From a virus: 52,634 nucleotides of DNA. The position numbers and the translations under genes are program-made. Within the stretch, counting starts at the first letter, position 1. Every line of letters begins with the position of its first letter. This document shows positions 1 through 52,634 of the stretch, piece by piece. The notes beneath the pieces are model-generated. The model was not told where the DNA came from. It saw nothing but the letters and a program-made list of their open reading frames with translations, and did no database searches. The stretch lies in the IMG/VR virus record IMGVR_UViG_3300029487_000014. One strand, given 5' to 3'.

Positions 1-99
1 CTGCATTCTGTTTGCCAACATGCTCAAGCACTTCAAAAGCACAGACTTTGTCAGCATTAAACTTGCTGAAATCCATGTAGTTTTTAGCAAGGTCAGCAA
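1..99. repeat. Terminal overlap: bases 1-99 are identical to 52536-52634, closing a circular genome of about 52,535 bp
   Basis: Direct comparison of the two window ends (ctgcattctgtttgccaacatgctcaagc...tagcaaggtcagcaa). The overlap lies inside one ORF and joins it in frame. Confidence 0.95.
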
Positions 100-385
100 C
101 ATAGAAATGAGCCCAAGGTACATCCGCATACTTTTCAGCAGCTTGTTGAATTGTTTTTTCGCGAATATCAATACCAATATACTCTTTCTGCTTAAATTTG
201 TTTCGGTATAACACCTCAAGTAAATTAGCAGCCCCGCAGCCAAAATCAACGATAGATTCACCTATCTTGGCTTCTTTCAAAATGTGAGTCCAACGCAAAT
301 AATGCGCAAACTGGTCTCTGTGGAATACATGACGCTCAAACGCCTGGTCTGGTCTGAGGTCTGTTGTGTTATAAACTTTTGCCAT
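1..385 (-). CDS. Class I SAM-dependent methyltransferase, N-terminal part (ATG at 385; continues across the circular junction into 52099-52535; about 273 aa in total)
   Basis: Manual translation: MAKVYNTTDLRPDQAFERHVF...ESIVDFGCGAANLLEVL (SAM motif I), YIGIDI (motif II). It is in frame with ORF 52099..52611 (385-76=309, divisible by 3). Confidence 0.75.
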   Translation of the reverse strand, partial: MAKVYNTTDLRPDQAFERHVFHRDQFAHYLRWTHILKEAKIGESIVDFGCGAANLLEVLYRNKFKQKEYIGIDIREKTIQQAAEKYADVPWAHFYVADLAKNYMDFSKFNADKVCAFEVLEHVGKQNA

Positions 386-417
386 AATTATTTTTAATTT
401 TATCTCTAAGTTCTTTA

Positions 418-618
418 TTATTTTTTTGATAGTTTGTTAATAGTCGACACAATGGCGGCAAATAATAAAGCCATATATACTAACAGTAATAGCCCTTGTA
501 TACATTCACTATGCACATACATCATAATAAATATAGGCGAAATCATTACACATGCTATCACTGTTGCTATAGGTGCAAGGCATAAACCTATTAAAAAATT
601 TTTAATAAACTGCTTCAT
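418..618 (-). CDS. Small membrane protein (two hydrophobic helices)
   Basis: 66-aa ORF with LIGLCLAPIATVIACVMISPIFIMM and LLLLVYMALLFAAIV. Tightly packed with same-strand neighbours. Confidence 0.55.
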   Translation of the reverse strand: MKQFIKNFLIGLCLAPIATVIACVMISPIFIMMYVHSECIQGLLLLVYMALLFAAIVSTINKLSKK

Positions 619-620
619 GA

Positions 621-914
621 TTATTTGTCATTAAAAATTTCTTTATGTTCTTCTAAGTAGTCATTCATAGAGCCCATATAAGCAATCGCATCAAGAAGAT
701 TATCCTCTTTGTGCGCATAAGCCTCACGCGATAACTTAAGAGCTATCATAGCTCTATACATACCAGCGGTTGTTATTTGCTGGTCTTTAGGCGACATCAA
801 GTTATAAAGAGCTGCCGCTCTTTCCATTGATGCCTTAAAAGGCCCGTACTGACGCTCTTTTTCCTCTGAGCGCTCATTCACAATCTGATTTGCTTGTTCT
901 AATATATTACTCAT
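621..914 (-). CDS. Hypothetical helical phage protein (DUF6378-like, recalled pattern only)
   Basis: 97-aa ORF. ERQYGPF...MYRAMIALKLSR...HKEDNLLDAIAY resembles small proteins seen in phage nucleotide-metabolism modules. Confidence 0.5.
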   Translation of the reverse strand: MSNILEQANQIVNERSEEKERQYGPFKASMERAAALYNLMSPKDQQITTAGMYRAMIALKLSREAYAHKEDNLLDAIAYMGSMNDYLEEHKEIFNDK

Positions 915-1005
915 GATTTAAAACTGTTTATTATTTTATATTTTAACTCTGGATTATTCTCAAGCATTTCGTTATTCTCTTTTAACAGTTTAAGTATCTC
1001 ATCCA

Positions 1006-1245
1006 TTACAGCATCGATTTTAGTTCTGCTTTTAATCTTTTTGCATCAGCACCTCTAAATGTTTGTGCATTTGCCAAGAAGTATCTAACAATATCTCCTG
1101 CGGTATCATAAAAATACATAGCATTCGGGTCTGAAGTATCAAGTGTTAGCATTGCCTCTAAATAAGGCACTGCGCCAAAATATACATTAAGCCATGTTGA
1201 CTTTATATCTTTAGCTATTTGCTGAAAGGTTCTTTTCTTGTCCAT
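1006..1245 (-). CDS. Hypothetical protein
   Basis: 79-aa ORF, the first gene downstream of the promoter box at 1269-1276. Confidence 0.6.
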   Translation of the reverse strand: MDKKRTFQQIAKDIKSTWLNVYFGAVPYLEAMLTLDTSDPNAMYFYDTAGDIVRYFLANAQTFRGADAKRLKAELKSML

Positions 1246-1262
1246 TTTATTATCTTTATTTA

Positions 1263-1300
1263 GATATGCAAATATACTAATTTTCTCCGAGAATAGAAAA
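1263..1300 (-). promoter_or_regulatory. Bacteroidota-type promoter (-7 box TATATTTG, minus sense, at 1269-1276) with an adjacent CCGAGAAT box (1287-1294)
   Basis: The minus-sense sequence reads TTAGTATATTTGCATATC, about 25 nt upstream of the ATG at 1245. It matches the TAnnTTTG consensus. Confidence 0.6.
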
Positions 1301-1351
1301 TTTTTTCATTATAAAATGCACTCACTTAACACTTCTTAACTTGGCCAGATT

Positions 1352-1726
1352 TTATTGCTCTTCTGGATATTCTATTTGCAGTAATTCTTTGCAAAATTGA
1401 ATAACTTGCTCATAATTATTATATGCAGTTTGAGTAATAATTCTCCGCTGAAGTATCGTCAGTTTATTTTTAATAATAAACTTATTTATGTTAAGAGAGA
1501 GAGCTTTATCGTTGCATCTTCTTTTGTCTCCTAGCTGAATAGCTAGTTGAGCATAATGAATACATTTCTTTATATCCTGCACTCCATTTTTAGCTTTATA
1601 CCTACTAATATATTTTATAATGCATCCTTGTATAAAAGAGCATCTTAAAGCAGTTATAAGCTCTATTGGTTGCATAGCCATATCTTTATAATGGTTACCA
1701 CCTATTTGTACATCTGTTGCTTTCAT
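1352..1726 (-). CDS. DUF3310-family phage protein
   Basis: IGGNHYKDMAMQPIELI...IKYISRYKAKNGVQDIKKCIHY matches the GGxHY...QPxE...KYxxRxxxK signature. Confidence 0.65.
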   Translation of the reverse strand: MKATDVQIGGNHYKDMAMQPIELITALRCSFIQGCIIKYISRYKAKNGVQDIKKCIHYAQLAIQLGDKRRCNDKALSLNINKFIIKNKLTILQRRIITQTAYNNYEQVIQFCKELLQIEYPEEQ

Positions 1727-1911
1727 ATTTCTACTTTTGTATAATTATTAAAATCACAATAAAGATATTTAGGAATAGGAGTTATAGCATCATTTATATA
1801 TTTACATGTAGTTGGCCATTTATTTTTCATAACTACCTCATATATTACATTGCGATAACAGAATATATCTCCAACCTTTAACCTTGATATTTTAATATAC
1901 TTTTCGCGCAT
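1723..1911 (-). CDS. Hypothetical protein
   Basis: 62-aa ORF whose stop overlaps the start of the next gene. Confidence 0.5.
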   Translation of the reverse strand: MREKYIKISRLKVGDIFCYRNVIYEVVMKNKWPTTCKYINDAITPIPKYLYCDFNNYTKVEI

Positions 1912-2239
1912 GACTATTAGCTATAAATCCGTTTGCCACTCTCATTTCATCCATAAACATAACAGAATTGTAATGCTTAGGAAATTCTTTTATCACCTTA
2001 AAGCTTGCTGTTTTATCTTTCACAAAGCTATTATCGCCTACAGGCTCTACATACCCAAGTTTTACAAACTTATAAAGATATGCAGTTTCTGAGTTTCTAC
2101 CTGGTTCTTTACCAAGCAGAATTTCTTTTGAACTTACTACTTTGCCAACATTATCGTTAACAAATTTTACCATTTCCGGAAATACCGGAGCTTGTTTTCC
2201 ATTACGTCCCATATTACATAAATTTTTTATATTTGTCAA
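1892..2239 (-). CDS. Hypothetical protein
   Basis: 115-aa ORF inside the packed replication operon. Confidence 0.55.
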   Translation of the reverse strand: MTNIKNLCNMGRNGKQAPVFPEMVKFVNDNVGKVVSSKEILLGKEPGRNSETAYLYKFVKLGYVEPVGDNSFVKDKTASFKVIKEFPKHYNSVMFMDEMRVANGFIANSHARKVY

Positions 2240-3653
2240 TTTTTGCTTTTATGCTATCCATTAAGGCATTTTGCTTTTTATCTTTTGCTTTAAGTGCTCT
2301 GATTACATCTTCATCGTGAGTGCCTTGCAATATCAAATGATTTATAACAACATGATTTTGCTGTCCTTGTCGATATAATCGAGCATTAAACTGCTGATAT
2401 AATTCAAGACTCCATGTTTGCCCAAACCAAACTATTATACTGCCTCCTGCTTGAAGATTAAGCCCATGGCCTGCTGATGCTGGATGCGCTAACATAACTT
2501 GTATTTTACCAGCATTCCAGTCTTCAATATCTTTATTGTTTTTAAGCTCTCTTGGCTTATATTTTTTAAGATATTCCACGATTCTATCCCTATCGAATTG
2601 ATAGGTCCATGCTACAAGCACAGATTGGCCATTTGCATCTTCAATTATCTCCTTAAGAGCTTCAAGCTTAATATCATGAATTGGAAACACACTTCTTTCT
2701 TCATCATATATAGCTCCATTAGCAAATTGAAGTAATTTATTTGAAAGGGCAGCGGCATTGACTACGTTTACTTCCACAGGCTTTTCAACAAATACTGAAT
2801 TACCATTTTCGTCTTCTTGCTCAATCGTTTCAGTAGCACTTATTAAGTCAAGCACTTTATTCTTTTCAAAGTCATCATATTGCTTCTTTAGAGCTTCAGG
2901 CATTCTAAGCTTTATATAGTTATCTGTCCTAAACGGCATTTCAAGATAATCATCGGCTTTCATGCTTATGCAAATATCCTCTATTTTCTTATGTATTAGA
3001 TATTCTGAGTCACTCATCAAATCGTATGAATATACGACATGACCATTCGTTTGACCTGGCCGAAAATACCTTTCTCTATATCTGGATATTGTCTTTTCAA
3101 GGCGCTCGCCTCTATCCATAAGATATATTTGAGGCCACAAATCAATAAGTCCATTTGGAGCGGGTGTACCAGTTAGTCCTACTAACCTTTTAAGATAAGG
3201 TCTTGCGCCGCGTAATGCCTTAAAACGCTCTGATTTATAAGACTTAAAACTGCTAAGCTCATCAACTACTACCATATCAAAAGGTAATTTGCCTCCGCCA
3301 TATAAAGCACAAAGCCATGCGACATTATCTCTTGATATGATATAAATATCAGCTTTTGTTTCCATAACAGCTGCTATTCGCTGTTTAGCAGTACCTATAA
3401 TCTTAGAAAAGCGCAAATGCTTTAAGTGGTCCCATTTCTCTGCTTCTTCTTGCCAAACTGACTCAGCTACTCGCTTTGGTGCTATGACTAACACTGAGTT
3501 AATCTCAAGATAGTCAAACATCAAATAGTTTACAGCTGTCAGTGTTGATACTGTCTTACCCAATCCCATATCAAGAAATACTCCACAAAATGGGTGAGTA
3601 ATTATATGCTCAACACAAGCCAATTGGTATTTATGTAAATCTGTTTCTTTCAT
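2214..3653 (-). CDS. SNF2/DEAD-like family helicase
   Basis: Motif I LDMGLGKT, motif II VVVDELSSFK, motif III LTGTPAPN, motif VI RLYRQGQQ. Confidence 0.85.
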   Translation of the reverse strand: MKETDLHKYQLACVEHIITHPFCGVFLDMGLGKTVSTLTAVNYLMFDYLEINSVLVIAPKRVAESVWQEEAEKWDHLKHLRFSKIIGTAKQRIAAVMETKADIYIISRDNVAWLCALYGGGKLPFDMVVVDELSSFKSYKSERFKALRGARPYLKRLVGLTGTPAPNGLIDLWPQIYLMDRGERLEKTISRYRERYFRPGQTNGHVVYSYDLMSDSEYLIHKKIEDICISMKADDYLEMPFRTDNYIKLRMPEALKKQYDDFEKNKVLDLISATETIEQEDENGNSVFVEKPVEVNVVNAAALSNKLLQFANGAIYDEERSVFPIHDIKLEALKEIIEDANGQSVLVAWTYQFDRDRIVEYLKKYKPRELKNNKDIEDWNAGKIQVMLAHPASAGHGLNLQAGGSIIVWFGQTWSLELYQQFNARLYRQGQQNHVVINHLILQGTHDEDVIRALKAKDKKQNALMDSIKAKIDKYKKFM

Positions 3654-3733
3654 CTTTTGTTACTGTTAAATATAGCTAAACAAGCTAAACCAAACAAAGC
3701 ACCTATTATAAATGCAACTATGTTACTTATCAT
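3650..3733 (-). CDS. Possible 27-aa hydrophobic mini-protein
   Basis: Manual translation MISNIVAFIIGALFGLACLAIFNSNKR. It shares an ATGA overlap with the SNF2 start and overlaps the VRR-NUC stop. Confidence 0.3.
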   Translation of the reverse strand: MISNIVAFIIGALFGLACLAIFNSNKR

Positions 3734-4025
3734 AAATTATACTATCTATAAATTGTTCAACGCCTTTTATCGTATCTATTACTTCAACTCTAAAACCCAA
3801 AGCTCTAAGCTTATTGTGCATATATGCCTGTATGCGTTTAGGCTTTCGCCCAGTTGTTTTTAATTCCACAAAAACTATTTTATGGCCCGGAAATAAGCAC
3901 ATTCTATCTGGTAAGCCTATAAGTTGGTCACACAGCAGTTTTATACACATGCCACCATTTATCTTAACAAGCTCAACCAATTTGTGCTCTACAACTTTTT
4001 CACTGTCTACCGTCTCTTTCTTCAT
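3723..4025 (-). CDS. VRR-NUC domain nuclease
   Basis: GLPDRMCLFPGHKIVFVELKTTGRKP contains the PD...(E)xK core typical of VRR-NUC proteins. Confidence 0.75.
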   Translation of the reverse strand: MKKETVDSEKVVEHKLVELVKINGGMCIKLLCDQLIGLPDRMCLFPGHKIVFVELKTTGRKPKRIQAYMHNKLRALGFRVEVIDTIKGVEQFIDSIIYDK

Positions 4026-4218
4026 AAGTTAAATTTATTGAACTTACAGTTACTCCAAGTATTTGCAATGACCGGTTAAGCTTATCTTTAAGATTTTTCT
4101 TGAATTGGGCTACATCATTGCAAGCATTTTCTTCTGTTACATGGTTTTCATCATATTTTATTGTTCTTAAAGAACCATCGGAGAATTTGCATACAGCTCT
4201 TAGTATTACATATTTCAT
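4000..4218 (-). CDS. Hypothetical protein
   Basis: 72-aa ORF in an operon context. Confidence 0.5.
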   Translation of the reverse strand: MKYVILRAVCKFSDGSLRTIKYDENHVTEENACNDVAQFKKNLKDKLNRSLQILGVTVSSINLTYEERDGRQ

Positions 4219-4403
4219 AACCTGGCCATATAAATGTTATACTCACACTTATCCAAATTAAATTCCAGTTTGTCAACACAAAACTTTTGGCCATTGTATA
4301 TAACAATCGTTTTGACAGACGGAATATGTTCTATGTTTCTTGTTACAAGAAGCACAGAATTACGGTAATTTCCGTATTGCGTTTTATAAAAATTTGCTAT
4401 CAT
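4215..4403 (-). CDS. Hypothetical protein
   Basis: 62-aa ORF with start and stop overlaps to its neighbours. Confidence 0.5.
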   Translation of the reverse strand: MIANFYKTQYGNYRNSVLLVTRNIEHIPSVKTIVIYNGQKFCVDKLEFNLDKCEYNIYMARL

Positions 4404-6817
4404 AATAAGCTATCTTTACGTTTATAGTATTTCTGTTTACCATATAAAGGAAAGTTCTTAGTGGATGCTATAGCTTCCCATTCAGGCAATGACCTAAGAA
4501 TTTCATTAACCTCCCTGGTATTATATCTTGACATTTCTGTCTTATCTTTGCCGAGGCACTCACACCATACTTCAGCAATGCAGACAAAGTCTTTTTGTAC
4601 TGTACCGTTTTTAGACAATGGGTCTTCAAGCCAACGTCTTCTGTCGTACAGGTCCATTTTATCCCAATCATCTGGAAATTTAGTATTAAGATATTCTTCA
4701 ATAATACCTTTTCGCTCATCTGCTTCTGAGTGTTTATGCTGCTCAATCTTAGCAATTATATCTTCATCACCAACGAGGTATAAAGGCTCTTTTGCTAAAT
4801 ATAACTGATATGCTTCAGCCCATATTTGATTTACTTCATCTTGTGTAAGGTCATCATTTACAGACTTTGTAGCATATTCTGGCCTTACGTCTATAGGCAT
4901 AAATCGTCTATTTCCTGTTGGGTCACGTAAGAAATCTTTGTTATTAGTAGTACCAAAAAATACACACTGCCTTTTATATGTTTCTACTGTTCTACCATAC
5001 GCTGGCCTGAACATATCTTCTCTTTTTGATATGTAGTGCTTGATTGACTCTACTTCTGCTTTCTTAAGGCCTGAAAGCTCTGCCATTTCAATCAGCCACG
5101 CCCCTTGTATCTGCTCAAATGACTCCTTGCCCTGCACAGTCGTGAATGTATCTGAGAACCATTCCATGCCGAGCTTTTTAACGAAAGTACTTTTATATGT
5201 TCCTTGTTCTCCGACAAGTATAAGCGCTGTGTCGAACTTAATACCTGGCTCGAATACCCTCGCAACAGCCGCCACCAACGTCTTCCTAATGGTGGCTCTA
5301 GTATAAGCGTTATCTTCTGCTCCAAAATAATCAATCAATAATGTATTAACTCTCGGTATGCCATCCCACTTTTGAGCGCATATATACTCTCTTATCGGAT
5401 GGAACTTTTTCTTTTCAAATTCAAGCGCAAGCGCGTCGTCCACTTTTTGACTTGACACAATGCCGTAAACACACTCAATGTAATTACGAACACCAGAATA
5501 GTCAACATCACGAAGAGGCTCCACAGTATCGACTTTACGCCATGGTAACGAACGTGTAACATATCTTTTATTATCAAAAATGTTTAGCTTAAATACATCT
5601 TTTAAGAATTGGTCATGCTGAATTATTATATTCAAGTTATTGGCAGAATTATCATATTCGCCTTTTGTATTAGCGTCAAGCTCTTCTGTCCATGAAGTAT
5701 CATATTTTTCAGGAACTTCTGCTTTTGCTTCTTCTGCAAACTCGAATTTAGCTTCAGCAAACTTTTCTTCAGCAATATGCTTTTTTGTTGTAGAGTCCTT
5801 AGAGGCAAATTCTTCCATTGCCTTAAAGCTCTTTTTATCTTTGTCTTCTTTTTCTTTGCCTGTATCTAAATGGCCAAATTTATGTATGCGAACTAAGTCA
5901 AATGCATTACATAGTCTACCTCCAGCAGGGTCTGTTCCATGATGAGAATATGCAAATTTATCATCATAGACTATTAAGCCCGCAGCTGTAGAGCCATTTA
6001 TATATGTATATCGTCCTTCTCCAGCTGGTGTATATACATCTGAAAGAAAAGTCTCAATAGCTTCTTGTATAGTATAAGTACGGCAGAAAACACCAATTAT
6101 GCCTTTTTTATCTTCTGGGTCCTCTTGCTTTTTGATAGCTTGCATTATTACATCTGTGCTATCTGTAGCAGTTGGCCATTCACTCGTATCATGCCAATCA
6201 TTATATAGCCCAAGAATATAATCGGCTTCAAGGAAAGGTCCGTCTTGAAATTCAAAGTAGTACTCCATATCTGATGATACAGACGGCCAGAACATAAGTC
6301 TATTTACATCAAAAGTTGACTGGTCAAACAAATCAATGTTTAGGTCTCCAGCGACTTTTCGAGCAATAGCTTGATATTCTTCTTGCGATACTTCTCTATC
6401 AAGTGGAATTATCAATCTGTGTCGTGGCTTTTCAGGGCATGACTTATGGGTTGAATGAATAGCCGCAGCACAATCAAATAGCATTGTAAAGTCCCACCAA
6501 AAGTTCTCATGAGAAAAGTCAATATCCAATGTAATTAACTGGCGGTAAAGTACATTTGTTTTATCACGCCTACCATTTGTAAGAAATCCGCCTACAAATC
6601 CGCCTACATCTTTTATCTTACTTTGCTCTTCTTTTGTGGCACTTATAAACCGCTTATATGTTTCAGCGGTTACTACAGGAGTAGCTAGCTTTTGAACTAA
6701 ATTGCTCCAAGTAGTTTTGGTATTTTTCCATACTTTACTTGAAACATTTAGTCCAACTGCTATGCTCAAATTTTCATCATATTTCAATTTATCTACTTGC
6801 ATAATATGCGTAAACAA
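4400..6817 (-). CDS. Primase-polymerase (AEP-like N-terminus) fused to a VirE/D5-like P-loop helicase
   Basis: LITLDIDF (DxD) and AAIHSTHKS (sxH) lie in the N-terminal half. Walker A VGEQGTYKST and ELSGLKK lie in the C-terminal half. 805 aa. Confidence 0.8.
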   Translation of the reverse strand: MFTHIMQVDKLKYDENLSIAVGLNVSSKVWKNTKTTWSNLVQKLATPVVTAETYKRFISATKEEQSKIKDVGGFVGGFLTNGRRDKTNVLYRQLITLDIDFSHENFWWDFTMLFDCAAAIHSTHKSCPEKPRHRLIIPLDREVSQEEYQAIARKVAGDLNIDLFDQSTFDVNRLMFWPSVSSDMEYYFEFQDGPFLEADYILGLYNDWHDTSEWPTATDSTDVIMQAIKKQEDPEDKKGIIGVFCRTYTIQEAIETFLSDVYTPAGEGRYTYINGSTAAGLIVYDDKFAYSHHGTDPAGGRLCNAFDLVRIHKFGHLDTGKEKEDKDKKSFKAMEEFASKDSTTKKHIAEEKFAEAKFEFAEEAKAEVPEKYDTSWTEELDANTKGEYDNSANNLNIIIQHDQFLKDVFKLNIFDNKRYVTRSLPWRKVDTVEPLRDVDYSGVRNYIECVYGIVSSQKVDDALALEFEKKKFHPIREYICAQKWDGIPRVNTLLIDYFGAEDNAYTRATIRKTLVAAVARVFEPGIKFDTALILVGEQGTYKSTFVKKLGMEWFSDTFTTVQGKESFEQIQGAWLIEMAELSGLKKAEVESIKHYISKREDMFRPAYGRTVETYKRQCVFFGTTNNKDFLRDPTGNRRFMPIDVRPEYATKSVNDDLTQDEVNQIWAEAYQLYLAKEPLYLVGDEDIIAKIEQHKHSEADERKGIIEEYLNTKFPDDWDKMDLYDRRRWLEDPLSKNGTVQKDFVCIAEVWCECLGKDKTEMSRYNTREVNEILRSLPEWEAIASTKNFPLYGKQKYYKRKDSLL

Positions 6818-6843
6818 TATATAAACACAGCCAAATCATATTT

Positions 6844-8820
6844 TTAATCTTTTAAGTAGAATGGTGTTGTATATCCATCTGCTCTTAGTGGAAGGTCTGA
6901 TGCCCATTCAGGAGGAGTGCCCATAATGCTTGCCATTTCTTCATAATATGCTTGAGCATTCTCTTCTGGGACTTCGCACAAAACTTCATCATGTATATGG
7001 CACACAGGATGATAGTCATTAGCCTCAAGATTTAACATAGAATTGCCAAGTAAATCTCTTGAAATAGCTTGTACAATGTTCTCTGTTAATTTGCCTCCAT
7101 ACGTATCAATTTCGCCCCATTGCTTAGTTTCTTGCACAACTCCTTGGTAACATAATACTCGGGTTGGCATCGTAGAACGGCCTATTTTCTTATCTTTGAA
7201 TTTAGGCCCATAATAGAATAGCTTTCTGCCAGATGGCAATTGTATTGTCATAAACTCACCATTACAGTCGAAAATTATATTTCTACATGTGCATGATACT
7301 GGTCTTTGGTATCTGACAGCCTCTTTCGATGCTTCATCTATTTCTTTCCACATATCTACAATTGCAGGGTTTGCCGAGCGCCATTTACGCACCAGGCTCA
7401 TCATTTCAGTATCTGATAAGCCCATACGTTCACCACCCATTCGCTTAAGTGCTCCTAATGAGCCCTCATAACCGAGTGCAAGCTCTGAAATCTTTGATTT
7501 GTCGCGAAGTACTGAACCTTTTGTAATAGCAGATATTGGTACATTAAACATCTTTGCTCCTGTAGCTTCATAGATTTTACCGTCTCCGCGGAATACATCC
7601 ATTCGCCATTTTTCATTTGCAAGCCAAGATATAACACGCGCCTCAATAGCTGAGAAGTCTGCAACACTAAATACTTTACCAGGCGATGCTATAAGAGCTG
7701 TTCTTACTAACTGGGACAAAATATCTGCAACATCATCATACATCATCTCAACCGACTCCCAATCACGCGCTCTAATCATTTCACGTGGTACTTCTATATG
7801 TGATATATGATTTTTTGATAAGTTCTGCAATTGCAATAATCTACCTGCCCATCGTCCAGTTCTATTTGCACCATAGAATTGAAATGTACCACGGACTCTA
7901 TGGTCTTTCATGGCACAATTAAGCATAGCATAATACTTCTTAATAGACGTTTTTGAGAGCTTTTTGCGTATATTAAGCAACTCGATAACATCTGGATAAT
8001 CTGCAAACTCTTTCATTAAATCAGGCATTGTTTCCTTTGAAAGTGACATAACAACACATCCTGTTGTCTTTTCAATCCATTGCCTAATTTGAACAGGCGA
8101 GTTTGGATTTTCAAGCCCTGTTAGCTGTTGAGCATGTTGCGTTAAGATAGAAGTATATGTGTTATCTACTGCGATAGCAGACTCTGCTAATTCCATATCA
8201 ACCAAAATACCTCTATCGTTTATATTCTGGTCAAGCACATACATCTTGCGCTCAATATCAGGAATGATATATGCCTCTAATCTCTTAAATATCTCACGCT
8301 CTGCAAGTACGTCATACTTGTTATATTCCTTATACATTTCCCACTTTTCAGGAGCATGTTCAGGATAATTCCGAGTACGCATGCCATTAACTCGAGTTGC
8401 TTTGCATGGGCATGAGAAGTATTTAATAAGCGCTTTACCAGTATCTAGCTTTTTATCTGTAAGATTAAGAGCCTTTGATACTCCGTCCAAAGAAAGTGGT
8501 AAACCACAATACGCAGCTTTTACAGAGGTACAATACCACTGTTCTGCTGGAACATTATATCCTATACGCTTAAAGCTCAAGCGCTCAAATACTGCATTAT
8601 GTGCCACTTTTACACAATCCGGGTCAAGCAAAGCTTCTTCAAACTCTTCAGGCATTTCTTCACCTTGAGCCAAATCTACTATCTTTACCGGGCCATCATC
8701 TAAAGCATATCCTATTATAAGAATTTCAAAGTCTGGTGACTCAATATACTTATAAGCTCCAGACTCTTTAATATCTACAGATGAATATGTTTCAACGTCT
8801 ATAAAAAGATTTTTTGCCAT
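6844..8820 (-). CDS. Family A DNA polymerase with 3'-5' exonuclease domain
   Basis: Exo I FIDVETYS, Exo II VAHNAVFERLSF, Exo III YNKYDVLAERE. Pol motif A VADFSAIEARV, motif B KSKISELALGYEGS, motif C HIHDEV. Confidence 0.9.
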   Translation of the reverse strand: MAKNLFIDVETYSSVDIKESGAYKYIESPDFEILIIGYALDDGPVKIVDLAQGEEMPEEFEEALLDPDCVKVAHNAVFERLSFKRIGYNVPAEQWYCTSVKAAYCGLPLSLDGVSKALNLTDKKLDTGKALIKYFSCPCKATRVNGMRTRNYPEHAPEKWEMYKEYNKYDVLAEREIFKRLEAYIIPDIERKMYVLDQNINDRGILVDMELAESAIAVDNTYTSILTQHAQQLTGLENPNSPVQIRQWIEKTTGCVVMSLSKETMPDLMKEFADYPDVIELLNIRKKLSKTSIKKYYAMLNCAMKDHRVRGTFQFYGANRTGRWAGRLLQLQNLSKNHISHIEVPREMIRARDWESVEMMYDDVADILSQLVRTALIASPGKVFSVADFSAIEARVISWLANEKWRMDVFRGDGKIYEATGAKMFNVPISAITKGSVLRDKSKISELALGYEGSLGALKRMGGERMGLSDTEMMSLVRKWRSANPAIVDMWKEIDEASKEAVRYQRPVSCTCRNIIFDCNGEFMTIQLPSGRKLFYYGPKFKDKKIGRSTMPTRVLCYQGVVQETKQWGEIDTYGGKLTENIVQAISRDLLGNSMLNLEANDYHPVCHIHDEVLCEVPEENAQAYYEEMASIMGTPPEWASDLPLRADGYTTPFYLKD

Positions 8821-8849
8821 TATTTCTTTATTTGATATTATAGAATTGT

Positions 8850-8932
8850 GGAATAGGCAGGACTCGAACCTGCATCTTGCTCTCGTTGTTTTTAAGTGGT
8901 ACCACGCTGCTCTTCCATTAAGCTACTATCCC
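8850..8932 (-). tRNA. tRNA-like gene 1 (83 nt): canonical acceptor, D and T arms but no canonical anticodon arm
   Basis: RNA sense: GGGATAG TA GCTTAATGGAAGAGC A [34 nt] GCAGGTTCGAGTCCTGC CTATTCC. No 5-bp/7-nt/5-bp arm exists anywhere in the central 34 nt; every window was checked by hand. Confidence 0.6.
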
Positions 8933-8938
8933 AATAGG

Positions 8939-9021
8939 AGTATAGGCGGGACTCGAACCCACGTTTACTTGGTTTCCACAGACGGTTTCCGAAGTAAGTT
9001 TTACCATTAAACTACTATACT
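8939..9021 (-). tRNA. tRNA-like gene 2 (83 nt): canonical acceptor, D and T arms; the central stem TACTT/AAGTA closes a 21-nt loop that holds a GGAAACC direct repeat
   Basis: RNA sense: AGTATAG TA GTTTAATGGTAAAAC T TACTT CGGAAACCGTCTGTGGAAACC AAGTA AAC GTGGGTTCGAGTCCCGC CTATACT. It lies 6 nt from gene 1. Confidence 0.6.
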
Positions 9022-9040
9022 CATTGATGCAGAGAGGAAA

Positions 9041-9601
9041 TTACATCATATCGTCATCCTGAACAGCATTATCTCCACCGAAATCTTCTTCAGCGGTTGA
9101 GCCACCAGCCAACATCTCTCCATCTTCGAGCTTCTGGAGATTGTTCAATCCAGCAGCGATACCTTTGGATGAAACATTGAAAGCATAGAAGTTGATTGAA
9201 GCGCGACCATAACAGCCAGAATAGAACTCGTCTCTACTCATGATTGGATTAAGTGAGCGGTCCACAATGCTCGGCTGACGCATCGAGTTTGCATTGATGA
9301 AATAGTGGTCCTCAAATACTGGGTCATCCGGACGTTCTTCATCGCCATCGCGTAGAGGCAATTTGAGGTTTGCTGGGATACGGCCATTCTTATCTGCGAG
9401 TTTTGCCTTACCTGCTTCCTTTGCAGCTTCTATGGCTTTCTTGATTTTGTCAATAGTAGCCGTATCGCTCTTAGGAATAAGAACGCAGATATTATACTTA
9501 GGAGTATCGCCCTCATTCATAGCTGTGGGCTCGAACACGTTTACATAGCAAAATCTTACTTTGCCAGTTACAACCTTGGTTGAATTTACTTGATTACTCA
9601 T
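9041..9601 (-). CDS. Phage ssDNA-binding protein (DUF2815 family)
   Basis: VTGKVRFCYVNVFEP...KYNICVLIPKSD plus an acidic C-terminal tail (DFGGDNAVQDDDMM). Sits in the usual position next to the DUF2800 gene. Confidence 0.75.
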   Translation of the reverse strand: MSNQVNSTKVVTGKVRFCYVNVFEPTAMNEGDTPKYNICVLIPKSDTATIDKIKKAIEAAKEAGKAKLADKNGRIPANLKLPLRDGDEERPDDPVFEDHYFINANSMRQPSIVDRSLNPIMSRDEFYSGCYGRASINFYAFNVSSKGIAAGLNNLQKLEDGEMLAGGSTAEEDFGGDNAVQDDDMM

Positions 9602-9626
9602 TGTCTTTTAATTTAAGTTGTTATTA

Positions 9627-9782
9627 TTACTTTTTTCTATTATTTCTCATATAACCTTTAAGCTTTCTATGTTTAGCTTTAAAGTTAATACAATTGATAC
9701 CATAGCCAATCATATTATTGGGGTCATGACCAAAAGCAGTTCCTACCAATTTTGGTGATATAATAGAAGGATTACGTTCCAT
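9627..9782 (-). CDS. Possible 51-aa basic protein
   Basis: Manual translation MERNPSIISPKLVGTAFGHDPNN...KGYMRNNRKK. It fills the gap between the nuclease and SSB genes. Confidence 0.3.
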   Translation of the reverse strand: MERNPSIISPKLVGTAFGHDPNNMIGYGINCINFKAKHRKLKGYMRNNRKK

Positions 9783-9793
9783 GCTAAAAAATA

Positions 9794-11008
9794 TTATTCG
9801 TCTTTGAAATCTAATTGTGCTTGAGCATATCCCATTGCTGGTCTCTTGTCTTCAAGCGGTACAAGAGTAGGTTTGCCTTGTGGCTTGATAACCACATCTG
9901 AGAGTATTTCCTCAAAACGCTTTTTGCCTACTAACTTCTCAATAGAAGTAATTGGCTTAAGTTTCATATTGAAAATCTCATCTTCTGAAAGTTCAGGGCA
10001 ACGTGCAAAAATTGCATTAGAAGCTTGGTCTTCGTCAGCCCATTTGCGTCGACTAATTCCTTCAACTAATTTAAGCCCCGGCCATTGCTTATTCTCGTTA
10101 ATCGCTTTAGTTTGTGCATATTCTGTTATTGAATTAGCCCATTCTATAAGCTTAGGCACACGCTTAACTATATCAGCAATCTCATCATCGGTTAACAACT
10201 CTGGGTCTGCAAATTCATGTTGTGCAATTTCGAGTTGTTGCTCATAAAGCTTACGACATTGATTACGCACAGCACAAAATCTGCACCAATCTCCAGCATT
10301 AAGTTCTCCTTTACCTTCGAATGCAAGTTCAGCTCTTGGCCTAAGCTCCTCTTCTGCCCATTTACGGAGTTCTTCGACAGATATTTGCCAATTTGATATA
10401 TTGTTAATGCGAGGCTGTATAATAGTCAATCGCACTTCCGTTATATCATACATTGTATCATATTTCTGCAAAGCTCCAAGCCCATAAAGCATAAGTTGCT
10501 TATTCCATTCAGCATATACTGGAACACCTTTTCCATATTTTAAGTCAATAACTTCCATAAGGTTGTCATTGATAACAACACAGTCAGCTGTTCCAAAGCT
10601 TTCAGGCACATATTCTGTCAAATCGAGTTTCTGCTCAATTTCCATGACAGCTAACGGATTTTCAGTTTTTGCTTCAGCTAATTGTTCTGAGCAATAATCC
10701 GTATAGATAGGTACAACTTCAAGCATTTCCTCACTGAACAAGTCATTTGCCATTATCTCTTCGAGCCTTTGGTCAAAGTCTTGCTCACTAATGCTGTTAA
10801 GTGTATCTTTTCTCAGGTAAAGCTCTGAGAGCTCATGAGCTAATGTACCTTCTTCTGCATATACTGAAGACTTCTTTTCTCCGTATTCATCTTCAAGCTT
10901 AGCAGATGGAGTACAATTCAGCCATCTTCCTGCTCCAGAAGCCGAGAGGAGTGCATGACTTCTCTGGCTATGTTTCTGTGGTTTAGTACTACTTGTCGCT
11001 TGAACCAT
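9794..11008 (-). CDS. PD-(D/E)XK nuclease, DUF2800 / Cas4-like with a Cys cluster
   Basis: RWLNCTPS, GTLAHE, VIDLKYGKG, and the C-terminal cluster CRFCAVRNQC. Confidence 0.8.
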   Translation of the reverse strand: MVQATSSTKPQKHSQRSHALLSASGAGRWLNCTPSAKLEDEYGEKKSSVYAEEGTLAHELSELYLRKDTLNSISEQDFDQRLEEIMANDLFSEEMLEVVPIYTDYCSEQLAEAKTENPLAVMEIEQKLDLTEYVPESFGTADCVVINDNLMEVIDLKYGKGVPVYAEWNKQLMLYGLGALQKYDTMYDITEVRLTIIQPRINNISNWQISVEELRKWAEEELRPRAELAFEGKGELNAGDWCRFCAVRNQCRKLYEQQLEIAQHEFADPELLTDDEIADIVKRVPKLIEWANSITEYAQTKAINENKQWPGLKLVEGISRRKWADEDQASNAIFARCPELSEDEIFNMKLKPITSIEKLVGKKRFEEILSDVVIKPQGKPTLVPLEDKRPAMGYAQAQLDFKDE

Positions 11009-11123
11009 ATTCTTTTATCAGTTTTGCCAAACAATGACATCGAATAATACACTGAGCATAAAGCTCTGGATTTTCTCTGCGAAACTTCTGAGCTGCTTTT
11101 TGCAACTTCTTTGTACTCGACAT
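10989..11123 (-). CDS. Possible 44-aa Cys-containing mini-protein
   Basis: Manual translation MSSTKKLQKAAQKFRRENPELYAQCIIRCHCLAKLIKEYGSSDK. It bridges the two flanking genes with overlaps. Confidence 0.3.
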   Translation of the reverse strand: MSSTKKLQKAAQKFRRENPELYAQCIIRCHCLAKLIKEYGSSDK

Positions 11124-11125
11124 AA

Positions 11126-11536
11126 TTACAGTGACTCTAAGAAGTTATACATTTCGTCATACTTAGCCGGGTCAAGCTTTGTTACACTCGGGGCTCCAAG
11201 CTCATTGAGTTTCTGCTTGATTACGTCGCGATGCTCATTGACCTTCTTTGCAAGCATTCCGCGAACATCCTCAATGCTCTTAGAGGCAGAAGAAGCAGCC
11301 GGAGCAGCAGGTGCTGAAGGAGCAGACTCGGCAGCGCTCTGAGTCTGGGCAGGTGCCGCAGGCTGAGGAGTAGGTTTTGCGGGAGCTGGCTTTGCTGGTG
11401 CAGCAGGAGCAGGTTTAGAAGCTGGAGCAGCAGGTGCTGAAGGAGCAATAGCATTACCAAACAATGAAGTTAAAAACTTCTGCGTATTTTCAGACAGGTT
11501 TACGCTAACCTCAACAGAAATTTTAACGGTTTCCAT
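11126..11536 (-). CDS. Hypothetical protein with a long Pro/Ala-rich linker
   Basis: 136 aa. APSAPAAPASKPAPAAPAKPAPAKPTPQPAAPA separates two small domains. Confidence 0.65.
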   Translation of the reverse strand: METVKISVEVSVNLSENTQKFLTSLFGNAIAPSAPAAPASKPAPAAPAKPAPAKPTPQPAAPAQTQSAAESAPSAPAAPAASSASKSIEDVRGMLAKKVNEHRDVIKQKLNELGAPSVTKLDPAKYDEMYNFLESL

Positions 11537-11939
11537 TTTCGTAATTTTTAATAAAGTTATCTAAATAGTTAATAAACTCGTTTACTGTCATATCTGGTAC
11601 GTTTGAGAGCTTTTGGTGGATAAGCTCATTATTCTTATATATAGATACGTACACACCTTTATAATTCAGCTTTACTTTATATTCGCCTTTCAGCATTGTT
11701 AGGCATCCATCTTCAGATGAACCTTTCCAAGTATTTGCTGAAAACAAATCAGTTATTAACACGCCAATATGATTGGCCAATCGCTCTAACTGTATAACAT
11801 CCAAATTAGCTTCGCCCTTTAACACGCGGTCAAATGCCTGTTTCGGATATTTAACAGTAGGAAATAACACCTTCGCTAAATCTTCCGTATTTAGCTTGTA
11901 GTGCTCAATTACATTACCTATATTAAATTGTTGTTCCAT
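11523..11939 (-). CDS. XRE/Cro-like helix-turn-helix transcription regulator
   Basis: The N-terminus (IEHYKLNTEDLAKVLF...VLKGEANLDVIQLERLANHIGVLITDLF) fits the HTH_XRE pattern. It is the first gene after a promoter. Confidence 0.6.
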   Translation of the reverse strand: MEQQFNIGNVIEHYKLNTEDLAKVLFPTVKYPKQAFDRVLKGEANLDVIQLERLANHIGVLITDLFSANTWKGSSEDGCLTMLKGEYKVKLNYKGVYVSIYKNNELIHQKLSNVPDMTVNEFINYLDNFIKNYENGNR

Positions 11940-11974
11940 ATTTTGGTGAATTTTATTATCTTATTTTTGATATG

Positions 11975-12029
11975 CAAATATACAAACTATTCTCGAAAGA
12001 AAAAAATTTTTCCATTATTTTTTGAGAAT
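11975..12029 (-). promoter_or_regulatory. Promoter (-7 box TATATTTG at 11975-11982) with a TCGAGAAT box (11989-11996) immediately upstream and TGAGAAT at 12023-12029
   Basis: The minus-sense sequence reads TTCGAGAATAGTTTGTATATTTGCATATC. Confidence 0.6.
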
Positions 12030-12078
12030 TTATTTGTTAAAAATAATTAAACAGCAATTTTAGTGCGGCTTTGAAATT

Positions 12079-12223
12079 GCTGTAAACAAAGAAACAATAA
12101 AAACAATGCCTCTATATATTTCAAACTTAATTTCTTAATTTCCGATTAACATTAAGGTTAATAAGAAATATCAGCTTTTAATATGAAAAGATTTAATGAA
12201 ATTATTGTTTCTTTGTTTACAGC
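12079..12223. repeat. Perfect 20-bp inverted repeat (GCTGTAAACAAAGAAACAAT / ATTGTTTCTTTGTTTACAGC) with a 105-bp spacer that contains nested inverted repeats
   Basis: Arms at 12079-12098 and 12204-12223. Inner ATTTCTTA...TAAGAAAT pairing is present. Confidence 0.85.
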
Positions 12224-12269
12224 ATATATAAGTAATTGATTTTGAGCACTTTAGGCGTAAACAATGACT

Positions 12270-12296
12270 TGTTTATATTGTTTCTATTGTTTACCG
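12270..12296. repeat. Three tandem 9-mers: TGTTTATAT TGTTTCTAT TGTTTACCG (iteron-like)
   Basis: Read directly. A homologous array lies at 41441-41467. Confidence 0.8.
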
Positions 12297-12683
12297 CTTT
12301 ATGAAGTATTTTGCACACAGCCATATAATTACTAAGGCTATGGCCGTTATCAGGTATTCACCAATATTAATTTTTATCTTTTGCCATTTAGTAAACTGAG
12401 CTTCTACAGGGTATGCAACTTGAATTGTATCAACTTTTTCTCGCCAGAGAGTATCATGCTTTTCTATGTATTTATACAAGTATTTATATTTACTGAGATA
12501 CACGGTATCGCCTTTGCGTTCTACATAGATTGAATCTCTATGATATATGCTATCAATTTTGGTCTGAGATAAGTAAGTAGTATCTCTTTTCGTTGTTTCC
12601 ACTGGCACATATTGAATTGACTTACAGCTATATAATATAGTGGCTAAAAATATAAGTGTAATTATTCTCGCTAATTCTCGCAT
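12291..12683 (-). CDS. Putative unimolecular spanin (N-terminal lipoprotein signal plus C-terminal transmembrane helix)
   Basis: MRELARIITLIFLATILYSC (lipobox-like LYSC) and the C-terminal YLITAIALVIIWLCAKYFIKR. Last gene of the lysis cassette. Confidence 0.55.
   Translation of the reverse strand: MRELARIITLIFLATILYSCKSIQYVPVETTKRDTTYLSQTKIDSIYHRDSIYVERKGDTVYLSKYKYLYKYIEKHDTLWREKVDTIQVAYPVEAQFTKWQKIKINIGEYLITAIALVIIWLCAKYFIKR
12664..12681 (-). promoter_or_regulatory. Two GCGAGAAT boxes in direct repeat with 10-bp spacing
   Basis: ATTCTCGC at 12664-12671 and 12674-12681, overlapping codons 2-7 of the spanin gene. Confidence 0.5.
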
Positions 12684-12723
12684 AATCTTTGAGTTTTATT
12701 TGTTATTATTCATATTTAATATA

Positions 12724-12767
12724 AAAACCATTCTCGTGTATAAGAAATTATTACGAGAATGGTTTTT
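12724..12767 (-). terminator. Hairpin with 15-bp arms (AAAAACCATTCTCGT / ACGAGAATGGTTTTT) flanked by A and T runs; terminator-like and carries an ACGAGAAT box
   Basis: Perfect inverted repeat with a 14-nt loop, located between the amidase stop and the spanin start. Confidence 0.6.
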
Positions 12768-12774
12768 ATGTGCT

Positions 12775-13188
12775 TCAGAGGTCTTTATACTCGTATTTAG
12801 CATCAAAGCTGGGACACGCCTTAGCTGCAAATTCTCTGTGTCCATGAATAGTAGCATTTGGGTATTTTACCTTTAAGCTTTTCAGCAATTCGAGTAAAGA
12901 TTGCTTTTGAGCCTCAGTGCGCGTATCTTTAGGAGTTTTACCGTCTTTAGCAACACCTCCTACATAGCATACTCCTATAGAGTTCGCATTTTGGCCTGAA
13001 CAGTGTGCTCCAGCTACACTTTCATCTCTGCCTCTGTGAACAGAGCCATCGAGCTCAATCACATAGTGGTAACCAATGTCTTTCCAGTGATTACCATTCA
13101 CATGCCAATCTCGTATGGTCTCAGTTTTAACATCTCGTCCTTCAGGAGTAGCAGAGCAATGGACTATGATTTTATTTATCTTTCTCAT
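12775..13188 (-). CDS. N-acetylmuramoyl-L-alanine amidase endolysin (Amidase_2 / T7-lysozyme-like)
   Basis: IIVHCSATPEG, GYHYVIELDGSVHRGR, AHCSGQNANSIGVCYVGG, IHGHREFAAKACPSF. Confidence 0.9.
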   Translation of the reverse strand: MRKINKIIVHCSATPEGRDVKTETIRDWHVNGNHWKDIGYHYVIELDGSVHRGRDESVAGAHCSGQNANSIGVCYVGGVAKDGKTPKDTRTEAQKQSLLELLKSLKVKYPNATIHGHREFAAKACPSFDAKYEYKDL

Positions 13189-13658
13189 TTCTTTTTATCG
13201 TTTAAGGTGATTATTTTTGTTATTTCATTAAGTATTTCGTGGCCTTGCTCTGCAGTAGCTGCTTGCACAATCTTTTTTACTATATCAGGTACATCTGCAG
13301 CATGAGCTTTTTTACGTTTGCTATTTTCAACCACAGATTTACCCTCAATATATATAACTGCAACAGTACATAGAATTGTGGCAAATGGAATTATATAGAA
13401 TGATAATAAGCTTCCAAGTATATCAAACATAAGAGCAAAAAGCATTAGCCTTACATAATCGCCGATTTTTGTAATTGTTCTACGAAATCCATGCGACATC
13501 AATGCTTGGCCAAGTGCTTTTGCTGTCGTTGTTCCACTCCAGAAGTCTACGATACTGCTTAGTATCATGAAAATCCAGCAGACTAGAATAATGCCAACTC
13601 TAATAACTATGAAAAACATCAGTCCGTCAAAGTTCTTGGCTTCAATCAGTTCTAACAT
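13185..13658 (-). CDS. Holin (Phage_holin_4-like, multi-transmembrane)
   Basis: IVDFWSGTTTAKALGQALMSHGFRRTITKIGDY...IYIEGKSVVENS. Three or more hydrophobic helices. Overlaps the endolysin start. Confidence 0.75.
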   Translation of the reverse strand: MLELIEAKNFDGLMFFIVIRVGIILVCWIFMILSSIVDFWSGTTTAKALGQALMSHGFRRTITKIGDYVRLMLFALMFDILGSLLSFYIIPFATILCTVAVIYIEGKSVVENSKRKKAHAADVPDIVKKIVQAATAEQGHEILNEITKIITLNDKKK

Positions 13659-13659
13659 A

Positions 13660-14202
13660 CTATACGAATTTTTCCCAGTCCAACTTGATTGCTTTTCCGA
13701 TTGCGTCAGCAGTCCATCTGCAGAAAATCATGCCATCATACCCATCCGGGTCATTGGCCACTTTATGAGCATATCTCAAGCATGCGGCTTCATCTTTCAG
13801 AGGGTCTGGATAGAAATCTGCATAAGCCATGTTAGCCACATAGGTAACATCACCTGTTGTCACTTTACCAGGAATGCTCAATCCTAAGCTTTCCATAGAC
13901 TTTTTGACTTGACTTGTAGTCCAAGAATGCTGTTGGCCATTAGCATTTACCATCATTTTACTTACGTGCTCTTGCAGAGCATCTGTAAAGTGATAGCCGT
14001 GCTTTTTGACATACTCAGAATATCCTTTAGCAGACATGAGAGCATTTGCTGTTTGCTCATAAGGCAAATCGAATTTGACCTTATGCTCACCATGAGGAGT
14101 AGCTATTCTGCTTTCTACTACTACGTCTTCTTCATCTTCGTGCTCCTTATCATGGTCGCATGTATAATGCTTTACTATGATACATTTTAATCTGTGTCCC
14201 AT
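13660..14202 (-). CDS. Hypothetical protein
   Basis: 180-aa ORF with a His/Asp/Glu-rich N-terminus. Confidence 0.6.
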   Translation of the reverse strand: MGHRLKCIIVKHYTCDHDKEHEDEEDVVVESRIATPHGEHKVKFDLPYEQTANALMSAKGYSEYVKKHGYHFTDALQEHVSKMMVNANGQQHSWTTSQVKKSMESLGLSIPGKVTTGDVTYVANMAYADFYPDPLKDEAACLRYAHKVANDPDGYDGMIFCRWTADAIGKAIKLDWEKFV

Positions 14203-14207
14203 AACTT

Positions 14208-14702
14208 TTAGCTTTCAAATTTTTTGATGAAATTCTCCATCATTTCCTGCTGCTTTTTCATGAGTTCTTCCATGCCACTAATGGACTTCTCAATCTTGCC
14301 GAAACGCTGTTCTGTTTCTTGCTTTTCCTTATACATAGGATTAAGCTCTGCAAGCAATAAAGGAGCTTTGTCAATGATATTTTGAGCTTTAGAAGCAGAA
14401 GCCAAAACCTGTTCAGCATTTGCCTTTTGAGCTTCAACTTCGCTCGTCAATCCAGATTTTTCTGTTGACAGAACAAGATGCCCGGCATAGGTAACTGAAT
14501 GGCTTTCAGGAATAGCGTAAGTTGCCATTTTTCCATTGGCCTCTATAGTAACATCTACTACCATCTCTGTCTTGCCAGTCTTCTGGTTCATTTCTAATCG
14601 AGGAAACGATACCTGAGTGGCTTTGCCTTGAATAAGGCTAAATTCCTGTGTATCAAGAATGTATACAGGATAATTCTGCTTTATATCTTTGAATAACAAC
14701 AT
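14208..14702 (-). CDS. Hypothetical protein with a coiled-coil C-terminus
   Basis: 164-aa ORF. Confidence 0.6.
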   Translation of the reverse strand: MLLFKDIKQNYPVYILDTQEFSLIQGKATQVSFPRLEMNQKTGKTEMVVDVTIEANGKMATYAIPESHSVTYAGHLVLSTEKSGLTSEVEAQKANAEQVLASASKAQNIIDKAPLLLAELNPMYKEKQETEQRFGKIEKSISGMEELMKKQQEMMENFIKKFES

Positions 14703-14727
14703 ATAGCTTATCTTTTTGAATTGTTAA

Positions 14728-14775
14728 TAAAAAAGAGGGCACTCAGAGAAGTATAAAACTTCCCTAAGTACCCTC
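14728..14775 (-). terminator. Strong rho-independent terminator ending the structural/fibre operon
   Basis: Minus sense: GAGGGTACTTAGGGAAGT-loop-ACTTCTCTGAGTGCCCTC followed by TTTTTT. 18-bp stem including G:U pairs. Confidence 0.8.
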
Positions 14776-14783
14776 AATTTCAA

Positions 14784-15203
14784 TTAGGCTGCTGGTTCAG
14801 CTGGAATAGAAACGCTCAATGAGCTATTGATAGCATAGCAGTTGGATTTTCCGCATACTATCTTAATAAGTCCTTGAGTCATTCCAAGCTGGTTGATAGT
14901 AACAGATGTAGGAAGTGTCGTTCTACCTTGGAATGCAACCACAAACCGTTCATTGATTGCCTGTGTCTCAGCTTGGCATTTGCAAGCATTCGGAGTAGTA
15001 ATCGTGATTGTTGCTACAATAGGCACGAATACGGTAGTTCCGTTAAGAACAGGCGTTTCATTCCTATAAGTAACAGTCGCAAACGGTTGATTGGTAGAAG
15101 TTGCACAGACACAACGACACAATTTCTCCTTAAATGTGGCCAAGAACGAAACTTGATTTGCCACAGGAGCAGCGGCTAAGCCTACTGGCGATAATGTAAC
15201 CAT
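14784..15203 (-). CDS. Hypothetical Cys-containing beta-rich protein (GC-rich island)
   Basis: 139 aa with CRCVC, CKC and VCGKSNC motifs. Last gene before the terminator. Confidence 0.6.
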   Translation of the reverse strand: MVTLSPVGLAAAPVANQVSFLATFKEKLCRCVCATSTNQPFATVTYRNETPVLNGTTVFVPIVATITITTPNACKCQAETQAINERFVVAFQGRTTLPTSVTINQLGMTQGLIKIVCGKSNCYAINSSLSVSIPAEPAA

Positions 15204-15229
15204 AATCTTTACAGTTTAATGGTTAAACA

Positions 15230-16117
15230 TTACTGGCCACAGCCGCATCCGCAGCTATTACCGCCACAGCCACAATTGCCAAGCCTGTTGAAACGCTCGT
15301 TAATCAGGCTGTTCTGGCGCTCCTGAGAAAGCTCGAATTTAAGGTCCTGAATTTTCAGAGCCTGTTCGTCCTTCCAGTGGTTGTTCAGAGTGTCGATGAT
15401 ACGCTGAGTGTTGTCCTGACCAGCGCGAAGAATATCGCACTTATCCTGCTGAGCTTGGAAAGCAGTAGACGAGAAGCCCTGCGTAATCGCAAAGCCAAGG
15501 TCACGCTGACCATTGCGGAGTTCGGCAGTGTCTTTACAATTCTGGAGGAACAGGTCACCGCGGAAATCAGCAATCTGGCGCTGAGTCTGGCAGCAGCAGT
15601 TCTGCAGAGCCTGGATAACATTGCAGTCACCGAGGTTAACGGCATTGATAACGCGCTCAGCAGAGAAGCCAACCTGACCAGCAACTTGTTGGATAGCAGC
15701 CTGAACATCGCAGCAGCACTTCTGAAGAGTGTTGAAATCGATGTTAAGCGTCTGAGCCAGCTGGCTAAGAGCAAAGCCGTTGCCCTGGATGGCAGACTTA
15801 ATGCAATCAGCATTCTGGTTGTCCTGCAACTGAGTACGGATAGCATTGAGCTGAGCCTGAGTTTCGATACCCTGAGTAGCGGTACCTGCTCCTGCACCAT
15901 CCCCGCCAAAGCCGAAGCCTCCATTGCGGAACAGAGCCAGGAACATGAGGTAGGCAAACGGATTGTTCATCCAGTTGTTCATACCTCCACCCATCATGGC
16001 GGCCATCGGGCCCCAATCATCTCTACGGTTATTACCGTTTGCCAAGATGGCAGCTGCGAGCGCGTTGTCGTTGTTATCGCGGTCGCAACAATAGATTTTT
16101 TCTACAGTTTCTCCCAT
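15230..16117 (-). CDS. Hypothetical Cys-cluster / Gly-rich protein (GC-rich island)
   Basis: 295 aa. Contains YCCDRD, GGGMNNWMNNPFAYLMFLALFRNGGFGFGGDGAGAG, QKCCCDVQ, QNCCCQTQ and the C-terminal GNCGCGGNSCGCGCGQ. Confidence 0.65.
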   Translation of the reverse strand: MGETVEKIYCCDRDNNDNALAAAILANGNNRRDDWGPMAAMMGGGMNNWMNNPFAYLMFLALFRNGGFGFGGDGAGAGTATQGIETQAQLNAIRTQLQDNQNADCIKSAIQGNGFALSQLAQTLNIDFNTLQKCCCDVQAAIQQVAGQVGFSAERVINAVNLGDCNVIQALQNCCCQTQRQIADFRGDLFLQNCKDTAELRNGQRDLGFAITQGFSSTAFQAQQDKCDILRAGQDNTQRIIDTLNNHWKDEQALKIQDLKFELSQERQNSLINERFNRLGNCGCGGNSCGCGCGQ

Positions 16118-16176
16118 AATTTTGAAGAATTTAGAAATCTGTTAAACAATAAAGTTAATTATATACAGACACCTCT

Positions 16177-16512
16177 CTAGAAAAAACTTTTAGCCAGACG
16201 TTGCATTATATACGTAGATTGATAAAAGATTGCAAATATCATCCTCATCATATTCGCAGTCATACCCGTAAAGAGGAAGCAGATTATCACCACGTAAAGG
16301 ACCAGTTCGGCCAGGGCGTTCTTGAACTTGCCGAAAGAAAAGTTCTCGCAGCACGTGAAACTCACCCCGTCCGCCTTCATACCCGCATAGATGTTGAAGG
16401 CAAAGGCCAACACCAATGCCAGCAAGAATCCCTTCGTCGGGGTGTAATACGCCAGCACCGGACTGATGGCTGATGCCGACACCATGCGCAAATGTTCCCA
16501 ATCCGTTCTCAT
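16177..16512 (-). CDS. Membrane protein, possible second holin-like protein
   Basis: 111 aa with FLLALVLAFAFNIYAGMKADG...LAELVLYVVIICFLFTG. Loosely resembles the core of holin 13185..13658. Confidence 0.5.
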   Translation of the reverse strand: MRTDWEHLRMVSASAISPVLAYYTPTKGFLLALVLAFAFNIYAGMKADGVSFTCCENFSFGKFKNALAELVLYVVIICFLFTGMTANMMRMIFAIFYQSTYIMQRLAKSFF

Positions 16513-16529
16513 ATACTATTCCTTTTCCA

Positions 16530-17138
16530 TCATTCCGCAGGCGGGGTATAAACCCCAGCCGTAAACCTATAATTATAAAGTTTGCAGGATGTCCATTCAT
16601 CACCGGTATAATTCAGTACGGCAGAATGTAATTCAATCCTGTCCCCTCTGTAATGCTTCGTCCACGTAAGGTATACGATACTGGAGGAAACCTTTACCGA
16701 AATGGGATACAGCTCCGTCTTCTTGTAAATGCTCGTCCCGTACCATCCGATGACGGGGCGACTCGCGAGCACCGCTGCGAACAGGTCGGAAGGCTTGCCC
16801 ACCCTACTCAGCACAATGTCCACGCTCATACCGTCCGTCAACGCCGTATTCACGTAATAAGGCCCCGCCACGTACTCTTTCCCGTTAAACACGATGCTCT
16901 CCGCGTCCGTGGGGAAGAATAACGCCTGCGGGTTCGCACCCGTCAGCGACAAAGCCTGCGCCCGCGTCTTGCTCGCATACACCTTTAGTTTTTGCCCTAC
17001 TGCCGTGCTTGCCAATGGAATAACTCCGGAGGGAATATCGGCAGTATTACCGTTCACTTGCAAGCTACCTTCGTCCGGTAAATTCTCTCGTACATCGTCA
17101 ATGATGATTTCTGAATCTATTTCAAAATCCTTTCTCAT
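16530..17138 (-). CDS. Tail fibre-related protein (N-terminus paralogous to 17142..18572)
   Basis: GQKLKVYASKTRAQALSLTGANPQALFFPTDAESIVFNGKEY aligns with GQKLRVAVTKTSAQGKAAQSATPNLMSFSTDENSVWFNGKKY. Confidence 0.6.
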   Translation of the reverse strand: MRKDFEIDSEIIIDDVRENLPDEGSLQVNGNTADIPSGVIPLASTAVGQKLKVYASKTRAQALSLTGANPQALFFPTDAESIVFNGKEYVAGPYYVNTALTDGMSVDIVLSRVGKPSDLFAAVLASRPVIGWYGTSIYKKTELYPISVKVSSSIVYLTWTKHYRGDRIELHSAVLNYTGDEWTSCKLYNYRFTAGVYTPPAE

Positions 17139-17141
17139 AGT

Positions 17142-18572
17142 TTATTCGATTGTAATTCCTGCTGAATCTGAAGGTTTAACAATTCTTACACTAAACTGCG
17201 CATTATCCCAGTTGTCTCCACTACTTGCAGGGACACATTTTGCAATGACAATCCAGTCATTATTACCTGGATGAAGATATTTTACTATTACATTCCCAGA
17301 ATCAATTATACACACTGCCGATTTTTGAGATTGTATATTATTATGACCAGTTACTAATATTAGTTTTCCTGCATCAATGGCATTTCTAAAAGTAGACGGT
17401 GCCCCTAAAGCTGTTTTAAGTTGTTCTTGTGTAGGATTACTGTTTAGAGCGGTAAGTTCTCCTATGTTATAATATGAAATTACATCGGCTTTCTTTGCAT
17501 ACGTGTTGCTCGCATCCGTTTTCGATAGCTTTTCATCTTGCAATTTCTTACCCATCGCAGCCGAAAGGGGTTTGTTCGTTTCACTGGAAGTAAGATTATT
17601 GACTATTTCATCCTTAGCAACTACTACCCCAAGCTGTTCCCAGATTTCTTCAAAACTTGTATCCGTATCAGCTTTCTTCGCATAAGTGTTGCTTGCATCA
17701 CTCTTGGTAAGGTATGGAGTCAAGTCCACCGTACCCCCCAACGCATCCCAGTTGTCGTCGTTATGGTCGCTTGACGAAGTCGCTGTCACACAAACCACGT
17801 TTGTCCCTGCTGGGTATTTCTTGCCACCAAGCGTGAACTCATTCGTAACATTCCATACATCACCCACTTTCGCATCCGTCAAGGACAACACGTCGGATAT
17901 GTTTGTCTTAGTACCTTTCACCTTATACGGGGAACCAAGCCCGTTGATTCTGTCATTCAACGCTTTACCCTGTGCCGCTGATAAGGCTTTTGAAGTGTCA
18001 GTAGTGGTAAGGTTATTCACTACGTCTGTTTTCGCTAACTTTTCATCCTGCAATTTCTTACCCATTGCAGCCGAAAGAGCCTTGTTAGTCTCAGTAGAGG
18101 TCAGAGTATTCCTGATATCATCAACTATTAAATGAGATATAGTGGTCAACCCTGTCACTTTATTACTAGATACAGTAATAGTAAGTTTCTTTATTGACCT
18201 TGAATCTGAGCTTGGTACATAGAGTTGGAAAGTGTCATCCCCATCTTCATATTTTACTATCGTATTTCCAGAAATGGTATCTATGAAAAGTACACCTTTA
18301 TGGGCTAAATCATAAAGTTCAGAAGATTTACTGACATTCAAAGCAGACAATACCTGTTCTGCTGTTGAGTTAGTATTCAGGCTTGAAACATTATTAAATT
18401 TATGTACCCCATACTTCTTCCCATTAAACCACACACTGTTTTCATCGGTACTAAAACTCATTAGGTTTGGGGTAGCACTCTGTGCTGCCTTACCTTGTGC
18501 GGAAGTTTTTGTTACCGCTACTCTTAATTTTTGTCCGTTTGCTGCCATAATTTTATTTTTTAAGTTATTCAA
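17142..18572 (-). CDS. Tail fibre protein with internal repeats
   Basis: Repeated LTS(T/S)ETNK(A/P)LSAAMGKKLQDEKL(A/S)KTD and ASNTYAKKAD units. 476 aa. Confidence 0.75.
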   Translation of the reverse strand: MNNLKNKIMAANGQKLRVAVTKTSAQGKAAQSATPNLMSFSTDENSVWFNGKKYGVHKFNNVSSLNTNSTAEQVLSALNVSKSSELYDLAHKGVLFIDTISGNTIVKYEDGDDTFQLYVPSSDSRSIKKLTITVSSNKVTGLTTISHLIVDDIRNTLTSTETNKALSAAMGKKLQDEKLAKTDVVNNLTTTDTSKALSAAQGKALNDRINGLGSPYKVKGTKTNISDVLSLTDAKVGDVWNVTNEFTLGGKKYPAGTNVVCVTATSSSDHNDDNWDALGGTVDLTPYLTKSDASNTYAKKADTDTSFEEIWEQLGVVVAKDEIVNNLTSSETNKPLSAAMGKKLQDEKLSKTDASNTYAKKADVISYYNIGELTALNSNPTQEQLKTALGAPSTFRNAIDAGKLILVTGHNNIQSQKSAVCIIDSGNVIVKYLHPGNNDWIVIAKCVPASSGDNWDNAQFSVRIVKPSDSAGITIE

Positions 18573-20046
18573 TAATTATACTTTTTCCACCACCTCCGCC
18601 TTGTGTTTGGTGACGGAATATGATATAGTTGTTTCCAGATTGTTTGATTTCCCAACCTTCATAAGTTTCACTCATCCCATAGGCAAATGAAATGTAATCA
18701 TCCGAGCTGCCCGTCACGACATACGTCCTTTCATGGGCATCATCGCGCACGACCATGATTTCTGCTCCCCTTATCTTCGCCCACACTTCTTCCGTCAGCC
18801 CGAAAGCATCCAAATCCCCCTGCGTGCGCCCGCTGCCGATTTTCTTCTGAAGGACACCGAAGTCGAAAGCCGCGTATTCCGACGCCGACAAAGCCTCCTC
18901 CAGCACATCCTGCAATGGCCTGTCCGCCTCCTCGTCGAGCACACCGTCATAGCCGCCCACGCCCTTCACGTAAACCCGACCGTCATCCATCACCTCCAAG
19001 GCGTTGCGCCTGTCACTCTCCGACGTGCCTATCCCTATGCTGTGGCGCGTACCCGTATTGCTTACGTTATAGCACCCTTCGGCATGTTCACAGTCGTTTT
19101 CAACTATGGTACGAAGACCCTCGGCATGCCCGTAGTGCCCCTCCACGTCAGTACCTTTGCCCTCCGCGTGGCTCGCGTCACCGTTTGCGCTGCAACCTTG
19201 GCCTTCCGCGTGCGCGTAATCACCGGAAACGGTGTTATTCTCATAATCGTTGAAAATCTCGCCGCCGGTCACGCCATCCGCCGACCGGCCCACGCCGCCA
19301 CCGAGTCTTTCCCAAACGCCCCACGCGCCCTTCGCACACTTGCGCCAAAGCACGGCGTATTCCTCGCCCGAACGCGTCAACCTTTTTCCCGAATCGGCCG
19401 GCTTGAAGTATCCCCGCACCGACTGAAGCCATGTGTCCGTGTTATACCCTACCGGGATATTCTCCACCGTGAAAGGAGTACCCGTGATATCACCCCTGAA
19501 ATATCCCGCCTTCGCAATGCCCTCCGCGCCGGAAGTATGAAGCCCGTCCAGCAACGTGTTCATTTCTTCTTCGCTCGTCATGCTCCCCAACCATTTGTGC
19601 GGGTCGTGAAGCGCGTCGCTGTCCTCTGAAGTACCCTGAAGACGTTTTATAAGTTTAGTTTGCAAATTGATTGAAAGAGTAGTAATAGCTCGCTGGCTAA
19701 TAGGAAACTGTACAGAGGTACCTAACTCTTGTAAGCACTCATATAATTTAATGCTTTTCCAGCTATTATTCATATCATTGTATAATATACATATGCCATA
19801 ATAGCGTATTGTAATACTACTAAAATTGCTATATACGCCAGGTTTATTAGCAAAATAAAATACAGGACCATCAGGCACACCGGGATTAGTAGCAGGAGTA
19901 GCAATTCCAGCAAATGTAGAATTTTCTCCTACAGAACTTACTATATTATTAAGTACATTCTGGAGAAGTTGTCCTGTTATTTCTTGATTTCCATTAGTCT
20001 TTATGATATTAGCGATTGCTGCTTTTAAAGTACTCCAATTTGCCAT
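18565..20046 (-). CDS. Tail fibre / receptor-binding protein; chimeric, with an AT-rich N-terminus and a GC-rich distal domain
   Basis: Repeated (A/S/G/E)HAEG motifs: GDYAHAEGQGCSANGDASHAEGKGTDVEGHYGHAEGLRTIVENDCEHAEG. 493 aa. Confidence 0.75.
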   Translation of the reverse strand: MANWSTLKAAIANIIKTNGNQEITGQLLQNVLNNIVSSVGENSTFAGIATPATNPGVPDGPVFYFANKPGVYSNFSSITIRYYGICILYNDMNNSWKSIKLYECLQELGTSVQFPISQRAITTLSINLQTKLIKRLQGTSEDSDALHDPHKWLGSMTSEEEMNTLLDGLHTSGAEGIAKAGYFRGDITGTPFTVENIPVGYNTDTWLQSVRGYFKPADSGKRLTRSGEEYAVLWRKCAKGAWGVWERLGGGVGRSADGVTGGEIFNDYENNTVSGDYAHAEGQGCSANGDASHAEGKGTDVEGHYGHAEGLRTIVENDCEHAEGCYNVSNTGTRHSIGIGTSESDRRNALEVMDDGRVYVKGVGGYDGVLDEEADRPLQDVLEEALSASEYAAFDFGVLQKKIGSGRTQGDLDAFGLTEEVWAKIRGAEIMVVRDDAHERTYVVTGSSDDYISFAYGMSETYEGWEIKQSGNNYIIFRHQTQGGGGGKSIIIE

Positions 20047-20049
20047 ATA

Positions 20050-20904
20050 TTATTCTGTTTTAAAATCATTATTAAAATCATCATTAAAATCACCGCCTAG
20101 TAATTCAGGCTCATAGCCTCCGATGTTGGCAATCACAGTATCTGTCTCAAATTCACATTCTACAAACGCTAAATCTCCTTGGTCTTCCCATTCAGGCTCC
20201 ATGCTAAATGTAGTCAAATCATAGGTTTGCAATTTACTTGTAATTCGTTTGCTTTCACATAGTCTTACAATTCTAAGTGCATCACATAGATATTCAGGAG
20301 CTACGAATGTAAACTTATAAATCTTTTTGCTTACTTGGCTCTCAATAAATGTATAGCCCATCCGCTCAGTAGCTTCTTCTTCAAAGTCATATTCAGGTTT
20401 GCCAATTTGTGTATTTAAGTAGCACCTGAATTTGAAATTGTCAGAAAAATCTACTACGCCATTTTTAAGCTCAAAGTTATATGAATTGTAATACTCAAGA
20501 AGCAGATAATCATCTACTTTATTAGTTACAGTAAATACGTCAGAGTATATAGTTCCTAAACCTGATATTGAAATCGCTAAATAATATAAACCTTCATGCT
20601 TTATTTCAACTATAGGAAGAGTACCAGGATATTTAAGAAGCTTGAAGCCAGTATATGGCTTGATAGTCAGGCCATTTTCTTTCATGCTTGTTGTTATAGC
20701 GGTGTAAGTTCCTGTATTGAAATTATATAATCTCACCCAGTTTATAGATGTTCCATTAGCAAGAACTACTTGAAAAGGCAATAACATATTCTTATAGGTT
20801 ATTAGCGGATAAACTTGACCAAAAGCATAATCTTTACGATGATTTTGCAATACAAGATTATCGTAAAAAGGCAATGGTGATATGTTATTATTTACTAACT
20901 TCAT
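20050..20904 (-). CDS. Tail / baseplate-associated protein (call from position only)
   Basis: 284-aa ORF between the large tail protein and the fibres. Confidence 0.5.
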   Translation of the reverse strand: MKLVNNNISPLPFYDNLVLQNHRKDYAFGQVYPLITYKNMLLPFQVVLANGTSINWVRLYNFNTGTYTAITTSMKENGLTIKPYTGFKLLKYPGTLPIVEIKHEGLYYLAISISGLGTIYSDVFTVTNKVDDYLLLEYYNSYNFELKNGVVDFSDNFKFRCYLNTQIGKPEYDFEEEATERMGYTFIESQVSKKIYKFTFVAPEYLCDALRIVRLCESKRITSKLQTYDLTTFSMEPEWEDQGDLAFVECEFETDTVIANIGGYEPELLGGDFNDDFNNDFKTE

Positions 20905-20945
20905 ATTGCGAATATAATAAAAATCTCCGTAAAAAGAAAATTTAT
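20905..20945 (-). promoter_or_regulatory. Promoter-like TATATTCG box (20909-20916) only 4 nt upstream of the ATG; possible leaderless transcript
   Basis: The minus-sense sequence reads TTATTATATTCGCAATATG. Confidence 0.3.
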
Positions 20946-20967
20946 TAACAATTTTTAATGCTTAACT

Positions 20968-23565
20968 CTATTGAGGCTGATATACTAATTTTATCTTTGC
21001 CATTCTAGTATCAACATTCACAGAATACTCATCTATTTTACCATTTCCTATGGTAGTTTTGATAAGTTTTTTTACATCTAAATCTTCTTTTATAGGAATT
21101 TCTATAGAGTGCTCCATACATAGCTTAATGCCACTGACAGTTAAACTATCTAGAGCATTACACTCAATATTATGTGCTGGCATATCATACATATAAAATC
21201 GTAATAAGTATGGCCATGACGCATACCAATTCTGAGCCACTATTTTATAATTATTATTGTCTTCATCTACGAGAGTTGATTCTACAATTGGCAGTGTATA
21301 AACAGAATTGCTTTTTACAGGACATAATAATGCAAAGCCATCTTCTGAAAAATCAGAAGGGTTAAGTAGCATATAATCTACATCAGATGAAAACCGGCTT
21401 ATATTTATTTCTTCATTTTTATCTTTTTGTACATAGTTAGAATTTACATCTATTGTGATTCCTCCAAATGCTTCGGCCGCATTATCCATCCACCCGAATT
21501 CATACCGAGAATTAAGCTCAGATTTATCATATTCTATTTCTGATTGGAAATATGATACTGATTTTTTATTAAACTGGTCAGTTAATTTTGTAGCATCCAG
21601 TTGTATAGCGCTACTATTTAAATAAGAACCACCTTTCATAAAAAAGCTTATGTGCTCTATTTTTAATTTATTATTCTCTATATACCAATAGCATCTGAAG
21701 CAATCGCGCAACATTTTCATAACGTCACTGAATGATATTTCTGCTTTTTGTGCTGGCTGGTCATACTGCCCTTTTAGAATATTTGTTTTTTGAGTAATAT
21801 ACACGTAAAACCTATTCATATTAATAGGCACATTTTCATCATATAAGAAACGGCTATATTCTGGTGTAGCTTCATGCTTGATTGAAGAATCTATTTTATT
21901 AAGAAGAACTTTTATAACAGACGCTATAGAATAACTATCCTTGAGTACTATATTGCTTCTTAATTTTTCTTCTAGCGCATAATATTGGGTATCATATACA
22001 TACCATATAGACGCATTAACCCATTGGCTTCTACAAATAGGTATAGGCCTTCCTATTCCTGTTGATGATGGTATAAATTTATTCGTAAAATACTGACCAT
22101 GGTCATTTAAGCCGTATCTAGTTGGTACAGAAGAATATATAGCTTTGCAGTATATAAATGCGTAGCCAGAAAGTCCTATACATTTTTTATAATTAGAACT
22201 ATCTGATATGTCATTAATTGGAATATCATACGTACTTTTTATTCCTTCTGAATCTTCTATAGAATCTGCATTTAGCAAAATTCGTCTATATAATATGTAG
22301 GCAAATATATTACTTATAACCGGATTTTCACTTAACCCTTCTGCTACTGGAATCATTTTTATATCACCAGTATCAGGCGGTATATATAATCTATCATTGC
22401 TAATTTCAGATGTACTACCTGCATATGATATTTTTATGTCATTTTCAGATTTGAACATAATTTTTCCATCAGAAATTCTTTTTATGTATACACGCGCAAA
22501 TCCTAAAAATGATTCAGATATATCTGCATATATAGAATAATAGCCACTCTCACATATATAGTTATTACTAGTGCCTGCATAAGTGCCTTCGAGACCTATT
22601 ATAGATGAGCCATGCACATGCATTTCATTGCATGACCTAATAAATGAAAAATGTAAATCATTTACTAGTTTAGAATGGTCATCTACTACTTCATTAGTAT
22701 CAACTTCCCAATAAGTTCCTCCTAAAAAATTAGAAATAGACGATGCTCCTCTTACATATATCTGTATCAATGGCCTTATAGACATGTTTATTTTTTCTAT
22801 TTCAGGAGCCAATTTTATAAGGTCGTATGTATTCTCATAGTTGTTTAATACATTAGTATAATTATCAATAGCAGTTGTCTTAAGTTCACATAACTTTTTA
22901 GACCTATCAAATTTACAATCGGTTTTATTAAATTCGCCTTTGTAATATACAGAATATCTCCTTGGCTTTATAGAATTCTCATCGTATTTTTCTATAATAA
23001 ATGCACCACTATCTTCTAAGCTAAAACCATTTATGAATTCATAGTCATCCCCGAATACATTTAATTTTCCATCTAATGATTCTCTGAAAAACTCTTGCCC
23101 GTTTTCTTTAGCATATTTTTTGCTGAGTTCTTTGTAATGAAGTGTTATTAACTTTAATTCATATATAGGACTTTTAGTATTATTTATAGATTCTTTGAAG
23201 TCATTATCATCTTTTGCGTATGTATATGCTATATAAGCAGTATTATCAGGAATTTTTACAATAGAATGCCCTACTGCATCTCCTATATTGCCAGAATTTA
23301 AGCGCTGATTATATGTATAATATCCTATATAATTATTATCCTTATCATAATAATATAACCCGCAGTTATAAAAACTAGATGCTTGACCTTGTATAGCATC
23401 AAAATATATGTAATTACATTGTTTTTTTACATCTATTGTGTTAGAAGCAATTATGTTTTCATTAACATAATAGTCTCCTGTGTCTTTATTTATGTCATAG
23501 CCTGAATTTACAATAAATCCATACTTATGAAAGCCAACGTAAAAATTATATTTAGGAAGTACCAT
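20968..23565 (-). CDS. Large distal-tail / baseplate hub protein (call from position only)
   Basis: 865-aa ORF immediately downstream of the tape measure gene. Confidence 0.55.
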   Translation of the reverse strand: MVLPKYNFYVGFHKYGFIVNSGYDINKDTGDYYVNENIIASNTIDVKKQCNYIYFDAIQGQASSFYNCGLYYYDKDNNYIGYYTYNQRLNSGNIGDAVGHSIVKIPDNTAYIAYTYAKDDNDFKESINNTKSPIYELKLITLHYKELSKKYAKENGQEFFRESLDGKLNVFGDDYEFINGFSLEDSGAFIIEKYDENSIKPRRYSVYYKGEFNKTDCKFDRSKKLCELKTTAIDNYTNVLNNYENTYDLIKLAPEIEKINMSIRPLIQIYVRGASSISNFLGGTYWEVDTNEVVDDHSKLVNDLHFSFIRSCNEMHVHGSSIIGLEGTYAGTSNNYICESGYYSIYADISESFLGFARVYIKRISDGKIMFKSENDIKISYAGSTSEISNDRLYIPPDTGDIKMIPVAEGLSENPVISNIFAYILYRRILLNADSIEDSEGIKSTYDIPINDISDSSNYKKCIGLSGYAFIYCKAIYSSVPTRYGLNDHGQYFTNKFIPSSTGIGRPIPICRSQWVNASIWYVYDTQYYALEEKLRSNIVLKDSYSIASVIKVLLNKIDSSIKHEATPEYSRFLYDENVPINMNRFYVYITQKTNILKGQYDQPAQKAEISFSDVMKMLRDCFRCYWYIENNKLKIEHISFFMKGGSYLNSSAIQLDATKLTDQFNKKSVSYFQSEIEYDKSELNSRYEFGWMDNAAEAFGGITIDVNSNYVQKDKNEEINISRFSSDVDYMLLNPSDFSEDGFALLCPVKSNSVYTLPIVESTLVDEDNNNYKIVAQNWYASWPYLLRFYMYDMPAHNIECNALDSLTVSGIKLCMEHSIEIPIKEDLDVKKLIKTTIGNGKIDEYSVNVDTRMAKIKLVYQPQ

Positions 23566-23570
23566 AGTTT

Positions 23571-26500
23571 TTAATTTTTGATTATACGCTTAACATTTTT
23601 ATGCTGTATCACGACTATACCATTTGGCATAGTATAATACTTTGTTTCATTCTGCTTTCTAATACTTCTCACATCATCCTCTATTTTTGAAAGGTCCATG
23701 TTTCCATTGGAATTAAGAGAAATACTTTGCCCATCTGAACTGGCAAATGCATTAAGATATTTATCTTCAAATGTTCCTTTGTTTAGGCTATTAATAACAT
23801 CCGGAAGTATCTTTTTATATTTCCTAGTTCGCTTCTTACTTATAATAGCGAGTGCTTCTCCACCTTCAGCTTTCATTCTATGCTTCTTCTTATTCTTTAC
23901 GCCCAAATCGATGTCATCACCTGATGCATGAGAGCCTCCTTCCAAGAACTCAAGACCTCCTTCCCCATATTCATCAGATTGGCTCGCTGTTACTTGTTTG
24001 GCTTTAATTTTAGCTACTGCAAATGATGTCCACATTGTAGCAATAGCAGCTAATGCGAGAGCTGGGCCAACAATAGGAATTGAAGAGAATGAACTCCACA
24101 AATTAGCAGATGCTGTGACAAGCGAAGATGCCTGAGTAACAGTGTTCATTGCTTCTTGACGTTTTTGGGCTGCCTGCAGCATTTTTTGTTTTTCTTGCTG
24201 ATTTTTCTTTTCTTGCTCTAATTCTTTTTTAGCAGTAGCTACGTTATTAGCGTAGCCATTATTGCGAGCCTCAACCTCGGCATCATAAGCTTTTTGTGCG
24301 GCCTCTACTCGAGCTTCAGCTGCTTCTACAGCCTGTTCAGCTAATTCAACTTCGGCATCCATAATGGATTGAAGCTGTTCTATTACTATATTTACAGCAT
24401 CTTTTAGGGCATCAATCTGGTCATCATCAAAGCCAAGTTTCTCAAGCAAAGTACCGCCTAAACCTTTTTTGCCAATGTTTTTAATAAAATCATCAAGTTC
24501 TGACAGTTCACGGTCTATGCCTTTAACAGTGGCTTTAGCAGCATCAATCTGGGCTTGACTCCAATCTAATCCACCAACTTCTGCTAAACGTATTTGTTCT
24601 TGCCATCTAGCTTTTTCTTGTTCAAGCTTAAATCGAGTTATCTCAGTTTCACTGCGTTTAACTTCATTAAATACAGCCTCGTCAAGAGCTTGTTGTTCAT
24701 CAAAGCTGGTCATTTGGAATGACCCTTTAGTTTGAGCTGCAGACTTATCAAACTGTGCATTTATTACAGATGTACTTACTTGCTGTTCTGCAGGTTTAGC
24801 AGCATTTTGTGCTAAAGCTAATTGTCTACGTACTTCATTTTGCTGAAGTAGCAGATTAAGTTCATCTTCACTGCCTTTTTTAACAAGCTCAAGCTGATTT
24901 TCAATATCGCGCTCTCTTGCATCTAAGATTTTCTGGTCATACTCACTCCACAACTCAAGTTTTTTCTTGTTGAGCTCAATAAGTATTTCTTCTTCAGAAC
25001 GAGCTTGGTCATCTCCTGCCTCTAATAATCTCTTATTAGTATCAAGTATCAAAGCATATTCCAAATCAAGATTTTCTTCCATAAGCTTACGCTCTTCTAC
25101 TAATGAGGCTTCCATCTGAGAAGCATAACGCGTAACTACTACATTGGTAGTTACAGTAGACTCTTGATTTTGAGCTGCTTCAGTTGCTGCGCTAGTATCA
25201 GTAGGATTTATAGTATTACGCTGCGCCTGCAAAGAAGCAACTTTTTGCTCATTCTGAATTTGTTGTAACTGAAGGTCTAATGCTCGTAAATTATTAGCAA
25301 TAGTTTTAGTTATAAGCTCTTGCTGCCTATCAATTTGTTTCTTTTGGTCCTCAGTAAGCTTTTTATATTTTCCATCTACATTTTTAACATATTCTTCGTT
25401 AAGACGATACATCTCACGAAGCTTGTTATTTTCATCCTGGACCTGGTCAGCTGCAGCTTTACGCCTTTTAGCATATTCATCTTTAAGTAATTCAGTTACA
25501 CTCTCCTCGTACTCTCTTTGTATTTTTATGTCATTCTGGTTTATAGTACGAGTTAAATCGCGCGGTTCTCTTGTACGAGTACGTGTTTTGGTAGTTTTAT
25601 GTTTTCCTTCAACGCCTGCTGCGTCAAGTTCAGCTTTTGCGGCTTTTTCATATCCAGCAGCTAAGTCAAAGTATGCATCTCCTGTTTTCTCTGCAGCATC
25701 TGCTTCATCGTTAAGGTCTTTAATTCTTTGTTGCTTAAAATCTTCTGCAGATATTTGGTCAGCTATTTGTAAGTTAGCCATAGATGGTCCCATGCCATAT
25801 TCATCAGTGGCTCGCAAACTAGATTGTACCCACCAGTTTTTGAATTTATCCCAACCAGATGGACCTTTACCTGCTTCTGTTTCTGCTTTATTTCTAGCAA
25901 TTAAAGCTTTTTCATACTCATCAGCAGCTAACTTTTGAGCAGCAGCAGCTTTAGCCCTTAATTTAAGAGCATTGATTACAGCTTCAGTATTATTTACAAA
26001 TATGTTTTCAGCATCTGTTACATTATTAACAGATACTCCAAGTTGGTCAAAATTAGATTTATTATCTTTAATCCACTGGTCTTTCTTAGCAGTAGTTTCA
26101 AGATTTTTCCATTCTTGCTGTAATTGCTTTAGTGTTACAATGTTATTACCATAGCTGTTATTAGTATCTTCAAGTTCTTTGGCTATATTATCAAGGGCTT
26201 CAGTTGTAGATATAACAGCATTTTTTGCTTTGAATAAGTTACCAACCCACTCTATAATCTGTTTACCAAACATGGAAAATACAGTAAGCAATATAACAAG
26301 CACAGTATTCCAGCTAAACAAAGCTTTAACTATAGAACCTGTTACACTTACAGTTGCTTTACCTTCTGCTTGTAAAAGTTTATTCTGAGCACGTAATCTG
26401 TTAACTTCATCAACTACCATAGGTATATTATTCGATATACCTAAGAAGAATGTATTAAGCGATACAGCTGCAGCAGGTAATTCTCGTACTACTTGAGAAA

Positions 26501-27512
26501 TAGAAATGCCTAAACCATCCCATGTTTTTTGATAATGACCTACAGACAATCTATAATTACCTGTTGCTTCTTGCAATTTTATCATTTGCTGATAAATTGC
26601 ATTTGTTTCAGTTTCAAGCTTTTTACCAGAGTCAGCAGCCTCTCTTTCAGCTGCAGACATCTGATTAAGTCGTATTTTATTTAATGCATATTGAGCTGAA
26701 AGCCTATTATAAGAACCTTCTGCGGAATTAGCAATTGTAGCTTGTAACTGAGCAATCTGATTTGCTTCTCGTATTTGAGTTGAATAGAGTTTAAGCTGTT
26801 GATTTTCTTCTGACTGAGCATAGGCAAGTTTCTCTTGAGCCTGAGCTAGTGGGTCTACTGTAGCTTTCTGCTGTTTTCTAGCAGAAGTAAGCTCAGCAAT
26901 CTTAGCTTTCAACTCAAGTAATCTTTTGCCTTCATCTGACTGTAAATAAGCTAATCTTTGCTCTGCCTTTTCTACTTCAGACAGAGTTTGGATATGAGGC
27001 TTCATTTGGTCATCAAGAACCTTAATCTGATTTTTCAAATTAAGAATATCATTGAGTAGCTGTTGCCCCATTTCGCTATCTGCTCTTTCAGCTGCAGTTA
27101 AAGATTTATATAGCTCAACTGTTTGCTTTAGGTCAGACTTAAGGCGGTCATAAGAAGATATAGCTTGCTTAATATAACGCTGCTGTTCTACAGTTGCTCT
27201 ATTAGCATCTGAAGTTTGTGCTTTAAGCCAAGCAATCTGTTTACCTGTATCAGATAAAGCTAATTTAAGCTCATTCTGGGCTCTTTCAAGTCTTGACGTA
27301 GATGCTGTTGCTTCATCGATAGCTTTACGCCCTTCACTTGTAGCTCCACTAGCAGACTTAACAGAATGTACAATCCTATCTGCGCCTGCTCTGATAGCAT
27401 TTACCATTGTCTCGTATGACTGATTGAGCTCGCCAAGTTGCTTGACAAGCTTTTCAATCGAGTCATCCGGCTCAATTATATCGCTATATTTTATCTTATC
27501 GTCTTCAGCCAT
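23571..27512 (-). CDS. Tail tape measure protein
   Basis: 1313 aa. Long coiled-coil Q/E/K/A-rich segments with internal hydrophobic helices (VLVILLTVFSMFG; IVGPALALAAIATMWTSFAVA). Confidence 0.85.
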   Translation of the reverse strand: MAEDDKIKYSDIIEPDDSIEKLVKQLGELNQSYETMVNAIRAGADRIVHSVKSASGATSEGRKAIDEATASTSRLERAQNELKLALSDTGKQIAWLKAQTSDANRATVEQQRYIKQAISSYDRLKSDLKQTVELYKSLTAAERADSEMGQQLLNDILNLKNQIKVLDDQMKPHIQTLSEVEKAEQRLAYLQSDEGKRLLELKAKIAELTSARKQQKATVDPLAQAQEKLAYAQSEENQQLKLYSTQIREANQIAQLQATIANSAEGSYNRLSAQYALNKIRLNQMSAAEREAADSGKKLETETNAIYQQMIKLQEATGNYRLSVGHYQKTWDGLGISISQVVRELPAAAVSLNTFFLGISNNIPMVVDEVNRLRAQNKLLQAEGKATVSVTGSIVKALFSWNTVLVILLTVFSMFGKQIIEWVGNLFKAKNAVISTTEALDNIAKELEDTNNSYGNNIVTLKQLQQEWKNLETTAKKDQWIKDNKSNFDQLGVSVNNVTDAENIFVNNTEAVINALKLRAKAAAAQKLAADEYEKALIARNKAETEAGKGPSGWDKFKNWWVQSSLRATDEYGMGPSMANLQIADQISAEDFKQQRIKDLNDEADAAEKTGDAYFDLAAGYEKAAKAELDAAGVEGKHKTTKTRTRTREPRDLTRTINQNDIKIQREYEESVTELLKDEYAKRRKAAADQVQDENNKLREMYRLNEEYVKNVDGKYKKLTEDQKKQIDRQQELITKTIANNLRALDLQLQQIQNEQKVASLQAQRNTINPTDTSAATEAAQNQESTVTTNVVVTRYASQMEASLVEERKLMEENLDLEYALILDTNKRLLEAGDDQARSEEEILIELNKKKLELWSEYDQKILDARERDIENQLELVKKGSEDELNLLLQQNEVRRQLALAQNAAKPAEQQVSTSVINAQFDKSAAQTKGSFQMTSFDEQQALDEAVFNEVKRSETEITRFKLEQEKARWQEQIRLAEVGGLDWSQAQIDAAKATVKGIDRELSELDDFIKNIGKKGLGGTLLEKLGFDDDQIDALKDAVNIVIEQLQSIMDAEVELAEQAVEAAEARVEAAQKAYDAEVEARNNGYANNVATAKKELEQEKKNQQEKQKMLQAAQKRQEAMNTVTQASSLVTASANLWSSFSSIPIVGPALALAAIATMWTSFAVAKIKAKQVTASQSDEYGEGGLEFLEGGSHASGDDIDLGVKNKKKHRMKAEGGEALAIISKKRTRKYKKILPDVINSLNKGTFEDKYLNAFASSDGQSISLNSNGNMDLSKIEDDVRSIRKQNETKYYTMPNGIVVIQHKNVKRIIKN

Positions 27513-27514
27513 AA

Positions 27515-28288
27515 TTATTTCCTTTTATGTCGTTTAACACTCTTGCTTTCTGCTTCTAATTGCTGTTTTATATTATCAACGGCATTATAGAATTGAAGTA
27601 CTGTCATCTTTTTAGCATCCATGCTTGTTTTTTGAGCTATCAAAAGACAAGTACTTTCAAATTGCTTATCATATTTTATCTCAACAGACTCACTTCCTAT
27701 GTATGATTTTGGAGAATGCATGTTAAGCATTACCATATCTATGGTTTCTATTTGCTCAGAGTTATCTGTGTCATTTATCACAGAGTCCAATACAAGAAGT
27801 GTTCTTTGCTTTAACTTATCGTATGCATCTTTTTCCTTTGGATTTACAAAATCTCCTGGAAAATACATTTCAAGTTCGGTGGTTACTTTTTTTTTAAGCC
27901 AAGTCAAAAAGTCTATAATCTTTGAATGCTTTATTTCTTTAAGTCTGGCCAATATATTTTTAAGTCCATCATCTGACAAATCATTAACTTCTTCACCGTC
28001 TATGCTATGAATAAGGGCTGCAAAAGCTAAATACCTCGGTGAAATTTCATTGTTCACCATATACATATTTTGCCTCATGTTTTGCAGTTCTTGCAAGGCT
28101 TTTTTGACATTATTGCTTTTAATGAATTTAGCAACACGGGTTATATGGGCATCAATATCATCTGCATCTGAGCCAATTCCAGAGTCTATAAGCAAATACT
28201 TATTGTACTTCTGAAAATTTACAATGGGCATTTCATCTATGCTGTCATATACCCGTACGACTTTTTTATTTACTATCAGGTTTTTCAT
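27515..28288 (-). CDS. Possible tail assembly chaperone (call from position only)
   Basis: 257-aa ORF directly upstream of the tape measure gene. Confidence 0.4.
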   Translation of the reverse strand: MKNLIVNKKVVRVYDSIDEMPIVNFQKYNKYLLIDSGIGSDADDIDAHITRVAKFIKSNNVKKALQELQNMRQNMYMVNNEISPRYLAFAALIHSIDGEEVNDLSDDGLKNILARLKEIKHSKIIDFLTWLKKKVTTELEMYFPGDFVNPKEKDAYDKLKQRTLLVLDSVINDTDNSEQIETIDMVMLNMHSPKSYIGSESVEIKYDKQFESTCLLIAQKTSMDAKKMTVLQFYNAVDNIKQQLEAESKSVKRHKRK

Positions 28289-28557
28289 ATTAAAATTCGC
28301 GTTATAGGGGTTGATATGATAGGAATAAGTATAATACTCATCTCGTTAAAGAAAATAGCGAGAATGATAGCGAGAATAAGCGATGTCCAAAAGCTTAAGC
28401 AAAAATCACAATCGAATAATTGAGAAATAAGCTTAGGAGCTCTGGTAATTATCTCATCACGCGCGCCGAGTTTTCCAATTAGCAAAATAGCAAATGCTGC
28501 TGCTAAAGCTATATATATTAAAGCCGAAAGCATTGTTATAAAATATACCGTTGACAT
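28285..28557 (-). CDS. Integral membrane protein (DUF1360-like CDFCLSFW motif)
   Basis: 90 aa with three hydrophobic helices and a CxxC(L)SFW motif. Confidence 0.5.
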   Translation of the reverse strand: MSTVYFITMLSALIYIALAAAFAILLIGKLGARDEIITRAPKLISQLFDCDFCLSFWTSLILAIILAIFFNEMSIILIPIISTPITRILI

Positions 28558-29171
28558 AATTCTCTAGTTGTTAAAGTAAATTCAATTCGTATTCCTGCAT
28601 AAGGGTACATGAAGAATTGTTTATCAATATCTTGTATACCTTCTCCTTTATAAGTATAGTTATTATAGATTTTCTCTATTGAATAACCTTTGTATATATT
28701 TTCAAAGCGCTCATATATATCATTTATAACAAGCTTACCAGTTGTAGTAATAAGACCTGGAGTAGTTAATACCCGCATAATTTCATCTTTTACTTCTTCT
28801 GTATGCATAACAGTTTCATCTTCATAAATGCTACTGAGGTCATACCAAAATATAATGGCTCCGCTGAAAGTATATTGTGGCAATGATTGAACTACTTCAG
28901 TAATCTTTTGTGGGTCATAAATATCAAACCATGAAAAATTGCCAAAGTTATCATTCGGTAAAAGTGACACATATTCTCCATTGCCGTTATACATCGCAGG
29001 ATATATAAACTTATTACCATCTGGCCTATGTTCTACAAGCTTATATGCTCTACCAAATGCACAATTAAGCCACTTAAGTCTGTTCATAAGTGACTTTTGC
29101 ATATCCTGTAATATCTTATCAAGCAATACAGGGTCTTCCTTAAATCTTATTTGTACTGAGTTTTCCTTCAT
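28536..29171 (-). CDS. Structural protein (tail or neck; function unknown)
   Basis: 211-aa ORF in the head-tail joining region. Confidence 0.5.
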   Translation of the reverse strand: MKENSVQIRFKEDPVLLDKILQDMQKSLMNRLKWLNCAFGRAYKLVEHRPDGNKFIYPAMYNGNGEYVSLLPNDNFGNFSWFDIYDPQKITEVVQSLPQYTFSGAIIFWYDLSSIYEDETVMHTEEVKDEIMRVLTTPGLITTTGKLVINDIYERFENIYKGYSIEKIYNNYTYKGEGIQDIDKQFFMYPYAGIRIEFTLTTRELCQRYIL

Positions 29172-29635
29172 TTCCTTATTGCCTGTTTTAATCGTTTAAC
29201 TAATTCTTTTCTTATGTGAGAACGAATTATTCTGGTAAAATTTTTATCTGTTAAGCGAAAAATCTCTTCACCATATTTCTCAATAAGTTCAGGTGTTTTT
29301 TCATCACTCGCAGTCACATAAAAACCTTCTGAGTCAAATACTACAAACATAGACTCATGAAAAGCACCTGTATCTCGTAATGTGACCCTTGTAGTAGGCT
29401 GACCTTTTTTCTTTTTTATTTGTATGGTTTTAGGCTTGTATGGCATATAATCCATTATCTTTTCACCTCTACCGTTGATACCACGACGATATAACTGGTC
29501 ATCTGCTATAGCTGATACTATTACATCTTCTTTGTCACGCACAATATCTTCTAATAGCATAGGCAAGCTATCCTTAAAACTTCGCAGCCTATATTCCAGA
29601 TTGCGAAGTGTCGCATTATATCGTTTTACAGCCAT
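29168..29635 (-). CDS. Structural protein (head-tail connector region; function unknown)
   Basis: 155-aa ORF with overlapping start and stop. Confidence 0.5.
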   Translation of the reverse strand: MAVKRYNATLRNLEYRLRSFKDSLPMLLEDIVRDKEDVIVSAIADDQLYRRGINGRGEKIMDYMPYKPKTIQIKKKKGQPTTRVTLRDTGAFHESMFVVFDSEGFYVTASDEKTPELIEKYGEEIFRLTDKNFTRIIRSHIRKELVKRLKQAIRK

Positions 29636-29637
29636 GC

Positions 29638-30939
29638 TTATACAGTTCTATATTTAATGCCATTGTTTCGACATGGCAAACATACTCTATCAATTCCAGA
29701 AGTGCTCAGCTTAATGGCCTTGAAAGCCATATCTAGCTGATAACTTAAACCTGATTTTTTCATAGAAGAAGAGTCGCCATCTACCTCATATAATATATCA
29801 AGTCGAGAAGCATTGATTGAATGCCTATTTGTTCTTACGTTAGAGTTGTATGCAAATTCGCGTAACATATCTACGACTACCTGCTTAGCTATAACATCTT
29901 GGAACATCATTCTCTGCCCAACTATAAAGTCTGTAATATCACAGCTTACAGTAACTTCTAAGTTTAATCCGTAGTTATTATCATAGGTATATTGATTGTT
30001 TTCAACATCCCACAAATGTAAACTTTCACCATTTATAAGCTCTTCATTTACAAAAAATGGATGAATTTCAAGATACTTAGACCATGCCATCCAAGCAAGT
30101 AATTCTCTACGTGAGCATGAACCACAAGGCTCTTTTGACCAATCTTTATTTTTTCTAATAGCTTGACTTCCCTCTGGAAGTTCAGACTGAAAATAACATA
30201 AATACCAACTTCCTCCTGCATCATTATCTTCACTTTGATATGGCAAATAGAGGTCATCGATTGTAAACCATTCAGCACTATTATCTCGTATCTTATTAAG
30301 CTTTATAATCTTTACTGGAGCATCCATACTTGAATGCATAAGATACAAAGTATATTCTCCAGCTTTAGTAAACTGAAGACATATTTTATTTATCTTCGTG
30401 GTTACACCTTTTGCTCTTACTGGTACAATTTCAAAGCCAACTAAATTTTTCTTATTCTTTACAGTATCTACTAATCTACCTGTTCCATCGAACAAAGTAC
30501 GACTTTCGCATAATGGCTTGTTTGTTCCTTCTGCCGTTTTTTCATTGCAGTATCTAGCAATAGCTTTTTGAATACTTGCTTTTGTTTTGCTCTCAAGCCA
30601 TTCAGAAAATAAATTGGTTTCAACCCAATACTCAGACTCAATATCAGGCTGTTTTCCTTGTGCTTTTTGAAGCGCTTTATATTGTGTACCTTGATAATCA
30701 ACTACATTGCCTTTGCTATATTCCTTTTCAGGGTCATATTCTGGAAAAGTGATATTCTTAAAGTCCGGAGCAATACATGACATATTCTGCAAAGTCAGCA
30801 AAGGATGAATTTGTTGAAAATATAGGCCACTTTCACTCACGGTTAAAGCATCAGATATTTTTAAGTCTGATGTATCATAATTCTGCTCCCACCCAATAAG
30901 GTGTAACAGCTTTTCTTGTATATCGTTGGCTCTAACCAT
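29638..30939 (-). CDS. Structural protein of unknown function
   Basis: 433-aa ORF, the first gene after the terminator that follows the capsid gene. Confidence 0.55.
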   Translation of the reverse strand: MVRANDIQEKLLHLIGWEQNYDTSDLKISDALTVSESGLYFQQIHPLLTLQNMSCIAPDFKNITFPEYDPEKEYSKGNVVDYQGTQYKALQKAQGKQPDIESEYWVETNLFSEWLESKTKASIQKAIARYCNEKTAEGTNKPLCESRTLFDGTGRLVDTVKNKKNLVGFEIVPVRAKGVTTKINKICLQFTKAGEYTLYLMHSSMDAPVKIIKLNKIRDNSAEWFTIDDLYLPYQSEDNDAGGSWYLCYFQSELPEGSQAIRKNKDWSKEPCGSCSRRELLAWMAWSKYLEIHPFFVNEELINGESLHLWDVENNQYTYDNNYGLNLEVTVSCDITDFIVGQRMMFQDVIAKQVVVDMLREFAYNSNVRTNRHSINASRLDILYEVDGDSSSMKKSGLSYQLDMAFKAIKLSTSGIDRVCLPCRNNGIKYRTV

Positions 30940-30954
30940 AATTCTTAATTTTTA

Positions 30955-31002
30955 ATGAAAAATAGGAGGCCACTATCGCCTAGTGGCTCAGTGTACCTCC
31001 TA
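30955..31002 (-). terminator. Rho-independent terminator after the major capsid gene
   Basis: Minus sense: TAGGAGG TACACTGAG CCACTA GGCGA TAGTGG CCTCCTA followed by TTTTT. Confidence 0.8.
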
Positions 31003-31041
31003 CCAAAGCTAATAACAACTCAAAGATTTGCTATCGGTTTA

Positions 31042-32166
31042 TTATCCTCCAACTCCTGCAGAAGCCTCCTTAGTGTTAACCGGATTGTCTTCAGAGTTGA
31101 CAACAACCACAGGCTTAGCATAAACTGCATCTTCACTTGATACGTTGAATGCCAGAATAGGACTTGCCAAAGTGCTAGGTGCACTGTTATATGCAGTCAA
31201 GAAGGCCACGTCAACAGCAAAACCATAGTGCTCTTTGCGCGTACGAGTCATATCAGCAGTAGCGGCTCCTGCAATAGTATTGTAATCACCTACAGAATCG
31301 TAGAAATATGTACCAACAGGCATGTTCAGCAAAGGCAAAGTAGCAATACCCCACTCATGGCCGTCACCGGAAACAGTTCCAAGCAAGCAGTCACGCTCGA
31401 AGCGGGTCAACATTCCAAGAGAGCCGGCATTTACAGCGTAACCCTGAGCATACTTACCTTCAGCAGCTGCGATATTGTTCGTCAAGTGAACAATTTTTGT
31501 GCCAAATTCATTCTGCTTGTTTACGTCATTGTAAAGACCGTGCTGCTGCAACTTACGCATGATAGACTCAACACCAGGGTCACCTACAAGATGCAACTGG
31601 CCATAGAAGTCATTTGCTCCCATCATAACTTCAAGGTCACCAAATACGTTTTCACGCTCAGTCCACTTTGCATTGATGGCATTAGCAGACCAGTCATACA
31701 GCAGCGGATTTTTCAAAACCTGTGTTTTGTTGGCTGCGAGAGCAGCAAGAGCAGCTTCATCAAGCTTTTTCGCAAAAGCATAGATGTACTTCATCATTTT
31801 GGTTTCAAAGTCCTTCTGAATGCCAATTTCGTTATTCATGTACATTGCTGGAGCAATAGTAAATCCCCATGCATAAGTGGCAAACGTGATTTGAACCATT
31901 TTAGAAGTGTTTTCACTGTCGGCAATTGTCAAAGTGCGGGTACTACCGATAGTAATATCAGCATCATAGTCAATTACTGGAGTTTCCAGTGTGTTACCGA
32001 TGGAGGTCCTTGCTTTTTGCTTCAGTTCCTCAGTGAGGATGCCAGTAGGGTCTTCAGATTGCACCATAAAAGCATTCAATGCGCCGTACCTACTGGGGCG
32101 ATACTCAAACTTATCAAGGTTAGAGTTCGCACGAATGTTCTGGATACGTGTTAAAACTAGACTCAT
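31042..32166 (-). CDS. Probable major capsid protein
   Basis: 374 aa. Follows a scaffold-like gene and is followed by a strong terminator. No motif-level proof. Confidence 0.55.
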   Translation of the reverse strand: MSLVLTRIQNIRANSNLDKFEYRPSRYGALNAFMVQSEDPTGILTEELKQKARTSIGNTLETPVIDYDADITIGSTRTLTIADSENTSKMVQITFATYAWGFTIAPAMYMNNEIGIQKDFETKMMKYIYAFAKKLDEAALAALAANKTQVLKNPLLYDWSANAINAKWTERENVFGDLEVMMGANDFYGQLHLVGDPGVESIMRKLQQHGLYNDVNKQNEFGTKIVHLTNNIAAAEGKYAQGYAVNAGSLGMLTRFERDCLLGTVSGDGHEWGIATLPLLNMPVGTYFYDSVGDYNTIAGAATADMTRTRKEHYGFAVDVAFLTAYNSAPSTLASPILAFNVSSEDAVYAKPVVVVNSEDNPVNTKEASAGVGG

Positions 32167-32246
32167 AACTTTTAAGTTTTTTAATTGTTAATAATTATGC
32201 TATTATGGTGCATTACCCTTTTACGCCTCATAGCATTTTTTATTCT

Positions 32247-32501
32247 TTATACTTTTTCGTATGTTTTCTCAAAAATATCAGGCTTACATGGATAAAACTC
32301 ACCATTTACACCTTTAATGATATAATCACCTACACTTGCCCGCATTGTGCCTTCTAAAGTTTCAACAGGGATATAAGGATTATTTTTATCCTCATAATTT
32401 ATGTGTGCTCCTCCCATAAACTCAGAAAGCTCACAAATTCTTTCAGCTGTGTCCTCAAATTGAATTGCTTCAATTATTACTGGTTTCTTTTTATACTTCA
32501 T
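32247..32501 (-). CDS. Hypothetical small phage protein
   Basis: 84-aa ORF (KKPVIIEAIQF...GDYIIKGVNGEFYPCKPDIFEKTYEKV). Confidence 0.6.
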   Translation of the reverse strand: MKYKKKPVIIEAIQFEDTAERICELSEFMGGAHINYEDKNNPYIPVETLEGTMRASVGDYIIKGVNGEFYPCKPDIFEKTYEKV

Positions 32502-32511
32502 AACTTATTTT

Positions 32512-33459
32512 TTATCTAATAGGCAAACTTGCCACATTGTTTTCAGTTCTCAGTTGCATTGACTGGTCTGCAAATTCCTGTGAGTCACGGGTCAAACCAT
32601 TTGCAAGCAGATGTGCCTCAATGGCTTTATCGGCCTCAACTTGGCTCTTGATGCCAGACAAATCAAGTGTTCCACCTGTTCCGCCTGAACCAGACCCAAA
32701 GCCTCCTGTTCCACCGCCTGCTTGCTGACGACCTGTATCGATTACATCTTTAAGCGATGTTTCCATTACAAGCTCTTGCATCGTATAAGGATTAAGATTG
32801 TTCTTCGGATTGTTAAGGATATTACCATCTGCGCCGCGAATAACAAGTTTCTTTCCTCCTTGACCGTCTTCTATGAAATCAGGAGTACCTTTTGCAAGGA
32901 CTTCTGCTTTTGCAGCATTGAGCAGTGTCTTCTGAATAGGCTCAGTAATACCACTCTTAAACTTAAGACCTGCTGTAGCAGCTTGAAAAGCATAATCTAC
33001 ATGCGTGTCCTTAATAGTTTTATCAAACTCTGCCTTTTTGGTATTGAACTCAGTTTCCTTTGTCTGAAGCTGAGTTTGAAGCTGAGTTACTTGAGCTTTA
33101 GCATCTTTCAGCTGTTGCTTCAAAGTTTCATCGCCAGCTCCTTTTTCAAGTTTAGACTGGAGCTCTGCAACCTGTGCTTGAGCAGCAGTAAGCTGAGTTT
33201 GAATTGTTTTTGCAGACTCTGCTTTAGTTTTGTACTCGCCAAGTACGCGCTTAGCATAGTCGTAACTTTTTTCACCATCTTTCTTTTTAATGCCTGTAAT
33301 GCCAAGAATATCAGTGTCATACTGACCGTGCAATGCGCCGATTTTAGTACCTATAACGGTATTCTCATCATTTCTTGACATCTCAGCAATTGCATTCAGC
33401 TGGTCATCTGTAAGACCTGTTAAAGCTGAACTCTGTCGTAGCATCTCAATTGTTAACAT
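32512..33459 (-). CDS. Probable scaffolding protein
   Basis: 315 aa. Coiled-coil Q/K/A/E-rich centre (QTQLTAAQAQVAELQSKLEKG...QLQTQLQTKETEF) and a Gly-rich segment. Lies upstream of the capsid gene. Confidence 0.55.
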   Translation of the reverse strand: MLTIEMLRQSSALTGLTDDQLNAIAEMSRNDENTVIGTKIGALHGQYDTDILGITGIKKKDGEKSYDYAKRVLGEYKTKAESAKTIQTQLTAAQAQVAELQSKLEKGAGDETLKQQLKDAKAQVTQLQTQLQTKETEFNTKKAEFDKTIKDTHVDYAFQAATAGLKFKSGITEPIQKTLLNAAKAEVLAKGTPDFIEDGQGGKKLVIRGADGNILNNPKNNLNPYTMQELVMETSLKDVIDTGRQQAGGGTGGFGSGSGGTGGTLDLSGIKSQVEADKAIEAHLLANGLTRDSQEFADQSMQLRTENNVASLPIR

Positions 33460-33481
33460 ATAGCTTTGTTTTTATTGTTAA

Positions 33482-33940
33482 TTACTTTTGTACTAACTCT
33501 GCAGCATCTCCGTATGGGTCATGCAGGGCCGCCATAATGGTATAGCCAAGGCCTTTATACGTTTTCTTGAAAAGCTGCCACTCTGCGAATGTGAACATTT
33601 GAGTATATGCTGGTGACTCTTCTTTGCCAGTCATTGGATTAAACCTACGACCGCGCACAATTGACAAATGCACCATTTTCTCAGTACCCGGCTTAGGAGT
33701 ATAACCACCCTTAGCCTGTGTTTTCGATGCCGATGATTTTTCTTCGATAACATCATCAATATCTACTAGGAAAAGAACTACCTCATCAAGCTCTTCCTGT
33801 AAGTCGCTTGTCCAAGCTTTTCCGCCTTTAGCCTTAGCAGCTTCTAGTTCTGCTTTACGTTCTACGGCCTTTTTCTTGTAAGATTTAATATCCTCAAGAC
33901 TGAGTGCCTGTAGTTGCTGAAGTTCCAATTTCTGTAACAT
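33482..33940 (-). CDS. Hypothetical head-module protein
   Basis: 152-aa ORF that overlaps the portal stop by 47 nt. Confidence 0.5.
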   Translation of the reverse strand: MLQKLELQQLQALSLEDIKSYKKKAVERKAELEAAKAKGGKAWTSDLQEELDEVVLFLVDIDDVIEEKSSASKTQAKGGYTPKPGTEKMVHLSIVRGRRFNPMTGKEESPAYTQMFTFAEWQLFKKTYKGLGYTIMAALHDPYGDAAELVQK

Positions 33941-35687
33941 ATTCCAAAAGTTTTTTTATTATAATATCTATTTTTTCTCTCATTGGCTTATTTGAAGCAA
34001 ACTCAATTATGTTAATGTTCTCACGTTCAAATTTTTCGACTAAAGTACTAAAATTTATTTTAAGCTTTACCAAATTTTCATTTAATAACTCTTTTTCATA
34101 CAATTTTAACACTTCATCCAGCGTTTTATGTGGATATGGCTCCAATTGCTTTAAGATAAGCATTCTCTGAAGTACCAAAGGATTGTTACGATACTCAACT
34201 TCAAGAATTTGTTGCGATATAGCATCTAGTTCTGAGTTAGACGCACCATTCTCCTTTGCTTGTTTGTACTTAGAATATAGCTCTGTTACTGTGAAAACGT
34301 AAAACTCTGTACCCCAGTTTACAGAAGATGATATGAAAGCACCTCCATACCTGAGTTTGCAAACAGTATCTTCGACAAATTTCTGTGCCAATTCAAAATT
34401 GGTCTTTAAGGCATTGAGAACTGAGGTTTTGCTTTCAAAGTTAGCAGTTACCTGAGTTTCATTGATGGCTTCTTTTTCACTTACAGTACCACCTGAACCA
34501 ACAACAGAAATTACAATCTCATTTTTAAGCCTTGCACACTCATTGACATTATAATCAAGTGAGTCTTTATCGATAGTAGTTATCTGAACAGGATTACGCA
34601 TATCTGCGACACCTTCAGATTGATTTGGTATAGGAACTTCTAAGAATGAACCAGGACCAGCTATACGCTTTTCGCTACAGCAAGGACACTTTTCAACTGT
34701 TCCATCATTGAGAATTTTATACTCGCCTTTTGCATTGCGTAGAAAACCTCCATCGCAGTAATCACCAGTCTCATTATTCTCAAAATTACAATCAGCTTCA
34801 TACGCACTATATATAGGATAAGGTGCATACAAGTCTAAATGCTGCTTCGAAATAGAGAAGAACAAATACCAATCAAGATTTGACAGCTCTTTTGTAATTG
34901 GATTTTTCTTAAGGTCTTTATTTTTCTCATTGAGTTGTGTTGACCAAAAGAACCGAGCTGGACAATATCCTAAATCGTGCTTTGCCTCTGAAATAAGTGA
35001 CTGAATTTCATTTTTCTCATTCAGCTGATATACTCTTATAAAAGTATCATCAAATACAGCTATCCGATGTTCCGGCTGTTTGAAAATAAGCCACTCAAAC
35101 TGATTTTCATCAAGTTTAGAAGTCTGGTAATCAATTACAGCATCAATCTCAAGCCAATAAAAATACGGCTCTGGGCGCAAAGATGTTTGTACTTGAGGAA
35201 GGTCTACTACCAAAATACTATTTGGCGATACCTGCATTCTCTTCCATCCGGTTGTCTTCCACACCTCTGGCTCATTGAGGTTATTCTTTTTATACTGAGA
35301 CCAATCCTCTGCAAGCTCTGAGTCTGTAAACTGGTATGAGCTTGATGAGTTACGACTATAGAAAACCCTTTCGAGTTCTCTATAAACGTCCTCAACTACA
35401 GCAGGTGTAGGCAACGGAAATTTAAACAGATGAAGGAATATGTTGAATTTATCCTTCGGAAGCAACTGTCTTACCCAATCAAGGAATATGGTCGTAGGTT
35501 GGTTAATATCAGATATAGCAACATTCGTCTCAGTATGAAATCTAAGACGACGCTGCATGTTTACAGCTTTCTGAATAGCCTGACGTTTAGTCGGCTTTTG
35601 CAAAATTTGCTTTATCTGATTTAACTCTAAGGCCATTTTCTTCGTCGTAAGTATAATTGCTATCTTTAGGTAATTCCCATCCACCAT
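33894..35687 (-). CDS. Probable portal protein (alternative start at 35636, MALELNQ)
   Basis: About 580-597 aa. The call rests on size and on position in the head-morphogenesis module downstream of the terminase genes, two small ORFs before the scaffold gene. No motif proof. Confidence 0.5.
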   Translation of the reverse strand: MVDGNYLKIAIILTTKKMALELNQIKQILQKPTKRQAIQKAVNMQRRLRFHTETNVAISDINQPTTIFLDWVRQLLPKDKFNIFLHLFKFPLPTPAVVEDVYRELERVFYSRNSSSSYQFTDSELAEDWSQYKKNNLNEPEVWKTTGWKRMQVSPNSILVVDLPQVQTSLRPEPYFYWLEIDAVIDYQTSKLDENQFEWLIFKQPEHRIAVFDDTFIRVYQLNEKNEIQSLISEAKHDLGYCPARFFWSTQLNEKNKDLKKNPITKELSNLDWYLFFSISKQHLDLYAPYPIYSAYEADCNFENNETGDYCDGGFLRNAKGEYKILNDGTVEKCPCCSEKRIAGPGSFLEVPIPNQSEGVADMRNPVQITTIDKDSLDYNVNECARLKNEIVISVVGSGGTVSEKEAINETQVTANFESKTSVLNALKTNFELAQKFVEDTVCKLRYGGAFISSSVNWGTEFYVFTVTELYSKYKQAKENGASNSELDAISQQILEVEYRNNPLVLQRMLILKQLEPYPHKTLDEVLKLYEKELLNENLVKLKINFSTLVEKFERENINIIEFASNKPMREKIDIIIKKLLEYVTEIGTSATTGTQS

Positions 35688-35799
35688 TTATGGCTGTGCC
35701 CATATCAAGCAAGCGTTCGGCATGCTGAATGCCAAACTCCTGCTTCATATTGTACTTAGGCACAACCAACGTTACTGTTTGTTCTTTTTTCTTTCTCAT
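35587..35799 (-). CDS. Hypothetical protein
   Basis: 70-aa ORF between the 216-aa gene and the portal gene. Confidence 0.45.
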   Translation of the reverse strand: MRKKKEQTVTLVVPKYNMKQEFGIQHAERLLDMGTAINGGWELPKDSNYTYDEENGLRVKSDKANFAKAD

Positions 35800-35810
35800 A
35801 ACTGAAAGTT

Positions 35811-36461
35811 TTAAGCCCCAACAGAAGCGGCATTAACCCAATCTGTAAGAGGATTGAAGTCCAATGTTTCACGCTTAATAATGTAGAAGTTATCACTCCA
35901 GTTAGGATAGAATGACCATTCAATGGTATTGCTATCCGGCTCTTCAAAACCACCAAGCTTCTTGTCACCAACAAAGAACTTACCAATAGGAATTGGGAAG
36001 TATGCTGTAGGCTCATCCTGGTCATCTACCAAACAGCCAATGTTGCCGTTTTCATCAATCAGCCAAACGCCAATCTCTTCGCACATATACTGTTTCAGCT
36101 GTGTAATTGTCTTCTGACTTTCCTGATAGATAGTGGCAGAGAATGTTGTCGGCTCACGGCCAATTGTAATCTCAATACCTCCGAGTGTCTGGTTACCTCC
36201 ACCGAATGTACGAGCTGCACCAGGCTCAGAAGTAGGTCCTTGAATATACGGAGAAACTGTCATTTTAGAACCGTCAGCCGCAGAAAACAAGGTAGAAAAC
36301 GATGCTTTCTTAGTCGGGTCAGTAACAGAGTTCTTCGTTCCAGCTGTCTTATAAATGCGCTGGAATGCAACTTTTTGAACTTGCCCCATACTCTCCTTGC
36401 ATTCAGCAATCTCAAGGTCGGCGATATGAGCACCGGCAGGGCATCCACAGTTTAATCCCAT
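35811..36461 (-). CDS. Hypothetical structural-module protein
   Basis: 216-aa ORF, the first gene after the 36558 promoter-like box. Confidence 0.6.
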   Translation of the reverse strand: MGLNCGCPAGAHIADLEIAECKESMGQVQKVAFQRIYKTAGTKNSVTDPTKKASFSTLFSAADGSKMTVSPYIQGPTSEPGAARTFGGGNQTLGGIEITIGREPTTFSATIYQESQKTITQLKQYMCEEIGVWLIDENGNIGCLVDDQDEPTAYFPIPIGKFFVGDKKLGGFEEPDSNTIEWSFYPNWSDNFYIIKRETLDFNPLTDWVNAASVGA

Positions 36462-36557
36462 ATTATTTATGTTTTTAATGTTAATACTACCGAGCAGCTA
36501 CCCTTAACTTGCATCGAATTACCTGTATTTTTGCTTCGAATTAACTTCTCCACAGTG

Positions 36558-36714
36558 CGAATATACTAAATTTCTTTATAAGCTGTACCGTTTTTAACAT
36601 TTTTTATATAGGTATTTTTTATCTCATATTCTCGTATTATGTTTATTCAAGGCTTATGATTTAATCATTCATATATAATTAGAAGCCTAGAAATTACGAG
36701 AATAATGCGAGAAT
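36558..36714. promoter_or_regulatory. Intergenic control region: TATATTCG box (36558-36565, minus sense), ACGAGAAT on the minus strand (36628-36635), and ACGAGAAT plus GCGAGAAT in tandem on the plus strand (36696-36703, 36707-36714)
   Basis: Read directly from the 253-bp gap between the terminase operon and the head operon. Confidence 0.5.
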
Positions 36715-36927
36715 TTAATCTTTTATCACCTTATAGCCTCTTTTTTGGAAAAATTCATCCATTACATAATAGCTACACTTATTTCTGCCGTTAATTATGG
36801 CTTTATCTTTTTTAACACACCATCTTGTAACTTTAGGCGCTCCAGTGTAATATAGACATTTATTATGTAAACAGCTTGCACAACACATGTTTGCCTTAAC
36901 TCCATTCGGGCTTATCATCTTTTCCAT
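36715..36927 (-). CDS. Small Cys-rich protein (possible zinc-binding)
   Basis: 70 aa with CCASCLHNKC...WC...NKC. Confidence 0.5.
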   Translation of the reverse strand: MEKMISPNGVKANMCCASCLHNKCLYYTGAPKVTRWCVKKDKAIINGRNKCSYYVMDEFFQKRGYKVIKD

Positions 36928-36928
36928 A

Positions 36929-39652
36929 CTAGTTTCTCAATAATATTTTCTTCCTTCCAGCTTTTCTACTATGCATTTCTACTACTCCAGTTAATGCATC
37001 TGGTGCATCATCATGAGCAGCCCTTCGCTTATTATCTTTACGATAAGTTGTAATAGCATTATAGAATTCACGCCATTTTTTATCCCAATTTTCTGGAAAC
37101 GCTACATCTGAGTTAACAAGAGCTGAATTTGAAAAAATACGAGCAGCTTTATTTTTTGTCTGCGTAAAAGTATTTATGGCTGTTTTGAAATTATGCAAAG
37201 TAGCTCTTGTAATGCGCTTTACATTTCTAGCAAACTGCCTACCACCATTATTGGACTCTATCAGACATTCTGTTATACTATTTTCTGTGAGCATTTTAGC
37301 CAACATTACTTCAGTTTTTTCCATGGGCAGTTGTGTATATAGCACATCAATTACATATAGCATTTCTGGAGTATTTATAAAGCAAATTGCACATAAATAA
37401 TCAGAGCCAGTATCAGCTGTATCAACGTAACACCATCTTTGATTAGCTTTAGAGCCTGATGGCAATTCTATATTTTGATATGTTCTAAACTCGTGATACA
37501 TAAGGCCCTCAGTAGGAATTGGATTTTGCATATACTGCGTCTCAAATACTACCGGGTTAATCTCTCGTAGTTTATATAGCTCCTCAAGATTGTGCTTCAT
37601 TGGCCAAAGAGCATATTCTTCTCCTGTCTCAGGGTCTGTTTGTATAACTGGAAGTGATAAAACAGTCCATGTATCTGGCTCTATTTCTTGTAAATAACCA
37701 CAGAGGTCATGCTCGTGTAATCTTTGCATTATAATAATGATAGGTGTCCTGCGCGAGTTAACACGATTACGTATTGTATTTTCGAAACGCTGATTTATGC
37801 GCTCTCGTATAAGGTCGGATGCTGCATCGTCGGCTTTCAGAGGGTCATCAATCATAATTGCGCCTTGAAATATATTAGTTTTAGCATCTATCATTTTAAG
37901 CATTTCATTTGTATGGTCATCAAATACAAATATATCATTGCCTCCATCCATTTTATCTATTTCTTCATCTACTGCTCCAGCACCAAAGCCTGTAACCTGA
38001 CCTTGTGTTGACACTGCATAGAGTTCTCCGCCTGCTTTAGTTTTCCATCTCTTAGCTGACCCTTTCTCAGATGCAAGAGCTGAATTAGGAAAGAGCGTTT
38101 TATATAATTCTTCGCTCATTATATTACGCACAGTATCTGAATTATCATTTACAAGTATATCTGAATAAGATAGATGCAGAAATCTGCATCGCGGGTTTAA
38201 GGCGAAGCACCATGATATAAACGACTTAATAACTAATTCTGTATTGTGCGATACGAGCCCATTGGCTATAAAATTTTTATCGCCAGATACTTCAATATGA
38301 ACTAATTCATGCTTTCCTACTTCTTCTATACTAACAATTTCATCAGGATAGAAATCTTCAGCCCAATATCTCGTAAGGTTATCAGGAAAAATTTCCACTA
38401 ATTCTCTAAATGTATCTTCTGACATATTCCTATTTGGCCCAACTGATTTATACCCTAAATCAAAGTGTATCATTTTGTAAAGGCCTTCATTCTTTATTAT
38501 AGAATACGGGTATGTGCATGTACGTTCTATTTTAGAAGGCTGTAAAATGTATTCTTTTGCTTTATCTGCTTTTCCATAAAAATTCAAATGTGGATATAAT
38601 TTTTGAGAATATCTTCTTGATATTGCAACATTCCATATACCAGCTTTTTCATTTTCATAAAATCCTAAAGTTGATGGAATTTTCATAGTAGATAACAGAT
38701 ATTGAATATCCTCAGCAAGTCCTTTGTTTGCTAGGCCTATAGACAACTGACCATTCTTTTTTATAGTACCATCTGTTGCTATCATCATTCCTAAAAACAC
38801 ATATTTTTGTCGCATAGAAGTACTAAATATTCCTAATGGGATTCTTTTAGTATAAGAGCTATTTCCAACTAATTTATGCTTTATTAAAATGTTATTTATT
38901 ACGCCATTAGTTCCGCCTAATATGGTATATTGACAATCTGCGGTACAAGAATAATGTTTGGCCTCACCTCCGAGTTCATTAACAGCCTTTATAACAGCAT
39001 TTACCGCTAATTTATCTATGTTAGTAAATCCTAATTTACCAGATTTTGTACAACATCCGTCAAACAGCATCATTGATATTAGTATAATCTCCGCGTCTGA
39101 TAATGTTTCGACGCCGTCTAACTCTTTTTTTAATGCAAATATCCTATCTCCAATTTTAAGCCTATTAGATTTTACATACCCGAACGGTGTTCTCCAAGGA
39201 TGGTCAATACTGCATACAACTGACCGACCTGACCTCATAGTAATTTCATAGCAGTCTTTATATGCCGGCTCAGTAGCAATAACACTATTAACAACCGCTC
39301 TACCATCTTTGAATGATAGCACTTTATCTCCTGGCAGTATATCAGCTATTTTTTTTCGCTCACCTGTAGCAAGCGTAATAAGGGTATCTTTACTAACGCA
39401 TTTCCCGTATCTGGGAGCTATATTAATAATAAGACGTGTAATTTTACCATCCACGACATCTTGCAAGGCTTCAAATATCTTTTTGTGGTGCTTGGCAACG
39501 ATAAATGAGCGCTTATATTGAGCCTTAAACATTAGTTTAGTATACTTTTCAAATGACGTAAGAGCTTCAAGACGTAACATTTCTACAGGATTTACGGCTC
39601 CGGGCTTTGTTGCATCTAATGCTATTTCTTGCATTTCTTTAAGTGACTTCAT
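36929..39652 (-). CDS. terL: Terminase large subunit interrupted by an intein
   Basis: Extein motifs: the Walker A APRYGK|T is split by the intein, Walker B is IMIDDPLK, and the nuclease motifs are CYVDTADTGSDY, ESNNGG and AAHDDAPDAL. Confidence 0.9.
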   Translation of the reverse strand: MKSLKEMQEIALDATKPGAVNPVEMLRLEALTSFEKYTKLMFKAQYKRSFIVAKHHKKIFEALQDVVDGKITRLIINIAPRYGKCVSKDTLITLATGERKKIADILPGDKVLSFKDGRAVVNSVIATEPAYKDCYEITMRSGRSVVCSIDHPWRTPFGYVKSNRLKIGDRIFALKKELDGVETLSDAEIILISMMLFDGCCTKSGKLGFTNIDKLAVNAVIKAVNELGGEAKHYSCTADCQYTILGGTNGVINNILIKHKLVGNSSYTKRIPLGIFSTSMRQKYVFLGMMIATDGTIKKNGQLSIGLANKGLAEDIQYLLSTMKIPSTLGFYENEKAGIWNVAISRRYSQKLYPHLNFYGKADKAKEYILQPSKIERTCTYPYSIIKNEGLYKMIHFDLGYKSVGPNRNMSEDTFRELVEIFPDNLTRYWAEDFYPDEIVSIEEVGKHELVHIEVSGDKNFIANGLVSHNTELVIKSFISWCFALNPRCRFLHLSYSDILVNDNSDTVRNIMSEELYKTLFPNSALASEKGSAKRWKTKAGGELYAVSTQGQVTGFGAGAVDEEIDKMDGGNDIFVFDDHTNEMLKMIDAKTNIFQGAIMIDDPLKADDAASDLIRERINQRFENTIRNRVNSRRTPIIIIMQRLHEHDLCGYLQEIEPDTWTVLSLPVIQTDPETGEEYALWPMKHNLEELYKLREINPVVFETQYMQNPIPTEGLMYHEFRTYQNIELPSGSKANQRWCYVDTADTGSDYLCAICFINTPEMLYVIDVLYTQLPMEKTEVMLAKMLTENSITECLIESNNGGRQFARNVKRITRATLHNFKTAINTFTQTKNKAARIFSNSALVNSDVAFPENWDKKWREFYNAITTYRKDNKRRAAHDDAPDALTGVVEMHSRKAGRKKILLRN
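38243..39400 (-). mobile_element. Intein (386 aa) with a LAGLIDADG homing-endonuclease domain, inserted in the TerL P-loop
   Basis: It starts at Cys85 (GK/CVSKDTLITL) and ends in VSHN/T. Block B is SIDH. The LAGLIDADG motifs are ILISMMLFDGCC and FLGMMIATDGTI. The TGC codon is at 39398-39400 and the AAT (Asn) codon at 38243-38245. Confidence 0.9.
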
Positions 39653-39665
39653 TGTTATATTTTTA

Positions 39666-40454
39666 TTATTTAATTAAAGTATCACGTATCAAAATATATG
39701 CTTCTCTTGACACCGGTTGATTTGGTATTATTCCTGTTTGGAGTTGTTGCTGCTCAGGTAGATTAAGCTGCATAGGTCCTTTACCAAATATTCTATCCCA
39801 TAATTTTTCTATAGTTTCAATGTTACCTAGCTTTTCGTCTTCAATAAGGCGCTTAATTACAGTCTTTATTACAACCGGCACTTTCTTATTAGTCATTAAG
39901 GCTTGTAGCTGCGAGTGGTTACATGTTAATAAACAAGCCAATAAATTAGCCGTGTCTTGCTTTGTAAGCTGAACACTTAAATTGATATTAAGGCTAGTAA
40001 GAAGTTTTGTTATTTCAGGTCTTGATGCTCCTTGTAACTGAAGTGCTGAGCGTATAGCTGATGAATATGAACCTCTGCCCGAGTCATGACGTTCTGCTAA
40101 CTCAGTTGCTTTAAGCGGCTCTACAGTCTGAGCCTCAAGTGCCTCAATAGCCTCAACTCGTTTTTGCTGCTCCGCGATACGTTTGGCTTGAAACTCAGTT
40201 TGACCATCTGGTATTTCTTCCATGCCAAGCTCTTCTGCTAATGATTGACGCTTTTCTTGTTTAACTTGAAGATTTTTAAGCTTCTGCTTTTCAAGATACT
40301 TAATACGAGCCAATTCCTTTGCATCTTGTTTTGATTTAATGCGCGTGGCCTCTTGTTCTACAAGCTTAGATGTATCTGGATTAGACATCCCAGGAACTAT
40401 TGGCCTGTTTGGCAATATATCTGCTAATTTCTGTGCTATTTTATCTGTTTTCAT
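39666..40454 (-). CDS. Probable terminase small subunit (call from position only)
   Basis: 262-aa ORF directly upstream of terL, with a coiled-coil centre. Confidence 0.4.
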   Translation of the reverse strand: MKTDKIAQKLADILPNRPIVPGMSNPDTSKLVEQEATRIKSKQDAKELARIKYLEKQKLKNLQVKQEKRQSLAEELGMEEIPDGQTEFQAKRIAEQQKRVEAIEALEAQTVEPLKATELAERHDSGRGSYSSAIRSALQLQGASRPEITKLLTSLNINLSVQLTKQDTANLLACLLTCNHSQLQALMTNKKVPVVIKTVIKRLIEDEKLGNIETIEKLWDRIFGKGPMQLNLPEQQQLQTGIIPNQPVSREAYILIRDTLIK

Positions 40455-40468
40455 ATCAATTTTGATTT

Positions 40469-41077
40469 TTATTTTCTATATGTATCTAAAGGATTTACAT
40501 AACACCATTCAAATCCATAGGCAGTATGCAATGAGCCTCTGCAACAAGCTGTGATATTGCTTGGTTTTCCACCAATTGCTTCTGCAGCTTCTTTTGCAGA
40601 ATTAAACATTGTTGATTTTCCTGTTTTTCTATCTATGCGATATACTGGTTTGCATAGGCTAAAAGAATGCATATCTGGATTTGCTATTAACAATTCTTCT
40701 ATTACTTTTTTCTCTTCTTGGCTCTTAGCACATGAAAGATTTATTTGATTATAGCCATAGGGTATAAATGCTTTATTGGCTGTTATTGTTTTATACTTTA
40801 GTGAGAAAAGTCGTTTTAAATTAAATATATTACTATCTATTAATCCAACTGTTATATATTTACTTTCTCTTATAGCTTGGCTTATTGAGCTATTGCCTGT
40901 TGGCGAATAGTCATCAAAAGCGTTAAGTATAAAAGATGTTACTGCACTTATGACTGTCCTGTTAAGAACGTGTCCTACATATAGCCTGTTATCTTTTTCG
41001 AATTCAATCGTAAATATTGCGTATTTGGCATTTACGTTGTCAGGCATATCCACCTTATAGTTATTTATCAGTACCAT
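40469..41077 (-). CDS. Free-standing GIY-YIG-like homing endonuclease with a C-terminal NUMOD/IENR-like DNA-binding module
   Basis: KYAIFTIEFEKDNRLYVGH is GIY-x9-YIG-like. The C-terminus reads VYRIDRKTGKSTMFNSAKEAAEAIGGKPSNITACCRGSLHTAYGFEWCY. Confidence 0.6.
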   Translation of the reverse strand: MVLINNYKVDMPDNVNAKYAIFTIEFEKDNRLYVGHVLNRTVISAVTSFILNAFDDYSPTGNSSISQAIRESKYITVGLIDSNIFNLKRLFSLKYKTITANKAFIPYGYNQINLSCAKSQEEKKVIEELLIANPDMHSFSLCKPVYRIDRKTGKSTMFNSAKEAAEAIGGKPSNITACCRGSLHTAYGFEWCYVNPLDTYRK

Positions 41078-41098
41078 TTTGTATTATTATTGTTTTTG

Positions 41099-41140
41099 CA
41101 AATATACTAATTACTTTGCAAAGTAAAAAATATATCTAAA
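41099..41140 (-). promoter_or_regulatory. Promoter of the leftward late/packaging series (-7 box TATATTTG at 41099-41106)
   Basis: The minus-sense sequence reads TAATTAGTATATTTGCAAAAAC, about 20 nt upstream of the ATG at 41077. Confidence 0.6.
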
Positions 41141-41216
41141 ATAAAAAATTTACTATTTTCATGCAAAAATTTCTGCATAAATAAATAAAACTTTTTCTTG
41201 TTTCTTTTATAGACTG

Positions 41217-41417
41217 TTGATTTTCAATTATATAAGTTACTACGGAAACAAAGAAATTGCGAGAATTTTTTTCTTCTATATACCCTTTTTTTAAAAAAGC
41301 CTATCTATATTAATATATACTAGCTAATATAAATAACAATTCTATATTTTTATTTTGTGCTCCATATAAATTTCTTTGTTTATCTTGTTTATTTATATCT
41401 AATTCATTGAAAATCAA
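41217..41417. repeat. Nested inverted repeats: outer TTGATTTTCAAT / ATTGAAAATCAA (41217-41228 / 41406-41417) and inner AAACAAAGAAAT / ATTTCTTTGTTT (41246-41257 / 41370-41381)
   Basis: Read directly. The geometry and sequence blocks are homologous to the 12079-12223 locus. Confidence 0.8.
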
Positions 41418-41611
41418 TCACTTATCGAGAAACAATCTGTTGTTTATATTGTTTATATTGTTTATACTGCGAGAATGTCATTTTGCCAATTCCCTATTAA
41501 GTCTAAGGGTCTAAATTGATATTTGCGAGAATATATGTGAGAATGAAAATTTATGAGCCTCTGGGCCTTGTTCATACTTATATTATGATTTGTTAGCCAG
41601 TTTGCGAGAAT
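41259..41611 (+). promoter_or_regulatory. Five same-orientation GAGAAT boxes: GCGAGAAT at 41259, 41469, 41525 and 41604, and GTGAGAAT at 41537
   Basis: Each is preceded by T(T)/K. Contexts: aaattGCGAGAATtttt, atactGCGAGAATgtca, atttGCGAGAATatat, agtttGCGAGAATgatt. Confidence 0.6.
41441..41467. repeat. Three tandem 9-mers: TGTTTATAT TGTTTATAT TGTTTATAC (iteron-like)
   Basis: Read directly. Followed immediately by a GCGAGAAT box. Confidence 0.85.
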
Positions 41612-41755
41612 GATTTGAAGCCAAAAAATTTTTCTGCCTATGGGCATGGCTCTATATACTATATATAAGGGGCACCCAGGCACTGCGGCAGGGGCCTAAT
41701 TTCCACACAGGCAAAATTTTCAAAATATAAAAATTTATTTGGTTAAAAAGCATTA

Positions 41756-41942
41756 AGCCTGACAGCCTAATTCGTTAATTATGGTTTAATTCGTTAAAGT
41801 TCTATAAGGCTATCAGCCTGTTAACGACTCTTAACTAAAATAATTTTCAGGTTCCAAACCATTTACAGGCTCATAGCCTCTCCTCCAACAAGGTTTAACG
41901 AAAATTTAACACTTCCTAACCAAATATATTTTCAGGTTCCAA
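41756..41942. promoter_or_regulatory. Operator-like repeat field: AGGCT-N3-AGCCT palindromes (41807-41819, 41867-41879; related AGCCTGACAGCCT at 41756-41768), TAATTCGTTAA twice (41768-41778, 41788-41798), and ATTTTCAGGTTCCAA twice (41843-41857, 41928-41942)
   Basis: All repeats were read directly in the 1.1-kb divergent intergenic region. Confidence 0.6.
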
Positions 41943-42079
41943 TTATTTTATTAGCTGACAGGTATAAAATTATTATTTTAATTTATTAACGAAACAACCA
42001 GGAAATTTAATACGATTTAACCCGTAAAATTTTTATATGTTATTTATTTTACAGGCAAAAAAATTTCCAAAAAAAATCA

Positions 42080-42125
42080 TGAAAAATTTTTCTGATTCAA
42101 AAATTATTTGTATATTTACATATCG
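42080..42125 (+). promoter_or_regulatory. Rightward promoter P1 (-7 box TATATTTA at 42111-42118; upstream TTTTTCTGATTCAAA block)
   Basis: Near match to TAnnTTTG. It is duplicated as P2, which has the same upstream block. Confidence 0.5.
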
Positions 42126-42199
42126 GAAATAATGAACGAAATAAATCAAAATCTGGAAACAAAAATTAACAGATACAGATTGAAAATTTAACATAAAAA

Positions 42200-42240
42200 G
42201 TTTTTCCGATTCAAATAAAATGAGTATATTTACAATATAA
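42200..42240 (+). promoter_or_regulatory. Rightward promoter P2 (-7 box TATATTTA at 42225-42232; upstream TTTTTCCGATTCAAA block)
   Basis: Paralogue of P1, about 30 nt upstream of the ATG at 42261. Confidence 0.5.
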
Positions 42241-42260
42241 ATAATAAAACAATAAAGAAT

Positions 42261-42434
42261 ATGACACAGTTAGAAAAATTCTTGTTCGAATTATCATTCG
42301 GAGAAATTAAAAAAATTCGTGATTATATGTTAAAAAGGTATCACGTATATTGTGGCTCAATGGAAAAGCTGGCGAGAGAAATAGACGAGAGAATACCGGA
42401 GCCGCTTGAAGAACTGTACGAAGTGCTCGCATAA
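42261..42434 (+). CDS. Hypothetical early protein (57 aa; below the ORF-track cutoff)
   Basis: Manual translation MTQLEKFLFELSFGEIKKIRDYMLKRYHVYCGSMEKLAREIDERIPEPLEELYEVLA. Confidence 0.5.
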   Translation: MTQLEKFLFELSFGEIKKIRDYMLKRYHVYCGSMEKLAREIDERIPEPLEELYEVLA

Positions 42435-42444
42435 CAGGAGAACA

Positions 42445-42499
42445 TCCCGGGCGGGAGAATGGCCGTAATGGCATCAGTGGCTCAACTCCACTGCCGGGA
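42445..42499 (+). promoter_or_regulatory. Structured intergenic element A (base stem TCCCGG/CCGGGA; 3'-adjacent hairpin CAGTGG-CTCAACT-CCACTG)
   Basis: Hand folding. Same architecture as elements B and C. Ends 31 nt before the ATG at 42531. Confidence 0.55.
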
Positions 42500-42530
42500 A
42501 CAAGAGAATTAACAATAAAAATTTACAGCA

Positions 42531-42887
42531 ATGAAAGTAAACAGAAATTACCGTTTCGTATTGACGAACATTCCAAACAGCATGTTGGAAACAGGAGAAG
42601 TAAGAATTGACAACGAGGAAGTAACCGGCGAGAGAATGTTTGCCAGTGAATGCCACTACTATGCCGAAAAAAATATCCTCGAGTGTATCAAGGACGCAGC
42701 AAAACGCGACGACTTGCGCGGCTACTACGAACACACTTACTGTATCTACAAAGAGGACAAACCGAAAAAGGAGACAGTAGAGCGTGAAGAGGACGGCAAG
42801 AAAATTACCGAGACAAGAGAAATACCTGGCAAGGCAATGCTGGTTGAGGTAATTACAGTAGACGAGAACGGCATAAACATTCGCTAA
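42531..42887 (+). CDS. Hypothetical early protein
   Basis: 118-aa ORF preceded by the conserved leader AAAAATTTACAGCA. Confidence 0.65.
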   Translation: MKVNRNYRFVLTNIPNSMLETGEVRIDNEEVTGERMFASECHYYAEKNILECIKDAAKRDDLRGYYEHTYCIYKEDKPKKETVEREEDGKKITETREIPGKAMLVEVITVDENGINIR

Positions 42888-42904
42888 ACGAATGGCCGTT
42901 CGCC

Positions 42905-42943
42905 CCCGGGTTGGACGTACAGGAGTTCGACTCTCCTGCCGGG
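42905..42943 (+). promoter_or_regulatory. Structured intergenic element B (base stem CCCGG/CCGGG; T-arm-like hairpin CAGGAG-TTCGACT-CTCCTG)
   Basis: Hand folding. The 7-nt loop TTCGACT matches the tRNA T-loop pattern. Ends 28 nt before the ATG at 42972. Confidence 0.6.
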
Positions 42944-42971
42944 CACTATAACAAATCTAAAAATTACAGTT

Positions 42972-43346
42972 ATGACAAAGAACTATTACAGGAGTGAGTA
43001 CTCTGACAAACAGTGGAAAGCCTTAATCGACAAGGCCACGGAACTGGGTTGCCAGATAACTTATAGCAAGTACGGCAACATAGTAACAATCGACAGCACA
43101 GACCGGAAGAGCTTAATAATAGCTCAAACCGGGAGAGGCGGACAGGACAGAGTCGTATTGGCCGAGAGAATACACGGCGTGATACAGGAGAGCACAGACC
43201 TCAGAACGTGGAAAGTGCAGCCCAAGAGATACCGCAAAGGCTATTGTCCGACTATTTGCAAGAGTCAGAAGTCGGCTGAGCATGAACAGGAGCGTCTCGA
43301 GAGAATGACAGGTTTTGAGTGGACAATAACAGTAATACCAGAATAA
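42972..43346 (+). CDS. Hypothetical early protein
   Basis: 124-aa ORF preceded by the leader CTAAAAATTACAGTT. Confidence 0.65.
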   Translation: MTKNYYRSEYSDKQWKALIDKATELGCQITYSKYGNIVTIDSTDRKSLIIAQTGRGGQDRVVLAERIHGVIQESTDLRTWKVQPKRYRKGYCPTICKSQKSAEHEQERLERMTGFEWTITVIPE

Positions 43347-43347
43347 T

Positions 43348-43578
43348 ATGAAGAAGACAGTTTATTTGTACGTTGAAAGAGACGACAGCGAATACGACTA
43401 TAAAGCCGGATTTGCAAGCTACACTGAGGCAAATGACTATCGGCAAGAACGCCAACGCGGTTGGATGGGTCACTGTGACTATGTGTATCTTTGGACCGGC
43501 TCCGAGAGAATTAACCTCACAAGAATGCCGAAAGACGAGAGAAACAAATTGCTGAAACAGTTTAATATACCGGAATAA
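43348..43578 (+). CDS. Hypothetical early protein
   Basis: 76-aa ORF, 1 nt after the previous stop. Confidence 0.6.
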   Translation: MKKTVYLYVERDDSEYDYKAGFASYTEANDYRQERQRGWMGHCDYVYLWTGSERINLTRMPKDERNKLLKQFNIPE

Positions 43579-43579
43579 T

Positions 43580-43786
43580 ATGAGCAGCAAGAGAACTTAT
43601 ATCGCTACATTCTGGCGTAGCAATCCGCAATTGAAGAATGGCGGTTACTTCACTACAAAGGAATTTCAATCTGTGTCGCTCCAAGGAGCAACAAAACAGG
43701 CTGAGAGATATGCAGCTAGTAATATGTATGGAGGCATGGCAGTAAAAAGTGTTGAACTAAAACAAGAGAACAGCAATGGAAAATAA
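43580..43786 (+). CDS. Hypothetical early protein
   Basis: 68-aa ORF, 1 nt after the previous stop. Confidence 0.6.
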   Translation: MSSKRTYIATFWRSNPQLKNGGYFTTKEFQSVSLQGATKQAERYAASNMYGGMAVKSVELKQENSNGK

Positions 43787-43883
43787 CAAATCGCAGTTCA
43801 AGAGAACAGGAGTTTTGCACAACGGAGCCGAGTGCATTGAGATACAAATTGATGAATATGCAGCAAGAATGAACGTAAAATAA
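43776..43883 (+). CDS. Possible 35-aa protein
   Basis: Manual translation MENNKSQFKRTGVLHNGAECIEIQIDEYAARMNVK. Its start overlaps the previous gene's stop. Confidence 0.35.
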   Translation: MENNKSQFKRTGVLHNGAECIEIQIDEYAARMNVK

Positions 43884-43899
43884 CCAACATTATTTAACG

Positions 43900-43955
43900 A
43901 AAAAAGTTCTTAAAGCAGTAACCAGATTAAAATAAAAGTAGTATATTTGCATATA
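43900..43955 (+). promoter_or_regulatory. Rightward promoter P3 (TATATTTG at 43942-43949; conserved upstream block AAAAAAGTTCTTAAAGCAG at 43900-43918)
   Basis: Exact TAnnTTTG match. The whole module is duplicated as P4. Confidence 0.65.
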
Positions 43956-44002
43956 CTTAAAAAGATATGGCGATAGCCAAAACAACTAAAATTTACAGCA
44001 AT

Positions 44003-44194
44003 ATGGAAACAACAGTTTTTTATGTAGCAGTTGCCTATAACGGCGGTATTTTCAATCCCACAGTTGTGGAGAAGTTTGATAACAAAACAGATGCAGACAG
44101 CTATGCGGCCCTTATGTGTCGCTCAAAGCAACGCCGGTACATTGTACTCGAGCAAGTAACAGAATGGGACGGCACTCCTCAAGAGAATGCATGA
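44003..44194 (+). CDS. Hypothetical early protein (start placed at METTVFYV)
   Basis: The conserved leader CTAAAATTTACAGCAAT abuts the ATG at 44003. The upstream ATG at 43967 would translate through that leader. Confidence 0.6.
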   Translation: METTVFYVAVAYNGGIFNPTVVEKFDNKTDADSYAALMCRSKQRRYIVLEQVTEWDGTPQENA

Positions 44195-44199
44195 CCTTA

Positions 44200-44274
44200 G
44201 CCGCTGCGGAGAGAAACGATATTCGTGGAACAGTATCAAGCGAAGCGGATTTTAGGAGCGACACCTACAGCGGC
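44200..44274 (+). promoter_or_regulatory. Structured intergenic element C (base stem GCCGCTG/CAGCGGC; 3'-adjacent hairpin TAGG-AGCGACA-CCTA)
   Basis: Hand folding. Same layout as A and B. A second hairpin (TTGCT..CGCAA..TTGCG..AGCAA) follows at 44289-44316. Confidence 0.5.
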
Positions 44275-44337
44275 ACTAAGTTTAACCCTTGCTTTCGCAA
44301 TATTGTTGCGGAGCAACTAATAAAAATTTACAGTAAT

Positions 44338-44502
44338 ATGGTAACAATGAAATTTTCAGCAACCAAGTCAGAAACATTGTTTTTGACACCGACAATTGCA
44401 GTTGAACAAGACAACTCAGAAACAGCAATCCGATTTGCTCTTTGGCACGGCGTGTTCAGTGTAGAGGTAAGTAAGAGCTACAAAACCGTAAAAGCTAAAT
44501 AA
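44338..44502 (+). CDS. Hypothetical early protein (54 aa; start at MVTMKF)
   Basis: The leader TAAAAATTTACAGTAAT abuts the ATG at 44338. The longer track ORF from 44116 reads through element C. Confidence 0.55.
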   Translation: MVTMKFSATKSETLFLTPTIAVEQDNSETAIRFALWHGVFSVEVSKSYKTVKAK

Positions 44503-44503
44503 C

Positions 44504-44770
44504 ATGGCAAGAAATGAAATGTTTGTAACGGTTTATAGGCTTGAAGTTGAAGCCACTCGAGAGAATTTGGACAGTATGGAGAACTTTATAAAAGCTATTT
44601 CGGATAACGCTATCGTGTCCAACGATGAGGGCCATGTAGCTATCATAGTAGTGTCTTCGGATGCCTTAGGGACAACGAAATTGGCTAATATGGCACTCAA
44701 ATTCTTTGGCAAGGAGGGATATAATATAAGTACTCTCGGACTCTTAGGGCCGTTTAAGAAACTCAATTGA
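44504..44770 (+). CDS. Hypothetical early protein
   Basis: 88-aa ORF, 1 nt after the previous stop. Confidence 0.6.
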   Translation: MARNEMFVTVYRLEVEATRENLDSMENFIKAISDNAIVSNDEGHVAIIVVSSDALGTTKLANMALKFFGKEGYNISTLGLLGPFKKLN

Positions 44771-44792
44771 TATTTTTTAACATAAAACTTGG

Positions 44793-44848
44793 AAAAAAGT
44801 TCCCAAAGCAGCTCAATAATTCAAAAAAACATAGTATATTTGCAATAT
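44793..44848 (+). promoter_or_regulatory. Rightward promoter P4 (TATATTTG at 44835-44842; upstream block AAAAAAGTTCCCAAAGCAG at 44793-44811)
   Basis: Paralogue of P3. Confidence 0.65.
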
Positions 44849-44896
44849 CAAAATTAAACAATAACATTTTAATAACAATTCAAAATTTACAGCATT

Positions 44897-46024
44897 ATGG
44901 CAACAAAGAAATTTTTGCAGATGACAACGAAGAAGCTGAACGCTCTTTTGGCAACAGCAAGTGACGAAGACAAAAAGGCTATCGAGGCCGTACTCGCAGC
45001 TCGTGAACAGGCTCAGGCCCCCGCTGCTCCTGCAGCTCCTGAGGCAACCGCAGAAGAGACTCCTGCAAGTGAAGAAGAAACTCAGCTCAGCCCTGAGGAA
45101 GAAGCAGCTATTAAGGCAGCTGAAGAGAATGGCGGGCTCAACCCGCTTTACAATGGCAGCAAGGCAACTCAGGAGAAAAAGCCAAAGATGACCGACGAGG
45201 AGCGTCACGCATTGGCCGAAGAGCTGAAGAAGAACGTTAACCACCGTTGTCAGGCAGTTCCTTTCAACACTGCAGAATGGGTTGACGGCTATATCGCCGG
45301 AGTGATTGAAGAGAAGCGCAGCAATAAGGTGCTCTATGCAATCAAGACAGACGACGGACGCCGCATCGTTAAGGTACACGACAGCAATCTTGTTCGCATT
45401 CTGGATGAAGTCGTTGAGCCGGAGAAGAAAGCCCGCGCTCGCAAAGCAAAAGACCCGGCAGACAAAGTTGAATGGACACCGGAAGCAATTGCCGAAGAGG
45501 TTAACGAAGTTATCGGCAACGTGGGCAAAACGGTAGAATTTGAGAAATACCGCACTACAGACGAAAACGGCGAAGAGCACATTGAAATGGTAGTTGGCCG
45601 TATTGTGGCAATCGTGCCTGACAAACGAGCTCAGCGTTTGCTCTACCGCATTTCAGTTCCGGCTCCTATCGAAGGCAATCCGCTTGCAACGAAGACTATG
45701 CACAAGGTTGTAAAAGCCGAGGGCATTAAGATTACCGAAGAGTTCGATGAAGAAGGTGCACAGCTCAATGCCAAGTATCTTGAACGCCGTGAGGCAGCAG
45801 CAACCCGTACTCCACTTACTCCTCAGGACCGCGTAATTCGCTGCGAGGAGAATGTGAAGAAGGCGGAGGAGAAGCTGCAGAAAGCTCAGGAAGAGCTGGA
45901 AGCTAAAAAGAAGCAGCTTGAGGATGCAAAGAAGGAGCTGGATGAATATCTTGCCGGTCAGGTAAATGGAGAAACTGCCGAAGCTCCTGCTGAAACTACA
46001 GCCGAAGAGGAGTCACTTGCATAA
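44897..46024 (+). CDS. Hypothetical acidic protein with a PAAP linker, two repeated small domains and a C-terminal coiled coil
   Basis: 375 aa. It has its own promoter (P4), the conserved leader and tandem terminators. GC content looks higher than in the neighbouring genes. Confidence 0.8.
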   Translation: MATKKFLQMTTKKLNALLATASDEDKKAIEAVLAAREQAQAPAAPAAPEATAEETPASEEETQLSPEEEAAIKAAEENGGLNPLYNGSKATQEKKPKMTDEERHALAEELKKNVNHRCQAVPFNTAEWVDGYIAGVIEEKRSNKVLYAIKTDDGRRIVKVHDSNLVRILDEVVEPEKKARARKAKDPADKVEWTPEAIAEEVNEVIGNVGKTVEFEKYRTTDENGEEHIEMVVGRIVAIVPDKRAQRLLYRISVPAPIEGNPLATKTMHKVVKAEGIKITEEFDEEGAQLNAKYLERREAAATRTPLTPQDRVIRCEENVKKAEEKLQKAQEELEAKKKQLEDAKKELDEYLAGQVNGETAEAPAETTAEEESLA

Positions 46025-46053
46025 CACAGCCGCCTGACACCGTTTCTCCCATG

Positions 46054-46105
46054 GAGTCGCCTCTTTCGAGGCGGCTCTTTTTTGCTGCATATCTAAGTAT
46101 GCAGC
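46054..46105 (+). terminator. Tandem terminators: GAGTCGCCTC-TTTC-GAGGCGGCTC plus TTTTTT (46054-46083), then the GCTGCATA-TCTAAG-TATGCAGC hairpin (46084-46105)
   Basis: Hand folding. The first hairpin is followed by a T-run. Confidence 0.8.
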
Positions 46106-46169
46106 TATTTTTGTATTATTGTGATTTATGTTAAAATATGTAAACTCATAGAAACATGCTTCTTTCGCG

Positions 46170-46394
46170 TTCTAGGACACTTTTAGGCTTTGGGTGTACT
46201 ATAATATGGGTCAACTCAATTCGACGCAATAGAGGTCAAAAGAAGTGTATCTATCAATGTATTTTTATAAAGTCTATAATATGAATTGAGGTATGGACTT
46301 TCCTGAGCTTTAAGCCACTAAGCAGTTATATAAATAGCTGTTAAATTTATGGCTAAAAAGTTGACTCATTTTCGTGCATTCTAGGACACTTTTA
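46170..46394 (+). repeat. Direct repeat TTCTAGGACACTTTTA (46170-46185 and 46379-46394) with partly conserved upstream flanks (ACTCAT...TTTCG)
   Basis: Read directly in the 0.5-kb non-coding gap. Confidence 0.8.
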
Positions 46395-46619
46395 TTTGAG
46401 AATAATAGTAAACTAAATCTATAAAAAGAAATGAAGAGAGAATGAACGAGAATAATGAAATTTCATATATTTTCGAGGCGTTTAGAGCTCTATATTTTTA
46501 TATTAAAGCTGCAATAAACCAGTGAAAAATTTTTATGTTAAAGTCTGTAAAACAGTGATTTATATCAAGATTATTTTGTACTTTAACTTATAAAAGAATA
46601 AAAGTGAAACTGTTAAAAA

Positions 46620-46841
46620 ATGTTACACACTAGAACACATAAAAGCCGCATAGTCATTATGATTAAACAGCTTATGCCTGAGAGTACAAGCTGTGTAGCT
46701 CGTGTGCACAGTGGACTATGCAGCAATTGTCCACATTGGACCCTGAGTGTGGTACAGAAGTTAACAGAGGAAATGGCCGAGAGAATATCTGCCGCGATTG
46801 GACAGGAGAATATCACAAGGCCCCAACGAGAGAAATGTTGA
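46620..46841 (+). CDS. Hypothetical protein with a CxxxxxxxxCxxC motif (alternative start at 46659)
   Basis: 73-aa ORF containing STSCVARVHSGLCSNCPHW. Confidence 0.5.
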   Translation: MLHTRTHKSRIVIMIKQLMPESTSCVARVHSGLCSNCPHWTLSVVQKLTEEMAERISAAIGQENITRPQREKC

Positions 46842-46862
46842 ACAAAAATAAATAATTGCGAT

Positions 46863-47060
46863 ATGGAAATAAATGAACAAGAGAATACCCAAGAGGTACA
46901 GCAAGAAAATTTGCTTGATGGCTCTCAGTCAATTCAGGCAATGCAAGAAGGAAATGAACTGCCAGTAGCTGTTCAATTAGTTCAGCCTCAAGCTGCTTTA
47001 GATGAAATAGCAGAGCTTGAGAAGAAATATTGTGAAACTATAGAACGGGAGAATAAATGA
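46863..47060 (+). CDS. Hypothetical acidic protein
   Basis: 65-aa ORF, rich in Q and E. Confidence 0.55.
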   Translation: MEINEQENTQEVQQENLLDGSQSIQAMQEGNELPVAVQLVQPQAALDEIAELEKKYCETIERENK

Positions 47061-47533
47061 GCAATTTTGTTTTAGATTACAGCAAAAAGCAGACTTTGCA
47101 AATATCAAATGATGCTTTTTGCTTTTTGTATTATGGCGAAGAGCCATTAGATGAAGACAATTTGGAAGAAGCTAATGAGGTATCTGAAATGTTTTCCAAT
47201 AATTTTTATATAGAAGATAATTGGAAAGCAGTTGATGACTCAGACCTTATAGAATGTACTTTTGTTCCGTATGTTGAAGACCAAGCTGATTATGATGAAT
47301 ATGAGGACCTTACTAAATATATTCAGCAGCAAATAAAATGGCTTGATGCAAATCATATTAGAGTATGGTGGTTTAATAACCAAACTGGGACGAGAGAATT
47401 ACGTGGTGATTTTAAGGTTTATACCAATAAATATGGCCTTAAGTGTTTTCATACAGGCAATCAAGATGAGGATTTTGTAACAGGAAAAATGAGCCTGTAT
47501 TTTTTGAAGAATTTCAAGAAGCGCATAGCTTAA
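47057..47533 (+). CDS. Hypothetical protein with a strongly acidic N-terminal half
   Basis: 158 aa. Residues 1-87 hold about 27 Asp/Glu and about 4 Lys/Arg. ATGA overlap with the previous gene. Confidence 0.65.
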   Translation: MSNFVLDYSKKQTLQISNDAFCFLYYGEEPLDEDNLEEANEVSEMFSNNFYIEDNWKAVDDSDLIECTFVPYVEDQADYDEYEDLTKYIQQQIKWLDANHIRVWWFNNQTGTRELRGDFKVYTNKYGLKCFHTGNQDEDFVTGKMSLYFLKNFKKRIA

Positions 47534-47553
47534 CAAGTGAACGAGAGAAATAT

Positions 47554-47587
47554 AAGGCAGACTACAGAAAAGTAGTCTGCCTTTTTT
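47554..47587. terminator. Bidirectional terminator between the convergent gene blocks
   Basis: AAGGCAGACTAC-AGAAAA-GTAGTCTGCCTT followed by a T-run. 12-bp perfect stem. Confidence 0.85.
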
Positions 47588-48308
47588 ACATTAAGCTTTC
47601 ATCTTCTTCTATAACAAGAGAATAACCAACTCCTCGTATAGTTTCTATAGCTACTCGGTTATCCATTTTAAGCATATTTCGCAGCATACATATATGAACA
47701 TCTAAGCTACGTTTATTAAAGTAGTTATCATCAGTCCATACTTGTTGCATAAGTATTTTCTTGGGTAATGTTTCGTTTTTATAGGCACATAATAAAGCAA
47801 GAACTTGGCTTTGTTTATTATTAAGCTGTGTTTTTACATTGCCTATAGTAAGAATTTTATCTACTGTATTAAACAGGTAATTGCCTATCTCATAAGATGG
47901 CTCTATACTTCTTACTCGCACACCACATCTTTTTAGAACGGCTTTTATTCTTCTTATAAGCTCCTCAATGTTATATGGTCTTATAACATAATCATCCGCA
48001 CCTTCATCAAATGCTTCAATTACATACTCATATCGGACCTTATCTGATACCATTATTACAGGTATTTTATCATCTGATTTGCGCAAAAATTTTAATGGCT
48101 TTAGCCTCATAGAGGCATCTGTTGTTTTATAATGACTTAATATGCATAAGTCATAATTCTTTTCTCTGATTTTGATTAGTATATCATCCTCAGTTGAGGT
48201 TATTACTTGAAAGCCATTATACACCAAATAATCTACCAGGATTTTACAGTCTTCATCTTGATAGATTAAAATTCTTGGCAATGCTAATTTAGTGTTATTA
48301 CTTTTCAT
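47586..48308 (-). CDS. OmpR/PhoB-family response-regulator-like protein lacking the phospho-acceptor Asp
   Basis: The receiver fold has ILIYQDED, then DLCILS (Ser58 where Asp is expected), VIMVS, and DDYVIRPY (Arg110 where Lys is expected). The winged-helix domain reads LDVHICMLRNMLK...IETIRGVGYSL. Confidence 0.8.
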   Translation of the reverse strand: MKSNNTKLALPRILIYQDEDCKILVDYLVYNGFQVITSTEDDILIKIREKNYDLCILSHYKTTDASMRLKPLKFLRKSDDKIPVIMVSDKVRYEYVIEAFDEGADDYVIRPYNIEELIRRIKAVLKRCGVRVRSIEPSYEIGNYLFNTVDKILTIGNVKTQLNNKQSQVLALLCAYKNETLPKKILMQQVWTDDNYFNKRSLDVHICMLRNMLKMDNRVAIETIRGVGYSLVIEEDESLM

Positions 48309-49183
48309 ACAATTTCTTTAATTTTGTTTTGCAAATCATTATATAGAACTTCATACCAAAATGGATTAAGCCTTAACAAGTCAAAGTATGAGTATACACC
48401 TTTTTGGTATATTAAAGAAGCATATTTAAGCTCTTTGTCCGCTCTTTTTTTAAGATGCTCATGATAGAACTTTATGGACTGGTCCACATTTACCAAGAAT
48501 GGTGATTTATGCTCCATAAGAACTTTCTGCTCTGTATTTTGAGCAAAGTAATATGGGATATTAGGCATTGCCCAGAAAGTTAATCCAGCACCATATTCCT
48601 CACTTGCTTTATATAAAAAGCCAGGGCATGGACGAATTGAGTCAGGATATAAGCTTTTACATATTCTTAACCTACGTGGAATAAAAGGATTAAGTAAAGT
48701 AGTTAATCGCTTGTTTATATAAGTTGAGTATTTATCAACCATTCTTGTGTGTTCTTTAACAAGCGATGAAACTAACAGCTTAATCCTTTCATTTCCTATA
48801 GGGTCACTTAGACGTATATATTCTTGCCTGAAAGCTTCACGCTGAATACGTATTCTATCTTCTTTAAGCCGTTGAGACTTTTTCCTTTTAGCTTCTATGC
48901 TAGCCATCGCAGCTCTGCGCTGTCCCTCAGGTCCAAATAGTTTTACACCTTGGCAATTGTTTGGACCTAAGCCTGTCCATGGCATTTTATCTCCATATCT
49001 AGCTTCAATCTCTCTGTTTTCCTGCTCTTCTTCAGATAATTCAACATGCTCTTCTTCTAAGGTAATTTTTTCAATTGCCTCAGATTGAGCTTCTTGAATA
49101 TCCTCATCATCGCTTTTAATTTCATCGAGAAATTCAAAGAGTTCCTTTTCGGTTAAGTCTCCATATTGCTTAATATCTTCCAT
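48305..49183 (-). CDS. Hypothetical protein with an extremely acidic N-terminus; its coding region overlaps that of the regulator
   Basis: 292 aa. DEIKSDDEDIQEAQSEAIEKITLEEEHVELSEEEQENREIE. ATGA overlap with 47586..48308. Confidence 0.65.
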   Translation of the reverse strand: MEDIKQYGDLTEKELFEFLDEIKSDDEDIQEAQSEAIEKITLEEEHVELSEEEQENREIEARYGDKMPWTGLGPNNCQGVKLFGPEGQRRAAMASIEAKRKKSQRLKEDRIRIQREAFRQEYIRLSDPIGNERIKLLVSSLVKEHTRMVDKYSTYINKRLTTLLNPFIPRRLRICKSLYPDSIRPCPGFLYKASEEYGAGLTFWAMPNIPYYFAQNTEQKVLMEHKSPFLVNVDQSIKFYHEHLKKRADKELKYASLIYQKGVYSYFDLLRLNPFWYEVLYNDLQNKIKEIV

Positions 49184-49355
49184 GCCACTTAAATAATGAC
49201 TTGATTATATCTTTTCCAGCTTGCTTGTTAAGCAATCCAAAATACGCAATTGCAAGCATGAGTCTTGCTATTTTATGCAACACCCAGGTCAATAGATATA
49301 TAGGGAAATAAAGCACACCTACACATCTCCATAAAAATTTAAGCACCTTTTTCAT
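49170..49355 (-). CDS. Small membrane protein
   Basis: 61 aa with two hydrophobic helices. Confidence 0.45.
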   Translation of the reverse strand: MKKVLKFLWRCVGVLYFPIYLLTWVLHKIARLMLAIAYFGLLNKQAGKDIIKSLFKWHGRY

Positions 49356-49719
49356 CTTCTTCCTTTTTAACCATTATTGTTTCTACTTTTTCTCCCTCTT
49401 CTGCTTGCTTTAATTCAACATAAGTCCTATGAAAAGCTTCGTCACCTATTCCTTTAATAAAAGTTCTAAGTGTAGAAGGATATTCGCTTGTATTTATAGT
49501 TTTATCGACTACTTTCGCGTAAAGAGCAGCAAGAGCTTTAGGTCCAAATACCTTTTTCTCCTGTAGTCTTTCGATGGGACCTCTTTTGAATTGAACACCA
49601 GGGTGCTCATTCATAATTTTTGTACGAGTTATATTTAACTCATTTATACAAGCCTCGATATTATTTTCAAACTGAGGCATTTGTATTACGTCAATTACTT
49701 TTAAGTTTGCTACTTTCAT
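49339..49719 (-). CDS. Hypothetical protein
   Basis: 126-aa ORF that overlaps the stop of the hydroxymethylase gene. Confidence 0.6.
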   Translation of the reverse strand: MKVANLKVIDVIQMPQFENNIEACINELNITRTKIMNEHPGVQFKRGPIERLQEKKVFGPKALAALYAKVVDKTINTSEYPSTLRTFIKGIGDEAFHRTYVELKQAEEGEKVETIMVKKEEDEKGA

Positions 49720-50402
49720 TTTTCAAGTTTTTTAAGTTGTTCTTTATAATACTTTTCTTTCATATCCCAGTGCCTTTCATATATATGAAGGTCATGAACA
49801 AAATGATAATATGTGCCTATAGGCAAACCAAGTTCATCAGCTACTAACTGTTGAAGCTTAGTCCAACAATACTGGTCATTACAAAAGCCATAAACCAAAT
49901 CATTGCTTCGCATGGTTACACACATATCAAGAGTTTCAATGCCTGGCTTAATATCAAAACCTACAGACAAAGTACAAGGAGTGTCATATTTATAATCATC
50001 CTTCTCTTTGCCGTCAAAGATTGTAAACCAAGCTTGACGAGTATCTTTGTTTTCTCTAAGTTGCTCAATACATTTTTCTAATTGATGATTACGACTCCAC
50101 TGCCATCCGTAATTAGAATTGACAAGATTATCTCCACCATGCATTTTATCCCACATAGGAGCATACTTTTTAATTTCAGCTACACTCCTATCTCCAGACA
50201 TATACCAGGCATATTCGCGTTCAGCGTATCGTTCGCTGAATTTACGCCATTTCGTTGTTATTATGCGCTGCTGAGGATTTAATAAATAAAAGCCAACATT
50301 GTAAACAGCCTTTGTTCCAACATTAGTTTCTACTCCTTGTCTTATAATAAAACTATATAGGTCCTCAAAAGCCCTAGTTGCGTTTTTATATACTATATTC
50401 AT
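49716..50402 (-). CDS. Thymidylate-synthase-fold pyrimidine hydroxymethylase, T4 gp42-like (probable dCMP hydroxymethylase)
   Basis: EREYAWYMS, NSNYGWQW, TPCTLS (Cys143) and MRSNDLVYGFCNDQYCW (Asp176 at the base-specificity position), plus HDLHIYERH. Close to my recollection of T4 gp42 (NSNYGW, NMRSNDVVFGFRNDYAWQ, SLHVYSRHF). Confidence 0.7.
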   Translation of the reverse strand: MNIVYKNATRAFEDLYSFIIRQGVETNVGTKAVYNVGFYLLNPQQRIITTKWRKFSERYAEREYAWYMSGDRSVAEIKKYAPMWDKMHGGDNLVNSNYGWQWSRNHQLEKCIEQLRENKDTRQAWFTIFDGKEKDDYKYDTPCTLSVGFDIKPGIETLDMCVTMRSNDLVYGFCNDQYCWTKLQQLVADELGLPIGTYYHFVHDLHIYERHWDMKEKYYKEQLKKLEK

Positions 50403-50626
50403 GCTTCTTCATATTCAAAGTTTAACACTAGAGTTGCACCATAATCATACCAGAGAACTTCTTCAAGCTCTTCTTTTGTATAGCAGTTATATCGGCACAT
50501 CTCAGCTTCTAAGTCAGCCGGACTATCTATTATAAGAGTATTTTCAGCTATCATTATCATATCACTTAACAAGTTTATTTGTATTGCTGTTGTAAACTCT
50601 AAACAAAAGCTCTTCAGCTTCATCAT
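50399..50626 (-). CDS. Hypothetical protein (the start may be at an internal Met near 50560)
   Basis: 75-aa ORF that overlaps the upstream gene by 65 nt. Confidence 0.4.
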   Translation of the reverse strand: MMKLKSFCLEFTTAIQINLLSDMIMIAENTLIIDSPADLEAEMCRYNCYTKEELEEVLWYDYGATLVLNFEYEEA

Positions 50627-51017
50627 TCATGGCTTTGCATATAGCCAATGCTTCCTCTATGGATAAATCTTTGAGCTCTTCATCATCGTCATTAAAAGCA
50701 ATTTCACCAGTTATTACTCTAATTTCAAATGAATTGGTTAAAGCAAATGTTTTAGCTGCGTCAAGCGCTTGTGCGCATATATAGTGCACGGCCTCCCAAT
50801 ATATGTATGATAAAGTATTTGAGCCATCCAGTATCTTGATATATAATTCTCTCAACTTTTCAGGCTTAAACATACCTTGCTCATCCATTCGCCTATATTC
50901 AGCAAGCCATCTTCCATAACCATTTGTTGCTCTAAACCTGTTAGCATAAACTGCTACAAATCTGAGAAACTGGTCTGTATAAATAACCTCTGGTATTTCT
51001 ACTGCTTTCTTTTTCAT
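50562..51017 (-). CDS. Hypothetical protein
   Basis: 151-aa ORF. Confidence 0.6.
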   Translation of the reverse strand: MKKKAVEIPEVIYTDQFLRFVAVYANRFRATNGYGRWLAEYRRMDEQGMFKPEKLRELYIKILDGSNTLSYIYWEAVHYICAQALDAAKTFALTNSFEIRVITGEIAFNDDDEELKDLSIEEALAICKAMNDEAEELLFRVYNSNTNKLVK

Positions 51018-51033
51018 TGCTTAAGATTTATAT

Positions 51034-51118
51034 ATTCTCGCGCGCTCTAGAGCCCATGCATTTTTCTGAATATATTTCTTTTGTTTCATACTTTGCATGC
51101 GATATTACGCGCGAGAAT
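51034..51118. promoter_or_regulatory. 11-bp inverted repeat ATTCTCGCGCG / CGCGCGAGAAT (51034-51044 / 51108-51118) that carries the GAGAAT core
   Basis: Read directly in the gap between the dUTPase-like gene and the next gene. Confidence 0.6.
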
Positions 51119-51137
51119 AAGGCATAAATCAATTCAT

Positions 51138-51632
51138 TTAATAACTTCCAGTCGAGCCCAGAGCTCCATCGCCACGCTCGGATGAACGGCTGAAAAGCTC
51201 TGACTCAGAAACTTCTTCAAGGCCTTCATACGATACAGGCACAAGAATAAATTGTGCTATTTTCATACCTGGCTTAATGTGGACTTTGGCTTTGCCGACA
51301 TTAACAACATGTATATGAATTTCACCTTGGTAATCTTCATCTACAATCTTGGCTCCGAGGATAACGATGCTTTCAAATGCTTCTGCTTTCGGTGTTCTAC
51401 CAGCTCCAAGGCAAGCCCATTTAGAAGTTACAACTCCTGATTTATCGGCCGCCATAAGCATATATCCTTCTGGAATTTCCATCTTAATACCTGATGGTAT
51501 CAAAACATCAGTTCCTGGGTTTACGATAAAGCCTTTGTTATTGCCAAAGTTAGGAACGAAAAAATCAATTCCTGCTGCTTTACCAGTCCCACGAGCAGGG
51601 GACTTTACATTTCTTATTTTTGCAAATTTCAT
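51138..51632 (-). CDS. Trimeric dUTPase-family nucleotide pyrophosphatase (divergent motif II)
   Basis: Motif I AAGIDF, motif III GAKIVDEDYQGEI, motif IV GMKIAQFIL, motif V RGDGALGSTG. Motif II reads ADKSG instead of (P/G)RSG. Confidence 0.75.
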   Translation of the reverse strand: MKFAKIRNVKSPARGTGKAAGIDFFVPNFGNNKGFIVNPGTDVLIPSGIKMEIPEGYMLMAADKSGVVTSKWACLGAGRTPKAEAFESIVILGAKIVDEDYQGEIHIHVVNVGKAKVHIKPGMKIAQFILVPVSYEGLEEVSESELFSRSSERGDGALGSTGSY

Positions 51633-51634
51633 GA

Positions 51635-52009
51635 CTACATCATTTTAACAAGTTCCTTAGCTGCTGTTTCTACAGCTCTAGCAAGTCTATGTTCAACTTC
51701 TGGACTTATAAGGCTGTAAACTCCTTCTTTTTCAAAAGCATCAGCCATGATAGCTCCAATTTTTGAAAGCTTAGGATTAGAAGCGTTAATGCCATGCTTA
51801 TCCATAAGTTCTTTATTGTACTCATACTTAATGCCTCCTTCTACAGGAATAAGCTTGGCTATTTCTGCATGAGTATTTGACTTTCTGCTCGTAGGAACAG
51901 TGATAATAATCTCCTGATTGGTTGTCATGCACATATCTGTGCACATTTCCATTACTTCATTGAAGTTGCGTTTAAACTCTCTTGGAGTTACTGAAATTAA
52001 ACTTTTCAT
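51635..52009 (-). CDS. Hypothetical protein
   Basis: 124-aa ORF between the methyltransferase and the dUTPase-like gene. Confidence 0.6.
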   Translation of the reverse strand: MKSLISVTPREFKRNFNEVMEMCTDMCMTTNQEIIITVPTSRKSNTHAEIAKLIPVEGGIKYEYNKELMDKHGINASNPKLSKIGAIMADAFEKEGVYSLISPEVEHRLARAVETAAKELVKMM

Positions 52010-52098
52010 AATGATGCCAAATTAGCAATTAAAATAGAATCTATTTGTGTTGCAAAAGTCATTGAGTTTGAATAAAGCTTCTTTTATCTTCATATCTG

Positions 52099-52634
52099 TT
52101 ACATTAAATCGTCATCGAATAAACTTGGCTGCTCAGTGGCTTTAGGAGCAACTTTTACATCTCCCGGCTTACGCTTTAATACCCAAAGAGTATTACGTGA
52201 AGCATCCGGGAACATAGGAGCCATGATATTGGCAATGAGGTTTGAGTCATAATACTCTTTAAGAGCATCAAACATTTTCTGTTGCCAATCGTTCATCAGT
52301 GGCTTATAGTCTTTAGCTGAAGCAAATGTACCGAACTTCTTTACTATGCTGAAATGCTTCAACAATATGCCTTCAAGCTCCCAATGGTCAAACTCTTGCA
52401 CATCAACTCCGCGACCATCACCTGAGTCATAAGTATGATTACCAGCTGCTCCTACAGATGGGTCATAGTTTGGAGTTGAAAGGTAATAAGTAGCGTTATT
52501 ATTGCCACAAGCCTTAAAGTTCTCCAAAAATGCATCTGCATTCTGTTTGCCAACATGCTCAAGCACTTCAAAAGCACAGACTTTGTCAGCATTAAACTTG
52601 CTGAAATCCATGTAGTTTTTAGCAAGGTCAGCAA
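52099..52634 (-). CDS. Class I SAM-dependent methyltransferase, C-terminal part (continuation of 1..385 across the junction)
   Basis: AFEVLEHV (post-motif II/III region). The ORF stays open upstream of the listed Met to the window edge and is in frame with 1..385. Confidence 0.75.
   Translation of the reverse strand, partial: ADLAKNYMDFSKFNADKVCAFEVLEHVGKQNADAFLENFKACGNNNATYYLSTPNYDPSVGAAGNHTYDSGDGRGVDVQEFDHWELEGILLKHFSIVKKFGTFASAKDYKPLMNDWQQKMFDALKEYYDSNLIANIMAPMFPDASRNTLWVLKRKPGDVKVAPKATEQPSLFDDDLM
52536..52634. repeat. Second copy of the 99-bp terminal overlap
   Basis: Identical to bases 1-99. Confidence 0.95.

Follow-up and report, generated by a model that had tools for sequence, protein, structure and literature searches.

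A conserved phage gene module that may replace cytosine with a methylated, C5-modified derivative

A thymidylate synthase (TS) homologue, a dUTPase-family protein, and a SAM-dependent methyltransferase are encoded close together in the genome of a gut phage that has a family-A DNA polymerase, raising the question of which base these enzymes would place in virion DNA. The window, that is, the whole stretch of 52,634 nucleotides analyzed here, carries the same 99 nt at both ends as an exact direct repeat (positions 1–99 = 52536–52634) and thus represents a complete contig that closes into a circle of 52,535 bp. Every ORF named in the earlier note on this DNA was recovered on the minus strand at unchanged positions. 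As the best reading, we propose, with about equal confidence for and against, that a conserved module including these genes substitutes a methylated derivative modified at C5 for the cytosine of virion DNA; neither this phage nor any close relative has yet provided chemical or enzymatic data. The features are listed in Table 1.

Table 1. Features of the module and neighboring genes (window positions)
Feature	Coordinates	Strand	Length and basis
TS-family enzyme, predicted dCMP 5-hydroxymethylase	49716..50402	-	228 aa; Pfam, PHROG, alignments
Small ORF, unknown function	50399..50626	-	75 aa; variable slot
Conserved protein, unknown function	50562..51017	-	151 aa; between dUTPase-like and TS-like genes
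Trimeric dUTPase-family pyrophosphatase	51138..51632	-	164 aa; Pfam dUTPase 1.5e-16
Unknown-function protein	51635..52009	-	124 aa; between methyltransferase and dUTPase-like gene
Hen1-like class I SAM methyltransferase, complete gene	52099..52634 + 100..385	-	273 aa; wraps contig junction
Methyltransferase C-terminal part, Ala96 to stop	52099..52634	-	FEVLEH (Glu118, Glu121, His122), STPNY, His162
Methyltransferase N-terminal part	1..385	-	Start codon 385-383; motif I VDFGCG, family-specific HRDQFAHYLRW
DUF6378 protein	621..914	-	97 aa; predicted four-helix bundle; family and synteny
DUF3310 protein, kinase candidate for modified dNMP	1352..1726	-	124 aa; PF11753 4.3e-9

A TS homologue with cytosine-type determinants

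The TS-family enzyme matched Pfam Thymidylat_synt (7.6e-25) and phrog_160 (9e-46) and carries the fold signatures attributed to it earlier: EREYAWY at residues 61–67 (Glu63), NSNYGWQW at 95–102 (Tyr98), TPCTLS at 141–146 (Cys143), MRSND at 164–168, GFCND at 172–176 (Asp176), and HIYERH at 206–211. The catalytic set is complete, with Glu63, Trp84, Tyr98, Cys143-Thr144, Arg165-Ser166-x-Asp168, and Asp176 as key residues. Its best solved-structure relatives were MilA CMP hydroxymethylase (1.5e-19) and T4 dCMP hydroxymethylase (3.9e-17), whereas ThyA proteins gave weaker matches of only 2.5e-11 to 1e-6, in agreement with the claim that it is closer to the T4 enzyme than to ThyA.

Yang et al. 2021 (PMC8670742) assigned the determinants that separate cytosine-type from uracil-type enzymes to E. 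coli positions 177 and 147. phmmer and three MAFFT alignments all placed Asp176 where the earlier note had put it, opposite T4 gp42 Asp179, the MilA Asp, and E. coli Asn177, and Thr144 directly follows the catalytic Cys143, as in T4 gp42. Both positions are of the T4 gp42 type and support the cytosine-type substrate predicted in that note, as far as residues alone can. The enzyme thus looks like a cytosine hydroxymethylase; its active-site residues are observed, whereas its product is predicted.

The methyltransferase and the other genes of the series

The class I SAM methyltransferase assignment held at the family level, but the ORF originally described covers just the last two thirds of the protein: the gene crosses the junction of the circular contig, whose ends overlap, and is cut by the window edge. 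The nearest solved relatives by sequence were Hen1 2'-O-methyltransferase domains (1.4e-7), and an invariant Glu118-x-x-Glu121-His122 aligned with EVIEH of HEN1, a segment that provides the metal ligands. Judged from this alignment, the protein keeps the Hen1 metal-binding E-x-x-E-H motif and is probably metal-dependent. Its score against the Hen1 family (31.5 bits) was far below the threshold of 340, and its AF2 model matched generic class I methyltransferases only (TM about 0.5); O-methylation is therefore a mechanistic analogy rather than a matter of family membership. In most lineages the gene lies just downstream of one encoding a DUF6378 protein, which was absent from the earlier note and belongs to the gene set as its fourth conserved member. 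The AF2 model of this protein (pLDDT 85) found no fold match in the PDB, and its BFVD matches were other DUF6378 proteins only. It is possibly a partner of the methyltransferase, although its biochemical role is not established.

The dUTPase-family protein has the altered motif II (ADKSG) seen previously and a similar Arg-to-Lys change in motif IV (KIAQ); the deoxyribose-selecting motif III Tyr is retained. This Lys-for-Arg subfamily is rare, with only 28 phage records at E<1e-10. The altered motifs II and IV are not by themselves evidence of altered specificity, because they mark the whole subfamily, which also occurs at loci lacking a functional TS partner (no TS homologue found within 8 kb); dCTPase activity is accordingly not implied by sequence, and the protein remains a candidate dCTPase/dUTPase supplying dCMP. 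In other phages a MazG/PRA-PH pyrophosphatase takes its slot.

The statement that no dNMP kinase is recognizable proved wrong, as the DUF3310 protein offers a T7 gp1.7-like candidate. It matched phrog_236 "nucleotide kinase" (7.8e-19), and the T7 gp1.7 nucleotide kinase itself matched PF11753 (4.5e-23). Pairwise BLASTP gave no significant match between the two proteins, and the DUF3310 domain is their sole common feature.

Among the remaining genes, the 50562..51017 product is 38% identical to WAX06794 of Bacteroides phage BF486P2, encoded at the equivalent position, and had no match in Pfam, PHROG, NCBIfam, or PDB. The slot of 50399..50626 holds instead, in some close relatives, a 234-aa protein homologous to BF486P2 WAX06795. 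Conservation of the 51635..52009 protein is limited to close relatives.

Linkage in other phages and evidence for modified DNA

An Asp-type TS homologue lay within 5 kb of the methyltransferase gene at 16 of 18 non-gut metagenomic loci. In all 16 neighboring TS homologues, the two specificity positions were occupied by Asp and Thr. The order MTase-dut-TS, often translationally coupled, was found among these methyltransferase loci, and a freshwater phage had the order DUF6378-MTase-x-TS(Asp)-MazG. Remote methyltransferase homologues in a phage database (five records, 26–32% identity, full length, motifs kept) were all found in the order MTase, PRA-PH/MazG pyrophosphatase, (kinase), TS(Asp), dCMP deaminase. 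The linkage spans gut, marine, and freshwater phages and Stenotrophomonas phage AXL3, and a dNTP pyrophosphatase of the dUTPase or MazG type is nearly always located between or beside the two genes. This recurrence in unrelated phages gives independent comparative-genomics support to the suggestion that the methyltransferase and the dUTPase-family enzyme serve one cytosine-hypermodification pathway.

The sister Bacteroides phage BF486P2 encodes an orthologue of the TS-family enzyme (WAX06796, 61% identical) but differs in the slot between the DUF3310 and dut genes. Where the window phage has its DUF6378 and methyltransferase genes, BF486P2 encodes a carbamoyltransferase, a kinase-like protein of the AAA_28 family, and a second TS paralogue. 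That paralogue is missing the catalytic Glu and Trp, which leaves WAX06796 as the likely hydroxymethylase in BF486P2. The carbamoyltransferase family has been shown to decorate the 5hmC hydroxyl; it depends on 5hmC and shows no activity on 5mdCTP (PMC8670742).

DNA from AXL3, which carries the module, was cut by just two of 37 restriction enzymes, TasI (AATT) and Tru1I (TTAA), and withstood the other 35 (PMC7504290); every tested enzyme with G or C in its site was thus resisted. CCGG, CGCG, GCGC, and GGCC were not avoided in the window, BF486P2, AXL3, or Xanthomonas phage XP12, whereas such sites were avoided in B. fragilis phage B40-8, with an Asn-type ThyA, and in Croceibacter phage P2559Y, without a functional TS homologue. 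GATC was totally absent from the window phage genome (0 vs. 103 expected), so the modification, whatever its nature, does not protect this site. Sewage phage contigs with modified cytosine are enriched for, or carry alongside TS, the Pfams trimeric dUTPase, PRA-PH, AAA_28, PDDEXK_1, DUF2800, and SNF2_N (PMC8670742).

Proposed pathway and alternative explanations

In the proposed pathway, the dUTPase-family enzyme would hydrolyze dCTP (and dUTP) to the monophosphate, feeding the pathway and keeping dCTP out of DNA, a role inferred from operon position. The TS-family enzyme would then transfer a one-carbon unit from methylene-THF to C5 of dCMP, followed by hydration to the inferred product, 5-hydroxymethyl-dCMP. 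A kinase, possibly the DUF3310 protein, and host NDK may convert this to the triphosphate, which the phage DNA polymerase would incorporate; these steps are also inferred. The methyltransferase, perhaps with the DUF6378 protein, would methylate the modified base at the nucleotide or DNA level; its link to the pathway is shown by synteny. The methyl group most likely goes to the 5-CH2OH oxygen, so that the product of this hydroxyl methylation is probably 5-methoxymethylcytosine, with both atom and chemistry inferred. The literature searched yielded no report of a natural methoxymethyl-pyrimidine in DNA; if the proposal is true, a methylated 5-hydroxymethylcytosine derivative would be a DNA base for which we found no earlier report.

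A less probable explanation, but the strongest of the alternatives, is that the dut-like and TS(Asp) genes yield plain 5-hydroxymethylcytosine DNA and that the methyltransferase does other work, such as RNA 3'-end 2'-O-methylation or modification of a host molecule, and is kept in place only by inherited gene order. Its nearest solved relatives are indeed RNA-end 2'-O-methyltransferases, and two jumbo-phage methyltransferase loci had no TS homologue within 8 kb. PolA, a VapE-like primase, and an SNF2 helicase form a replication backbone common to many examined loci, so part of the synteny could reflect ancestry. However, the linkage persists with other backbones and another TS clade (AXL3, PW916, two Manatee Spring phages, and a YqaJ/SSB-type freshwater phage) and outlasts a change of pyrophosphatase type, and the window ORFs scanned included neither a Pnkp nor an RNA ligase as a partner. 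The SAM-cycle genes beside a jumbo-phage methyltransferase also argue against this explanation: on a 192-kb phage contig, a methyltransferase 72% identical to ours lies between S-adenosylhomocysteine hydrolase and SAM synthetase, which fits bulk, stoichiometric methylation with high methyl flux. In BF486P2, moreover, the methyltransferase slot is occupied by a member of the 5hmC-decorating carbamoyltransferase family.

We consider it improbable that the TS homologue acts as a dCMP methylase like that of XP12, giving 5-methylcytosine DNA with the SAM methyltransferase unrelated or adding a second methyl elsewhere. According to work cited in PMC8670742, Asp at position 177 alone turns TS into a dCMP methylase; the window enzyme is no less similar to the XP12 enzyme (29% identity) than to T4 gp42 (26%), and the lack of C/G-site avoidance is compatible with 5mC too. 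The XP12 enzyme nevertheless differs in having the ThyA-like GLPYD, a C-terminal region of about 75 residues, and an adjacent DHFR gene, whereas the window enzyme shares the NSNYGW and GF-x-ND motifs with T4 gp42, and the window ORFs scanned did not include a DHFR. Only 17 residues follow HIYERH, and the ThyA C-terminal tail is absent; C-terminal truncation of TS reportedly abolishes hydride transfer. The BF486P2 orthologue, finally, co-occurs with a carbamoyltransferase that is inactive on 5mdCTP.

Ordinary thymidylate supply, with dUMP coming from the dUTPase, dTMP from a divergent thymidylate synthase, and DNA staying canonical, is very improbable. Many homologues are publicly annotated as "thymidylate synthase", and dut-thyA pairs are common in phages. 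Both specificity determinants point to cytosine, however, as do the closest matches of known structure, and scores against the NCBIfam thymidylate-synthase equivalogs were all far below their cut-offs. The canonical ThyA of B40-8 looks different, with GVPFNIASY and a full C-terminus, and AXL3, with its restriction-resistant DNA, has ThyX besides its TS(Asp) enzyme.

Least probable of all is a small-molecule pyrimidine antimetabolite modeled on bacimethrin biosynthesis (CMP hydroxymethylase, glycosidase, O-methyltransferase). MilA, the top solved relative, does belong to an antibiotic pathway, and bacimethrin synthesis reportedly involves both a hydroxymethylase resembling TS and a SAM methyltransferase. 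However, neither a nucleoside hydrolase nor a kinase resembling ThiD was recognized among the window ORFs scanned, and the dUTPase-like enzyme keeps its deoxyribose-selecting Tyr. The module lies within phage replication/nucleotide operons, where its neighbors include dNTP pyrophosphatases, dNMP kinases, dCMP deaminases, and DNA polymerases, and in AXL3 the modification sits in the DNA itself.

The phage contig and its thymidylate synthase homologue

The same 99 nt occur at both ends of the window as an exact direct repeat, indicating a circular or complete contig of 52,535 bp; because the contig is closed, genes at either end, the methyltransferase among them, wrap round the junction. The phage encoded is siphovirus-like. 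Among cultured phages, the closest are a group of six Bacteroides fragilis phages that includes BF486P2, with protein identities of 70% for PolA and 61% for the thymidylate synthase (TS)-like enzyme. A megablast search against 50,697 phage records returned no nucleotide-level matches to the window, and IMG/VR contained over 100 nearly identical contigs, each about 50 kb long.

Features of the window and of loci in other phages
Feature	Position (strand)	Remarks
Direct terminal repeat	1-99 and 52536-52634	
Methyltransferase	52099..52634 + 100..385	273 aa; normal SAM motif I after joining across the junction
Hydrophobic ORF	about 400-600(-)	66 aa
DUF6378 protein	621..914(-)	
DUF3310 protein	1352..1726(-)	124 aa
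Segment of higher G+C	14000-20000	tail and host-recognition genes
Large terminase	36929-39652(-)	907 aa; terminase domains at residues 471-901
Response regulator	47586-48308(-)	OmpR type; receiver domain and Trans_reg_C; phrog_731
TS-like enzyme	49716..50402(-)	Asp at the specificity position
o75	50399..50626	
o151	50562..51017	
dUTPase-family protein	51138..51632(-)	
o124	51635..52009	
Structural genes		tape measure, portal, major head protein, terminase
Replication genes		family-A DNA polymerase, primase-helicase, SNF2 helicase, PD-(D/E)XK exonuclease, gp2.5-like SSB
BF486P2 second TS paralogue, WAX06791	L001 6168-6929	annotated dCMP hydroxymethyltransferase
192-kb phage contig, methyltransferase locus	L086 6557-10021	ENA ERZ28594376 scaffold_17
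Croceibacter phage P2559Y, P2559Y_0036	L163 5441-5965	174 aa
Phage DP SC_2_H4_2017, Lys-type dUTPase locus	L172 7947-13019	human faeces

The earlier note had proposed, with reservations, a cytosine hypermodification pathway centred on the TS-like enzyme. All of the ORFs it described are present, its residue numbers for this enzyme are correct, and comparative analysis supports its interpretation. The enzyme matched Pfam PF00303 at 88 bits (cut-off 24.3, E = 7.6e-25) and phrog_160 at 9.2e-46, and its top relatives of solved structure were two cytosine-specific members of the family, the CMP hydroxymethylase MilA (1.5e-19) and the T4 dCMP hydroxymethylase (3.9e-17), with ThyA proteins ranking lower (1e-11 to 1e-6). 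Cys143, Glu63, Tyr98, and Arg165-Ser166-Asn167-Asp168 aligned with E. coli ThyA Cys146, Glu58, Tyr94, and Arg166-Ser167-x-Asp169; every role tested was represented, namely the Cys nucleophile, the general-acid Glu, the C5-proton Tyr, and the phosphate-binding Arg-Ser-x-Asp. Asp176, which the earlier note had placed at the specificity position, paired with T4 Asp179 and E. coli Asn177 in all of the alignments made. The residue after the catalytic Cys, Thr144, paired with T4 Thr149, and position 147 in E. coli is His, the second residue that separates cytosine-modifying from ordinary enzymes (Yang et al., PMC8670742). Both canonical ThyA determinants, Asn177 and His147 in E. coli numbering, are absent, their places being taken by Asp176 and Thr144.

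The C-terminus also departs from that of ThyA. HIYERH is followed by 17 residues (3-6 in the marine orthologues), and the ThyA segment of about 50 residues after HLYSNH, which closes over the folate for hydride transfer, is missing. Hydride transfer requires the TS C-terminus, and enzymes that have lost it carry out partial reactions only. The best NCBIfam thymidylate synthase score was 76.6 bits against an equivalog cut-off of 327, and no DHFR, ThyX, or dCMP deaminase was detected among the window ORFs scanned with Pfam, PHROGs, or NCBIfam. We consider it probable that the enzyme forms 5-hydroxymethyl-dCMP (5hm-dCMP). Release of THF rather than DHF together with this product is inferred, with indirect support only: the missing ThyA tail, the absence of DHFR, and the carbamoyltransferase of BF486P2.

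In BF486P2, a carbamoyltransferase cassette occupies the slot between the DUF3310 gene and dut that holds DUF6378 and the methyltransferase in the window. The BF486P2 protein has Carbam_trans_N and Carbam_trans_C domains, and one enzyme of its family carbamoylated the hydroxyl of 5hmC, and not 5mC, in experiments (PMC8670742). Next to the carbamoyltransferase and an AAA_28 protein lies the second TS paralogue of BF486P2, WAX06791. Its Cys, Tyr, Arg-Ser-x-Asp, and specificity Asp are intact, but Leu replaces the catalytic Glu and a conserved Trp is missing; the protein may be a pseudo-enzyme or carry out a different chemistry. Since this paralogue lacks the catalytic Glu and the Trp and the carbamoyltransferase requires 5hmC, the likely source of 5hm-dCMP in BF486P2 is the orthologue of the window's TS-like enzyme. 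The window resembles the 5-carbamoyloxymethylcytosine system of sewage and gut phages (Yang et al. 2021, eLife, PMC8670742) in pairing an Asp-type TS with an enzyme acting on the 5-CH2OH group. However, it and about 80 close relatives lack the carbamoyltransferase (no protein with Carbam_trans_N or Carbam_trans_C lies beside their Asp-type TS), the AAA_28 protein, and the second TS paralogue, and the group predicted to be transferred in the window is methyl from SAM, not carbamoyl.

A conserved methyltransferase module

The methyltransferase ORF at 52099..52611 runs off the end of the window, and the full gene wraps round the junction. The protein is 70-75% identical across gut, marine, and other environmental phages, whereas in the same phages the neighbouring TS and dUTPase are 52-61% and 42-51% identical, respectively. 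A TS homologue was located no more than 5 kb from the methyltransferase in 16 of the 18 metagenomic loci outside the gut cluster, in most cases with DUF6378 immediately upstream, and two further contigs showed the same arrangement. In marine contigs, the methyltransferase, dUTPase, and TS genes directly abut or overlap. The family had 137 representatives at E<=1e-30 in a library clustered at 50%, and a single 90%-identity cluster contained 3,626 member sequences; no second Pfam domain that would indicate a fusion was found in ten longer members.

Remote homologues (26-32% identity) were full length in all five of the matching phage-database records and shared the motifs HRD..H..RW, GCG, (F/Y)EV(L/I)EH, STP(N/C), AANH, YGxF, EY(Y/F)D, and APL(F/Y)P..RN.LW. 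All five had the gene order methyltransferase, PRA-PH/MazG pyrophosphatase, TS homologue, and dCMP deaminase, with a Tmk-like kinase between the pyrophosphatase and TS where one was annotated or detected. Asp and Thr occupied the two specificity positions in every TS homologue adjoining the methyltransferase family (16/16). At least five genes make up the conserved module, which spans the contig junction and reaches past the region considered in the earlier note.

On the 192-kb phage contig, a methyltransferase homologue with 72% identity is flanked by S-adenosylhomocysteine hydrolase and SAM synthetase, giving a SAM-cycle trio in a phage. These flanking genes fit stoichiometric methylation of a bulk substrate. 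No TS homologue was found within 8 kb of this methyltransferase, the 8-kb flanks being all that was inspected. In the window itself, a strongly hydrophobic ORF (MKQFIKNFLIGLCLAPIATVIACV...) lies between DUF6378 and the methyltransferase; its coding status is not established.

The dUTPase-family protein scored 60.7 on Pfam PF00692 (cut-off 22) and 82.9 and 81.5 on the NCBIfam dut models, below the respective cut-offs (102.55 and 103). Motifs I, III, and V are present, Lys replaces Arg in motifs II and IV, and Leu replaces Phe in motif V. It belongs to the trimeric dUTPase fold family, and whether dUTP or dCTP is the substrate cannot be read from its sequence. Its role in the pathway is argued from position: in other lineages, a MazG/PRA-PH pyrophosphatase takes the same place beside the Asp-type TS, an arrangement that parallels gp56 and gp42 of T4. 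Such Lys-type dUTPases are a rare subfamily (28 phage records at E<1e-10) and are not strictly tied to the Asp-type TS. As a marker for that enzyme they gave mixed results: one faecal phage carried an Asp-type TS 4 kb away, none was found within 8 kb in Desulfovibrio phage 7757, a Lak megaphage, and a 462-kb phage, and Croceibacter phage P2559Y had only a degenerate TS remnant beside its Lys-type dUTPase.

Two loci with Lys-type dUTPases showed further features. P2559Y_0036, directly after the dUTPase of P2559Y, appears to be a degraded TS homologue; TIFNTGFYITEP at its N-terminus is similar to AVYNVGFYLLNP, its catalytic Cys is replaced, and neither HMM nor tblastn searches detect the ORF. 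In Phage DP SC_2_H4_2017 the components are arranged differently: the Lys-type dUTPase precedes a MazG-like ORF, a pair of weak TS-like ORFs, and a TS homologue bearing FGND (Asp) and Cys-Ser; a methyltransferase homologue is absent from this locus.

The earlier note had recognised no dNMP kinase. This is not correct, as the DUF3310 protein is a candidate kinase, with activity inferred. It scored 36.7 bits on PF11753 (cut-off 24), on which T7 gp1.7 scored 81.5 bits, and matched phrog_236 'nucleotide kinase' at 7.8e-19. The similarity to gp1.7 is at the domain level only: pairwise BLASTP gave E = 3.4, and the protein is shorter than gp1.7 (196 aa) and lacks its N-terminal part. A Walker-A scan for a P-loop kinase gave a sole match, in an ORF identified as an amidase/endolysin. 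The AF2 model of the DUF6378 protein was a four-helix structure (pLDDT 85). Acidic motifs had suggested a MazG-like dCTPase; this candidate gained no support, as no significant PDB fold match was obtained and BFVD matches were to other DUF6378 proteins only. PDB sequence searches with o151, o124, and the DUF3310 protein returned nothing meaningful, and o124, o151, and o75 have no assignment.

Predicted chemistry and comparison with known pathways

The only solved sequence relatives of the methyltransferase below 1e-5 were Hen1 methyltransferase domains. Its family-invariant Glu118-x-x-Glu121-His122 aligned with the EVIEH segment of HEN1 (chain index 804, 807, and 808, i.e., residues 796, 799, and 800); in HEN1, these E-x-x-E-H residues coordinate the Mg2+ to which the ribose hydroxyls bind. 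A fourth metal ligand may be the invariant His162, although its region did not align to HEN1. The window protein shares with bacterial Hen1 and plant HEN1, which are RNA 3'-terminal 2'-O-methyltransferases, the class I SAM fold, the aligned E-x-x-E-H, and STPN(Y/K); metal-assisted O-methylation of a nucleotide hydroxyl is inferred by analogy. Orthology to Hen1 was nevertheless rejected. The protein reached 31.5 bits on the TIGR04074 Hen1 equivalog (cut-off 340), no Pnkp or ligase of an RNA-repair cassette was matched in any window ORF scanned, and it has its own N-terminal HRDQFAHYLRW motif, its own C-terminal motifs, and a genomic context of deoxynucleotide metabolism rather than RNA repair. 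The fold search with the AF2 model returned generic class I methyltransferases only (TM about 0.5), with no indication of substrate.

From the Hen1-like motif, the SAM-cycle neighbours, and the exchange of genes in the BF486P2 slot, the most economical inference is O-methylation of the 5-hydroxymethyl group, giving 5-methoxymethylcytosine at the nucleotide or DNA level; another target atom is not excluded.

The T4 pathway, as compared here, comprises the dCTPase/dUTPase gp56, the dCMP hydroxymethylase gp42, the dNMP kinase gp1, and the alpha- and beta-glucosyltransferases. The TS-like enzyme shares with gp42 the TS fold, the specificity Asp, the Thr after the catalytic Cys, NSNYGW, GF-x-ND, and the lack of a ThyA C-terminal tail, and the gene series of the window likewise includes a dNTP pyrophosphatase, a candidate kinase, and a distinct enzyme with a predicted role in decorating the hydroxymethyl group. 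However, the TS-like enzyme and gp42 are only 26% identical, the pyrophosphatase has the trimeric dUTPase fold rather than being of the gp56 type, the kinase candidate resembles T7 gp1.7 rather than gp1, and a SAM methyltransferase stands as the decorating enzyme, with no glycosyltransferase in the window.

The dCMP methylase of Xanthomonas phage XP12, whose DNA contains 5-methylcytosine, is also a TS-family enzyme with the specificity Asp and acts on dCMP. It is otherwise ThyA-like, with GLPYD, a long C-terminal region, and adjoining DHFR and dCMP deaminase, none of which are features of the window enzyme. Mildiomycin and bacimethrin synthesis, with the CMP hydroxymethylases MilA and BcmA and the methyltransferase BcmC, were also compared; no solved protein is closer in sequence to the TS-like enzyme than MilA. 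Bacimethrin biosynthesis likewise couples C5-hydroxymethylation of cytosine to SAM-dependent O-methylation. Those pathways differ in that they act on ribonucleotides, set the base free, and methylate at O2, whereas the window context is phage DNA precursor synthesis without a recognisable glycosidase.

Cultured relatives, modified contigs, and restriction-site footprints

Stenotrophomonas phage AXL3 is the strongest available evidence that the module yields a non-canonical cytosine in DNA. Its DNA resisted 35 of the 37 restriction enzymes, the exceptions being TasI (AATT) and Tru1I (TTAA), which have A/T-only sites; its authors concluded that either G or C carries an unidentified modification and assigned gp27-gp31 to dTMP synthesis (PMC7504290). 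At the specificity positions, the TS homologue of AXL3 carries Asp and Thr, and AXL3 also has a separate gene for ThyX. The gp27-gp31 module (McCutcheon et al. 2020, PMC7504290), like that of Pseudoxanthomonas phage PW916, includes a full-length methyltransferase homologue with the same family motifs, an adjoining NTP pyrophosphatase, and a TS homologue with these two residues. It differs from the window in that its methyltransferase is only 26% identical, its pyrophosphatase is of the PRA-PH/MazG type, its kinase is Tmk-like, its TS falls in the G(V/W)PYD clade with a longer C-terminus, and a dCMP deaminase is present along with ThyX.

The MetaGPA study provides further support at the level of gene content. 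In its supplement, trimeric dUTPase, AAA_28, PDDEXK_1, DUF2800, SNF2_N, and carbamoyltransferase domains are enriched in cytosine-modified sewage contigs, and PRA-PH co-occurs with TS on such contigs (PMC8670742). The window phage and its relatives match this gene content.

Palindrome counts (observed/expected) revealed that C/G-rich 4-mers are not avoided in the window (CCGG 62/56, CGCG 67/43, GCGC 82/85, and GGCC 89/95), nor in BF486P2, AXL3, and XP12. Bacteroides fragilis phage B40-8, with an Asn-type ThyA and its own Dam methylase, strongly avoids CGCG (6/67), GGCC (4/53), and CTGCAG (0/10), and P2559Y, which has the window's backbone, the decayed TS remnant, and three conventional DNA methyltransferases, avoids CCGG, CGCG, and GCGC. 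GATC is absent from the window (0 observed, 103 expected), CTAG stands at 50/100, and the hexamers AATATT, TTTAAA, ATTAAT, CATATG, GATATC, and GAATTC are 3- to 10-fold under-represented. BF486P2 has GATC at 7/115 and CTAG at 0/77, and B40-8, with its own Dam, keeps GATC at 126/146. T4 DNA containing hmC is still cut by a few enzymes, and several of the A/T-rich hexamers avoided in the window are among their sites. A cytosine modification that protects C-rich sites would fit this footprint, but with no known host for the window phage the agreement is no more than suggestive.

Cytosine hypermodification based on an Asp-type TS is a known kind of system; its known pathways add sugars or a carbamoyl group, and a SAM-methylated variant was not reported in the literature searched. 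Neither the methyltransferase/DUF6378 variant nor any methylated hmC product appears to have been described. No report of a natural methoxymethyl-pyrimidine in phage DNA was found in that literature, and searches on DUF6378, BF486P2, and gut phage collections with DNA modification found nothing relevant. In its fullest form, the proposal would be a widely distributed phage pathway that makes the undescribed base 5-methoxymethylcytosine and replaces cytosine with it genome-wide, through Hen1-like, metal-dependent SAM methyltransferases that form a new family (at least 137 clusters at 50% identity) and a DUF6378 partner, in prevalent human-gut Bacteroidota phages, marine and freshwater phages, and AXL3. 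We regard this full form as possible but rather unlikely. Hypermodifications of phage DNA yield new nucleic-acid chemistry and enzymes and account for resistance to both restriction and CRISPR; this methyltransferase family is common and unusually conserved, and the cultured AXL3 has restriction-resistant DNA that remains unexplained. If the proposal is true, there would be consequences for nanopore base-calling, for the preparation of virome libraries, and for efforts to engineer gut Bacteroides phages.

Three other features of the window were observed. The segment with tail and host-recognition genes has a G+C content of 0.44-0.46, compared with about 0.31-0.40 in the rest of the window, which may mark it as a mosaic piece with another origin. 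The large terminase has an unusual architecture, with an N-terminal extension of ~470 aa that gave weak helicase- or primase-like PHROG matches. The response regulator is kept by nearly all close relatives and has DLCILSH at the expected phospho-acceptor Asp site, which suggests an atypical, phosphorylation-independent receiver.
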